A DNA stretch of 64,000 nt from the NCBI GenBank assembly GCA_030704615.1, contig CM060731.1, positions 5,828,001 through 5,892,000 of the forward strand, given 5' to 3'. Origin of the DNA: Takakia lepidozioides. Lineage: Eukaryota > Plantae > Bryophyta. Shown here in pieces: positions 1-64,000 of the stretch. The notes under the pieces were generated by a model. The model made no database searches and was not told the DNA's origin. It worked only from the letters and a program-made list of their open reading frames with translations. Positions within the stretch are counted from its first letter, which is position 1, and each line of letters opens with the position of its first letter. Made by a program: the position numbers and the translations under genes.

Positions 1-619
1 ATTGAATGTGAATGGAATAGAACTTTCAGTTTCCTTAGGGCTACATTGCACCTCCACCAGTGATCATAGCCTTCTGTATCAACCTCAGGTCATGTAATGG
101 TCACAAGGGGGTAGGTTAGAAAGCTCAGAGGTTTGCAGACCCTTCAGAGTAGTGCAGGTCGAGCCGTGGCCTCAAGATGCCCATGGACGGGTGAAGAATA
201 TTGGGAGTGGGATGGTTTTTTGACTGGTATATATATGTATATATACACCATGCAAGTCAATGGAGTGGGCTTTGGATCCCTACAAAAGGTTGTAACTTGT
301 CATACAACAGATCAGGATTGAGATTATGTGCGCCCTTCAGAGTATGCTAGCAGAATACAGAGAGTTGAGATTTCAGGGTTTGAGGCAGCTTATTAGCCTA
401 TTATTAGCCATCTTAGTTCCCCGGCAGGATAAATGTCCCATTAGTACATATTTTTTGAAAGCTCTCATTTTACAATAATTGGGACGGGCGCACACCCGAG
501 CTGACCAGTGGGCCCCGCGCGCTCTTCTTGTTTGGATGCTGCAATTGTAGGCCTCAACGCTCGTCTTGATTCTATTTAGGCAAGATTCCCTGCATTAATT
601 CCATGGTCATAGGACCATC

Positions 620-812
620 CACGGTTATAGGCGGCGCATGTTAATGCTGACGTGGCAGTTGACGGACAGTGCCACGTCATCATTTACCGCCACATCAGCA
701 TGCTGACATGACGCTCACGCCACGTCAGCGTGTGTGCAAGCTCACGCCACGTCAGCTGGCGTGAGCGTACGCTCGCGCGCTCACGTGCAACGCTCACGCC
801 ATTGCGTCGTTG
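620..812 (+). mobile_element. Right end of a hAT-like DNA transposon, with a subterminal TGACGTGGC/GCCACGTCA array and a GGCGTGAGCG..CGCTCACGCC hairpin
   Basis: Repeated TGACGTGGC motifs in both orientations. Ends ...GCGTCGTTG at 812, directly abutting Gypsy RNase H codons (HFRCYLYG). Same architecture as the end at 13130-13256. Confidence 0.55.
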
Positions 813-2630
813 CACTTCAGGTGCTATCTATACGGCAACCTCTTCACCCTTGTCACGGATCACCAACCACTCAAGTGGTTGATGGAGTCAGACAAGCTTA
901 CATGAAAGCTTGCACGGTGGGCACTCATACTCCAGGAATATGACTTTCAGGTGGTACATCGACCTGGTCTAGTCAATCGGGATGCGGATGGGTTGAGTCG
1001 CAATCCATGCACGAGCCAGTAGGATGACACTGGAGCTCGGTGGCATAGTGAGACGGACAAGGAGATGGTGCCTGGATGGCATGCATCTGCATTTCTGTGT
1101 ATCTAGGCAGCGAAAGGCCAAGTTGGACGTGCAACAAGGATGACTGTAGATTGAGTGTCTGAGGACCCTGAGGCCAGCAATGAGCAAGGTGGCGCCAAAG
1201 ATATACATGAGGATTCAGCTGTGTTGGACTACCTCCGCACTGGAGACACGGCAGCCACTGTGACTGCCAAGGAGAGGGATCGGATCCTACAACGAGCCAA
1301 GAGGTTCAAGTGGGAGGGGACACACCTGCTTCGAGTGTGGGAGGATGGTCGAGTGAGGATTGTGCCTCACCCAACACAACGGGCACGGTTAGTGCGGCAT
1401 GCCCAAGAGGAGTTGGGGCATTTTGGGGTGCGACGCACTCATAGTCTATTGCAGGGGCAGTATTGGTGGCGTGGTATGCACACAGAGGTGCAACAATTTG
1501 TGGCTAGGTGCATGGTGTGTGACAGGGTGCGTGCTTCATTCAATGCCCCTACTCCACAATTGCATCCTCTTCCGAACATGGGATTGGGCTACAGGTGGAG
1601 TCTTGACTTTGCAGGGCCGTTGCCATTGACCATGCGCCACAAGAGTACGTGTTGGTGATGGTGGAGCACTTTTCCAAGTGGATCGAGTTGGTTCCATTGC
1701 CTGATAAGGCTAGTGAGGAAGCTGCGTATGCATTCTTGGATTGTGTACTTAGCCGATTCGGTGCTCCAGCTGAGATACTCACGGACCAAGGGAGAGAGTT
1801 CTTGGGGGAGTTTCAGGCGTTGTGTGACAAGGCCTTGGTAGACCACCGCAACACTTCTTGGGATCATCCTGAGGCCGATGGCTTGGCAGAGAGGGTTGTT
1901 CAGACAGTGAAGAGGGGTTTGCGCAAGTATGGCTTGCAGAAGGGACACCTAGGAGATTGGGACCTTCAGTTACCTTGGTTAGCCATGGGCTACAGGTTCA
2001 ACAAGCAAGCATCACTTGCCTCCTTCTCACCATACTTTCTTCTCTTTGGCCGAGAGCCGGATTTGCCTGCATCCATTCTTAGAGAAGCTGCTTGACAATC
2101 CGGACATGTGGGCACGTGCATGTGATCAGCGTGCAAAGTTGTTCAAGAAAGTCATGCCCATGGCTTTCGAGAACCTTGCCATTGCACAACATTGTGATAC
2201 GTTGAGGTATGCTACCATACGTGGTGGGGGCTATCATCCTGGGGTTTGGAGATTTAACCCTGGTGACTATGTTTATCTGCAGCAGACTGCTCCTACAACC
2301 TTGGATGTGACTGCAGGACGTACTATTTTGAGGGTTCGAGAGGTGTTGCCCTCAGAAGTCCTGATCTTGGAGGGTCGGGATGACATGATTTGGAAGGACC
2401 ATGTGCGTAATTGCGCGCCATGTCACATTCCAAATGTTGATGGAAGGGTTGACCCAAACCTGACAGTGGTACCTGCAAGTTTGAGGTGCATGTTGTGTGG
2501 GTCTGCTAGAGGGGCAGCCACCATGCTGGTGTGTGATCGATGCTCTAGAGGTTGGCATATGGGATGTTTGACTCCACCTCTTGAGATGGTTCCTGATGGG
2601 GATTGGTTATGTCCGCATTGCATTGGATAG
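813..2630 (+). mobile_element. Degenerate Ty3/Gypsy LTR retrotransposon pol fragment: RNase H end, integrase (HHCC + DDE), C-terminal PHD finger
   Basis: TDHQPLKWL..LARWALILQEYDFQVVHRPG..DADGLSR (RNase H); H..LGHFG..C..C; WSLDFAGP, TDQGREF, ADGLAERV (DDE core); C4HC3 finger CMLC..CDRC..WHMGC..WLCPHC. Frameshifts and stops between ORFs 1155, 1649 and 2016. Confidence 0.9.
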
Positions 2631-2669
2631 TGGGAGTGGATACAACCATGGAAGGCTAACAAGAAATGC

Positions 2670-3130
2670 AAGGCCAAGCTACTAGGAGACCTTGAACACA
2701 CGAGATCCTGGCTCAAGTCACAGATTGCAAGACGGCGACTAACGATGGGGCTACTCTTGTACCCGGCCTCTTGGTCTATAGAGTTTGAGTACAATAGCCC
2801 GATCCGAAGACAATACGAACAGCATTGAAATTTGCTTGAGCACTATCCGCCATGAAACCTGCGAAATTTGGAGATGGCAGCCCATGACACGTATCAGGGA
2901 ATTCCACATGAGCTTCTGGGATTCCGTATCCTCGGATTGCATGTCACAAACTGCAATTGTCATAACTCGTTGGTACACTGGATCGTAGACATGACAAGCC
3001 ATTGTCGTCCAATCCTTCACTCATTTCACATGATCAAACATAAGAAAACAGTTCTGCAAGTCCCCAGTCTTCTGCATCCGCTTCACGAGGCTAACCCCAC
3101 TGCCCTCCCCAACAGACGATGAACGGTGTG
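2670..3130 (-). mobile_element. MULE-like transposase fragment (same family as 60505-63800)
   Basis: GSGVSLVKRMQKTGDL..MFDHVK*VKDWTTMACHVYDP..TIAVCDMQSED..FMADSAQANF parallels the motifs in the element at the window end. Confidence 0.75.
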
Positions 3131-3719
3131 CCAGAACATGAGAGGGCTGGCGGGGCTCTATAGCCACCATCGTGCATATGCTTTCACTATTTTCGCCTTC
3201 ATTTTGTGCTGACGTTCTTATTTTTTAGGACGGTATATGGAAAAATTGCATGCGTTTACGGTTTGTGGTGTGTGTCCGAGTCCGAGCTCCTTCGTATGGA
3301 GCAGGAAACCATTGGTAACACGATAGCGGAAATTGCGGAAGCATGTACAGGTGGAGGCGTGTATACATTGCAGAATTTATGTTCACCGATGAGACGGGGG
3401 GTTTTCGGGTCCTCCCAGTTCTGGGGAGGACGTCTCTGCCACCACATGTCTAGGAACTGCGGAGAGTGTAAACGGAACAGGATCCAATCCGAAGGTCCTC
3501 AAACATCCAGATGCACCTCCTGAAACATCACATCTCAACCACTACCGTCTCTTTGAAAACTGGACAATGGAAAAGGAAACGTAGCCTGAGAGATGTGGAT
3601 TCACGTTGCTTGTGGATATTCGAGGTCCTTGCGACTGCAAATGCGCGTGGATCAACAGGCTCTTCGACTGCGTCTTTGTCAGTACTTTCTCTAAGCAGTG
3701 TGTTGTGCCATGAGTATGG

Positions 3720-5240
3720 GCATATGCAAGTCTGCTGGACGGATGAAATGCAACCACGGCATGACGGCGACGCCAAGCATGGTTCTGATGGGATATCAGT
3801 CTGGTCTGCTGGACTATTGGTCTGTAAGGATACAAGTCTGGTGTGGCGCAAGTCTGTTCATCACTGGACTGCTAGGCCGTCACTGCCTGCCGAATTCCGA
3901 AGTGTCTTCTCTTGTCTTATCCCCGAAGTCTCTTCTCTCGTCAGTCTGTTGAACCGCTGGAAGTCCGTCTCTTCGGATATGAGTCCGTTTAACTACTACC
4001 TTTTAATTATCCGCATTGTCGTGAGTCTGCTGAGCCGTCGGACTGCTGGTCTGTACGCAAACCACTAAAGTTTTTCATGTATCACCACAAAAGTAATACC
4101 AATCACTGATGTATATGTAATCAGTCACACGTAACCACTGGCCGAGTGGTTCCAGTTACTAAATGGTTTGTAACCACTCATTCTACACCACTCTCAAAGT
4201 GGTACCAATCAATGGGGGTCTTTAACCACTCCAGATCTACGTATACTGTCCCCGTCCACGTGGAATAATATAGTTCATAATTAAAATATATTTTGAAACG
4301 ATAAATCTTAAATAAAAATTGAATTATTACACGTGGAGTAGCAAGTGGTTTCAATCACCTCCCATCACTCGGGTGTCTTCAACCACTCACAACCCACCGC
4401 AGAAGTGGTACCAATCACTCACATGTATGTAACCACTCACAAGTGCCTACTTGAAGAGTGGTTCCAGTTACAAAAGGGTCTTAACCACTCACATTCCACC
4501 ACTGTGCAAGTGGTACCAATCACTGGGGGGTCTTTAACCACTCCAGATCTACGTATACTATCCTTGTCCACGTGGAATAATATATTTTGAAATGATAAAA
4601 ATCTTTAAAAAAAAATTATTACACGTGGAGTAGAAAGTGGTTTCAACCACTTCCCATCACCGAGGTGTCTTTAACCACTCATAATTTATCACTGTACCCG
4701 TCCATGTCGGATATTATCATTATTAATATAAATATTTGACCAAATGTCGAATAATAAATATAAAATTAAATATTACATGTGGATTACTCAGTGGTTGAAA
4801 CCACTTCCAACCACTCCATATGATGCCACCGTGGCAATTCATCAGAATTAACCACTGGCCAGTGGTTACCATTACTTGGAGTGATTTATAGAGTGGTAAA
4901 AGACAAGAGTGGTTAAGGGGGCCAGTGGTTATTCCGCGTTTTTCTTCTAGTGTGCGACCTCACTCTGGTCCACTGGCTGGCGAGTCCGCCGGAGGGGACT
5001 GTTCGGAAGTCTGCTGGCAACCCAGTCCGCTCAGGATGCACTTTGGCCAAGTCCGTTGCAAGACTCACTTACGTAAGTCCGCTACGAGGTCAGCGTGGTC
5101 AGGTCTGCTGGCGGTGTCGTGAGGGCAACACTCATGGCAGGTCAGAGTGGGCGAGTCTATTGCCTGAATCCGTTTGGAACAGACGGGCAGACCAACCAGA
5201 GAGTCTACTGGGTTAGTGCCCAAGTCCACCGGCGAAGTCC
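3720..5240. repeat. AGTC(T/C)G-rich repeat tract, probably a transposon subterminal region, split by the AACCACT element
   Basis: Dense agtctg/agtccg/ggtctg motifs at 3720-4055 and again at 4953-5240. Confidence 0.4.
4062..4952. mobile_element. Non-autonomous or truncated CACTA element with AACCACT/AGTGGTT subterminal repeats and a ~310-bp internal tandem duplication
   Basis: Ends ...TTTTTCTTCTAGTG (reverse complement CACTAGAAG) at 4952. Many AACCACT motifs in both orientations. 4092-4403 resembles 4404-4690. No matching 3-bp TSD found. Confidence 0.7.
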
Positions 5241-5243
5241 TCT

Positions 5244-5780
5244 TTGAAGTCTCTCATGTGGGCATATGTACTTTGCAGGGCTGTTTTTCGAGGAGTGCTC
5301 ATTTTCCTGTGCTTTTGGCATGTCCGGCGGGCTTGGGTGAAGCAATCATGCGCGAAAACCAAAGATCCTATCACTGCCGCAAACTTGCTGAAAGATATGG
5401 GAGACCTCATGTATTGTAGAGGTGGACCAAGCAATCCCAAAGAAGGTCTTGCATGGGTAGTAACAATGCTCCAACGCATGAGAAAGAAATATCCAAATGG
5501 GCATGAATTTCTGGACTACATCGCTAAGGAATGGCGTCCTAAAATAACAATGTGGTGTACAGCAGCTCGCCATGTTCCGCATGCCAGTCAAGACACCAAC
5601 GCTAGCATTGAGGCATACCATGGAAACTTGAAGGCAAGACTGAGGATGAGGAAAGGCAAAATGATTGGGCGTAGAGTGGATTGGCTCATATGGGAACTCA
5701 CAGGCCGTGTGCTAACACACTACTGGTATGCAATTCAACTGAAAACGCACAGATTCATAAGGAATGACAAACAGGCCGGG
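5244..5780 (+). mobile_element. MULE transposase fragment (CxxH and catalytic E region)
   Basis: FLCFWHVRRAW, DTNASIEAYHGNLK, RRVDWLIWEL. Truncated at ~5780 by CACTA sequence on the opposite strand. Confidence 0.8.
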
Positions 5781-5784
5781 CACG

Positions 5785-7660
5785 TCCACTTTATCGTCCG
5801 TGCCCGCATGGACCTCCTTCCATCGGTCCTCCCAAAACTGCCCGGACGGTGTCATAGCGGGGGGGGCGGGGGGGGGACGTACTTCCTCTTTGCCATCAAA
5901 CAAGTGTTTCTCTGTTCTTCTCCATCGATGGCTCATAGGAAGAAATTTGCGGTAGTTGGGATACACCATCTTGTGAAGATGGCGGGAGCTATGTGCATCA
6001 AGAATATCGCCACAATGCAAGCATGCATGGTACCCTTTGGTGCTTAGCCCCGAGCAAACAGTTAGTCATGTACTACACATCCCGCCACATTAGCAAAAAC
6101 AAAAGGTTGTCATGTGCATGGCCCATAATGCCATCTACCCCACTACGGTGCACAAAACTGTCACCGCTACTTCAATCAATCCCAATTTTCATCGATATTA
6201 TCCGGCATTGACAAGTGAATGTACACGGGTTGTTCATGGGGAACATAATATACCTGGATAATCATGCATTGTCCAAAGCAAGATGTCTCCCATCTTTGTC
6301 CGGCCATAGGGTCAAGTGAAGCATCCAATGCAGGGACCCCCCCTCCATAGCTCTTTAAGTTCATCAACAAGAGGTCGCAAGTACATGTCCATGTTTGCCA
6401 CTTGTTTTTTCCCTATAAGACATTCACATCATTGTTTCAATGCTCCACCAATATGCAGATTATACTACAAAATGAATTACACGTCTTACTCCATGATTAT
6501 GTCACTCATCAATCTTGCATCCGAATTGCGTCAAAGATCAGAAGTTTAATGTAAAGTCGAAGGCAATAATAAACATGAATGAGTACACTCACCTGGGGAT
6601 GTTGTAATTCACCATGGTCACCGGCCAAGTGGAATGACTACATGACTGGACAGAGAATGGGTTGACCCCATCCGATGAGAAGCCGAGGTAGACATGTCGT
6701 GGGTCCTCCAAGAGAAAAGGCCACATCTCTTCAATATGCCTCCATGCTTGTGAATCTTGTGGCCCGCACACCTCTCCCGAGGGGCTCCGATGCGAGGCGT
6801 GCCATCTCATGAGTCTGGCCAATTCAGGGCTTCGGTACTGTGAGCTCAATCGCGGGATGATCGGAAAGTAATGCATTTTCTAGAATAAAATATCTCACGC
6901 CCCCCACATGACCAAACGTCGCTCCTTCCACTCCTCACTCACTCCTTCCAAAACCACAATCAGATCTTGCATGAGTACTACTCTCTAAACTCTAAACTTT
7001 GTGGAATACACTTTACATACATTGAGAAGATTAAAGAAAATAATCTCCATGCGAGGGGGAATGACGCTTATACCTTGCGTGGTACTTTTTTCCCTTGGAC
7101 ATCATCCCGATATCGGTCTTTCTTGCACTTTGGGCACTTGGTGAGATGCGAATCCTCTCCGTAGTATAGGGTTTTAGCACATGGACATGCATGAAAAATC
7201 TTATAGCCCATCCCCACAGAGTCCAAGACTTCGCGCGCCTCTTTCCGCGACCGTGGCATCTTGGGTTTCAAGTGTGGAATATAGTCTGCAATAGTTCGCA
7301 TTATGACAGACATCCCAACATTACTTACGCCAAATCGAATTGAAGATTGAGCAAAAGTAATATTGTTGAAAGTCGACTCACTTTCGCCCCTTCGTACAAG
7401 GGAGTTCTCGCCTCCCTCTCCATGTCATTTGAGGGGGCCATTTCAGGATCATCAATTGGCCGGGTTCCCGCTTCATAGGAAGCATCAGCGCCCACATGAT
7501 GCATTAAGAGATCCTCCATGGCTTGCACATCCTCCTGGTTAATTCCATGCTCATTGTTGTTGTCACTGTCACTATCACTATCATCGTCATCATCGTCTGG
7601 TACCGTGGGGGCGGCGTCTCGCCCACGGCTCCCGCCTGATGTACTTGGGGTTGTTTTCGG
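5785..7660 (-). pseudogene. CACTA Tnp2/TnpD (Transposase_21-type) transposase, multi-exon and degenerate
   Basis: TPLYEGAKVSRLSTILLLL; KIFHACPC..LY..CPKC; YFPIIPRL..MRWH..DSQAW..LGFSSDGVNPF..STWPV..YNIP; NMDMYLRPLVDELKELW..WTMHDYP; KGYHACLHC..YRKFLP..FDGKEE. Confidence 0.9.
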
Positions 7661-8608
7661 ATGGGGTGCCAAGAGAAAAGACCGGGAATGGATGGACAAA
7701 GTCCTAATACGAACAAATGAACATAGAGACATATATTATAATTTGTCCTTGCAACCATACACTTCATTATAAGCGAAATGCAAACAACAACCTTCAATAT
7801 GTGTGTGCATCAAATATGTCATTCAATAATTACATGTATGTGCGCAACGTACTCGCATGCAAAGTTTCAAACCCAAACAAAATCATTTGCCTCCCCAATG
7901 ACGCATCACCCTATCAACCAATTTTTGTTTATTAATGTGAAAGAAAATCCTCTCATGCCATTGCACCCAACAAACGGATGTGGCTCAAGGTTCATTTTTC
8001 CTACATGTGCTTAAATATGTGTGCAACACCTGTACAAAGATCCAGCAGGGAAAAAAAAAAAAAAAAATTTGCCTCCCCAACGACGCACTCACCCTTGCAC
8101 CAATTTTGAATTAAATCGAATTTAAATGAATTTAGAATAAATATTTGCAACTAGAAAATATATGATTGTGGTTTTGAGGGGCGTAATGATTTTCTTTTTA
8201 GCTCTATTTTGATCTGTGACATCGGGATTTGCACCACTACATCCATGCAAAAACTGGGACAAAAAAAAATGGAAAAAAAAAAAAGTGTATTTCTAGGGTC
8301 ACTTTTGCCAAACTCTCTATGAAGAGTGCATGAAGTTGAAGATAACTTAACTTTGGAGTGCAAATGAGAGAACAAAATCTGGTTATGGGTCCAAATGACT
8401 TTTGTTTACTCCCAAATTTTGCACACATATTGCATATGCTATCATTAAGCATATGGCTTGAAAAATGGAATTAAAAAAAAAATCATTTGTAGGCGAAACA
8501 CAATTTTCCGTCTCTATGACACGTAGCTGCGTTCAATACTAGAGCAACAATAATTTTTTTTACATCAATCGATTAATCGGATGTATACAAAGTACATCAT
8601 GAGAATAT

Positions 8609-9274
8609 CTACAATGCCCTTCTACACGATCCCTGTTTCAAAGGAACCCTATTTCTATCATACACATCCCACTCACGCTGTAATCGGAGGTCCCAATCAT
8701 CCCGAGAGAACTCGTATGATGCAAATAGTTCGCTGCCAGCCCTAATAGTCCTACTAGCACATATCATCACAAACATGTGCATCCCCTCACAGTATACTGA
8801 TGTATGACCACAAAAGCTCTCATGCCCATCGCTTCGCTCGTCCCATACTATATTGGTTCTCCTAGGATGACCAAAAGAACTATTGACCAGCCCAGCAACA
8901 TTGTCGAAGATGTCGGGGTCACCATCACAAAATCTGATCTCAATGGGAGACAACCCCCGTCTACGTACATCCTGTCCGTTGACAAACAAAATGTAGGGTA
9001 CGATGTATGGGGCTTCGAGGCGTAATGTACGGAACTCCGCGGAGGTGTAGTATGTACCGTAGTAGGGAAACAAGTTCACCATGCTGTTTCTCCGAGGAGG
9101 AACCACAATATCATTGACCGTGAATAAACCCCGACCCATAGCAGGGTCTGTAGCGGCTCTCACAACATACCGTCTCCCCCAATACTCGAACTCCACATTT
9201 TCTCGGATGGGGGTGGGAGGGTCGAGATGATTCCCCCAACAACGAGGCTGGACGGTCCTCCGTAACATAGTCAT
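8609..9274 (-). CDS. Stand-alone SET-domain protein (putative lysine methyltransferase), cargo of the CACTA element
   Basis: SET motifs in order: MGRGLF (GxG), PYYG (YxG), NVAGLVNSS..N (RFINHS equivalent), IRAGSELFASY (ELxxxY). The frame stays open ~70 Pro/Arg-rich codons upstream, to ~9481. Confidence 0.8.
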   Translation of the reverse strand: MTMLRRTVQPRCWGNHLDPPTPIRENVEFEYWGRRYVVRAATDPAMGRGLFTVNDIVVPPRRNSMVNLFPYYGTYYTSAEFRTLRLEAPYIVPYILFVNGQDVRRRGLSPIEIRFCDGDPDIFDNVAGLVNSSFGHPRRTNIVWDERSDGHESFCGHTSVYCEGMHMFVMICASRTIRAGSELFASYEFSRDDWDLRLQREWDVYDRNRVPLKQGSCRRAL

Positions 9275-9704
9275 ATGCGCTTCCCATCGGGGGCGAGGAT
9301 CCGGCTCAGGCCGCCCAAGCCGAAGGGGAGGAAACCTAGGGCGAAGCCGACCCCTCCTAGGGGTTCGGGGAGCACATGCACGTGGAGATGGAGGTGGTAC
9401 TGCTGGCGGAAGAGATGAAAGTGGAGGTGGTTGAGGATGTAATGTTGGAGGTGCAGCCGACGGTCGTGAGGCTCGCCCCGTCTATATCCTCTCCGGGGCT
9501 CTGAATCTGGGCAATCAATATGGGATAATCGAACCTCAATCATATTGCGCCACGTAGCGGCGAGAATCCGCCACACCTGCTTTTAACGCCAGTGAACGGC
9601 CGCATTGGCCGACTCTGTCCTGTGCGCGGCCATAGGGCTCGCCCAAAGGCCGCTTACGGCCAAACACAGGGCAGAATCGGCCAAACACGGCCTGTTCTCT
9701 AGTA

Positions 9705-9894
9705 CAAATCAGACCCCTTAATTGTAGTGAGAGGAACCTCTTTCACAGTAACCGCGCCATGGAGGCTGAGAAATGGGACACCCCCTAGGGAAGGGGGAGA
9801 AGAGGATACCACACCCGTCAAGTAGCAGGATTTGACCCAGAGTCATATGGGTGGCACTCAGTGCACTATCCAACTGAGCTACTGACTGTTGGTG
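9705..9894 (-). mobile_element. tRNA-derived SINE, copy 1 (tail interrupted by the CACTA end)
   Basis: Minus-strand A box TAGCTCAGTTGG (9870-9881) and B box GGGTCAAATCC (9828-9838). Similar copy at 30964-31237. Confidence 0.75.
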
Positions 9895-10338
9895 ACCCTT
9901 TCAAATCAGTTTCTCCGTTTTGCTATTTTTTATTTTATTTATTTTTTGCCTTTTTTTTTGGTGCTTTCCGGGAGGGTTCCTTACTCGAGTTTATGATTTC
10001 CATCCTTTGATTTTGTTTCATTTGAGGAATAATTAGGCTTGATTAGGAGTGTATTCACAAATCCAAAGTGAATGTCGTTGACGACATTCACTTCTATGTC
10101 TGTGTCATTCCAAAACGATAGTTTGCATTCACGTGGATTAGGGTGTATTTATAGTATCATTGAATGGAATGTTTTGAATGGCGTTGACGACATTCACATC
10201 TGGAGCAGTCGTGTGGTCCTGAAAGGTCCTTGGAGCAGTTCTCAGAGCCATTTCATTCTATGTTTTTTTCATTCTGTTCTACTTGCATCTTACTCACTGA
10301 GCGCTTTGGTGAGTTGGGATTTATCTCCTTTTTTTCAG

Positions 10339-12544
10339 GTACACGAAATATGTGCTTATGGAAGGAAATCACCTGAGCGGAATTCCAGACTATCTTGACA
10401 TGTGGTCGGACCCTGCAAACAATCCAACCATGTATACTGCAGGGATATTGAAGGACTGGAGTCCTTCTCACTTCAGAGACTGTGGGTGGTACCTTGACTG
10501 CCCACCGGAGCACACGACCTTTCAAGAACAGCATATGAAATACTTGAACAATAACGCTGAGATGTTGGCGCCTTTGACTGACGAAGAGTACCAACGAAAC
10601 ATAGCAACATTGGCTGCCAATGAGCCTGATGCTCAGGGAACGCCACAGAAGGGAAAGAATGCGGGCCGCAAACCAAAAGACAAGGCTGTTGATGTCATAG
10701 CCATCTCACCAGCAAAGCCAAAGGACAAAGACAAGTCCAAAGAGAAGGAAAAGGACAAGGGGAAGGAGAAAGAAAAGGAGATGGAGAGTGGGCAGGACTT
10801 TACTGCTGGAAGATATACCCGCACTGCGTGTTCGATGCCAAGCCACACCCTTCCCGTTCTGATTCGGCAGGAGAGATGAAAATTGTTAATGAGGGTTGGC
10901 TGTCGATGATGCAGAGTCGAAAGAGAAGATACACTGGGGTGCCTTTGCCTACCTGGGACAATATAATCTCATTCCTCAATCTGGTGAGAATTCCAGTTTC
11001 TTTAATATCTCTCTGACAGTTTCGTTGGCAGTATTTCAGTCTCGTTCTTTGAAAACATTCTTGCCATCATTCTTATAAAAAACATGTCTGTTGCAGGTGA
11101 GCACAGGTCCCACCTTCGTGTGCGGTGTGCAGAAAACATATGCGGCCGACATTGTCATTCTCGACATCCTGGATGGCCAGGCTGTGCCAGAAGTTCTTCC
11201 AAAGGGCAAGACGCCAGGCTGGAACAAATTCGAGGACAACTACCGGAGTTGGGTGTTCGGGTTCTGTAATAACTTCCTCTCTGATGCAGGGACACTTCTG
11301 CTTTTTCAGTCATGTGACAATGATAGTCGTCGGGCATTGGCATCATACCTCAAGTCTTCAGGGTTTGAAGTTTTGCGCACATGGAATTGTGTGAACAGCC
11401 TCTACCTTGTGAAAGGGGGTTTCCCTGGTCAGCTGGTATGTCGTCTCCCTTCTGCTTGTGCTTTCATGATGAGTTTCAATGTTCTCTGTAGCTCCACTCT
11501 AGTAGAATCTGTTATGATCGACACCGATCATCACCGATTCGTGATAAAAATGATTTTTTTGTGTCTGAGTTCTGAATAGCCGATGTATACACTTCCACTA
11601 TAGATTGTGTTTACCACACTAACCTGCTATCTTTGGCAGACGAGGATATTCGAGGTGATCTGCCTGCACAGGATTCGCACCTCCAAGACACCATCCTCCA
11701 TCCACAGCTTTGAGATTTCTGACCAGGGTTGTTTCGTCAACCCCCCCTATGAGCCCCATGTCAATGACATTTTGTACAACTTCATGCAGTCCAGTCAGAC
11801 TCTGAAGAGACCAGATGGCACTCCCTGGAGAGGTGCAAAGGAAAAGTCCCCAGCGTTCATGCAAATACTGCTGGAGTCATGCAGCCACCACTCTGCACGG
11901 GTGGTCGATCTTTCTGTGTCCACAGGTTCGTTCTTTCCCTTCCGAATTGGTTTTCTTTCAACAGTTTCATCTGCTTAAATCCCCCCCACCAAACTGTTCA
12001 TGTCCTCCTGTGTGGTGCAGGAGCAACTTACCATGCATGCAAGGCAGGCGGAAGAAGCCTTTTTGGCATGGAGGGTGATTCTGACCTCTACAACACAATG
12101 CTCCTCCCCCTTTTGTCTGGCTCCACTTCAGGCACACAGACTGATCGGATTCAAATTCGAAATGATGACGATCCTGAAGATAAGCAGGTCGACAACGACT
12201 TTTCATGTGAGTAAGTGCTAAACCCTCTTTGGGAGCCATACTCAATTTCTCAATAACATCAAAGTTACAGTAATAACTTTTTCAGGCTGTCTTTCAGGAA
12301 AGGCAGCGGTGGATCTTCAGGAGATACAGTCATTTCTGGCGAGTCTGTTTTCGACAGCCCCCTTTCCAATTTTCTGCTTCATATTTATACCGAAGCAATG
12401 ACACTTCACGCGGCCGAGTCCCTATCCCCTGACTTTTTACTGCCCAGCCATAGGTATATCCAGCGTGGATCTGGTGTTCTAAAATACTTAGAGTTAGATG
12501 CAGAGGAAGCGGGGATACATTGTACTGACTCTGAGTCAAACTGA
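10339..12544 (+). CDS. Intron-containing beta-class N6-adenine/N4-cytosine DNA methyltransferase-like gene (5'-truncated, two apparent frameshifts in homopolymer-like runs)
   Basis: Exons 10339-10983, 11097-11435, 11640-11925, 12021-12206 and 12286-12544, joined by phase-consistent GT-AG introns. Spliced product shows ADIVILDILDG (motif IV position), FLSDAGTLLLF, and WRGAKEKSPAFMQILLESCS..RVVDLSVSTGATYHACKAGGRSLFGMEGD (motif X-I-II pattern of N6_N4_Mtase). Confidence 0.7.
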
Positions 12545-12689
12545 ACTATATTTTTTTAATATTCATTTTCATACTATCTGGAAAACGTTGAATCCCCTTC
12601 CTCCACCGTAGTTGTTCCTTTAGAACAAATAATAATCACAGAATCAACTTTCATTTAAATTGCAATATGTATGAATCCATTTCACAAAC

Positions 12690-13256
12690 CTCTCTGATTC
12701 TTCTCATATTCATTGTGCATTCATCTACAGTGTATTCATGCGTGCTCCATTCATGAATGTTTTCCTTTGTTCAACATCCATTGTACATTCATCCTCTGTA
12801 CTCTTTAATCCACCCCACAAACCTTCCACACTCATTTCATATACGTTGTGCATTCGTCAAAAGTTTTGGTCATGCATCTTCCTGTCATGAATTTTTGTCA
12901 TTGCTCAACATCCATTATACATTCATCCATTTTACTCTTATCCATCCCTCATTCATCCATCTACATTCATTTTTCACACTCATCCATCTGTTTATCATCC
13001 AACTGTACATTCATCCAACTGTACATTCATCCATCCTTTATTCAATGCCTTTTATTATGTCGTCCAGCTTGTTTCCGCGGTAAAGGGTGCCAATCCGCGG
13101 GAATACACTCCACTTCTTTCGGCGCGTGGTGACGCGGCCTTCACGTGTGATGACGTGGAGTGAGCCCCGTGACGTGGCATTGGCGCAAGGTGACGTGGCG
13201 TGAGCGCAGTTGCGCTCACGCGCTCACGTAACCAGGCTCACGCCGAGGCATCCCTG
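12690..13256 (+). mobile_element. Right end of the hAT-like element that carries the MTase gene
   Basis: CATTCATCC-rich repeats at 12700-13040, TGACGTGG array, GGCGTGAGCG..GCTCACGCC hairpin, and terminal GGCATCCCTG (reverse complement CAGGGATGCC, Ac/hAT-like). Confidence 0.6.
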
Positions 13257-14807
13257 CTTGATGTGGTGTAGGTCACATAGTCATACAGATTTACTGTCTG
13301 CAAGCTGTAATCCAAGCATACTTACTAAAACCCCATGGGTGTCATGGAGGGTTTTCTTAGAAAAGAAATGAACACTTGGATATCACATGTTTAAATACCT
13401 TGCCTTGCCAATATTTGTTTTAGACTGGTGTGCAGTACAGCTTGCCCCCATAGGGGATGTGGATATGTCTGGTAAGTTTTCCAGAACACCCCTATACCTT
13501 TATTTCTTGCTACAGTTGAAAATCAAAGCTCATGACACAGCAAGGTAAATATAAAGGACTGCATACACATCCTGTGACAGTATATGATACTGTCAGTACA
13601 CCCTTCACATCATTCCACATTTGACCATGTGATTACACCATGTCCAGGGGGTATTTCTACTTGACCACCCTGGCTGCCTAAAAAACCAGTTACCATTTAT
13701 ATTACTGCCATATTTCAGTGTCAGCCAAATAGCCACAGGCAGAAACTTCACCATACCCTGGCCTAAGCATCTAGCTAACAAAGCCATCTGGGTTGGAACA
13801 TAACACAGACCTTTTACCAACAGAGGTACCCGAGTAGCTGCAGCAAACAGTTCCTTGCAGCCTCTCAATTTGTTTCCAACTACCATAAGGTAAGCAAAGC
13901 AAACTAGGGCCTGGAAAACAGATGTGTGTCTCTCACACAAGCCATCATAAACCCGGCTGTCACAACATAACAGAGGTTTTCCACTAGCTAGGCCGAACTA
14001 GCCCATCGTAGAAAGTATTATACTTGTTCTTAAAAAATCAAGGAAAGAAAGAGGCAGGATCAAGAAAAACCATATAGTAGTTTAGTTTTTCAACATTTTA
14101 GGATGAGTCCCTGGCAAGCGATTCCTTCCCCTGCTCTGCAATCCCACTTGGCATCCAGCAGCATCTAGACATCAGAATATTAAGTGGAAGCCCTCACCTG
14201 TGCCCGTCCCAAAAACAACCACAACGCATTGTGAGTTAGTGAGGATGCACGAGGTGAGTAGCAGGCTTCCACATTTGCTATCGAGGTCAAATACACTTCA
14301 ATCTAAGCGCAGAGAATGCCAAAGCAAGCAAGGAAGCAAACCAACAGAAAAAAAAACCTTTTTTACTGTTTGGGGGAGAGTCGCCATTTCTCCACAAGCC
14401 TAACCGTGCAGGGAGGACTTTGCCAGCACCACATCACTGCTACCTTAACCAAAGCAAGGTCTTGCCAAGCAAGGTAGGGTTTATAAAGGGAGGGAGAGAG
14501 GCTTCATTGTGCCGCCATTCATCAAAGATCCAGAGGAGGACTCCTAGGGAAACGACCTAGGCATGCAGGTGGTGCCTCCGCCATCACTGCCGCGGTTCCC
14601 TTGTGCAGCAAAAAAACAGACAACAGAGACATGGAATCTTCCCTCATCATTAAGCCACCGCCATCGCCTTAAAGAGCCCGCTCAGGCGTTGCTCACATGA
14701 GCCATAAACACTCAAGGATTGGCAGCTCAAGGTATCTGTAGCACGAGCACCATCGCTCCTCACAAGCCGCCATCACGCGCGCTCTCGCAACGCAAAAAGA
14801 AAGACAT

Positions 14808-15198
14808 TAGGGTTGCGCAGGGTTTCCCCCTGTTTGGCTCGTCATTCATCATTCTCAGGATGAAAAACATCCGCCAGTCTGTCCGCCCGACGGACGTAGT
14901 CCGTTTTTCATTCGTGGAAGATGAAAGACATCGTGCTTTCATCCTGTCTTGCACTCAACGGATGTAGTCCGTATTTCATCTAGGTTAGATGAAAAACATG
15001 GGGGGGTTTTTAAAAAAAAAACTTGCCCTGTATTTAGGTCCTGTCAGATGAAGTCTTTTTTTCATCCAGGTTGGATTGAAAAAGTAGAAACTGACAGGAG
15101 TTTTGCAACTCACAAGTTTTTTAGTGAAGAAATATTTCACTAAAAAAATAATTAAAAAATTATTTTGGATAAAAAACATCAAAATTCCCTGCAACCCA
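14808..15198. mobile_element. Possible hAT-like MITE
   Basis: Left TAGGGTTGCGCAGGG versus right CCCTGCAACCCAA; internal GATGAAA/TTTCATC repeats. No clear TSD. Confidence 0.4.
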
Positions 15199-15427
15199 AT
15201 TTTGCAATTTTTTTCTTTTCCTTAAGGATGGAAGTCGGGACAACAATTCCATAAGCCCAGTGTCCAGAGGGAGAGAGAGGGAGAGAGAGGGAGTGAGAGG
15301 GAGACATCAGGGGGCAACAAAGAAAAGAAAAGAAGGTGGGGGGGGGAATGACTGAGAAGCTGCTGCTGCTCAGTCACCCCCCCCCCCCCCCCCACATTCT
15401 CTGTTTTTCTTTGTTGCCCTCTCTCTT

Positions 15428-15901
15428 GGGGAAACAAAAGGGACAGATCCTACCTCTGTTAGGGGCTGACGTTGGTAGTAAGACTTACCTTCACATATAG
15501 AATTAATCCGGGTTTTCCAGATATCCTCTACAAATCCCTTCACACAAGCATCAATCTGCTGTGTGTGAGTTGCCCAAAAACTAGGCCTCAGAAGGGGCTG
15601 GGCTTTTGGCTCAGCCTCGACTTTTTCAAAGTTAGTAAACAGAAGTACATGCACAATTCCCTTGATAGATTTGAAGAGAGCGTCTCTTTGGTGAGAGAAC
15701 CCTGGACAGTGTATCAAAAAATGAATAATGTCTTCAGGTTGCCCACAGACATGGTTGGACACTACAGCCTCTAAGTTTGATAGGTCGGTGGGCGGTCCTG
15801 TTTCCAAGATATAGAGTCGATTAACTTAAGATATCTGGTGTTGGACATATGTTGCAGCTGAACCCACCATCTGACCTTGAATTTATCTCGTCGGGAGCTT
15901 A
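15428..15901 (-). mobile_element. Internally deleted copy of the LINE found at 21281-23766
   Basis: Reverse-complement blocks match ~21856-21963, ~22057-22095 and ~22305-22620. Adjacent to a GA/CT-rich tract. Confidence 0.85.
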
Positions 15902-17277
15902 AAAGAGAGCAGCACAGAAGAGAGGGAAGATATTCACATCATGTCAAGACATGGACAAGACCCATAAGGGTCATTGTCAATTAAAGACATAAACAGCCCT
16001 GGATAGGGAACTATCTCACATTTCCAGTCTTGTCAAATCATCCCAAAAGACACCACCCAATCATCCAAGACAAAATAGGGTGGGAGGGCGGGGTTTGTTC
16101 TTGTGTGGGACAAGATAAGATATTGATGTCCCTGTGCATGCTGCAAGGCCTCTTGGTTCAGCTTGTACATATACCAGCAGCTTACCAATTCAGCCATTAA
16201 TTATGGCAGGTCATGCATCAGCCAAGGCATAAGGACCAGCCTGCATTTTGTCAGAATCTCAGTATCCCACCAAACAGTCCAACTTGAGCCAGATGAAGTA
16301 GATTCCATATCATTTGTATTCACCCCGAGACATGTGATCATACAAGGTATCAAGGGAATGTGAATGCAGCCTGTCAGCCTGTCTTGAACCTGACAGGCTG
16401 CATTCAACATTTTTTCTGGAATATAAAAGGACTATGTGCTCAACGGCAGAGCCCACAATAGTTAATATTAAGCAAGGTAGTTTGTTTTGCTGTATATTGT
16501 ATAACGCAAGGCCTCCGCCGTTGTTCTTAAAACCACTGGGATGCCCTTGATGAGTAGGGGTGCATCGGTTTCATAATTTTTGGACCTACAGTGTGGGAGA
16601 TACTAACTCAATTTCAAGTATTTTTTGTCACTGAAAAATTCATGAAAAATAGCAAATTGGGTCTTTTTGGAATATTGGCCTTTCATTTGTCTTTTGGTAC
16701 ACATGGTCATAAATAAATGTAAATATGTATATATTTAGTAAAACGACACTACAATATGTGCTCAACGGTTGAGGCCACACCAGTAATATATAAAACAGCT
16801 GGGAAAGAAATGGGTTATGGCTGATTGCGAGTGAAGCTGCCAATGATTAGATCCACTCTGATGAAGCTATTTTGACAATATGTAGCAATGGAACATTACA
16901 TTCCTGAGTATATTCAGTCTAAAATATTCCTTAAAACTGATAGAAATGAGTCCATGTGCTTGTTATGATTGAGAGAAACATGAAAAGCTGCAGATGCATC
17001 CCATGTCACCAATCAATCCATCATTCATCCAATATCCATCCTTATGTCATTCATCCATCTGAATTGTTTATACAGAACGTGGCATGGAGTGCCTTTCGAC
17101 TAGGTCGTAGGTACCTATCGCCTTGTTCTTCTTCCCAGTCACCCGTCGTGTGGGGAGAGAGTGGTGTTTCTATGAAAACCCTCATCTGATTCATCTACCT
17201 GCACAATCTGCAGTCGCCTTGCGCAGCAGCGCCGATACGGATCAAGCGGAGAGAGAACTCAACAAGATCCGAACAGC

Positions 17278-20200
17278 ATGGCCGCGGAGGAGCCATTAGA
17301 GCGGGACACATTGTTCAGAAAGTTAAAGGCGAAGGCGGATAATAAGGTGCGGTTTGGTTCGTCCTGCATCTTGTAATAATCTGATTCGGGCGATTTGTTC
17401 TTTTAGTGAGTTCTAACCGGATCTCCCACGCTTCTTGTTGTCTTCCTTCTCCTGTCTTGTTGTATTCACTCCCTGCAGCTCCTTTTCCTCCCCTCTCTTT
17501 CCTCCGTGCCGCTGCACTTGCGCTCTGGATCGGAACTCAAGCACATGCTTTGATCTTCGACTCTCAATCCTCCGAGCACCATTTTCAAGTTCACAAGAGT
17601 TCTTCTCTTGTGTTAGTACTCTTTACCGTATACGCCACTTCTTTCCATTGCAACCCGATCCGCGATCTTTTCCATTATTTCATCCATGGGGCATATGATG
17701 TCAAATCCCTCTTGATTGACCTTATGCTGGAAGATTTGGTGGGGTCTTCCCTCCTTTCCACTCCTTTTTAATGTCAAATGAACTAGTTTGAAGGATTTCG
17801 GTGCCATGGGGATGGTTTGGATTGGTTAGTGGGAAGCACAATCGAGCTGTTCTGCACTACCACCACATCTTCAACACCTGTGGACCATGTAATTTCCAAG
17901 TGTATTGAGGTTTTTGTTTTTCTTCTTGTCCAATTCAGCGTTCTGCCATTTCTTTCCTCTTCTTCGATCTATTTCGTAGCGTAACTTGATGTGTCTGTTT
18001 CTCTGATCTGTCTTTTCTTGGGATTTGGTCGTAGATCTTGATCTTTCCTAATTTAGCTTCCAGTGTGCTCGAACCACCCAACATTTCCACATCTGCATCA
18101 CTTAGCAAAGGGGGATCTTGGTTGGGGGCTGGCTGGGAGGACCTGTAGCTAGCATGCTTGGTTGTAAGCTTGGGTGCACGTACTGTTGTGGCTTGACATG
18201 CCATTATATTGTAGCCTGTAGGGAACTCCAAGCGCAGGGGAAGAAGGCTCTATGTTGCCAGGCATTATTGACCTCTTGTAGATCTGCAACCAGTTTGGCT
18301 GAGTTCCTGTAATGCGTGGTTCCTACATGTTTGTGACCTGGAGTTCTCTTATGGCCAATTTTCACTCTCTGAGGTTTTGCTGTTGGTGTTGTTGATTGTT
18401 CCTCCCCTTTTCTTTCTTAACAGTTGTCAATATTTTTAGTCGTTGAGTACTGACTGTTTATGTACCCTGGTCCCTCATATCTTAAGGGAGAGAGAGTTTT
18501 AGAAAGAGGAAGCAAATACACTGATAAGTAATGCTCTCTCTAGCCTGGTGATCACAGGATCCAGTCCAGTTTGGATACTGTAGGAAGGAGATTACTGGAT
18601 ACCAAGGTTTTCTCCATCAGTGAGACTAATTTGCGCACCTGATCAGCAGTTGCGCCCTCCATTTTTCAGAGATATGACCTAAAGCACATTCTTTTTGTCA
18701 CAAAACCACCCCCAATCTCCAATTAGACAACTCATCTTGCGAAAAGATCTACTATACATCACCACAGAGTGGCGGCTTTCTTCTCTGCAGATGTGCTAAT
18801 TCTATTTACCTTGCTTCTGCTTTTACAGCCAAGTCACCTCTTGTTGAGACAGAAAAGCACTATTACAGACTTGAAGGCCTAGTTTGGACTTAATGTGAAC
18901 CGTCTGGGAGCAGGGCTGGAGTTTTTAGCCTCTGGTGTCTGGGACCTCAAGTGATAATTGCCTTACCACTTGCAAACATCAATATCAGTCTGGTTCCAGT
19001 GACTCAAGTATGATGCACATGCTGCGATAGACTTGCTGGAAGATACAGGTTCAGTACTGCTGCCCTAGTCGCTAACTTGGTGACAGACATGGCCACCACT
19101 TTATGTCTAGAAAGGGGCTGATGTCGTAGACAGAGAATTCACGTCATTGGTGATGCTGGTCACTGTGCAGATGTGTTTTGATTGCAATGCAAAGAATCCC
19201 ACTTGGGCATCGGTGACATATGGAGTTTTCATCTGCCTCGACTGCTCTGCACTTCATCGCAGTCTTGGTGTTCATATCAGCTTTGTCAGGTAGGCAATGG
19301 GAGGTCACTGTGTGGCAGAGTCATGGCTGGTGTCATAGATAACACAAGCCTAGTTTTGCCTTCCTTGAAGGGTTAGGTGGGCGCCTCGAAGCCACTACAG
19401 AACCCCAACCTCTGGCACTCATAGCTGAAGAGTCTCTGAAGCCTGTTCACTTCTAACTGTGTTGTAGGCCCAGCGAAGAGAGCTGCTGTAGCACATACAG
19501 CATTTTAGAGAGCGTAGATATCTAGGGAGAGTTGTTTCCTCAATGCTACTGTTGGATTTCAAACAGAACTTATCAACACAGATGATCAGGCCCCAGCCCA
19601 GATCCTAATGCATATAGTTTTGAGCTTAGAACTGTGCATGTCATATGATGAGTTCTACGCATCAGTGTCCAGTGGTCTTAAACTTGCAGACCTGAAATGG
19701 TTTTGTGGATAACAGGTCCACCACTCTAGACAGCTGGAATCAAGATCAACTCAAGCTGATGAGCTTTGGTGGGAATGGCCGGGCCCGGGTGTTTTTCAAG
19801 CAACATGGTTGGACTGATGGAGGCAGGATTGAGTCAAAGTACACATCCAGAGCAGCTGAGCTTTACCGACAGCTATTGAACAAAGAAGTGGCCAAAAGTG
19901 CAACTGCTCTTGCACCAACATCTGTCCCCGAAAAACCTACCAATGGTGTCGCACCTACCAAAGCTGAGCAGGACTTTTTCGGTGTTGAACAGCCTGCCAT
20001 GCCCAGGCCCCTTGCTGCTGCTCCCCCTCGGCCAGCAGTGACTGGCATTGCAAGGAAGCCGGTTTCTCTTGTAGTCAAGAAGATTGGTGGAAGCAAATCA
20101 GGCAGTGGTCTGGGTGTGAAAAAGCTCACTGGCAAGGTACTTCCATCCTGTCACATTTGTTGCAAAATTCCATTAGTTTTCAGCTGAAGGTGCAGGGTGG

Positions 20201-23200
20201 TGAGGCTTTTGGGAATTATTTGGAGTAGTTAAGAGGTGTTGGTTGGTTATGTTTTGATATTTAAACTGAGGCCACTATGTGTGTTGAGTCTGAGAGTGGG
20301 CAGAAGACAGATGAATTAGGTTCATCTGTGCTCAACTCTTTGTGACATCCTCTCTTTTGTTCATCTCCCCTGTATGCTCAGTTCATTTTGTCCTATGAGG
20401 GTTTTCCTGTCAGCTAACAGTTAGCTTTGTCGCATTCACCATTTTGTACATCAGGATGCATCTCTTTGTAGTGTGGTCCTTTCCAGGAAACTAGTTCTGA
20501 TTGAAATCTAAAGGCGTCTGTCTATGCAGCAAAGTGAAGACCTTTATGATCAGAAACCGGCAGAGCTTCCGCCAGAGGTGGTGGTACCATCTGCAGGGGT
20601 AGCTGTGCAGGCTGCCCCACGGACGTCACGGTTTGTGTACACTGATGACTTGGTCGTGGCCAATGGTGGCAGCAGCTCCACAACTGGTCATGTGGCAGCA
20701 CCCTCAACTGCTGGGGATTTTTTTGCTGAGTTTGGATCCATCTCTGGGGATCGCAGACTTAATGCCAACAGCCGTGCAAAGTCCCAGGTAGGACTTCACT
20801 TATTTTCAAGTGATTCCTGCTGGGTAGGGGTAATGGAGGAGTGAAGGGTACTCTTAAGAGGTTGAGTTCCTATTCAGTCTCGTGGTGCTCCAGGTTTGTG
20901 GCTCTTTTTTGATGGGGATTGTGTCTTGTTTATGAACTCAATTCGTGGAGTCCATTGTGTCCTGTGAATATTCTAGATATTGCGATATCGAACTACATAG
21001 GTCACAACATTGTTTGTCCAAGTTTTTAATGGAGTTATAAGTGGGATTGGCAGACTGAAGAGAGCAGTGAGGCCCAAAGGAAGTTTGCAAATGCCAAATC
21101 CATATCTTCTGCTCAGTTTTTTGGTGATCAGAATAAAAGTGGTGACACTGAAAATCATACACGCCTACAAAAGTTTGCTGTAAGACACTTAACTTACGTA
21201 TTTCTACCTCTCGGCTTGTTCTGGCTTTGTTTTAGTTGATGTTGTTTCCCTTGCTCTTTCAATCTCTCTCTCTCCTCATAGGTAGGTTCAGAGGTAGGTT
21301 CTGTCCCTTTTGTTCCCGCTCAAACTGGGCGCGGGGTCAATGGCCACAAGGCTACGGCAAACAACGTCTTATGAGTACAATCTCTCTCCTCATACTGCGC
21401 GAAGAGATACTTTGATCTTTGGGGGCTAGAGGCTAATGTCAGCAAATGTGCAGTGGTAGCATTCAACGACAGAGGAGAGGGAGGAAGTGATCTTAAGTGG
21501 CAGTGGGGTAGCCAAGAGATCCCAGTCCTCCCTTCCTACACTTACCTGGGCGTTGAGTTCTCCTCCAATTGTAATTGGGATGCACATATCCGGAAAGTTG
21601 TTCAAACTGGCAAGGGCAAAGCTCTGGGGCTCACTAAATTTTTCCACTGCAGAGGGGTCAACTCTGAGGTTAAGAAAACCATGCTTTGTCGCGTTATTAG
21701 ACCTGCCTTGGAGTACGGATCTGCTATATGGGTTGATAACTCCAACCAGGCTAAGTCTCTAGAATCCATTCAAGTGGGGGTGCTTAAGGAGTGTATGTCA
21801 GCATGCTCCAAAACAGCCAATGTGGCTGTTTGGGGTGAGTTTTGCGTTCCGTCCTTAAGCTCCCGACGAGATGAATTCAAGGTCAGATGGTGGGGTCAGC
21901 TGCAACATGTGCCCAACACCAGATATCCTAAGTTAATCGACTCTATATCTTGGAAACAGGACTGCCCTGTCAAACAGGCTAAGTCCTGGCAGAAGAGAGT
22001 AGAAGAGATCCTTAAGGACCTGGACCTGGATCCGCAAGTCTTGACCCTGCTGGATAAATCTGACTTAGAGGCTGTAGTGTCCTCAGCCATGTCTGTTGCC
22101 ATGAGATTGTCTGATGAAAATGAAGTTAGGCAGAAAACTTCCCTGAACTTGTTTCCAGTCTGTGACATGGGGGAGGACATCTTGGATGACCTCAAGGGTC
22201 TACCCACTCTCGGCACTAGACTGAAATTTAAACTCAGGGCAGGAAGCCTACCTTTGAACAGCAAACAGAAGCAGAGAGGAAAGGGAGAGTGCAATTGCCC
22301 GTTGTGTGGGCAATCTGAAGACAGTATTCATTTTCTGATACACTGTCCGGGGTTCTCTCACCAAAGAGACGCTCTCTTCAAATCTATTAAGGGAATTGAG
22401 CCTGTACCCCTGTTTACCAACTTTGAAAGTCTCGAGGCTGAGCCAAAAGCCCAGGCCCTCCTGAGGCCTAGTTTTTGGACAAATCACACACAGCAGATTG
22501 ATGCTTGTGTGAAGGGATTTCTAGAGGATATCTGGAAAACCCGGATTAATTCTTTATATGGAGGTAAGTCTTACTACCAACGTCAGCCCCTGACAGAGGT
22601 AGGTTCTGTCCCTTTTGTTCCCGCTCAAACTGGGCGCGGGGTCAATGGCCACAAGGCTACGGCAAACAACGTCTTATGAGTACAATCTCTCCTCATACTT
22701 CAAACTGGGCGCGGGGTCAATGGCCACAAGGCTACGGCAAACAATGTCTTATGAGTACAAATGTCTCCTCATACTAATGAAGTTAGGCAGAAAACTTCCC
22801 TGAACTTGTTTCCAGTCTGTGACATGGGGGAGGACATCATGGATGGCCTCATGGGTCTACACTCCTCGGAGTAGACTGAAATTTAAAGTCAGGGTGGGAA
22901 GCCTACCTTTGAACAGCAAACAGAAGCAGAGAGGAAAGGGAGAGTGCAATTGCCTGTAGTGTGGGCAACCTGAAGACAATATTCATTTTCTGACTCATTG
23001 TCCAGGGTTCTCTCACCAGAGAGATGCTCTCTTCAAATCTATCAAGGGAATTGTGCCTGTACCTCTGTCTACCAACTATGAAGTACTCGAGGCTGAGCCA
23101 AAAGCCCAGGCCCTTTGGGTCCTAGTTATTTGACAAAATCACACACAGCAGGTTGATGCTTGTGTGAAGGGATTTCTAGAGGATATCTGGAAAACCCGGA

Positions 23201-25097
23201 TCAATTGTTTATTCCAAGGTAAGTCTTACCAGAGGCGTCAGCCCCTGACAAAGGTAGGTTCTGTACCTCAAGGGTCTACCCACTCTCGGCACTAGACTGA
23301 AATTTAAACTCAGGGCAGGAAGCCTACCTTTGAACAGCAAACAGAAGCAGAGAGGAAAGGGAGAGTGCAATTGCCCGTTGTGTGGGCAATCTGAAGACAG
23401 TATTCATTTTCTGATACACTGTCCGGGGTTCTCTCACCAAAGAGACGCTCTCTTCAAATCTATTAAGGGAATTGTGCCTGTACCCCTGTTTACCAACTTT
23501 GAAAGTCTCGAGGCTGAGCCAAAAGCCCAGGCCCTCCTGAGGCCTAGTTTTTGGGCAAATCACACACAGCAGATTGATGCTTGTGTGAAGGGATTTCTAG
23601 AGGATATCTGGAAAACCCGGATTAATTCTTTATATGGAGGTAAGTCTTACTACCAACGTCAGCCCCTGACAGAGGTAGGTTCTGTCCCTTTTGTTCCCGC
23701 TCAAACTGGGCGCGGGGTCAATGGCCACAAGGCTACGGCAAACAACGTCTTATGAGTACAATCTCTAGGGCAAGATTTGCAGAGTTTAAATTGGATGATG
23801 GTTCCTTACTAACTGTTGCTCAAGGAAAGGCAACTGAAAACACTCATGCTCAAACCAATCGATTGACATATTACTTTCCCTAGTACATTTGAAGGATGCT
23901 CAGGAGGTACTGATCTCCTTGGCTTAGACATGTTAATGAAATGGCGTTGTTATGATGCACTTTAAATCTTATAGGATGAGGATTTGACTTTCAATCAATG
24001 TGAAATATAGCTTTGATTTTAGATTGCAATAAGGAGTAAATAAGAATTCCTCATGACATTGCGGTGTTTGTTTTTGTAGAACTCATCATCCATCTCAAGT
24101 GCTGACTTTTTTGACCGTGAAGAGGGAGCGTCAAATGGATCTGCTATTGATCTTACTGCAAGTGAGATCATGTCGAAGCTGTCAATGCAGGTAATTGTGC
24201 CCAAAGCTTGTCCATGTAGGGTCAGCAGGTTGCAAGCTGTTGTGCTGGCATGGGTTCTTAATTGGGCTTTGCTTGGTAATGTCTCACCCCATTCCATGAA
24301 ACAAACATTTCAGCAACATTATCCTTGGGTGTTTAGATTTGTTTGTTGTACTTCTCTCAAAATCATGCCAACTGGATGTACTAGGGTTCTTTCTTCCTAC
24401 ACAACCATTTAGTATGAAATTGAGAAAGTTTAGGGATGAGACAAAATGTTATTTCATCAATTGTCAAGTACACCATGGCATGTCACAATTCTTTGTCAGT
24501 GCCATAGCCTCCTGTTGCAGCACTGATGCAGTAATGGTATTATTCAAGCAGCTGCATGCAGCACTACTTTTTCTCAGCTGTAGGTATTTGTTTGGACTTC
24601 TTGTCAGAGAACCTGGAGAGTGCTATCTAATCATCTGACAAGCCTTTTCACAAATGACCTGTCCGTGCTAGCTGTAGGTTTCCTTCTAATGCTCCTTATA
24701 TTTGGGATGTCTTTTCACGTCCATATTCTTTTTGATGACTCCACATTTGCTTGTGGAGTGTCATTTGACATTCTTAAGAAGCCTAGTGTGATGCACCTCT
24801 GCTCTCACTTGGCCTCCTCCCTTCTGTCGTGCTCGTTTTTTCCACACTCCACTGATAGACTTGGTTGTAATGTCTGACTAATCTGACAGTCCTGTGTCCA
24901 ATATCTGTCTGGTGTTTTAACGAACCCCATGGCTTCAGATAGAATCTGGAAGTTTGTAGAGCAAGGCTGATGGATCGGATGGTGGCCAGGCCTCACAGGA
25001 TATGTCAACACTGAAAACCATCGCTGGACAAACTGGGAAGAAGCTGACATCTATTGCCTCCAGTCTGATTGCAGATCTGCAGGATCGTATTAGATAA
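17278..25097 (+). CDS. AGD8/AGD9/AGD10: Glo3-type ADP-ribosylation factor GTPase-activating protein (AGD8/9/10 family), 7 exons
   Basis: Exons 17278-17346, 19171-19289, 19716-20136, 20530-20787, 21054-21179, 24080-24190, 24990-25097. Zinc finger [34 protein letters not shown], two ISS Glo3 motifs, C-terminal ..LQDRIR*. Confidence 0.95.
21281..23766 (+). mobile_element. Head-to-tail concatemer of five 5'-truncated non-LTR retrotransposon (LINE) pieces in ArfGAP intron 5
   Basis: RT C-terminus ([16 protein letters not shown]) and CCHC finger CPLC..HFLIHC. Pieces at ~21281-21395, 21396-22698, 22699-22774, 22775-23264 (diverged) and 23265-23766; all but the fourth end in TTATGAGTACAA.. Confidence 0.9.
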
Positions 25098-26813
25098 AGT
25101 GTACGTGCACTGTGCGTGACACCTCTCTTCTGACTCTCTAGGACCCTGTATTCAAGGGTCTTGTTGAATGCTTGATTGATTCAACATGCTTTTGAGAGAT
25201 CTAAATGATTACTTATTACATGATCTGCTGTCTAATTGGCCACTACAACCACCCAGTGCAAAGAGGTTGACACTTGACACATCCATCTAAATGATTAAAG
25301 GAGGATGCAGAGAATGCTGACTAATGGAAGTTGCATTGAAGTGTGGGCTTTGGGAGTCTTTTCCCTTTTTATCTGTCTGCTGGCTATGATGGGAATCAAG
25401 CGGAATGTGGGGTTGCATTGTTGGTGTGCAGATTGGCGAGTTTCGGTTTTTAAAGTGAGATGGATTATGGTGGTCAGTGTTGGGTGGGGAGCAACTGGAG
25501 ACTATACTTACACAACAGACTGCAGGGAAGAGATATGCTGGATATCTATACATGTGGGATGCTGCCAATCCAGCAAGCTATATGGCCCTGATTACTGCTA
25601 GATTATGATTCTTGGAGCATTTATGTTGAATAATGGGGAGAGGCTGGTGCTGAGGGTACTGCAGCAAGCTTTCTCTGGTCCTTGCATAGCAGGGGTTGGT
25701 GTTTGTTGCTCGCCGCCCTTCATTCTAGTGCGACATATGCATCTGTTCTACCTTCCATGCTGGCCTACTCGATGTTGAGTCTTTATTGTTGCGAGAAATA
25801 TCCAATTTTCTAGTGCAAACACTCGCATGGGTTTTGCTAGTCTAGCTTGAAACACCTACCTGACTTAAGGACTATGGCATTTATGTACAGTAAAAAGACC
25901 CGGCACAAGTGGATTGTGCCGGGTAAGCAGGCGTGTGTCTGCAGCTTAAATGCCGACTTCCAGGCCCAGGTATGGGGGACCATGCTGTAACTCCATGGTT
26001 GCAGCCCTTTGCCCTCGTAACTAGGAAGGCCATGTAATGCTGCATGGGGGCCCGGGACCACTGCTACTTCCCACCCTGCTAAAAGAGTGTACTGAAAACA
26101 CAGGTCTATGAAGATACGTCGAGTACGGCTTACCACCGTTTCTTACTGTGGTGGAATCAGCAAGATAATACTTGCAATCACATATGTAGTGCTAAGGATG
26201 CAGTGGATCTGTCCAGCAGTGACAAGTGCATCATTCAAATGATTTGAGCTCATGGAAAATATCCTCAGCATTTGAGGATTGTGACCACTATTCAAAGTCT
26301 TGAGATCATGGTTTGTATTGTGCAATATGGCTCATGAAGCTGCCAACTCCTCTATATTACACATGAACCTCCAGTAGTGTATTCACATTGCAAGACCTGA
26401 CATTGCTGTACATCATATCACATCCAACACACCCAACCAAAAAGCAGTTTTGTTTGGATTAGATGAGTGCTAGTTGAATGGAGGCCCCTCTTCCTCGTCA
26501 TTCCTCAGAAGTAGGCAGCCTGATACATCACAGGAAGTGGTAACGCCACGTGAATGGATCAGAAAAACTACAAAGTTAAACGGAACCTTTTCTTGATTCC
26601 AGTAAGATTCCAAGAGCAACGCCAGATTCTGAGAAGATGCCATAGCTTGAGCAAAGTGGCGAAGGTGCGAGGTGGGCTAGAGTGTTGCTGTTGTGTGGAG
26701 TGAAGGAGGTGGAGTGGTGGTGGGTGGCTTTAGCATGCCTGCAACTGGTCTCTTCTAACCATCTCTGCAGGCCGGGGTTCCACACCAATCTGCAATTCGG
26801 CATCACCGCTAAC

Positions 26814-29800
26814 ATGGGTATGTCTCACTATGCTTGCCGGCTTCTGGAATGCTTGTGGTTCTGCAAGTATGATTGTGGAGGATAGGCCGGGGGTGCTTAG
26901 GTCTAGGTCTGAATGAATGGATTCAGGTGTCTGGGGTGCTGGCCTATTTAGTAGGTGACGTAACGCGCTCCGATAAGGATTGAATTCGGCAGGTTACAGG
27001 GGTGGTGGGAGATTCAGAGGTTTGGAGACCAATTGCTTGTGTGTGTTACTGATTGTGCACGACTGCTATACTGGTCCAATTATGGTTACTGGTATGGGCA
27101 GACTGGTTAATTGTAAGAAATAAGAGAAGCAGCAGAGTGTATTAAGGTGGGGATGCATCAATTGGTTAATGATCCTACCTTGTCTACATCAATCTTAAAG
27201 GAACTTGAGTCATGGGCATAATCTAACAATCCTTGCTTTCAGAAATTTTGGATTCCGATGACCAAATATTAGCTAGGAGTTTCGCTGGCAGGGACAAGTA
27301 AGGCCGGTGAAGGGAAAAATGAAGGGGTTGGGAAGCTGTCTTGTACAAGCTCTGGGTAGTGGCACTGACGTGTCTACTGTGTTTTGGAAAGAGTCTCGTA
27401 TTCCACTTAGTGGTTTTCTACCAAACTGTGGGTGCAATTGTTTTTAGATGAAGATGGACGAGTCTCCCTCACCTGTATAGATGTGAACACAACAGTTGAT
27501 GTGGGTTTGTGTAGGGTCGATGGATGCCATGGAACGTGGCAAGTGGCGGTTGCATCAGCTGACCGCACACTTGACCATGGATCAAGCCTCTCTTACTGCA
27601 GTGGTGAGTATACATTTGGTCCTCCAGTTTGCCCTGACCTGTGCACAGGGATGGGCACTAAGCAGAGAGATGTGAAGACCGTGGAATTCCTGCAATTGAT
27701 CTGAGCGCTGTGTCCTGTCGCTATAATTACAACATATTTTGATTCAATAGTGGAGCGAAGGGCTTGCACTTCGTAATTCTTACTCCTTTATGTCAGAAAA
27801 TAGATCTTTGGAGACTACACAAAGGAAGGTTTGATGGTGGTGAGATCACCACTGGATGCAACTTTTAATGAGCTATAACTCATGAACCTATACCCTACCC
27901 AGCTTCTGAGGCTGTTTCCTCATTCTAGTACTGGTTTGATAGCCATGCAGAAGTTGGACTTGTCAAAAGCCCGCATATTGGATGTATATGTATTGTTGCG
28001 GTACATTTGGTGGTGTGAGAATGGTTGGGGCTGGTGATGACAAGGGGTGTGGCAGGCATGCATGGGCAGTCTTCGCAGGGATGGCCGAGTGTGCTATGCA
28101 AGGCCTGCCTCTAATGATGCACAATTCATGCGCCCAGCCGCGGCAGAGGTGGGCTGCCAGATTTCTCGTTTTGTAGTTGCTTGCTTCTTCACTGCATTTC
28201 CGTGCATTTGACTCCCCGGGAGACCGCTCGTTGCCTTCTATTTGTTCTTTGTAACTGTCAAAGTACTCCAATTTGATGGGCATGGGTGTTGATTCATGAC
28301 AAAGATGGATAGTAAGGAGGGATTACATTAAGTTGGTTTGGGAGAGGTAGCTGAGGCCGTACAATCGTATTAGATTACACAGCTAAAAGACCACAGTCAC
28401 TAGTGAGGATGTGACATGGCAGGTATTACAGGTGGAACACTCTGAAGATGAGGATGACGTTCCTTTGAGTCTGCCTGTGTCAGCACTGGGGCCTGAGATG
28501 GCACAACCATCAGATGCAGATGTTGACAAGGGTGGGCCCTTATTTGGGAAGCCGGCGGCAGAAGAGGCTGACCAAGTGGGCACACCTTTATTTGCACGCA
28601 GCACAGAGCTTGTGGAAGATGACGACAAGGAGAAGGTAGCTGCAAATGCCTGGGTGACTAGTGAGCAGCCAGCCCAGCCTGCCGAGCCACAGGCTCAAGG
28701 CCTTGGTACTGATTCTTTGGCTCACAAAATTCTTATGTGAGAGGGAAACCCTTCTATGTAGGATGTAGGATGCACGAGCATTCATTGACCGCTTTAGAAT
28801 CATTTCAAGAAGCTGAGGGAGGGTCCCTTTTACATACCTCATGAACAATTTACTCCATGGAGGTACAAGCGAAAAAAAGCCCAAATTTGCAGACCCTTGA
28901 TAAAGGGAAGGTGTTGACTTTGAAATAATTCTGGAGTGAAACCAGTTCAATATGTGTATTGTAGAAATTTGGGTGCAATACAATACCCAATCAGCTCAAT
29001 TGGACAGCTAAAGAAAATGGTTTAAGCCAATGTGTGTGCAAAGTTGTGGTATGGGTAGGCTAACCAGGAGGAATGATCTGCCTTCAGGATTTCAGTGGTT
29101 TCCTCGGATGGATGTAGTGGAGTCAGGCACTGCATATGTTATCACTGTGGAACTGCCAGGGGTCAGTGTTGAGGGCATCCGCGTGGAAGTTGACCATGGC
29201 AGGTGCTTCATTTGATGTATATGTCCCACGTGATGAGTTTCGACAGTATTGTGTATGTAGATATTTGTGATTTGTCAGGCGTCAGCGTAATGGTTAAGCT
29301 TGCTGATTTGATCTCGCAAGATCATTCTTTGGTTTTCTGAGGCCTTCCACTGGTAAGCAGCTGAGGAAGTTGGTTGTGCTTTGTGTCAGCCTGGTTGTAA
29401 CTGGGAGTCGGGCAACAGATTGGTGGAAAATTCATAATGGAAATGGTGGTGTGTATCATCGACAGGAGCTCGCTCAAGGCCCCTACCGTGCTGTCTGGCG
29501 CCTACCCAAGAATGGTGACATTAGTAATATCACGGCCGAGTTCATGTAATGTGCTTTATCTCTTTCTGCCAGTAGCAAAGAAGTGTCTCGGGTCAAGATC
29601 TTGCAGGGGTGCAGTATGGTTTTGCAAATCACTAGACGAGATAATTGGAGACACTTTCTCCAGTGGTGATTGCTCGTTCTCGGCAGAGGCCTTTTGTTTG
29701 CACCCTGAATGTTAGGAGGAAGCCTGAATGTTGATTGTGGCTGGGTGTGGAACATGCAGTGACGGTTTTCTAAGGGTTTTGGTGCCCAAAACCAGAGTTA

Positions 29801-29814
29801 TCAGGTATCTTTGA
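26814..29814 (+). CDS. ACD32.1: Alpha-crystallin-domain small heat-shock protein, ACD32.1/ACD31.2-like, with PTS2
   Basis: Exons 26814-26817 (possible), 27515-27603, 28056-28148, 28423-28705, 29088-29202, 29390-29545, 29760-29814. RLHQLTAHL; WFPRMDVVESG..VELPGVS..IRVEVD; YHRQELAQGPY..AEFIDGFLRVLVPK. Confidence 0.85.
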
Positions 29815-30963
29815 GGTGTGTGGTGTAGATTGGTGAAGGATGTTCAAAACATGGCCACATATTGCAGTGGCCAGCTTGTTGTGGACTATGCATATGCCAG
29901 TCTTGCAGTATTAGTTGACTGATAGCTATATAATCAGCGAGGATGTAGTGCTCGTGCACCGTCACGATCGGCAAAGCCCTAAACTGTATCAATGTTTCTT
30001 TCCTTGTAATCCATCTGGTTTACTGTTGAAGGATTGAACTACATTGTTAGTTATTGTTGCTGACGTGTTCATATTATGCGAAGGTGGGTTGCAAGCTAGT
30101 TTCGTGCTGCTTGGATTAAGTATCACCTAAGTCGGGCCAAAATGGTGGTAAATGCCTTCGTAAAACAACGTGGAGCATGAAATTAGGCTAGGACCTGTAA
30201 GTCCCGTGTGTTTCCAGATTTGGAGGTTGCCACATGCATATTACAATTGCATAGCATGCAGTTCAATTGAATGACAGAGTAGAATTGAGTTCAAGGTGTT
30301 TCTGGAAGTTCAATTGAATTGTGCATTTTAGGTTTGTGGTCATTTGAATTGCGCATTGCCAACCATTGCCTTACTGGTATTCCCTACATGGAACAGAAAT
30401 GGAATATATGACATCAGGCACCCGCACATTATTACCTTGGAGCCCATGGCCAAGATTTCACTCGGGTCAGTCTTTGCCCCTCCCTTGGCCTCTGAACTTC
30501 ATATACTAAAAGGTTAACTGCCAGAGACCAAATGATGGGCCAACATTTAGAAACATTTCCGGTGTGCTTCTGAGTGAAGAACTAAAGATGCCCTTGACAA
30601 AAGAGGTGAGAAAAAAGAGGTGAGAAAAAGAGGCACCAGTTGGAGGTTATCAGTAGGCTCCAGTATGGACATCAAACATCTGCTCAGGATTCTACCACAT
30701 CTTCCGATGATCAATGCATGGGCTGACTCATGTTGCAATGCTCACATCATATGGAACAACTTGGAGTTCCAACCTACAGTTACCCACAAACTATTAGCTT
30801 GTGCGAGTCCAATGCCGTCTTCGAGGACTACGACTACAAGTCTGGTTCGTGCCTGAGCAATAGCATCTGCTCTTCATGGTTCCCAATTGCATGAAACACC
30901 AGGTCAATACTGAGTCATTGCACTCGATGCATATCAGATTTTTGTTTAAAAAAAATTAATAAT

Positions 30964-31237
30964 AAAGGGAAACACCTGGGAGTGACAGCTCACAAATCAG
31001 GCCCCTTAATTTTTTTTTTAAATTTTTAAAGGGAAACACCTGGGAGCGCCCTTAATTATAGTGAGAGGAGAAAATAACCTCTTTCACAGTAACCGCGCCA
31101 TGGAGGCGTATAAGTGGGACACCGCCTAGGGAAGGGGGAGAAGAGAATACCACACCCGTCAAGTAGCAAGATTTGACCCCAGAATCATCTGGGTGTTAGT
31201 CAGTGCAATTAACCAACTGAGCCACTGACTGTTGGTG
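30964..31237 (-). mobile_element. tRNA-derived SINE, copy 2, with duplicated 3' tail and T-rich end
   Basis: Homologous to 9705-9894, with A and B boxes. AAAGGGAAACACCTGGGAG occurs twice (~30964 and ~31028). Confidence 0.75.
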
Positions 31238-31405
31238 CATCCCTTGAGTCCTCCTTTCTTCAGTCACATTCACATATCGTCCCTTATCAATCGTTTAGGC
31301 ATTTTTGCGCCTAATAATTATTAAAAACCAAACATACTGCTTAGGCACGTTTCTCAAACCATTTCTCACTTTCTAAGACAATACTATCATCATGTCCATG
31401 AAAAA

Positions 31406-31900
31406 TTGAACGGTAACCACCGAGACGTGCGGAGTTGGTTTGATGACAAGACCAACCCTTTCGTTGCTGATTTTCTGCACCACCCCAATGTCCGTCATGA
31501 TGCAATGGCTCTTGACAGGCTAAAAGCCTGTTGTAGTGAACGTGAGCCAGAACTGGCGACCCTTGTTTTTGTGGATAAGGGGATACACCCGAGGTGGAAA
31601 TTGGAGGACATAGTGCGATATGCACTCGAGCACAAACACCATCTCCGGAAGATGGACAAAAAGCTGTAAGTCCATCTTGGTCTTGTTTTTTTGCCCTTCC
31701 TGTTTTTTTGTGACTCTTGGTTTTTTTCGTTGCACATGCCTATAGATTAATGAGTTGTTTTAGTGGTTGTAGGTACATGCGGCAGACTGAAACCCAGTAG
31801 GAGAAGACAATATGCATGGGGAGAAGTGGTGATCTTACTCCCTATTTTTCAGGCAGATGACGATTATCACTGGGAGTATCTAGCACACTCAGATTTTTTC
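31406..31900 (+). pseudogene. Orphan coding fragment of unknown family, probably TE-derived
   Basis: 87-aa protein-like ORF ending at a GTAAG donor (~31666), with an acceptor near 31772 and a stop in the next exon. Confidence 0.35.
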
Positions 31901-32797
31901 TGCACCTCAAATGGGAACTACGAAAAAGACATTTAACAGTTCTACATAACCAAACTTTGTCATGGACCATAATTGGGTTGAATGGGAGGGTGTGGGAAAG
32001 CTTAGATGCATAGTACAAAGGGAGATAGAAACTAGGCGAGAAGGTTGGCGATTACATCCAGCACGAGGGTATAGAGAGAGAGAGAGAGAGAGAGAGAGAA
32101 TTTCAAAACCAAAACCCTTTCTCAAATCATGAATCTCTCTGATGGATTGTCTTAACTCCCTGCCATGATGTACTTACAATTGTTTAGTGCCGGTAGTTTA
32201 CCTTGACCCTACTGTGAAAGTTGTGAAGTTGTGGTTGCAAGACTGGGGCTCTGCATACTTTAGTGGAACAATTGCTGGCATCTTCCCCATTAGAGCTACT
32301 CTGTTCTGAATGGAAAAGTTGTTCAAGAAAGCACGGTATTATGTGGTCATATGCTGACGAGTAGCAGCTTTGTTATGTTGTCTTTCTTTAACTTGCACAT
32401 CACTTCGCTATGGAAATTTGTTGGAGACTGTATTTTGCTGAGGTTTGACAGGGATCTAAGTGTGTTAAGCACACCCTCCAAGGTTGTAAGCAGCAGTGGT
32501 TTGTTGGGCGGCTTTCATAGAGTGCAATAACTCCTTCCTCGGCTCTGTGATAGTGCCGGTTATAACAATAGTTGGACTCTAAGAGGGAGTTTGGTTGATG
32601 TCTCCTACATTTATGAACTATGTCTTACTGGTTTCCTCATTTCTGTCGACAGGTATGAGCTCAATCTTGCTACTTCTAGACTATGTCAAGGGTGCAGGGT
32701 TGGTTTGATGTCTACGAGGCATTTATACTGTTTGATTCAGAAGTAGGTCGAGTTTGGACAGGCCTCTCATAGATTCAATGCACTGGAGTTGTTGCAG

Positions 32798-34180
32798 ACA
32801 GATAAGATGATTGTGGCAATTACAGGAGCAACAGGTTTCACAGGCTCAAGACTGGTTCAAAAACTTCTTGCTGGTATGTGCCCACTTAATTATACATATG
32901 GGGGGATCCAGATGATCATTGGTTGTACTATTTCTTTGGAGCTTGGTTAGGTGAAGATTCATCAATGTGTTGAATATAGCCCAAATAATGGTTTCTTCAC
33001 TCATAGATCTAGCAAAAAGAAGGCCTCAGTCTCCAAACCAATTATGATGTTCATGATGCAGGTGGCCATAAAGTTCGAGTACTCACACGTTCAGCGTCCA
33101 AGGCTCGCTCTGTCTTTCCTGGTAAGAAAAAATTCTGGTTTACAGCAAATTGCCAAACACATCTATGTTTGCTTGACTGACTAGAAGGGGGTGAGGCAAC
33201 TGGCTTTCGTTTGTCATAAACCCTCTCAAGTTATGCTGTGTACTGATTAAGCACAATGTAACTGGAGGATGGTCATCCTGAGTAGGTGCAAATGATTGTA
33301 CAGCAAAATGTACGACGACGTTTAAGAGTTTTCATTTGTCAAATCGCTGGCATTTGACACTGTAGGTTTCTGAAGTCCAAGAAGATTCTTTGTGTCAGAA
33401 GATGTCACACAACTTCATGCAGCTTGGGCCAACACTTCAATCACTGTGAGAAGAAAAAAAGAGCTGATAGTTAATGTGGTCTGCAAATACAGAGAGAATA
33501 TCCAGGTGTGGTGGTTGCAGAGGAAGGGGAATGGTCCCAGCTCATCCAAGGAGCAACAGACGTGGTCAACCTAGCTAGACTTCCCATGAGCACACGCTGG
33601 ACTCCTCAGGTTCTCTCTTGTCTCTCTCCCCTACAAACAAACCAGTACTCTTCAGTATGGTTGCATTTGCTTCGTCCTTGTTTAAAGTCCTTGCATGATC
33701 TGTGTAGTACTGTTTAGAGCGTGTTTACCAGTCTAATGTTGGATCCTGAGCATTTCTTTGGATGTAATGTGGCAGGTGAAAGCAGACATAAAGAACAGCA
33801 GAGTTGCAGTGACTGACAAGGTAAATTGCATCTCTTCTTTGTCAGATGCTTGCTGTCAAATCAGGGGCAAACTTGTGATCCTGATGTACATCCTTACCAA
33901 GATGCTGTTTGGAACACAAGTGCCCTAACTCAGTCTTCTTCTTTTTCCGTGTTTATTGTTTCAGTCAAAACTCTGTTGGCCATTCATTTCTCATCATATG
34001 CCTGTCCACCCCAGCAAGAACAAATGAAGGAAGGTAGAGGAGGCATATCTTGGAGTGAGTCTACCTGGGTATCTTGGTTGCACTGCTCAGTAATTTGCAA
34101 TTGGGTATGGTTGGGATCCAGGTTGTGAAGGCAATCAATGCTGTGCCAGAGGAATTGCGGCCCGGAGTTCTTGTGTGTTC
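32798..34180 (+). pseudogene. GC1: Fragmentary GC1/SulA-like (SDR39U1 epimerase family) gene with introns
   Basis: IVAITGATGFTGSRLVQKL; W..LIQGATDVVNLARLPMSTRW; IKNSRVAVTDK; VVKAINAVPEELRPGVLV. One internal exon and the C-terminal half are missing. Confidence 0.8.
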
Positions 34181-34511
34181 TTGTGTGTATCTTGTGTTCT
34201 TGTGTTTATACCTACAGCTGAGCTTTGGTCTTCTGGGCCCAGGGGAGAGATGTGGAGGATGTGTTAATTGAAACTTGAGTACATCGGGAGGGTTGATCTT
34301 CTATTACCAACGGGCACACCATCTAGTTGTAATCTGTTTAATGTCAATACATGGTTATCCAGTGTTTCTCTCGGAAGATCTGAGTGCCTCAAAAGACTTT
34401 GCATTGTGTCCAACTCGTTCAAAATGTAATATCAATGGATGTGGTCAGCATCATGTTCTTGTCGTATTTACCTGTCGTATCTGACTCAAAGCTGTACATT
34501 TTCTTTGGCAG

Positions 34512-34960
34512 GAAGGGAGCTTGGGTTTGATTCGTGGAGATGAAAAGTTTGATCCCAAGAAGGGGTTCAAGTTCTCCACATTTGCTTTCTGGTGGATTCG
34601 GCAGGCCATCACGCATGCAATAGCTGAGCAGTCAAGAACCATCCGCTTGCCTATATGTGGCCTTTTGGCTTGTCACACCAGCATGAAACTAATCTGAAGA
34701 ACTTCGCATGAATGAATACAGTTGTAGCTCTGCATTTTGTAAAAGTGAAAGTGGACCCATTGTTTCCCGTCACATTTTTATGGTGGGTGTTCCTTGCAGA
34801 TTCATGTCTATGAGATAATAGCGCGGGTCAACAAAGCTAAGAAGATGTTGATTCAGGAACATGGCCGCCAACCATGGGATGAAGAAGTGGCAGAACTTGT
34901 AGGCATGACTGTTGAGAAGTTGAAAATGATGAAGAAGTCAGCTAAGTCCCCAGACGGTAT
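34512..34960 (+). pseudogene. Two-exon fragment of a nuclear-encoded plastid sigma-70 factor (regions 2.3-3)
   Basis: [44 protein letters not shown] / IHVYEII..HGRQP..EEVAELVGM. Donor site mutated (AT at 34653). Confidence 0.85.
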
Positions 34961-35296
34961 TGAAGTTGTTATTGAATGAAATGCTAGAGAGTGGTTTTTA
35001 AGTTTATAATTTGTTGACAATAAGTTAAACAGATGTGGAGATTTGCGTCATGGACTTATATGACATTCAGCTGACCCTCAACGCTTGAGGGTTCTTGCAG
35101 TACAATTGTCAGCAATTATTAGTGGAGTTTCAACAGTTGGCACATTGCAGATAAATGCCTTTCTGGCCCTGTTGAGCTAATATGATACATCTGGTGTCTT
35201 GCCATTTTGACATTAGAAGGGAAGACAGTGAAAAAACGGTTTGAGTTCAACAGAAAAGCTGGTTTCTAAAGTGTGTGTGCTCCAAGAATATCTGTG

Positions 35297-35560
35297 TAGA
35301 GCCCAAACCGTGTAGGCATCCCTATTTCGTATCCCTATGGTGATATATATGCCCTTATCCCCTTGGTGCATACCCCCTGCATACCCCCTGCCTATCCCCT
35401 GCATATCCCCTGCCTATCCCCTGCGTGTAATATCCCATGTGGTCCCACTTTCCCCAATGACCAACAAAAACCCTGCATACTATCTTTTTCCGTCAAATCC
35501 CCTTCCTGTAGACAGGGGATTTGACATATTTCCCCTACAGGGGACGCACAAAAAGATTCC
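35297..35560. repeat. Possible hAT-like end with 12-bp TATCCCCTGCMT tandem repeats
   Basis: TAGAGCCCAAAC start; about five tandem (T)ATCCCCTGC units at 35355-35425. Confidence 0.4.
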
Positions 35561-35747
35561 TGTGCTTGGACATCCTACTCTCATGCCCTGCTTACGAAGA
35601 AAAGGAAACAAAAGGAGATTCTAATATAACTCCACGACTCAGGGCTAAAATCTAGTCCACTAAATTGTCAATATCAGAGTTGATCAAAATCCCTCCTTGA
35701 CAGACTCTTTTGCATCCTACATTCAGAAAACCCATCTTGCAGGAGAG

Positions 35748-37170
35748 TGAAGGTGACACATCACAGAGCAAGTTGGTTTGTAACACATGCTGTAAATGCA
35801 AGTGACTGTACAAGTTCGACTGCAGGTCCTAGTCAGTCAGATGACAAGACTCGTGTCACAGAACAAGCAAGGGAGGAGCAGATGTCTCCTCATGAACATG
35901 TTTCACGTACAATAATGGATCTGCAGACCTGCAATCCCTCTTTCCGTAGATTTGTCAGGACATAACTCAATGCCCAACTATGGCTGGCAAGAGTCTAGGC
36001 AGACTCATTGGAGGCAGAAACTTGGATGCACCGGAGATACTCTCAATGAAATGGCTGCAGGTGCGGAGGGCGGTCTACTGTGTAGTACTCAGTGTGCCCA
36101 CACTTGTGGGGAGCACATGGAGACTCTTGAGCCGGTCGGCTCTCTTAAGCAGGCAAGCCCTGGACTTTTGCAGTGTAACCAAAGCTCCTATCCTCTAAAG
36201 TCACTGTTAGACAGGAATGAAGGGAGTCTGGGAAGTTTATGGTGGTCGGTCTTGTGTGAGCAGATTATGGAGCAGACACACTGCAGTCCAGTAGCGGTGA
36301 CGTTGCACGCAGACATCTCACCCTGCACTGCCGATTCCATATACTTCCCTGCCTCTTTCTTACTCTATGGGTGGAGAGTAGCACTCATGTGGGGCTGGCT
36401 CGGCGAACAGGTGGAAGTGTCACATCATTCTTCTCCCTTGGAGGGCACTGGCAAGGAGGGTGGAAGGAGCAGCAGCTCAAACAATGCACCCAGCCACACG
36501 AATGGATTGAGAAAGTTGTCCCTCAGTGCTCGGCCCTGTTCTACATCACAGGCTGAAAAATGATAACCCCAGTTATGCTCAGGGTATAGACGAACATGAT
36601 TGCGAGGAGATTAAGAGGCGGGACGAATATGTGGAAGCACCTTGTGATACTACAGAAGTGGCAGTTGTCACAAGCTCAGATGAAAAAGGGAGTGAGGAGC
36701 GACGGTAGCGTGGTGTGAGTGGGGAGGCCGGCACCAGTCAGTTCACGTGCTGAGAGTCCTGCTGTCGAGTCTCCAGTCCCATGCCTCACCAGAACGTGGT
36801 GCCTCTCTTCTCTTTACTTAAATCCCCATATATGCAATGTTGCTTGAACTCTGAACTTAGCACTGGCCAGATGTAGGGGTGCACTGGGGCTTGGGCCGGT
36901 AGCAATATGGATATCATGTTACAAGTTGAGAGGCGCGTAATATGAATTTCATATAGTCGTTGTGGGATGTGTCTAAGGTACTATCTTCTTTGTGTGTCTT
37001 GACCACTATCCCGCATTCCAAGAGAGGCAAGAAATTATGGATGAATTCCACACGTGCAATGTGCTTCAGTGCTACTGCTTTGCAATCAAATGTAAATGAT
37101 GTGGTGGATGTTGGGCCTTCCAACACCGCAGGCGTACATCAGGACTGCAATGACAGAGCAGATTCGGGCC
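35748..37170 (+). pseudogene. Degenerate genomic duplicate of exons 3-5 and introns of the PZP gene (source ~46149-47785)
   Basis: Direct nucleotide similarity including intron sequence, with multiple deletions and stops. Confidence 0.92.
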
Positions 37171-37174
37171 AGAG

Positions 37175-38127
37175 GGCCTTGGAGCCGTAGAGCAATGGTG
37201 GTGAAAGAAGGATATCGAGAGGCCCCTATGATGAGCTGCGTCCAGGTTGAAAGGAGCATGTGAACCTAGGAGAGAACTGCCAGCGCTTATCCAAGGAGGA
37301 TGACAATAGGCTTGCAAGATCATTTGTGTTATTCTCATGATTAAGGTTAGTGTTAATCTCCCATGTTTTTGTATCATGTCGGCATTTGATGTCTTCGTTC
37401 TTTCTTTTCTTTGTTCATCTCTCATGGATGTCTCTCTTTTCTTGCTACAGGAGAGATTCTAGATTGAAATTACGTACATATATAGCACCTCGACAGTTTT
37501 TGGCCACAATTATGTATCCTAGAAATTGTTGCCTTGGAGCCAAAGCCATTGAGGATCCTAAACCCTAGTTGCTCAAGCAAGTGCAGAATGGCAGGGCCAA
37601 GGAATGTTATGTTCCAATCTCATTTTCCAATTCTGCCTCATGTTTGAGTCGTAATTGGCATTCGTGTTTCCAGTGCCCTTCTTTCTTGCAATAGTGGTGG
37701 TTTCCTTGTTTCTGGGTTGATGTTCCCTATCCTTGATTGGAACATAACATTCGTTGGCCCTGTCATTCTGCATTACTGTCTATGTGGCCAAAAATTGTCA
37801 AGGTGCTATATATGTACGTAAATTCAATCTAGAGTCTCTCTGCAGTAGATTAGCACCTAGTAGGAAAAGAGAGACATCCCTAGGAGAAAAGAAAGAACGA
37901 AGACATCAAATGCCGACATGATACATGAACATGGGAGACTAACAACTAACCTTAACCATGACAATAGCACATGTGATCTTTTCAAGCTTGCCATCCTCCT
38001 TGGAATCCAAGATAAACGTTGGCAGGTTCTCTCTGAGGTTCACCTGCTCCTTTCGACTTGGACGTAGCTCACCATAGTGGCCTCCCGATGTCCGTGTTCC
38101 ACCACCATTGCTCTACGGCTCTGAGGC
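37175..38127. repeat. Long imperfect inverted repeat (~335-bp arms, ~275-bp spacer); foldback or MULE-type MITE
   Basis: 37175-37508 is the reverse complement of 37783-38127, e.g. GAGCCGTAGAGCAATGGTGGTG / CACCACCATTGCTCTACGGCTC. Confidence 0.85.
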
Positions 38128-39452
38128 TGTCAGGTATGGCTAAGAGGACCAGGCTTTAAACTGTGACCGAAACTCCGTGAGATCAAGTGTGTTGTTGTTT
38201 CAAAGATAGAGTCATAGAGGAAATTCAACTCGGCATGGGACTTCTTTATAGGCACACCAAACAACATGTCCACTAAGTTCAGCCTCTCTATGGCCGACTC
38301 AGCTCTGCCCTACACAGCGCAACTTGACGAACCTGCATTCAACCGGGTTGTTGAAACGAATGGTGATGGTGTGCTATGGCTTTAGAGTGACCAAGGTGGA
38401 TTGGGCTTGGGGTCTCATAAAAGGTCTAAAGCCCTACAGCCAAATTGAGACCTTGTCAAGATGAAGTCAGCAGATGCCCATTCATAGACATTTTTGAAGA
38501 ATCTGTTCGCAGTTTGCACCTTGCTTTCTTTCATTCCTGGCAAATAAAACGGATCCTTCCCTATTCGTGCTATTCCTTGTAGAATAGTGAGAACTGCAGC
38601 TGTGCACTTGGTATTGCATAGTTGATGTACCTCACTTTTCAGGTCCACCCCTCGAGATTGAACTATACTAAACATGTCATGGCAGGAGAATAACAAGCGC
38701 ATTCACCCAAACCCTGTATGGAACTGAGGAGGATATACCAATAATGGGGCAAGAGTCGGGTGAGACATGAGATAGTGCATCTGAAGTATGGCAAAATTCT
38801 ACTAATACATACTGTTTTGGGAGGCACCCTAGTGATTGATATACCGGGATGCTCCTGCATTGAACCCGTCAAAAATGTTCATTCGAGTGTACATCTGCCC
38901 CTCAATGAGCTGTGCATTCTGCAGTAGGCCTTGCAAATTCGCTGGCTGTTCAATTTTCCTTGTTAACTTTAAGAGAGCAAAATCTACCCCATTTAGTCAG
39001 GCATGAACAGATTTAATACAGGGACAGCCGGGCACAGAAGCCTTAGTGTCCACCTAACATTGAATAGATAGTATTGGGGAGAAAAGAAGTGATGTAATGA
39101 TACTGGAGCTGCTGAGCTTTAAGCAGACATTGACACCTGCACTTTGAGCTGTTGTTCTTCAATAGCTTTAAGGCTTTAGGACAAACATCACAGGAATTGA
39201 CTGTGTATCTAAGTCCTATCCGCCCACCCCCCAAATGTAGAAGCTACAACTCAACCGGTTGGGGGATGCAGTGGTTCTGTAGGTGGATTCTAGAAGAAGG
39301 TCAAAGCATATGTACACTGCATGTAACACCGGGATAATTAGTGAGAAGGGTCCGTTCTACTTTTTGAAGTATCCGCATGTGGACCTTAACATGCTTGGAA
39401 CCAGCAGGTCCCCTGCAACAGTGGTGCACCTTCTTTTGTGACTCAGCTCCAA

Positions 39453-41780
39453 TCACTCTGGCTTGACATATTTGTTTCTAAGTCTTCTGTGTGCCATAAA
39501 ACCTGCAATGAGAATCCAGGTGAGTATTGTGGCCCCCCACAAAACATAGATGCCCAACACTGTAGACTCACGGGCCACCATGCACCGCTGGATGTTGTAT
39601 GTCAAGTTTGCATTGAAGATGGCTAGCACAAAACTTGGATCATCGCGATTGCGCCATGTCAAGGAGGGCACTGTGATCTCTCTGGTGCCATCTGCATGTA
39701 CCCGGTCACACCAGCGGTGGGTGTGCCCACTGAACACAAGCCTGTCAAAATATCCATATCCCGTCATCAGTCTAGTGAAAGATGTTCAGAAGGTTGGGTT
39801 GAGAAACAGTGCCTGGTTGGTATCCCCACTTCACAAGATCGAGTCTGGGATTAAAACATCTGACTTTAAAATTTTGAAAAATAGGGGGATAACATTTTCC
39901 TCTTTTCCTTGAGGCTCCTTAAGTTGTTGGATCAGGTCCAAATCATCACAAACGCCGTCCATAACTCAGTCAGACTACCTTCCTGTCTTGCAAATCTATA
40001 CACAAAGCATGTCCACTACTTTTGCAGACCTCACACCAAAAGAATGTGAAGCAGGACATCTTCAATTAAACTCATGCAGGCACACAACTCCTGCTTGCAT
40101 CCCAACTTGTCAGAATCTGTCATTGAATAGTATAGGATGCACAACTGTGCGCCATGGCACCTTAGGTGTTCCCAAAGCACGCTTTCACAGGCCAGTTACT
40201 GACAGACATGCTTACTACATCAAGAAAGTCTCCCCTCTGCCAACCCTATCATGGATAAAGTACATATAGGACCCACCGAGGTTTAAGAGCTTGTAGCAGA
40301 TACATAGATGAATTGTTTGATAGCACATCCTGCCCAACAACATAGGGCTCCTCTGGAGACGGAATCCTGCAATGCCACAACGCTCCACCGTTGCCATCAT
40401 CAGATCTGGGGGAGGAGAAAACTGTGCCCTCACCATCATGTGAAAAGTATCCCAGAACCATATGCACAACAGACAAGGCCAACTTACTGTGGAGGGAGAT
40501 CTATCAACCCCAAGCAGCTGCCCTCCAGGTCGTGCCATGGGGCACACCGCGGGATATCCAGGGAGGCACAGGCCTGGTCATCAATGCGGTGCAATGGCAG
40601 GTGCAGCAGTAGCACAGGTCCAGACCTGTTCCCAGCTTCCAGGGGGTTTCTTCCGGCCCCCACCTCCTGTGGTGATCTGTTTCTGTGGTGAGCTTTTTCC
40701 TGTTTCCCATACAGTGCAGAGCTTGTGCTCTCAACAACTCGCTCAACATTGGAACAGAAGGAGCAGCCATCATCCTGAAGAGCCATCGCATTGAGGGAGA
40801 TGAAGCTTATGTTATTCCATTTATACAAGCTGCAACATGTGGCATCTAGATGGGGAAAGGAAGATGCAAACCGAGGCAAACGGCCCAAAAATCCCACATC
40901 ATGGTGGTCGCCCACATCATGATTGCCCACGACCACTTGCACTGGTCCTTCAGCAAATGGGCCTATGGCAGCCCAGAACCGAGATACAACTGCATCCCAC
41001 TGCACATTGGTTGACTTGCGACCTGCGTCTGAGATGTCCCCAAGCACCACCAAGACATCGGGCTTCAGCTTCCAATATGCCTTCTGCACATACACTCCCA
41101 ACGTACAGTCCTAGAAAGTCAGCACCAACTAAGGAGATGCAATCTGCATGACCAGGCTAACTTGCGTGGACCACAGTGATGCCTTGCTTCTCCTTACCAC
41201 AAACTTGTTGTGGTTGGCAGGAAATTGGCTACTTCGAAGCAGCGTCCTAGGCTCAACAGAGAGCTGCGCCAGCACGTGCATTTGATAATCAAACCGGATT
41301 ACAAGTACCGCTGATATACATCTCTGCTAGTACCCGTTTGTAGACTGAGCATTGCATCCCTGACTGCTCTACGGTACTCTTGGGTACATTGCATTCTGTG
41401 TCAGTGATTCAACGTTCAAGGATCTCTAATCCTGGTAAACTAAGAGAGCAATGACAGAGGGAATACCTGATGCAATTGGGGTGCCTGAGCGTAGACCAAA
41501 GAAGGCAGGTAGCAGGCCTGACCTGGAAGGTGGATTGCAGGAAGGCCTCGCGCCTCACACGGTCAAACCAATGCGTGCCAGGCCCAGCCAGGTGCAGGTC
41601 TGCCACAACCGCCACACGAAGTGCATCCCCTCCTGTGGGTGCAGCGCCGCTGGGTGTGCACGTAGGTTCTGTGATCATCTGCAGCCACAACGCAGGCACC
41701 ATGACACACAGCAGCAGCCACACTATAATTCCTCGGTGCATCATCTCGTCTCTCTTCACTGCAGGATTTCCCCACCACAT
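39453..41780 (-). CDS. MPPE1: Metallophosphoesterase 1 (MPPE1/PGAP5/Cdc1 family, GPI remodelling), 4 exons
   Basis: Exons 41780-41523, 41083-40488, 40366-40277, 39741-39453. ADLHL, GDISD, GNHD, HLPL and SGHTH motifs; N- and C-terminal TM segments; TVPSLTWRNRDDP. Confidence 0.9.
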
Positions 41781-42024
41781 CCCTCGCTCTTTCTCTCCAG
41801 CTCTCCTCTCCAAAACTCTGTTTCCTTGTGTTCCCTTGGATGCCAATTGGCAAGAAAATGTCAGAGATTCTTTTGAAGATCTGTCGCTCCTTCCCTCTCC
41901 AACATTTCATTAGCTTACAAATAGACAAGCATTTGTCAACCAAGTCTAATAATAAACACTCTGCCAGACATCTGCTGCTCGTGTTTAGATTGGGGATGCC
42001 AACTTGCCAAGGAGTGGCGGGAAG

Positions 42025-42160
42025 CCTACCTAACCTAACCTAACCTAGCCCAAGCTACCCTAACCTAACCAATCCCAGAAAGGTTGAGCAGCTACGATTA
42101 CGATTTGGGTGGGAGAGAAGGCAGGTACCGGCCATGGCCATGGCGTTCAAACCCTAGCTT
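42025..42160. promoter_or_regulatory. Putative bidirectional promoter with (CCTAA)n repeats and a telo-box-like AAACCCTAG
   Basis: Lies between the divergent MPPE1 and PZP genes; probable 5'UTR donor GTAAGT near 42256. Confidence 0.35.
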
Positions 42161-44124
42161 TGCTGCCCACATCCTTTCACCGCTCCATCGTCTAGGGTTG
42201 CAAGATTGGCCATGGCCGTTGCTGCTGCTGCATGCGGGCGGTGATCCTGAGCACGTAAGTGTGCGAGTGCTACAACGGAGAGATGTTTTCATCCTGAGTT
42301 TTTTCGTTTTTTGGGAGATGGGTTTTGGTGTATAAAGTGTATCTAGGGTCTGGTGTAGAGGAGTACGGAGTCTTAAAAACTTACATGGCGGGGATTTATT
42401 TGCTCGTTGCATGCCTGTTAAATTCGGCCTGTTGAGAAAACATGTCAGGATTCAGAGGTTGGGTTCTGTAGTAGGGCCGTGTTTATAAATTTCATCAACG
42501 GGGAGATGGAGATAAATAGAGGATTGAGTCAATTCATGACCTGAAGAGCTCCAAATCCACTTTGTGAGAATGACTTTTTTTTATGTACGGGACTGAGAGA
42601 TCGCAGGGTACACCGTATGAATTTCACAACGGGAAGGAGAGAGGATGACGTCATTTCAGAGCCTGAAATGCTTCTATTCCACGCTAGGAGGGTGATAACC
42701 TGGTGTACTGAAGTGCAGGGTTGGTGATTATGTGGTGCAGACCTTGCCGAGTATTTCTCGCTTCCTTGGGGTTTTCTGTATTGCGTATTTGAGATATGAA
42801 AGGAGGCTGTCAATACTTTCACGCTGTGCATCATGTGTTGTCTTGCCTCAGTAGCAACCCAGGTATGGTTGATTCCATTACTTGACATTTTGATACCTGG
42901 GGGTCGGTTTTGTGTAGCAAGGGTGACGAAGTTTAAATATCATGAAAACGAATGCTGGAGTGGTCAGTGTAGAAGTCCATGAAGCTTGTACTACAGCCCA
43001 TTCGGTGCTTCAGTTTACTGCAAGATGTTCCCTAGCATAGAGGCACGCACTGAGCGACGCCTGCAAACTCGGTTATCAAGTACCCTTAAGGCCGTAGTCC
43101 TACGAAGCCTTCTGGAGCCGGTTTTGGGATTCAAAACCACCTGGGTATTTGAGACTCAGACCTAAAATGCCGTAGCGCGCAGCCAAGAATCCGATTACGG
43201 GAAATGAGTTAACTGTTCTTGTAAGCGCTGGAATTCATACTAGAGAGCGTTTCTTCCTAGCCCTCAGCCTTCCACAAACGGGTGGCTTGTGTTTTCACTG
43301 GCATTCACTTCATGAGCGGAAAGGGTGGGTTGAGAGTGTAAAAGAAAGTAAAGGGGCAGAGTTCGCAGGAGAGCCCTTGAGGAGGTGGTTCCAGACCAAT
43401 TGAAGCGTTAGTAATGAGAAATAAGGTATTATGCTTTTGACGATGACAGGGTGGATAAGGCATTAGGGTTAGGGTAGGGCATGAGGAGAAATCAGATCTG
43501 CAGATATTGTGTGAAGTTTTTAACTATGTCACGGGGCATGAAAACTTGTCAAAACGCCTGGGTCAAACCATAAGCACTGCAGGACACATTTTCTTTTTAA
43601 TTACACATGGAGAGGGGGGTGGGGCGGGTGGGGGGAGAGAGAGAGAGAGTCCCTGCGAGTTCATTTGCATGCATAGAAGGAGGGCAGGTTGGCTTGCTGA
43701 TGGTTGTTGTGTTATTCTTTGTAGAAACAAGCTTCCATTCCTCTATAACAATCAAGTGCTGTTGGATGTATAATATGCAGGGTTTAGTATGGTGAGGGGT
43801 GTAACATGACCTTTATAAATCTTAATTTTTTATATTCATTGTGGTGTATTGCTTGGCGCAGTTTTCTTGGGGATGAGGAGTGCCAGTCTATTAAACGCAT
43901 TATGGTGACATTCTCCTTGAAAGTTGCGTTCTGTGAACATCAATACTTTACCCCCCTACAAGCTGATTGGTCTAGTAAGGCAGCGCTGTGTTACCTCAGT
44001 TGTGCTCCTGATTCCAGACATTTTTGTTTTCCCTCATGTTGCTGGAGATTGCCACTCGGAAGTGTAGGTATTTATGTCTCTGTCCCCACCAACTCAGCTC
44101 TGAACTGGAGAGTCTCTGTAGAAA

Positions 44125-47100
44125 ATGATGGGACGAGGGGCAGAAGGGGGCACTCATCAATTCGCAAGGATCACAAGTAGTGTCCATGGCGGTCGCCAAC
44201 AAAAGGGTGTAGACATTTATAGCCAGGTGCAGAAGGCTCTAGCGGTGAAATCTCCCTTCCGTGAAGACAATGAGAACAGTGGTGGCGGGGCACTTCCTTT
44301 TTTATCTGCCCCTCTCTCTCTCAAACTCTCTAGCTCCCTTGAGAACAAACGGAAGAACAGGGCGAAAAAGACTCAAGCCAGGGGCCGCGAGGGTGGCCCA
44401 GTTAGTAAGAAGCGGCATTATGGGGATGATCCAACTGTGGATGCCAGTCAAGGGCAGTATTGGGCACAAATGGAGGATTACTTCCAGGAAGTAAACTCTT
44501 CTGATATCCAGCTTCTTCTCCCCACTACTTTTCCGCTGCTTGCCAGTGATGGCAGTGTCTGTGATCCCTGCTTGTTAATTCCACCTCCTGGTACACTCTA
44601 CACTGAGACTTGGGATCGGGAGGATGCCAAGCAAGCTGAGAAAGCAGTCCAGCAGTCTGTGACACGTGTCAAGCGCAAGATATTGGCAGCCAGCCCAGTC
44701 AGCAAGAAGAGTAAAAGGTTAAGTGGCGAGGTAGTGACTACCGTCATCTCTCCACCACCTGAGCATGAGGATGAGGAGCTGTGCCATGTGTGCAATGGTG
44801 GTGACAGTGATGAGAGCAATCAAATCCTTTTCTGTGATGTCTGTAACGTGGCAGTACATCAGGATTGCTATGGTGTGCCCCTGGTGCCTGAGGGCCAGTG
44901 GCTTTGTTCCTGGTGCTCCCACAAGGCCTTAAGGATGGCAGAAAATGATGCGAATGAGTGTGTGCTGTGCCCGGTGAGAGGGGGAGCATTGAAGCCAGTG
45001 GCAGAAGTTGATGGCAAAGGGTGTGCTATCAGAACGGGCATGAAGTTTGCACACCTCTTCTGTTGCCAGTGGGTGCCAGAGACATACATTGCCAGCATGG
45101 AGGCCATGGAACCCATTCGTAATGTAGATGGCGTGCGTGATGAGCGCTGGCGTCTGCTGTGCAGTGTCTGCAAGGAAAAGCAGGGTGCTTGTATCCAATG
45201 CAGCCATGGTACATATCATATATTTGTCTGTGTGGTCCATGCTTGGCAAGACTGTTGTGTGAGCTCCTGTTCGTCACTATTGCAGTCACACAACATTGTT
45301 TGTTTTACGTGTCCACCATGTTTTCTTCCGCAATGCCCCGTTACAGTGTCACAGATAGATGCCCTCATTGTTTGTTCCCTGTGGACTTGCTGGGCATACA
45401 CTTTCAGGGCTTAGAAACCTGGGACATGATCTTTCCAGAATCAGTTGTTGGTTTTTTGGAAGTGAGCCCAAAATCACCATAATACTTGTGCGAGCCAACC
45501 CCAATTTGAGAATTGAGTTGCGAAGTACAGTATGGTATAGATGTCAGGGTACAAAACTCAGTTTTTGATCTCAGCACTGCTGCTTGACCTTCCAATTTGG
45601 CCACACAACTGACATGTTGCTGTGATTCAGTTTCTCAATATGACACAGACAAACATATTATTTCTTCTTAGATAGGTAAGTTTGACCATGCTCAAGCCTA
45701 GAGGTAGAATATTGTCGGGAAGAAAACTCAGGGGACAGAGGAAGGGAGAAGGAGGCATGACTATACGGCGATTGCAAGTGTCTGCTGATAGTCGGGTGTT
45801 TGTTTCATGTGCTGCAGGTTTGTGTGCCACAGCTTTTCATCCGCTCTGTGCCAGAGAAGCAAAGCTCTGGATGGAGGTGTCCAGCAGGGAAGACAGTGAG
45901 GAAGTAAGCAGATTTTCCTATGCCTAGTTCAAGAGCTATGTGGGGATGGCTGCAAGAAGGCTAGGGTGAAAAGATTGTGGTTATCAAGCTCCAGGTAGTA
46001 CTGGCATCCTAGTACTGTTGATGATCTTAGTGGTGAAGCAGCTCACCGATAGTTTTGGCTGGTGATGTTGGCAGGTGGATTTACGGGCCTATTGCCCAAA
46101 ACATTCGTCTGGCCGCATGGGAAAAGTATATGTAGCTGGAAATGAGGGGAGTGAAGGCGGCACATCACAGATCAAGTTGGTTTGTAACACAAATGCTGTA
46201 AAAGCAAGTGATTCTACAGGTGCGACTGCAGGTCTTAGTCAGTCAGATGACAAGACTCGTGTTACAGAACAAGCAAGGGAGGAGCAGATGTCGCCTCATG
46301 AAGATGTTTCAAGTACAATAATGGATCGGCACACCTGCGAAGGGAAGGCCATCCCTCGCTCCGTAATGTTGTCTCATTTGGCTCAGGACCCAACCCAATG
46401 TCCTACTATGGCTGGCAAGAGTCTAGCCAGACTCATTGGAGACAGAAACTTGGATGCATCTGGGGATACTCTCAATGAAGGTGCTGCAGGTATGGGAGGC
46501 GGGCTTTTGCATAGCACTAAGTGTGCTGACATGTGTGGGGAGCGCATGGACACTCTTGAATCAGTCCATTATCTGAAGCAGGCAAGCCCTGGACTTTTGC
46601 AGTGCACTGTTACCAAATTGTTTATCCTCTAAGTCACTGTTGGACAGGAATAGGCACATATTAGAAGGGAGTCTGAGAAGTTTATGGTAGTTGGCCTTGT
46701 ATGAACAGATTATGGAGCAGACGCACTGCAGTCCAGTGACATTGCTTGCAGATATCTCACCCTGCACTGCCGGTTCCATATACTTCCCTGCCACAAGGCT
46801 ATGGAAGATCTGGAAAACCTGAACTATTTGTCTCTATCAAGGTAAGGCACACCACTGGAGTGAGCCCCTCACAAAAGTTTTGTTCTGCCCAAACTGGGTG
46901 CAGGGTCTATAGCCACAAGGCTATGGAAAACGTCTTTTGAGTACAATTTATGGGTGGACAGTAGCACTCATGTGGGGCTGGCTCTGTGAACAGGAGGATG
47001 AGCAGGGCGACCAGGTGGAAGTTAGCTCCAGAACTGAATCTTGGCTGTCATGTCATTCCTCTCACTTGGAGGGCACTGGCAAGGAGGGTGGAAGGAGCAG

Positions 47101-50100
47101 CAGCTCAAACAAAGCACCCAATCGCAAGAATGGATTGAGGAAGTTGTCCCTCAGTGCTCGGCGCTGTTCTACATCACAGGTTGAAAATGATAAACCCAGT
47201 AATGCTCAGGGTTTAGTTAAACATGATTGCGAGAAGATTAAGAGGCGGGACGAATATGTGGAAGCACCAGAGGATTGTGAAAGTACGGAAGTGGCAGTTG
47301 TCACAAGTTCAGATGAAAAAGGGAGTGAGGAGCGACGGCAGCGTGGTTTGAGTGGGGAGGCCAGCACCAGTCAGTCACATGCTAGTTCACCTGCCGAGAG
47401 TCCTGCTGCTGCAGGTCGAGTCTCCAGTCCCATTCCTCACCAGAAGGTGGTGCCTCTCTTCTCTCTACTTAAATCCTCATATGCAACGTTGCTTGAACAA
47501 TGAACTTGGCTGTGGCAGCAGGTAGGGATGCAGTGGGGCTTGGGCTGGTAGCAATATGAATTTCATATACTGGTTGTGGGATGTGTCTAAGGTACTATCT
47601 TCTTTGTGTGTCTTGACCACAATTCCACTTTCCAGGAGAGGCAAGAAGCTATGGTCGAAAAACCACACGTGCCATGTGCTTCACTGCCTACTGCTTTGCA
47701 ATCAAATGCAACTGATGCAGTGGATGCTGGGCCTTCCAACATCAGCAGGGCAGGCATTCAGGACTCCAAGGACAGAGCAGATTTGGGCCTGGCTGGTGAA
47801 CAGCAGGCACTCAGCAGTGCTAAGAATGGAGAATCTTCTGACAATGCTCGTGGAGCTGTTTCAAGGAAAAGTTTAAGACAGGGTGTAGTAAGGGCAGACA
47901 TAGGCAAACTCTCAATTGTACCCAGTAAGAAGATAGGTTCTTGGGCTGAAACATATATGCGGGTCTCTGAAGGAGACATGGAATCAAGAGAAGTTGTGAC
48001 AGTTTGTAAAATACCGACAGCTGTAAGAAGCGCAAAAAATGATAGTAAAACAAAGGTTGCCTCTTCCAAACTAGTTATGTCTGGATCGCAGAAGATTAGT
48101 GAGGCACCTGGTTCTGGTCTGTCTGTTGATGCTGCTGGGCCGGACCCTGCACCTGAGTTGAGGAGGGACAATGACAAGCAACCCATGCAAACGGACCATG
48201 GGGCAAGTAAGGTTGGGTGTGGAGCTAGTGCGCCACAAGGAAAGTGTCTCGTAGTATCTGAAAATGTCCCAAGTCCAAACTCGGAAGGGGAGTTGTTGCA
48301 GACTGCTGCAATGAAACCCGACATCTTACTGCAAGCTAAAGCAATTGAGTAAGTAGCACTTGGAGAATTGATGTAGAAATCTTGTTCTCACTTCAAGTTG
48401 TTTGTTACTGCAAAGGTGACATGCACAACTTCCAGGCAAAGCAGTTTTTGTTCAGGTTACGTTGGTAGTATGGCATCAGTACGCACATTGCTAGCCGTTT
48501 TGTTGTTTGCTTCTTTTCTATTTCTGTAAGGTGGCACGTGAAAACTTACATATGTTTTTCTTCCTGTTACTACTTGGGGGTAAAACTTGCGGCTCATTAT
48601 GCTGAACTTGCTTGCCAGTGAGTTCAGCACTTTTCTTGGCTTTAGACTGGTATAGGCCTGCTGTTGTCACTTGGGGGTTTGATGTCATTGCTTCTTGGGT
48701 AAAAATTTAAACCTGTTTCGCCAGCCCATACTAGAATTTTCTATCCATTGAGATTAAAGATATGACGTGGTAGCAGGGTCTGGAGCAGTAAGACTGTTTG
48801 TTGAATGCATGCAGGTATACCAGGGAGGCTCCACAAGCATATGTGCATCCTTACCTTTTGCAGAGACTTACTGAATCACAGCAAAGCTGTGGTACTACGA
48901 AAGGAAGCACATCTTTAGGAAGTACAAATAGGACGGACCCTGTGGCCTCTCCAACTGTGGAGCAGGTTTGTTTAGTGGCTGAGCAACCAGCAAACGTCAT
49001 TGCAGGTGAGGATGGTTCCCAAAGGTTGGGGATGGATTGCAAGGTTGGTATAGAGGTCAATGATGAGGAGCGCATACAATCGCTAGAAAAGCAGTGGGAG
49101 CAGCTTCAAGCAGCCGAGTCAGGAGGTGTTCTGCTGTTGGCTCCGGATGATGAGATTGAAGGCGAGCTTTTGGTTCTGCAAAATATGCTCTTGGATTGTG
49201 CTCAAGTCAATCGCATTCGGTGCGGTATGTACAAAATTTTCCCCAGGCACTCCACAAATGTGAACAAACACCCGTAGTGGTGTATTATGCTTTTCATGGA
49301 ATGTGGGAGCTTCTTTTGATGCAACCTGATTAATTGCTCAGGCAGGTGGGTTGTCTGGTTGCAGAGCAATTGATCACTAGGCTGGTCCCTCGTCTGGCAG
49401 AAGAACGGGCAGTTTCACGCAGGCAAGGGCAAGACCTGGCAATGGTGCACCACTACTTGTCTCAGGCTCGTGAGGCCAAGAAACAGGGGCGCAAGGAGAA
49501 GCGTGAGAAGGAGGCACAAGCAGTGCTAGCAGCAGCCACTGCTGCAGCAGCTGCTTCTCCACGGGTTGGATATGTGAAGCGGGATGCTCCACTTTCTGAC
49601 CATGATACTTATGCAACTCCTCAGGAGACCACGGATGGCAGCCCAGGCATATTGCATATTGCTGTACGCCATCTTAAGCCACCTGTGCCAAAGCCCACCA
49701 AGCTTCTCATTCCACCAGGCCATCCAGCCCTTTCCCGGTCAACAGCCCAAGCCAAAGCAACCTTCTTGAAGCAAACCCTTGATACAAAAACTGTGGTGCA
49801 AAGGACTGCCTCTCCGCGGTTACAGGCAGCTGAGGGGTCGTCCATCTGTGACATTTGCAGTAATGGGGATATGTCACGTTCCAACAAGATTGTAGCTTGT
49901 GACCGCTGCAAAGTGAGTATGATCTTACAATGTCACTTGTGTGCAAAGTTTTCGTCGTGTTTTGATTATACTAAATTTCCTTTCAAGTGAGAGGCAAGGA
50001 TGACAGAGTGGGACATACACAGGTGGCAGTGCATCAGGAGTGCTACGGCATTGGGCGCATTCCACTGGGGGTGTGGTGGTGCCAGCCCTGTGCCGAGCTG

Positions 50101-53013
50101 CAGCAGTTTCAGGCACTCCGATCACCAGATGTTGAAGCACGTGCTAAGTTCTGGGTCCAGTGTGCCCTCTGCGGCGGTCGCTCTGGCGCTTTCAAGCGTT
50201 GCACAGATGGCCATTGGGTGCATGTTTTCTGTGCACAGGTAAGACCTTGTGCTGCTAGTGGCCGAAAGTGTAGCATAGTGCTCATCATGATGTGCTCTGT
50301 GGTATTCTGAAGTTTAGGGTTTAGGATTTGTACGTTCTTTGGATCTCAGTACCTTTTTTACTTTCTGGAGACGTTATTTTCCTGGTTCGATCTCAACTTT
50401 GACTGATGATTCAGAGGTCTGGATGCTGTGTCTTGCTTGCGTAGTGGATGCCTGAGACCACAGTAGGGAAGGACCAGGCGGCCTCCATTGAGGGCATGGT
50501 ATGTGTGTCTGTCATCTCATCTTCTCCATCCAAGCTTGGCTAATAATGGTCCATAGGTTCTGCTGTGTAAAAGTGAAGTACCAATACATCTTCAATAATA
50601 CTGTGGATGATCCAGCCAGCATACAAGCTTGTGAGATGGCAGCTACTAGTAAATATTCAAGGGTTTTGTGTACTTTGTAAAACATACAGATTCTGTTGTT
50701 GAGCAGATCTTGACTGTTCCTTGCTAGTCTGGGGGACAGCGATTACATGATGGGTCAAAAAGGTTTGCTGACACACTGTGCTTCTTTAGGAAGCTGTACC
50801 CCCTGAGCGCTATGCACTGCTGTGCAGCATTTGCCATCACCAGCAGGGTGCCTGTCTGACGGTATGTCGAACTTGGCATCTTGTTGATCATTTTGTGAAT
50901 GGGCAACCACTATCATGTTGCATTTAATTATAAAAAATAGTGAGAGTCCTCTGTAGGTTGTCTTTACCATTTTGGATTATTTTGTATTCTTTTGACTTCA
51001 GTACTGTGCACAGGCCCTGTGAGCTACTTAGCCAGACGTTATGGTTATGGTGGCTGTCCCAATACAGGGGTGGAACTGTATACTTTTCCTAATCAGCAAA
51101 GTGGACTACCTATGATTCTCATGGCAATTTCATGACATACCACTATTTACAATGTACTACACGAGAACAAGGGGCTCTCGCTTTCCTGCACAGCATTGTG
51201 TGAAAGGAAGTTGTGTTGAGTGGAAATTGGTAATTTTGGGACTGGTTTTCAGTGTCCTTGATGAATTCTCTGGCCATGAATGCTCTGCCATGGTGCAAAC
51301 TCAGGGGCAATAGTTTCGAAGAGCTGTACAGTACCATTGAGAATCAAACCACAGACTGTACATTGAACAACAGACTTCATTTGCATCACAGATGAATGCT
51401 GAGCGGTAAGCTGTTTGGAACTGAGGCAGGGTAGTTGGACCTATTGTGCAGTGCAACTTTGGCCATTGTCATGGTGCCTTTCACCCATCATGTGCACGTG
51501 ATTCTGGATTGTACATGAATGTGAAGTCTAGCCCTGGTGGCCGTTTCCAATATCGTGCGTACTGTGAGCGCCATAGTCCTCAACAAAGAGCTAAGGTATG
51601 AGTCAGAAAGTTAGCTTTGCAAAACTTCTTTCACTTGGCTGGGACTTTGGATTATAACAAGCTCCATCATCTCTGGGTATATGGGGACACAAAGGTCTGT
51701 TGGACATAGGAGCTTGGCAAAAAGGCTGATGTACTGATCTGAAATGGTTGGAATGGACAGGCTGAATTGAGGCAGCGCAGCGGGTGTGATGATATGAATG
51801 CACTTCGGCAGATTCGGGTAAGGTGCCTAGGGCCTGCATGCTTGTTTTTGCTTTTTGACTGAGATTGTGTGAAGTGCTCACACTTCAACTACACTGTCTT
51901 TCAGGTGGAGTTTGAGCGAGTGCGTCTCATTTGTGAACGGATTTGTAGGCGTGAACGATTGAAGGTGGTCTCTGTGCAATGCCTTTGCTTCTGTATTGTT
52001 GTGTATGGTTCCTCTGGAAGGAACGGAGACAAATGGCCAGCAAGAAAGGGAACTTCTAAGATGAGGATAGTTGCTTGTTTCATTTCTCTCTTTATTTGTG
52101 CCTTTGCATGAGCTCTGCACTTCTTGGTGAAGTTTTGTGCAAGATATCCTAGATAGAATTGTTTTGCTAGACTGTCAAGGATACAATCTCAAACATGAGT
52201 GGATATGAAGGGATGGAAGGTATGGGAATTGCATGGTCTTTCATCACATGAAGTGTTGCAGGTGCTCAAACGTTTTGGCTAGTCAAAGATGGGAGGTCTT
52301 GCATGCAGGCTGACATGGGATGGAACAAACGGTGCAGCGGGATGTGTTGCAGAGTGCCAAGGAGGTGTACTTGGCGCAACTGTTGTGTGCGGCGCAGCTA
52401 TCGTCCGGTGGCATGGAGCAGTCAAAGGCATTTGTGCCGTCTTGGATGAATGGAACCACATCGATGCTTCCCAGAGGTATTGATTGCAGACTGCCCATTT
52501 TGAGTCTATCGAGTCCATCATATCTGGCACCTTAGCAAGCCATCTGACATTGCTGGTATGGTTGGGTGTGTAGGAGTGCCTCTGGGCACTGTACAACAAT
52601 CAGCTGTGCAAAGCAAACGAAGTCCTGAGAGAAGGGCTAAAGATGAGAAGGAGCACATGAAGAAGCACAAGAAGTACAAGAAGGTACTCCTGTTTTATCA
52701 ACAAAGTTTTCCCTTACCAGTTACCATTGTATGTAGAGTGCTGGGTAGTAAACATTGTATGATAGCAAGTTTGTGGTAACTGAAAGGAAGGGATCGGCTG
52801 TGTTGTTGTTGGGGGGGGGAGCAGCATGCTGAGACAAAGCTGCATCGAGAAAAACTTATGACCCCCACTGAGGCTTCAATGCAGAACTTGCGGCTGCCAA
52901 AAGGGTATGCGTACGTCCCAGTTGATGTCTACGTTAAGGGTACTATGGCACCACCACGTTCAGATATCAATGACAAGCACCATCTATCTACTCTTCCTTC
53001 ACAATCCCCATGA
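44125..53013 (+). CDS. BRPF/Jade-like chromatin protein with two PHD-Zn knuckle-PHD (PZP) modules (At1g77800-like), ~16 exons
   Basis: Exons 44125-45208, 45818-45903, 46075-46581, 46994-47446, 47636-48348, 48815-49224, 49365-49912, 50023-50238, 50445-50498, 50790-50861, 51452-51595, 51761-51817, 51905-51964, 52338-52477, 52574-52683, 52825-53013. Two CxxC..VHQxCYG..WxC and HxFC..W modules; [15 protein letters not shown]; [10 protein letters not shown]. Confidence 0.93.
46792..46949 (+). mobile_element. Diverged 3'-end fragment of the same LINE family in PZP gene intron 3
   Basis: CAAACTGGGTGCAGGGTCTATAGCCACAAGGCTATGGAAAACGTCTTTTGAGTACAAT resembles the LINE 3' end. Absent from the paralogous site at ~36352. 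Confidence 0.75.
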
Positions 53014-54198
53014 TGCTTATTTTACATGTTCATATCGAGGATTTCCCTTGGCTAGTGTAGTAGTCATTGAAAGGTGATCTAGTAGAGGTCTTTCTCAATT
53101 GTAGACTCCTATTCTTAGTGTCTGTAACATACATTTTTTGGTTTGTTTGTAACATTTTGAATGAAACACTAGAGGCAAAATGCCACTGCAAATAAGGAGT
53201 TAGATTCTTGGGAGTCGTTATACACGTATACTAAAGGAATATGCATCAACAGCACTGGCCTTACCCATCATGGACACTGGATGGTAGCCTTGAACATTTT
53301 CTCATGTAAGGACTACCAGACTAACAGTTTGACTCAGGTAAGTCAAACTACCAGAGTGATCCCCTTACAAGGTAGTATTGCTTCCCCTTTTTTCTGCTGT
53401 GGCCGCAAGAGAAATGTGGCACACGAGAAATGTGGCACAGATCTCATTTCTCCAAACTCTGTAGTCGTACCATATTATCCATGTACAACTCAAGTGGAAA
53501 AGAAATTTATTCCAGGATGGGTTGATGTTGTGTAGCCAAGGCTCATGTGAAGGAGTCGTCCAAAAAACTTCATGAAAACAACATTTTGGGGTGTTGTGAA
53601 GCATTTTGGACTGTAAAGTTCCCTTCCAGTGAAAGGAAATTCCCTCTAATGTTGAGCTGACTTGATTTTGGAGAACAGCATGTAACTGCTAATCTTCATC
53701 TGGCCTTTTTGTTGTTGTGCCATCTACATCATGAGAAGTCAAAAGGTACACATTTTTTATCTAATAGCTTCTCAAATCTAGCCATTGGCAAGTTAAAATA
53801 GACAGCGCATTACCCTACGAAGATAAGAAATTATTGAATTGCCAGCCTAAATGCAATCCTGTACAACTTGTTATAGTACTTTTCAATACGATTAGACTAA
53901 GGTTTCAGGTGTGGCACTTGGGCCGAGCTCTCCTCCTCCTCCTCATAGTCCTCCCATGGTTCATACTTATGGCAATATCCCCAGACGATGACGCCTTGTT
54001 GCTTGATTTTTGAAGAAGGTTGCAAGTCATTCATCTTCGAGCGGGGGCTCCTTTGTACTAAGGAGTTGGGGTCAAGCGGAGTTATAACGACAAGAATGGG
54101 GGCTTGGGCGCTCCACGCCTATCTCTACTGCCAGACATGGACCACAAAACACACATCAACCTAAAGCTTGTCATGTAATGAAAACCCTAAATTGCAAA

Positions 54199-56670
54199 GG
54201 GCCAGAATATGTGTGCGGCACCGCACACTTTATTCCACTGCCAATGCAGTATCAGTAAGGCATGAATGGCTCTCACTCACTCGAGCTTCAGCACTTCCAA
54301 CACATCTCCTGTTGTTTTGACATCCAAAAACACAGTGAAATGGGGGCAGAAATAGTGTGCGTTGCCGCACATTGTTTTCTGCTCCCATTTCAGTATGTAT
54401 CAAATGAATTGGTAGCTAGTTTTTTGGTTCTCTTCCGCCCTCAACCCTTACTTGCACAGCAGGAAAATAAGTGTGCGGTGCTGCACCCTTTTTCCCCTGC
54501 CAATGCAGTATGATTTAGGAATGAATGATTGTCACTAAAGTAGGCATCACCACTAAGGTAGAAACACCCAAATATGAGCAGGTCTCAAAATGGACCCCTA
54601 TTTTTGGGGTGTAAAGTGGTCCCGCCTGCCCTTAAATGGCGACCTTACTGCCAACGGGCTGATTTAGGTTCCTTCATGGGCATTGTGGCCCCATGGTTCT
54701 TTGTTAGATGAACAAAAACATACTGAATACTGTGACCAGCGTATTTGCCAAATGGAGGCCTTTTATAGGATACCTTTTGCTCTTGTGGGCCGAGCTGTTG
54801 GGTGAGTTATTGGGCCATTTCAAGTGCACATCTCGTGCATATCAGGTCACATGTAGGCTTCATATTAGATAATATTTCAGTGAGTTATGGTACCCTCTAT
54901 AGCTCAGGCATAGCATTTTTGTGCCCTGCCACTTTGATAATATATATCAATTAGCCACTTCGTCCAAAATTCATGCAATTCAAACCACAAGCTGTTTGTT
55001 CAATTGCTCATCCAGTCATATAATTTTTCCCCTTACTGCACCAATTGTACGGGCATATCTGCTTAAGCGCTCACATTTGGGTGTAACTACCTTACATTTC
55101 ACCACATCTCCAGTTCTTGTAACATCAGCAACGCAGCCAAAAAGAGGGGCAGAAAACAGTGTGCATTGCCGCACACTGTTTTCTACTTCCATGTCACTAT
55201 GCTTTATCTCCACAGGGGCCTTGTCTGTTGGTTGTCTTCACATCTAAACCCTACTTTGTTAAAGGGGACAGAGATGACGGTTGTCAGGCAAGGAACCGCC
55301 GCCGGCGTTCATGAAGGTATAAGGGCCTTCTCTCTGGGGATTTTCCGGGGACACCCGAAACTGCATCGGAAGGCATGGAAGTCCACGTCCACTTTCTACT
55401 TTCCACTTTCGACGTAAGTATGCAATGTGGGAGACACGAATGCAGAGAGTGCTAACACATGCCTTGTCCGTGGCATGTCATCCATATCCACAGTTCAAAT
55501 TCGAGCCGTGCACGACGGGCTCCTGTTCGTCCCTTGCAGACATCGGACAGACAGTGTCGTGCACTGGCCCTATAGACTCTGCTCTGGATTCTGAAGCTTG
55601 TTTCCATGCAGACCAGCACTGTATTCCTTTGAGTGTGTCAGTGGACGCCGAGGGGTTCGCTATGGTTGGGGAGGAAATCCTCGCTACAACATTCAAATTT
55701 GAGATCGGCTCGTTGGTTGTTTTGAAGGAAATTCATAATCATGATGGTTGTGTGGTGCGGGCTCACCTTCAGATACCCTGTTTCGGCCCCTCTACATTGC
55801 CTTTTTTGAGAGCGAATATGAGAGTTTCTGGAGTGTAGAAGTAGATTGAAGTGATAGCTGAAAACAGTGTGCTTCAAAGCACACTGTTTGAGCCCCTCCA
55901 CAGTGCCTTTTTTGAGAGCGAATTTGAGAGCTTCTGGAGTGTAGAAGTAGATTGAAGTTATGGCTGAAAACAATGTGCTTCACCGCACACTGTTTGAGCC
56001 CCTTCACGGTGCCTTTTTTTAGAGAGAATTTGAGAGCTTCTGGAGTGTTTCTGCCCCTTCACAAAGTCAGAATTCTATGTGAAAGACAACCAAGAAAGAG
56101 CCTCCCTGTTGATATCAAGCATAGTGAATTGAAAGCAGAAAATAGTGTGCTTCACCGCACACTGTTTCTGCCCCTTCTTTTGGCTACGTTTGTGATATGA
56201 AAAGAGCAGGAGATGTGGTGAACATTTTGTGGTGAAGCATAGTTGAGTGACAGCAGCAGACAGTGTGCGGTGTTGCACACTGTTTCTGCCCTATGCAATG
56301 TAGGATTCTATGACCCAAACAAAAGAATGTAAGCCTGTTTGTGCTCATTCTGCCCCGTTGTTTTGATGTTGAGAGATGAAAGCATCTTGCACATCGAAAC
56401 AGAATCTCTGCAATGTCTTTGTTTGGTGAAAATTTGCTTGTGGTGATGGATGGCACCGCACACTGTTTTTGCCCCTTTCCTTGGTTGAGATTTGATGTTT
56501 GAAAAAACACAATGTGAGTGATTATTGGGTGATGAAGCATCCTGGAGTCACAGCGGAAAATGTATGATATGAAGGTGCGATTTGGAAATGTAAGAGACCC
56601 TGGGATTGAGGAAGACTTCCTGATTAAGCAGAGTTAAGTGAAAGCTGAAAAACAGTTTCTGCCCTCTCTC
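54199..56670. repeat. Dispersed array of ~40-45 bp palindromes (GGGGCAGAAAACAGTGTGCG-n-CGCACACTGTTTCTGCCCC), including a ~106-bp tandem unit x2.5
   Basis: Copies near 54211, 54342, 54459, 55146, 55857, 55962, 56135 and 56256; half-sites at 56453 and 56644. Confidence 0.8.
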
Positions 56671-56715
56671 AAGTAATGTTCCTCATGTCCATTTCAATGT
56701 GTACCCCTGTAGAAA

Positions 56716-57171
56716 ATGCAAAGAGTCGAGGATGACACTCCAACATTGCAAGAAGTGGAGACAACCAAGGCTCCGGATGAAAAGATCCCTGATGTGGACG
56801 ATGAATTATATGAAAGCAAGGCGTCGCAAATGCTGGGGAACCAGAAGGTGAATTCGCAACTTGTGGTGCAAAGTATGCTTGCACCTAGTGGGAGGTGGAT
56901 GATTCCACTTTGCAGGATGATTTCCATGCCCGTTGTTCGTCCACCGCTCATTAAGGACATCCAGAAGCTGGAGGCAGATTTTGTTCATGGATACTTGGAT
57001 GGATCCGCTGTTTTTTATGTTTCAACCACGGATTCCAAAGGCAAGGAGACTCTTGTGGATGAGTCCGTGATCGAGTCATGGGATCCCATAGCCTGGCAGG
57101 TGAATAAATCTTTCGAACTACTTTTGTTGAGAAAACTGACGACGCAAGCATTCTTTGGCAAGATGTTATAG
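56716..57171 (+). pseudogene. Truncated ORF resembling the N-terminal part of a ParB/Srx-fold domain
   Basis: IPLCRMISMPVVRPP..DIQKLEADFVHGY....FYV pattern (ParB: I.l..i.....R......v..L..s....G). Cut off at GKML, before an expected DGxHR motif. Confidence 0.45.
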
Positions 57172-59680
57172 ATGTTGCCACACATTCAGCCATCTCCACA
57201 TTGCCATGGATTCTGTAGGCACCAAGCAAGGCCTTTCACACCACAGCATCTGGATTGATTGGCATTTTATTAATCAGGTCCACTGCCTCATGTACTTGTC
57301 CCGCTCGTCCAGAAGGTCCACCATGCAGCCAAAGTGCTTTACTGGCGGGGTGACACCATGATCTTGACTCAGGGAATCGAAGTAGCGTCTTCCTTCCTTC
57401 AGTAGGCTAGTGTGGCTGCATGCAGAGAGAACACATATAAAGGTGATACTATTCGGCTTCAAGCCGTTCTTTTGCATTCCTTCAAATAGTTGCAGGACCT
57501 CCCTATGACAACCATGTTGGGCATATCCTGCGATCATCGGATTTCACGACACCACATTTCATTCAGCCACATTGTAAATACTCCCTTTGCATTCTCAATG
57601 CACCCACATGTCGCATACATGTTCACCAGGGCAGTGTCCAGAATGACATTTGGTACAATTCCAGCTTTGATGATGTCGCCATGCACCCTTTGCCCTTTTC
57701 TAGGGCTGCTAGGCTTGCACAAGCATTGCAAATGCACAGAAACGTGATGTGGTTGCACTTCACCCGTTCCCCCATCATTTGCTCATAGGTCTCCAAGGCC
57801 TCCCCTTCCCCCAGGCCTCCATCCCGCGCCCCTGCTGTGCATATCCTGCAAGCATGGCTTTCCATAACACCAAATCTCGGTCAGCCATATTGTTGAACAC
57901 TCCCTCCGCATCCTCAATGCTCCCACATTTGGCATACATGTCTAAGAGGGTGTTGTTCAGAATCACATCTGGTACAATTCCAGCTTTGGCAATACACTCC
58001 CTCCGCATCCTCTTTGCCCTTTTCCAGGGCTGCCAGGCTTGCACACGCACTGCAAACACACACAAACGTGATGTGGTCGGGCTTCACCCCTTTTCACATC
58101 ATTTGCTGATAGCCACGCCCAAACAAAGAAAACTGATGTGGACTCTAGTGAAGAAATGGTGAGCAACCAAGTAAAATCCAACACATAAGTTGACAAACCT
58201 GCAGCTTGTCTGACTTCTGGAACCGTCGGCCACACCTGTACTGTCATGTCGCCATGGACCTCTTTGCCCTTTTCTAGAGCTTCCAGGCTTTCACACGCAT
58301 TGCAAATGCACACACACATGATGTGGTCGGGCTTCACCCCTTCGCACATCATTTGCTCATAGGTCTCCAAAGCCTCCATCCCGCACCCTTGCTGTGCATA
58401 CCCTACAATCATTGCACTCCACGACACCACATCTCGTTCAGCCATATTGTCGAACACTCCCTTTGCATCCTCGATGCACCCACATTTGACATACATGTCC
58501 ACTAGGGCAGTGTTGATCAGAATGACATCGGGTACAATTCCAGCTCTGATGATGTCACCATGGACCTCTTTGCCCTTTTCCGGGGCTGCCAGGCTTGTAC
58601 ATGCATTGCAAATGCAAACAAACGTTATGTGGTTGGGCTTCACCCCTTCGCACATCATTTGCTCATAGGTCTCCAAAGCCTCCATCCCGCGGCCTTGCTG
58701 TGCATATCCTGCAATCATCGCACTCCACGACACCATCATTCAGCCATACTATCGAACACTCCCTTCATACATGTCCACGAGGGTATTGTTCAGAATGACA
58801 TTTGGTACAATTGCAGCTCTGACAATGTCGCCATGGACCTCTTTGCCCTTTTCCAAAGCTGCTAGGCTTGCACACGCATTGCAAATGCACAGAAACGTGA
58901 TGTGGTCAGGCTTCACCCCTTCCCCCATCATTTGATCACAGGTCTCCAAAGCCTCCCTACCATGTCCCTGCTGTGGATACCCTGCAAGCATCGTGTTCCA
59001 TGACACCACATCTCGTTCAGCCATAGTGTTGAAAACTCCCTTCGCATCCTTAATGCACTCACGTTTGGCATACATGTCCACCAGGGTAGTGTTCACAATG
59101 ACATCTGGAACAATTCCAGCTTTGACGATGTCATCATGGACCTCTTTCCCCTTTTTCCCAGGTGCACACGCATTGCAAACACAAATGAACGTGATGTGGT
59201 TGGGCTTCACCCCTTCGCGCATCATTTGCTCACCACATCAAGGTGCCCTCAGGGCCGAGTCTGATGAGAGGGCAAAACAGGCTGAAATAGGTCGAAGAAG
59301 AAGGTGCCCTCACCACATTGGCCTTGACCTTGTGGCACGACCCATGGAGGATTTGACCACCCACGCTTGGTAGAGCCTGCCAACATTATATTCCACGTGA
59401 TCAAAGATTGTTGAACACTTGGTGGGCATCCATGATGCTCCCGCACTTAACATACATGTTGACAAGGGTGTTGAGTAGAAAAACATTTGGCGTGAATCCA
59501 CTTTGGATAATGTGAGTGTGCACCTGCTATCCAGCTTCAAGGCCTTACATCTTGATGCACTTATGCAAGAGACAGACATACGTATGTGAATTTGCTGAAT
59601 TGCTCTGAATCTGCTGAAATGCCTCCTTGGTTTAAAGTCTGTAGAGCCTCTTTCAGTCTGCCTGCCCCACAAAGCATCTT
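57170..59680 (-). pseudogene. PLS-class PPR gene, frameshifted, interrupted and truncated in the E domain
   Basis: Repeated DVVSWSAMIAGYAQQG..EALE..PNHITF..NAC..LVDMYAKCG units; HFGCMVDLL and LGAYRIHGNVEMAECVA. Many frameshifts; insertions at ~58112-58243 and ~59231-59370. Confidence 0.92.
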
Positions 59681-59759
59681 CACATGTCCAGAAGTGCCAG
59701 AAGAGGCATTGTGGACTCCCTCCTTGATCCTCTTCCAGAGGCTGTGGTGAGGTTTACTA

Positions 59760-60370
59760 TTTCATGAGCAGAAACCATGAGCCATGAGCCATGAGCCGCA
59801 TGAGCTGCATGAGCGGTGAGCCGAAGTCTAAGACACGCGGATTTCATGAGCGGACTCCTCCAAATTTGGAAATGCGGCAGATTAAACAAGTATTAAAATA
59901 ATAGTTTTTTTAATTTGACCTTGCCGTTTTTGGAAGTTCCACATCCTGTAATGCGGCGAAGATATGTCGTCAGTAACAAGTCCGCTCATGGTTTTTTAGA
60001 TCCGCTCATGGAAATGATTGACCGTGCAACGAGAAATCCAGTATACCACGGCAAAAGGACGTCGCATACTGGCCTGTATAGAGTATTCCGCGGTTTTACA
60101 TGCCTTAACATTGGAATGAAGCTGACCCTTCTGCCGCGATTGAACCAATAGAGTCTGCAGTACTTCACAATTCTGTCATTTTCGGGTATTCGGCGAGAAA
60201 GATTTGCGACTCAACTGGGAAATGCGGTGCCGCGTTAGGGCTGCGAAATTTCTGGGGAGTTTGGTGTTGGCGACGGTCGGCTCCCTGAAGGCTGGGTGCG
60301 ACTATCTTGCTATGATGAAGGCCGAATCTATCAGCACCTACGACGTTACTTGGAAATGCGGCGCCGCATT
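59760..60370. repeat. CATGAGC and AAATGCGG repeats; probable subterminal region of the MULE-like element
   Basis: Tandem CATGAGC at 59763-59850, inverted GCTCATG at ~59984 and ~60004, repeated GGAAATGCGG. Confidence 0.5.
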
Positions 60371-60504
60371 TCCTTGTCGGGGGTCGAATGAGGAAAGCAA
60401 AGTTTGGGAGAGCAGAAAAACATGAACCCTCCAACAAACAAAAATACAAGCACGTAGAAACAGAAGTGAATGACATAGTATTATCTTAATTCGAGCAAAA
60501 CAGG

Positions 60505-63500
60505 TTACTGGTAGGCAAGACATAAGTCCGACCTTTCTGTGGCCAGACTCAGAGGTACTTGCAGCAGTACAGTTCTACTACAACTGAAACTCCGAAAAGG
60601 ATGGGCGTACCATGGTTGGGGACCGCAAGCCAAGCTCACTGGTCCCCTGGATCCATATTCAGAAGAGTGCACCTCTTGGGGGCTCAACCTTGGTGCATGT
60701 ATGAAGTGATGAGTTGTGGAATTACACCGGAGTCTCTTTAGGTACCGTATTACAGATGCTTGCAAGGGCAGTATGATGCCCCCTTGTTCGCCATGATTTG
60801 GAAGTCGGTGCAATTGCAGGTGGGTAATTCTGAAATGGTGATGGTGTACACTTCATTGCAAACAGCTGAGCCTGTCGTGGCCATCTGATACACACGCCCG
60901 AAGCCTGGTGGGGGCACTTCTGTCGAGCTCTGGATTGTACAGTTCATCCGAAGTGCATTCCCATCCTTGTCTCGTTCACTTTGAGGAGGTCGCCCGCCGC
61001 CCTCTTCTTTTTCCCCCAACGGTGTGTAGGATGCTTAGAGCTGTTGTGTCCCATTGTTTCTTGCTCTCACACAGGGGTCGGTGGTGTGGAGGCTGTGGAA
61101 GCGGAAATGGTTGTCTGGGGACGTCAGTGCGCTGCACCACCATCCAAAATCCTGCGGCGGTAAGGGCGTCGGCCTCACTTGACTCAAATCGCAGCCTGGT
61201 TCCACCGGCCACACTGGGGGAGCCTCTGGCATTGTTTGTATGCCGTACTTGGGCTTTCCATACACGCAAGTCATAATGTCGTGCCTGCAGAACCAGAACT
61301 GGGTGGGTTGTCGCCTCCGCAAACTTTGCATGGACAAATCTTCCCTGTAAAAGTAGGAGCAGGGACAGCCCCATCTGGATTCCTCCTTATCATCTCTAAA
61401 CAACGTTGCCGTGTATCCACTCGAATTGCGGAACACATGCCTCGAAACGACGGCTTTGTGCGAGCATTCTCCACTGTGACGCAGACACAGTGTCTCCACA
61501 ATGGCTTGGCCATACTGCATAACAGCGGGCGGAATCTGGGGCAAGCAAGCGGTGGGAATTTGTCGCACGGAATCCCCGTTTGAAGGCGATGGCGATCTGG
61601 AATTTCTTGGGCTTCCACTGATGGAGACACATTGTGCGGCAACATGACGGGACCTCGAGGTGCTGTCCGAATGTTCCGGTCGGATCTGTAGGAATCCTCT
61701 TCGCACCCGGGTTCCTCTTCAATCCTCTGCCTCACAGGGCAAGTACGGACGTCCCCCTCTAGGTGTTCACCTCTACGGTGCAGAGGCGTCCCTTTCACCT
61801 TCCCTTGCAATGCTGTCGCCCATTTCAGTGGATTCTTCGACCTCGAAGCTGTTCGTACCAACAATTCCTCCCTGTCCGCCGCCCAAGCCCCATTGTTTCC
61901 CGCTCAGGAACTTGTAGTACGTGGCTTGCTGCATGATTGCTCAGTCGATGTCCTCCGTTGTGGCCGTCACTACGTCCACCAAATGTGCGGCGAAGACGCT
62001 CGAAGCGCTTCGCCAGGAGGAGTGATATTGCATCTGTGTCCAGGTTCGTGTTCGGCAAGTCCGTATTGGACTCCTACGCACCCGCTCCAAGGACACAAAC
62101 AATGGTGAGGGACCAATGGAAAGGTCCGTAATAGAAGACAATTGCACGAAAATGACAGCATCATACCTCTCGCATGTACTGTCCGAGATGTCGATACCGG
62201 AAATGCCACCATCCCAACCAGCTGTGCAAGGCTCCCAGATTGGTTGTCTCCACTACACCTGACGTGTTCCACCAAGCCTCGATGATAGCAAACTTAACCT
62301 CCGCGTCATCAAATGTGGTGCATCCTTCCACGTCGTACAAAGGACACGGTGTTCAGCCTGGAATGAGCTAGCAACAAATTTGATAGTGTAGTGAGATAGA
62401 CTCTGCATCCAATGGATCCACAGGATCTCTCTTTCCCCTCCAGTGGAACATTGGGGTCCTCACCATACACACGCGGCACCGCGTCCAGTTGGCCTGAGCG
62501 TTGTCTACCATGAATCCCCTGAAATTGGGCTCTGGCAATCCCGCCCTTGCCATCTGCTCGTTTATGCCCTCCCACAAATGCATCTCCGACTGTGTGTCCT
62601 CCCTTTTCATCTCACAGATTGCAATCGTCATGAGCCTCTTGGAGTGATAGTCATAAACATGCGCCCCATAGTCACCTACTGATGGTTTGTAATTCGCTTG
62701 ATGTGATCAAACATCACCCAAGCATTCGACAAGTTTCCAGTTGTCATACATACAAGTGACCAAGTCGACTCCACTCCCAGGCCCACACGTCGACATTTTG
62801 AAAATGTAACAACGATCGGATTCGCTGCCTTGCCCTGGAACCTGCTACCTTGGATGTAGTCATATCCAGTCATTCGTTTCACCTCCAGGATTGAGTGCAT
62901 GTCCGACCCCCGCCGAACCCCGCTTGCAAGATACGATGTGATTCCACACATTCGACTACAAACGTGCGAGACACGGACTCCAACAGGTCAAGCATCTCCT
63001 CTTCGTTCAAGGGCACTTGGTCTGAACCATCTTCAGACATGATTTTGCCAAGAGCAATCTTGGGGCTGCCTTCAACTGAATCTGCTTTGTCTGGCTCCGG
63101 GCTCAATTTCACCTCCTCTTTTATGATGTCGTGTGCTTCCTACACAGCCTCCCGCATGTTGTCTCTCGCCAAGGGGTGGCAGTGGACCCCAACGTGTATG
63201 CAAGCTCTAGTCAAGTCCGGGAGCAAATGGATTACGTATATATTGGCTCTGCTCTGCACTGGACATGCACGTCGGTGGTTCTTTGCAATGTGCGCACTTG
63301 AAGTACCGCCGGAGCTTGTTGGAGACAATGAATGGATGATGGTTTGTGCCAGTCCAATCCGTCTCGTTTCTTTTCTCCGTCCTCCTTTGGAGAGAAAGTG
63401 GAAGCAGGCGGGATTGAGGCAACCTCAGCTTCCCCGCACAGAGGACGTATCGTACACGAACACCATCAGCAATTTTCGTGCTACTCTGGTCTTCGTCACA

Positions 63501-63800
63501 CACACAGGGGTGTCCGTCATGCTTTCGATCCATGTCTGTTAACATCCCTGAGGCTTTGTTTGAGGAAGTAACACGTGGAAACTCGAAGATGACATTGCCA
63601 TCGACTTTGGGAGGCAGATACGTTACCTTCCTGACTGGAAATTTGGCATAGTCAAGAGTACCAGCTCGGAGTGAGAACCATCGAGGTGATGTTGCCGTAG
63701 GAGCTGCACAATGGACCAGGTTGGAGTTATGCTCGAGGGTACATGCGTACACTTGCAGAGACGTCATGTCGGATTTGAACGACCGTGTGGAGGACATGGG
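60505..63800 (-). mobile_element. Degenerate MULE-like transposase with an N-terminal Cys/His (GCM/WRKY-like) region and a C-terminal SWIM finger
   Basis: YLPPKVDGNVIFEFP..DGH..C; CAHC..HVGVHCHP; VMFDH; FMVDNAQANW; YTITISELPTCNCTDF..CPCKHL (SWIM CxC..CxH). Many frameshifts. Confidence 0.75.
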
Positions 63801-64000
63801 GACCTCAATGCACCCATCTTCCTCGTCGGAATGTCGAATACGTCCACACGAGAACTATGGAGGGTCTTGACGGTCCAGGTCGGGAATGATTATCGTTGCA
63901 TACCTCTCTGTTGGTAGTGGCCGCCTGTCGGTTTCCGGACTCCTTTGCGGATGGTGTGGGCAGCGACTGATTCGGAAAGGGAATAGGCATTCCCACACTC

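Follow-up and report, generated by a model that had tools for sequence, protein, structure and literature searches.

What kind of gene lies at positions 10339-13256 of the Takakia lepidozioides window, what carried it there, and what would an intact copy do? By the window we mean the whole 64,000-nucleotide stretch that was analysed. An earlier note on this DNA had described a prokaryote-type amino-methyltransferase gene with introns, carried by a hAT-like transposon. Its observations were partly confirmed and its interpretation was partly supported, as set out below.

A spliced but broken gene in the Takakia window

The gene in the window is real. Its four introns (10984-11096, 11436-11639, 11926-12020 and 12211-12297) all run from GT to AG with consistent phases, as the earlier note had reported, and L010, the closest relative, is spliced at matching points in its protein. 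The last four exons (11097-12544) give 353 open codons with zero internal stops, counted in the joined frame. Exon identity to L010 is 39-45%, falling to 32% in the last exon. The introns, together with the surrounding plant genes, rule out bacterial contamination.

The first surviving exon (10339-10983, plus strand, like the whole gene) follows an acceptor that ends at 10338, in phase 2. It encodes a conserved block (43% identity to L010 over 75 aa) and a Lys/Asp-rich linker, and it contains one frameshift, between 10693 and 10877, which is real in this assembly. Of the two frames, the 5' one resembles relatives and runs into a stop at 10877; the 3' one, open from 10693, matches L010 (E 4e-6). 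The frameshift is most simply placed in a purine run near 10775, where the earlier note had put the first of two. The second, near 12360, was rejected; it arises only if the donor is set at 12207, which creates a stop at the junction, and is gone with the GTAAGT donor at 12211, which L010 shares.

The first intron (phase 0, also at the L010 position) is followed by exon 11097-11435, which encodes the motif IV strand and loop, P-x-W-N and motifs V-VII, with 41% identity to L010 and 30-33% to Ceratodon. Beyond the second intron (phase 0, position conserved), exon 11640-11925 holds the motif VIII strand, motif X (WRG-x-x-EK-S-P) and the SAM-binding motif I, and yielded 29 phmmer matches at E<=0.001. 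The third intron (phase 1) interrupts the final codon of motif I, a Gly codon, at the same position in L010 and Ceratodon. Exon 12021-12210 (42-45% to L010) encodes motifs II-III, including the acidic residue of G-M-E-G-D, and an acidic tail. After the fourth intron (phase 2), the last exon (12298-12544) is open to the TGA at 12542-12544 with no frameshift; it matches L010 at 32% over 47 aa and the Ceratodon C-terminus weakly. The sequence motifs quoted in the earlier note are all present in the window.

This copy is the rear two-thirds of the gene: broken, 5'-truncated and non-functional. In addition to the frameshift, its 5' exons are missing, and both the N-terminal ParB-like part and the palindrome array found in relatives are absent. 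CACTA-type debris on the minus strand (4100-9704), comprising Transposase_21 pieces (Pfam), a SET-like ORF and CACTA-type ends near 4927, 4952 and 9704, occupies the place where the array and the 5' exons would be expected, and tblastx of L010 and L011 against window positions 1-9900 gave no match. The intron that precedes the first surviving exon contains an inserted SINE-like repeat (9715-9894, minus strand), of which a second copy, 87% identical, lies at 31049-31237. The head of the inserted repeat reads by eye as tRNA-like; ARAGORN detected no tRNA in it.

A beta-class methyltransferase fold with an altered catalytic loop

The gene encodes a prokaryote-type beta-class amino-methyltransferase fold, a permuted Rossmann fold. 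Motif IV precedes X-I-II, as in beta-class enzymes, and relatives, structural models and PHROG together backed the motif order and the fold that the earlier note had proposed. The window protein was queried one exon at a time. The window exons alone matched nothing in Pfam, including the suggested PF01555 profile, or in PHROG, and the motif IV exon retrieved no homologous proteins when used as a query; the domain is assigned to the window gene because its relatives carry it. Those relatives matched a PHROG DNA methyltransferase family (E 2.5e-5) and scored 12-18 bits against PF01555 (best 18.3), short of the gathering score of 26.7 bits. The best phage matches by tblastn had E values of 3e-3 to 5e-2. 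Sequence searches of the PDB returned weak matches only (M1.HpyAVI and N4CMT, E 0.25-0.6), and none with alignment A6.

Fold comparisons were made with a model of a Ceratodon member (pLDDT 51 overall, 60-90 in its N-terminal half). Foldseek matched this model to CcrM, M1.HpyAVI and M.BceJIV (E 3e-5 to 8e-4), and all ten of ten Atlas rows were PF01555 (TM 0.54-0.61). The comparison with M.MboIIA that had been suggested gave a full-length alignment with Z 7.7. A feature search also agreed with this fold.

Across the family, motif IV reads D-x-P-[E/D]-G, where a phage enzyme has DLPYG in the same register. In the 22 aligned rows, Asp was found at position 1 in 19 and Pro was likewise kept in 19, and the fourth position was Glu (11 rows), Asp (6), Ser (3) or Lys (2), never an aromatic residue. 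In N4CMT and CcrM, the Tyr at that position stacks against the target base (PMC10406627). Motif I, D-x-[ST]-[AV]-[SG]-T-G, kept its Asp in 29 of 31 rows as well as its final Gly; the central Gly was present in 9 of 31 and often replaced by Ser or Asn. The motif II Glu was kept. Judging from these alignments, the fold appears to have retained its SAM-pocket residues and to have lost the base-stacking aromatic family-wide. The earlier note had named a consensus without SAM-binding and catalytic residues as the sign of an inactive protein; the family resembles that case in part. With no catalytic aromatic in any of the 22 rows, methylation by these proteins is at most putative. Catalysis could still be supported by the motif IV Asp, which is conserved, and by the invariant Trp of the downstream P-x-W-N, which is present in window exon 11097-11435.

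The window copy goes further. Its motif IV (Asp at 11163) reads D-I-L-D-G-Q where the family has D-x-P-[E/D]-G-L, so that the Pro is also lost. The earlier note attributed DILD to CpG decay, and a CCG>CTG change is possible, but two neighbouring conserved residues differ by transversions. The missing aromatic is an anomaly of the whole family, deeper than the Pro-to-Leu change in DILD. The same explanation for DLSVSTG (motif I, Asp at 11907) fails, as Val lies within the family range (7 of 31 rows).

Intact relatives and the elements that contain them

The intact gene comprises an N-terminal ParB/Srx-like domain, called by motif, a middle region and the C-terminal methyltransferase fold; one such intact protein is Ceratodon KAG0605740 once the ParB-like exon upstream of it is added. 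We take its conserved R-P...L...F and (E/D)GNHR motifs to resemble those of ParB/Srx. The N-terminal region matched nothing in searches against HMMs, the PDB, folds or P1-ParB, and its model (pLDDT 48) was too poor to speak against ParB; nor did the ParB-like alignment find anything in bacterial genomes and viral contigs. The earlier note had missed both this N-terminal part and the palindrome array.

Intact relatives lie inside 13-15 kb elements that consist of a minus-strand MULE transposase, a palindrome array, the ParB-like/methyltransferase gene and a GCTCAC-repeat end. L006/L019, L007/L009, L010 and L011 share this layout. Accessory gene and transposase form a constant divergent pair, in which the direction of transcription of the gene points away from the transposase. 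Palindrome arrays exceeded shuffled sequence in five elements and differed between families; L007 had no array. The palindromes contain CpG and TTAA/TGAC cores, and the element bodies are CpG-depleted (O/E 0.5-0.7).

In Ceratodon, four copies on four chromosomes share their right end to the base, and two of them are 98-99.8% identical. Copies that are dispersed, sharply bounded and flanked by unrelated sequence were found for Ceratodon L001, L002, L004 and L005 and also for L003, L019 and L020. The gene family is thus not a single-copy host gene, a case that the earlier note had allowed for, and its proposal of a DNA transposon family with an intron-containing methyltransferase gene holds, given the dispersed Ceratodon copies and the transposase-linked relatives. 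The family occurs in mosses and related plants, in several seed-free land-plant lineages, and a related-locus search with alignment A2 returned two metagenome loci. The methyltransferase fold is under purifying selection (dN/dS 0.04-0.10) as strong as that on the transposase. Synonymous divergence was 0.45-1.0 for the accessory module versus 0.06-0.12 for the transposase, as expected for a gene-plus-target cassette swapped as a unit.

A probable Mutator-type carrier

Downstream of the gene, positions 13160-13256 form the end of the element. This stretch holds a GTGAGC/GCTCAC repeat cluster with a 24-bp palindrome (13198-13221), includes CAGGGATGCC, and is CpG-rich (O/E 1.23 vs 0.48 window-wide, P 5e-5). 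GGCGTGAGC occurs six times in the window, versus 0.27 expected, with all occurrences at 713-800 and 13197-13244. The last base of the element is 13254 (..CCC) or 13256 (..CCCTG). The terminus-like, repeat-bearing end reported in the earlier note is thus present; the hAT label given to it is unsupported by context.

The carrier is most likely a Mutator element, and a hAT carrier is probably wrong. All five of the five relatives with a visible transposase had one of the GCM-finger/MULE/SWIM type. The transposase of the Ceratodon element is PF10551 MULE-like (Atlas 0.95 to PF10551 clusters, 10/10 concordant) with a weak C-terminal SWIM-like finger (E 0.2); Pfam alone gave no MULE match for it. 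In Ceratodon, and likewise in four further lineages, the element closes with GCTCAC plus about 15 nt. L018 and L019 have inverted subterminal repeats at both ends, and their outermost 15 nt differ between left and right; for the window element, one end only lies within the window. A target duplication was seen in one element, L019; its length comes to 8, 9 or 10 bp according to the register chosen.

The window also contains a GCM-finger/MULE transposase fragment (2797-3137, minus strand) that covers the region of the first and second catalytic Asp, with one stop and one frameshift, and is interrupted on its left side by a gypsy element. By tblastn it matches the Ceratodon element transposase at 58% and 80% identity (E 2e-37), and it is oriented divergently from the gene, as in the relatives. 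Its orientation and spacing make it somewhat more likely than not that this fragment and the methyltransferase gene are parts of one element.

A hAT carrier that took up the module, or an orphan unlinked to the upstream MULE fragment, seems doubtful to us. If the last base is 13256, the end reads CAGGGATG. Ends of this type resemble that of maize Ac. The single target duplication observed could be 8 bp, and algal modules do move between superfamilies (10.1101/2025.02.11.637652). However, the GCTCAC repeats and their spacing match those of MULE-bearing relatives, RTGAGC end repeats also border a relic of a MULE transposase (59764-59850), a crude motif scan of the window found no hAT transposase signature, and the MULE fragment sits in the expected place. 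This alternative touches the carrier only and is compatible with any proposed mechanism.

Possible roles of the intact protein

By analogy with known systems, the intact gene probably helps its transposon to recognise its own DNA and avoid silencing. The full reading that we prefer, and to which we give an even chance, is that the window copy is the remnant of a Mutator-superfamily accessory gene whose intact protein binds its own palindromes and counters 5mC. The protein would bind the palindromes of its own element; the methyltransferase fold would chiefly be a module for binding SAM and DNA, and would carry out classical methyl transfer hardly or not at all; and the shared promoter region and the ends would be kept free of host 5mC, leaving the element expressed and mobile. 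Such a protein would act like VANC of Arabidopsis VANDAL elements, but from phage-type parts. Precedents for such a reading exist (PMC5735166, PMC12477816, 10.1101/2025.02.11.637652). Because the element bodies are CpG-depleted, protection from 5mC would be local or transient at best. A phage-type methyltransferase fold has here stayed under strong selection as Mutator cargo in several seed-free plant lineages, and its loop change may have made a binder out of a writer.

In another reading, possible though unlikely, the intact protein would be catalytically active despite its non-canonical loop, methylating DNA at N6 of adenine or N4 of cytosine, and its self-targeted mark would block 5mC or license transposition. 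This is the mechanism of the earlier note, placed on a Mutator carrier. The frequent retention of the motif IV Asp and Pro and of the motif I Asp agrees with it, as does the strong purifying selection; the invariant P-x-W-N could provide an aromatic stack, the palindromes hold CpG and TTAA/TGAC cores, and the same proposal has been made for algal proteins (PMC12477816). On the other hand, position 4 of motif IV is variable and in no row aromatic, the central Gly of motif I is often Ser or Asn, the subfamily in the window lacks the Pro as well, and inactive transposon-borne methyltransferase domains are known from DIRS1 (PMC4738411). A bolder version, which we regard as rather speculative, would be an old, still mobile Mutator family with a phage-derived device: a ParB-like clamp on element-specific palindromes joined to an amino-methyltransferase with a new loop (D-x-P-E/D, no aromatic) that writes 4mC/6mA or another modification and overrides host 5mC. 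If true, land plants would gain their first example of a DNA mark other than 5mC that is encoded by a transposon.

The constant divergent pairing with the transposase would also suit a helper of transposition with no anti-silencing role, which we think improbable. Such a protein would load on the array like ParB on parS and bridge or hold the ends or recruit the transposase, like MURB, with the fold as a dimerisation and DNA-binding scaffold. Because the outermost 15 nt differ between the two ends in L018/L019, synapsis may depend on a helper; folds of the beta class form dimers (PMC10406627), and MURA-MURB offers a precedent (PMC12973397). Exchange of the module between elements with near-identical transposases, however, better fits target-specific co-evolution with the array than a fixed protein partnership. 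That the gene was domesticated by the host, or resembles a methyltransferase by chance, is largely refuted and very improbable: the window exons alone have no Pfam or PHROG match and the splice sites and 353 codons are intact, but near-identical Ceratodon copies are dispersed with sharp ends, the window copy lacks its 5' exons, and several independent searches agree on the fold.

The broken window copy itself adds little beyond its further-altered loop. Thanks to its near-identical copies, the laboratory moss Ceratodon purpureus allows a direct test of the self-binding and self-modification proposed for the algal proteins, and either outcome would be informative, revealing a new plant DNA mark or a sequence-specific anti-silencing scaffold usable for epigenome editing.

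Relation to known systems

How transposons evade silencing has been detailed for very few systems (VANC, TnpA). To our knowledge, VANC has neither a ParB nor a methyltransferase fold. VANDALs resemble the moss elements in being Mutator-like and in having both an accessory gene and repeat arrays specific to each family, which differ among related elements; demethylation has been shown for VANC, to which the moss family is likened by analogy only (PMC5735166).

The prokaryotic beta-class enzymes CcrM, M1.HpyAVI, M.BceJIV and M.MboIIA and the phage DLPYG enzymes (such as Cellulophaga phi17:2 gp19) share the fold and motif order of the moss family. In the latter, by contrast, the DLPY Tyr is replaced by Glu, Asp, Ser or Lys, and the gene is spliced, fused, transposon-borne and sub-threshold in Pfam. 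Among eukaryotic genes, bdelloid N4CMT (PMC8885841), which is also intronised, and Marchantia MpDN4MT1a/b (10.1101/2021.02.12.428880) have a bacterial beta-class fold too, but these are host genes with an intact SPPY and evidence of 4mC activity, whereas the moss genes are transposon cargo whose motif IV starts with Asp and has no Tyr. Kinship by motif with N4CMT or MpDN4MT1 was rejected, since SPPY is absent and the moss gene is not a host gene.

Transposon-borne ParB-methyltransferase genes were described in algae in 2025 (PMC12477816, 10.1101/2025.02.11.637652). We found no paper on such genes in land plants, and neither the Ectocarpus nor the Bostrychia proteins were among the named matches of our searches. 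The accessory gene of Ectocarpus Sola1-1_Ec32 (PMC12477816, which cites related green- and red-algal proteins) likewise lies in a large DNA transposon on the strand opposite the transposase and combines a ParB-like with an N4C/N6A methyltransferase domain, and self-binding and self-modification have been proposed for it. Compared by description, the moss family differs in that the host is a land plant, the carrier is a Mutator element, the gene has several conserved introns, and motif IV has lost its aromatic throughout the family. Both domains are also transposon-borne beside tandem inverted-repeat arrays in Bostrychia Plavaka elements, in PAG2 (PF01555 plus SET) and PAG3 (ParB plus 2OG oxygenase) (10.1101/2025.02.11.637652). 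Unlike in the moss family, ParB and methyltransferase are separate genes there, PAG2 scores as a PF01555 member and EnSpm/Plavaka elements are the carriers; homologues of PAG2 and PAG3 occur in Mutator elements of Chondrus (10.1101/2025.02.11.637652).

Relatives and carrier element

The gene at 10339-12544 (+) in the window is real and varies on a type of transposon cargo that was named only recently. A phmmer search with exon 11640-11924 as query matched 29 proteins, hypothetical proteins of Ceratodon purpureus among them. Four such Ceratodon genes were found, on four chromosomes. Because two copies are 98-99.8% identical over about 15 kb, all four (4/4) terminate at the identical base (GCTCAC plus 15 nt ending CCC), and their flanks are unrelated, the Ceratodon copies constitute a young mobile element. 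Its transposase, on the minus strand, has a GCM-like finger, a D/D/CxxH/E core and a SWIM-like finger after the core, and its nearest Atlas clusters are all MULE-clan; a palindrome array and then a long spliced gene (+) follow. The same layout occurs in unrelated plant-derived contigs (L006/L018/L019 and L007/L009), with the gene part present in L010, L011 and L015. L019, a complete element of roughly 13.4 kb, has inverted subterminal repeats, and its target duplication measures 8-10 bp (one copy, register ambiguous). In Ceratodon, a ParB-like exon (L001:8196-9236) precedes the start annotated for the protein; the NCBI models of these proteins are therefore probably 5'-incomplete. Near the right end of the same Ceratodon copy lies an ORF with an RNase H1 N-terminal (Cauli_VI) domain (L001:14960-15433; E 9e-17); no counterpart of it turned up in the window copy.

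The earlier note had assigned the window gene to a hAT carrier. We instead consider Mutator the most likely carrier, given that the window end at 13160-13256 carries the GCTCAC repeats of the family and that a MULE transposase fragment with 58-80% identity to its Ceratodon counterpart, oriented as in the family, lies at 2797-3137 (-); the resemblance of this end to a hAT terminus is probably coincidental. The window has only three GCTCAC-type clusters, and one of these sits where an end would be expected, beyond a further relic of a MULE transposase. The last base of the element is 13254 or 13256. CpG O/E reached 1.23 at this end versus 0.48 window-wide, and element bodies were CpG-depleted; the CpG-rich end fits local protection and equally fits selection on binding sites.

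Structure and state of the window copy

The window gene comprises five exons with canonical donors and acceptors. The four GT-AG introns proposed earlier were upheld, at 10984-11096 (+, phase 0), 11436-11639 (+, phase 0), 11926-12020 (+, phase 1) and 12211-12297 (+, phase 2), and an upstream acceptor ending at 10338 (+) precedes the first surviving exon. Counting stops in the joined frame of the last four exons gave 353 codons plus a stop, with zero internal stops. The same introns, at identical positions, interrupt L010, the closest relative (39-45% identity per exon). As the earlier note claimed, the first exon is frameshifted, at least in this assembly: relatives match its 5' frame, which runs as far as 10877, and the closest relative matches its 3' frame, open from 10693. 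The second claimed frameshift, near 12360, was an artefact of using donor 12207, which creates a stop at the junction. Ten sequencing runs from six studies contain part of 10339-12544, none of them recorded as RNA.

No 5' exon was detectable in window 1-9900, which marks the gene as 5'-truncated. The interval between 2797-3137 and the gene, the expected place of the array and 5' exons, is taken up by CACTA remains and a SINE-like repeat. Truncated and carrying one frameshift, the copy is non-functional. There is no nonsense codon in its approximately 1700 coding bases, which probably caps neutral decay at about 5%; we infer that the three neighbouring changes in its catalytic loop are accordingly more likely to be subfamily traits than decay.

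A methyltransferase fold with an altered catalytic motif

The proposal of a prokaryote-type amino-methyltransferase held for the fold and failed for the catalytic motif. Fold evidence comes from a structure predicted for the Ceratodon domain (mean pLDDT 51; confident in its first half), whose first structural matches were CcrM, M1.HpyAVI and M.BceJIV. Only beta-class enzymes aligned over the full length (M.MboIIA: Z 7.7, rmsd 3.8, 154 residues), while tRNA methyltransferases scored slightly above them on the first half alone; TM values against ten PF01555 clusters were 0.54-0.61. Sequence searches were concordant (PHROG E 2.5e-5; PADLOC type II MTase E 4e-5), and the best phage tblastn rows were almost all annotated as DNA methylases; in Pfam the family stayed below threshold.

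Motif I persists in the form D-x-S/T-A/V-S/G-T-G, the acidic residue of motif II is retained, and the window's DLSVSTG, previously read as possible CpG decay, falls within the family range. Motif IV, in register with DLPYG of a phage enzyme, reads D-x-P-[E/D/S/K]-G-L-P, with an aromatic residue in 0 of 22 rows (near-duplicates included). In solved enzymes the Tyr of this motif stacks on the target base (PMC10406627). Having failed the catalytic-motif test, this beta-class fold family should not be classed as an active 4mC/6mA methyltransferase, and we regard catalytic activity through an unusual loop as doubtful.

Proposed role and known systems

The palindrome arrays are family-specific, with 5-9 palindromes per element versus about 1 in shuffles; L007 lacks an array. 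We put at roughly even odds a role in which the protein, acting mainly as a binder, would recognise its own family's array and shield the shared promoter region and the ends from host 5mC. In this role it would work in the manner of an accessory gene for self-recognition or against silencing. A transposition helper is improbable.

Among Ceratodon copies, dN/dS points to purifying selection throughout, with values of 0.04-0.10 in the methyltransferase exons, 0.07-0.10 in the N-terminal domain and 0.06-0.09 in the transposase. Among L001, L004 and L005, dS was 0.45-1.0 for the accessory gene versus 0.06-0.12 for the transposase; palindrome cores also differ slightly among these copies. Judged by sequence comparison, the accessory gene-plus-array cassette is functional and swapped among elements. 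The N-terminal domain contains a GNHR motif, which we take to resemble ParB/Srx; all tests of ParB identity for this domain were blank or uninformative, and the label "ParB-like" is a lead.

Comparable cargo includes a gene of Ectocarpus Sola1-1 that combines a ParB-like part with an N4C/N6A methyltransferase and lies opposite the transposase (PMC12477816), and the methylase and ParB accessory genes that adjoin inverted-repeat arrays in Plavaka and Mutator elements of red algae (10.1101/2025.02.11.637652). Iyer et al. listed ParB-HTH-fused and transposon-borne eukaryotic methylases, with inactive DIRS1 domains (PMC4738411). The functional model proposed here is taken from VANC (PMC5735166). 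N4CMT and MpDN4MT1, by contrast, are host genes with SPPY and not members of this family. Our literature search, which covered few subscription journals, turned up no publication on this family in land plants.

Other elements in the window

A second relic of the same element kind lies at 54100-57170. After its GTGTGC-N6-GCACAC array (7 palindromes versus 1.15 in shuffles) comes a ParB-like exon (56875-57135; 55% to L010) cut off beside a PPR gene. A decayed GCM-finger/MULE transposase occupies about 61655-63978 on the minus strand, and the RTGAGC repeat cluster at 59764-59850 is likely its end.

A gypsy element adjoins the transposase fragment 2797-3137 on its left; this Ty3/gypsy fragment (815-2793), whose integrase terminates in a PHD finger (E 3e-11), appears to have inserted into the MULE transposase. 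Beside its RNase H region is another CpG-rich GCTCAC-cluster end (640-812), oriented as at 13256, probably a related element inserted into the gypsy element.

Dense ACCACT/AGTGGT repeats with CACTG- and CACTA-type termini (4100-4952) probably represent a separate non-autonomous CACTA end. Overlapping CACTA debris, a piece of a different MULE-like transposase (5394-5800, +) shows a TNASIEAYH motif by eye and no Pfam support. An open 221-codon SET-like ORF (8609-9704; Pfam E 0.07), accompanied by Transposase_21 pieces (5715-7313), sits just inside a CACTA-type end and is reminiscent of the SET domain in PAG2 of red-algal Plavaka. A LINE-like 3' end, in several copies and with a partial duplication inside a PHD-finger gene region, was seen at 15370-15900, 21289-23767, 35783-37045 and 46189-47659, and a long inverted-repeat (MITE-like) element at 37169-38134.
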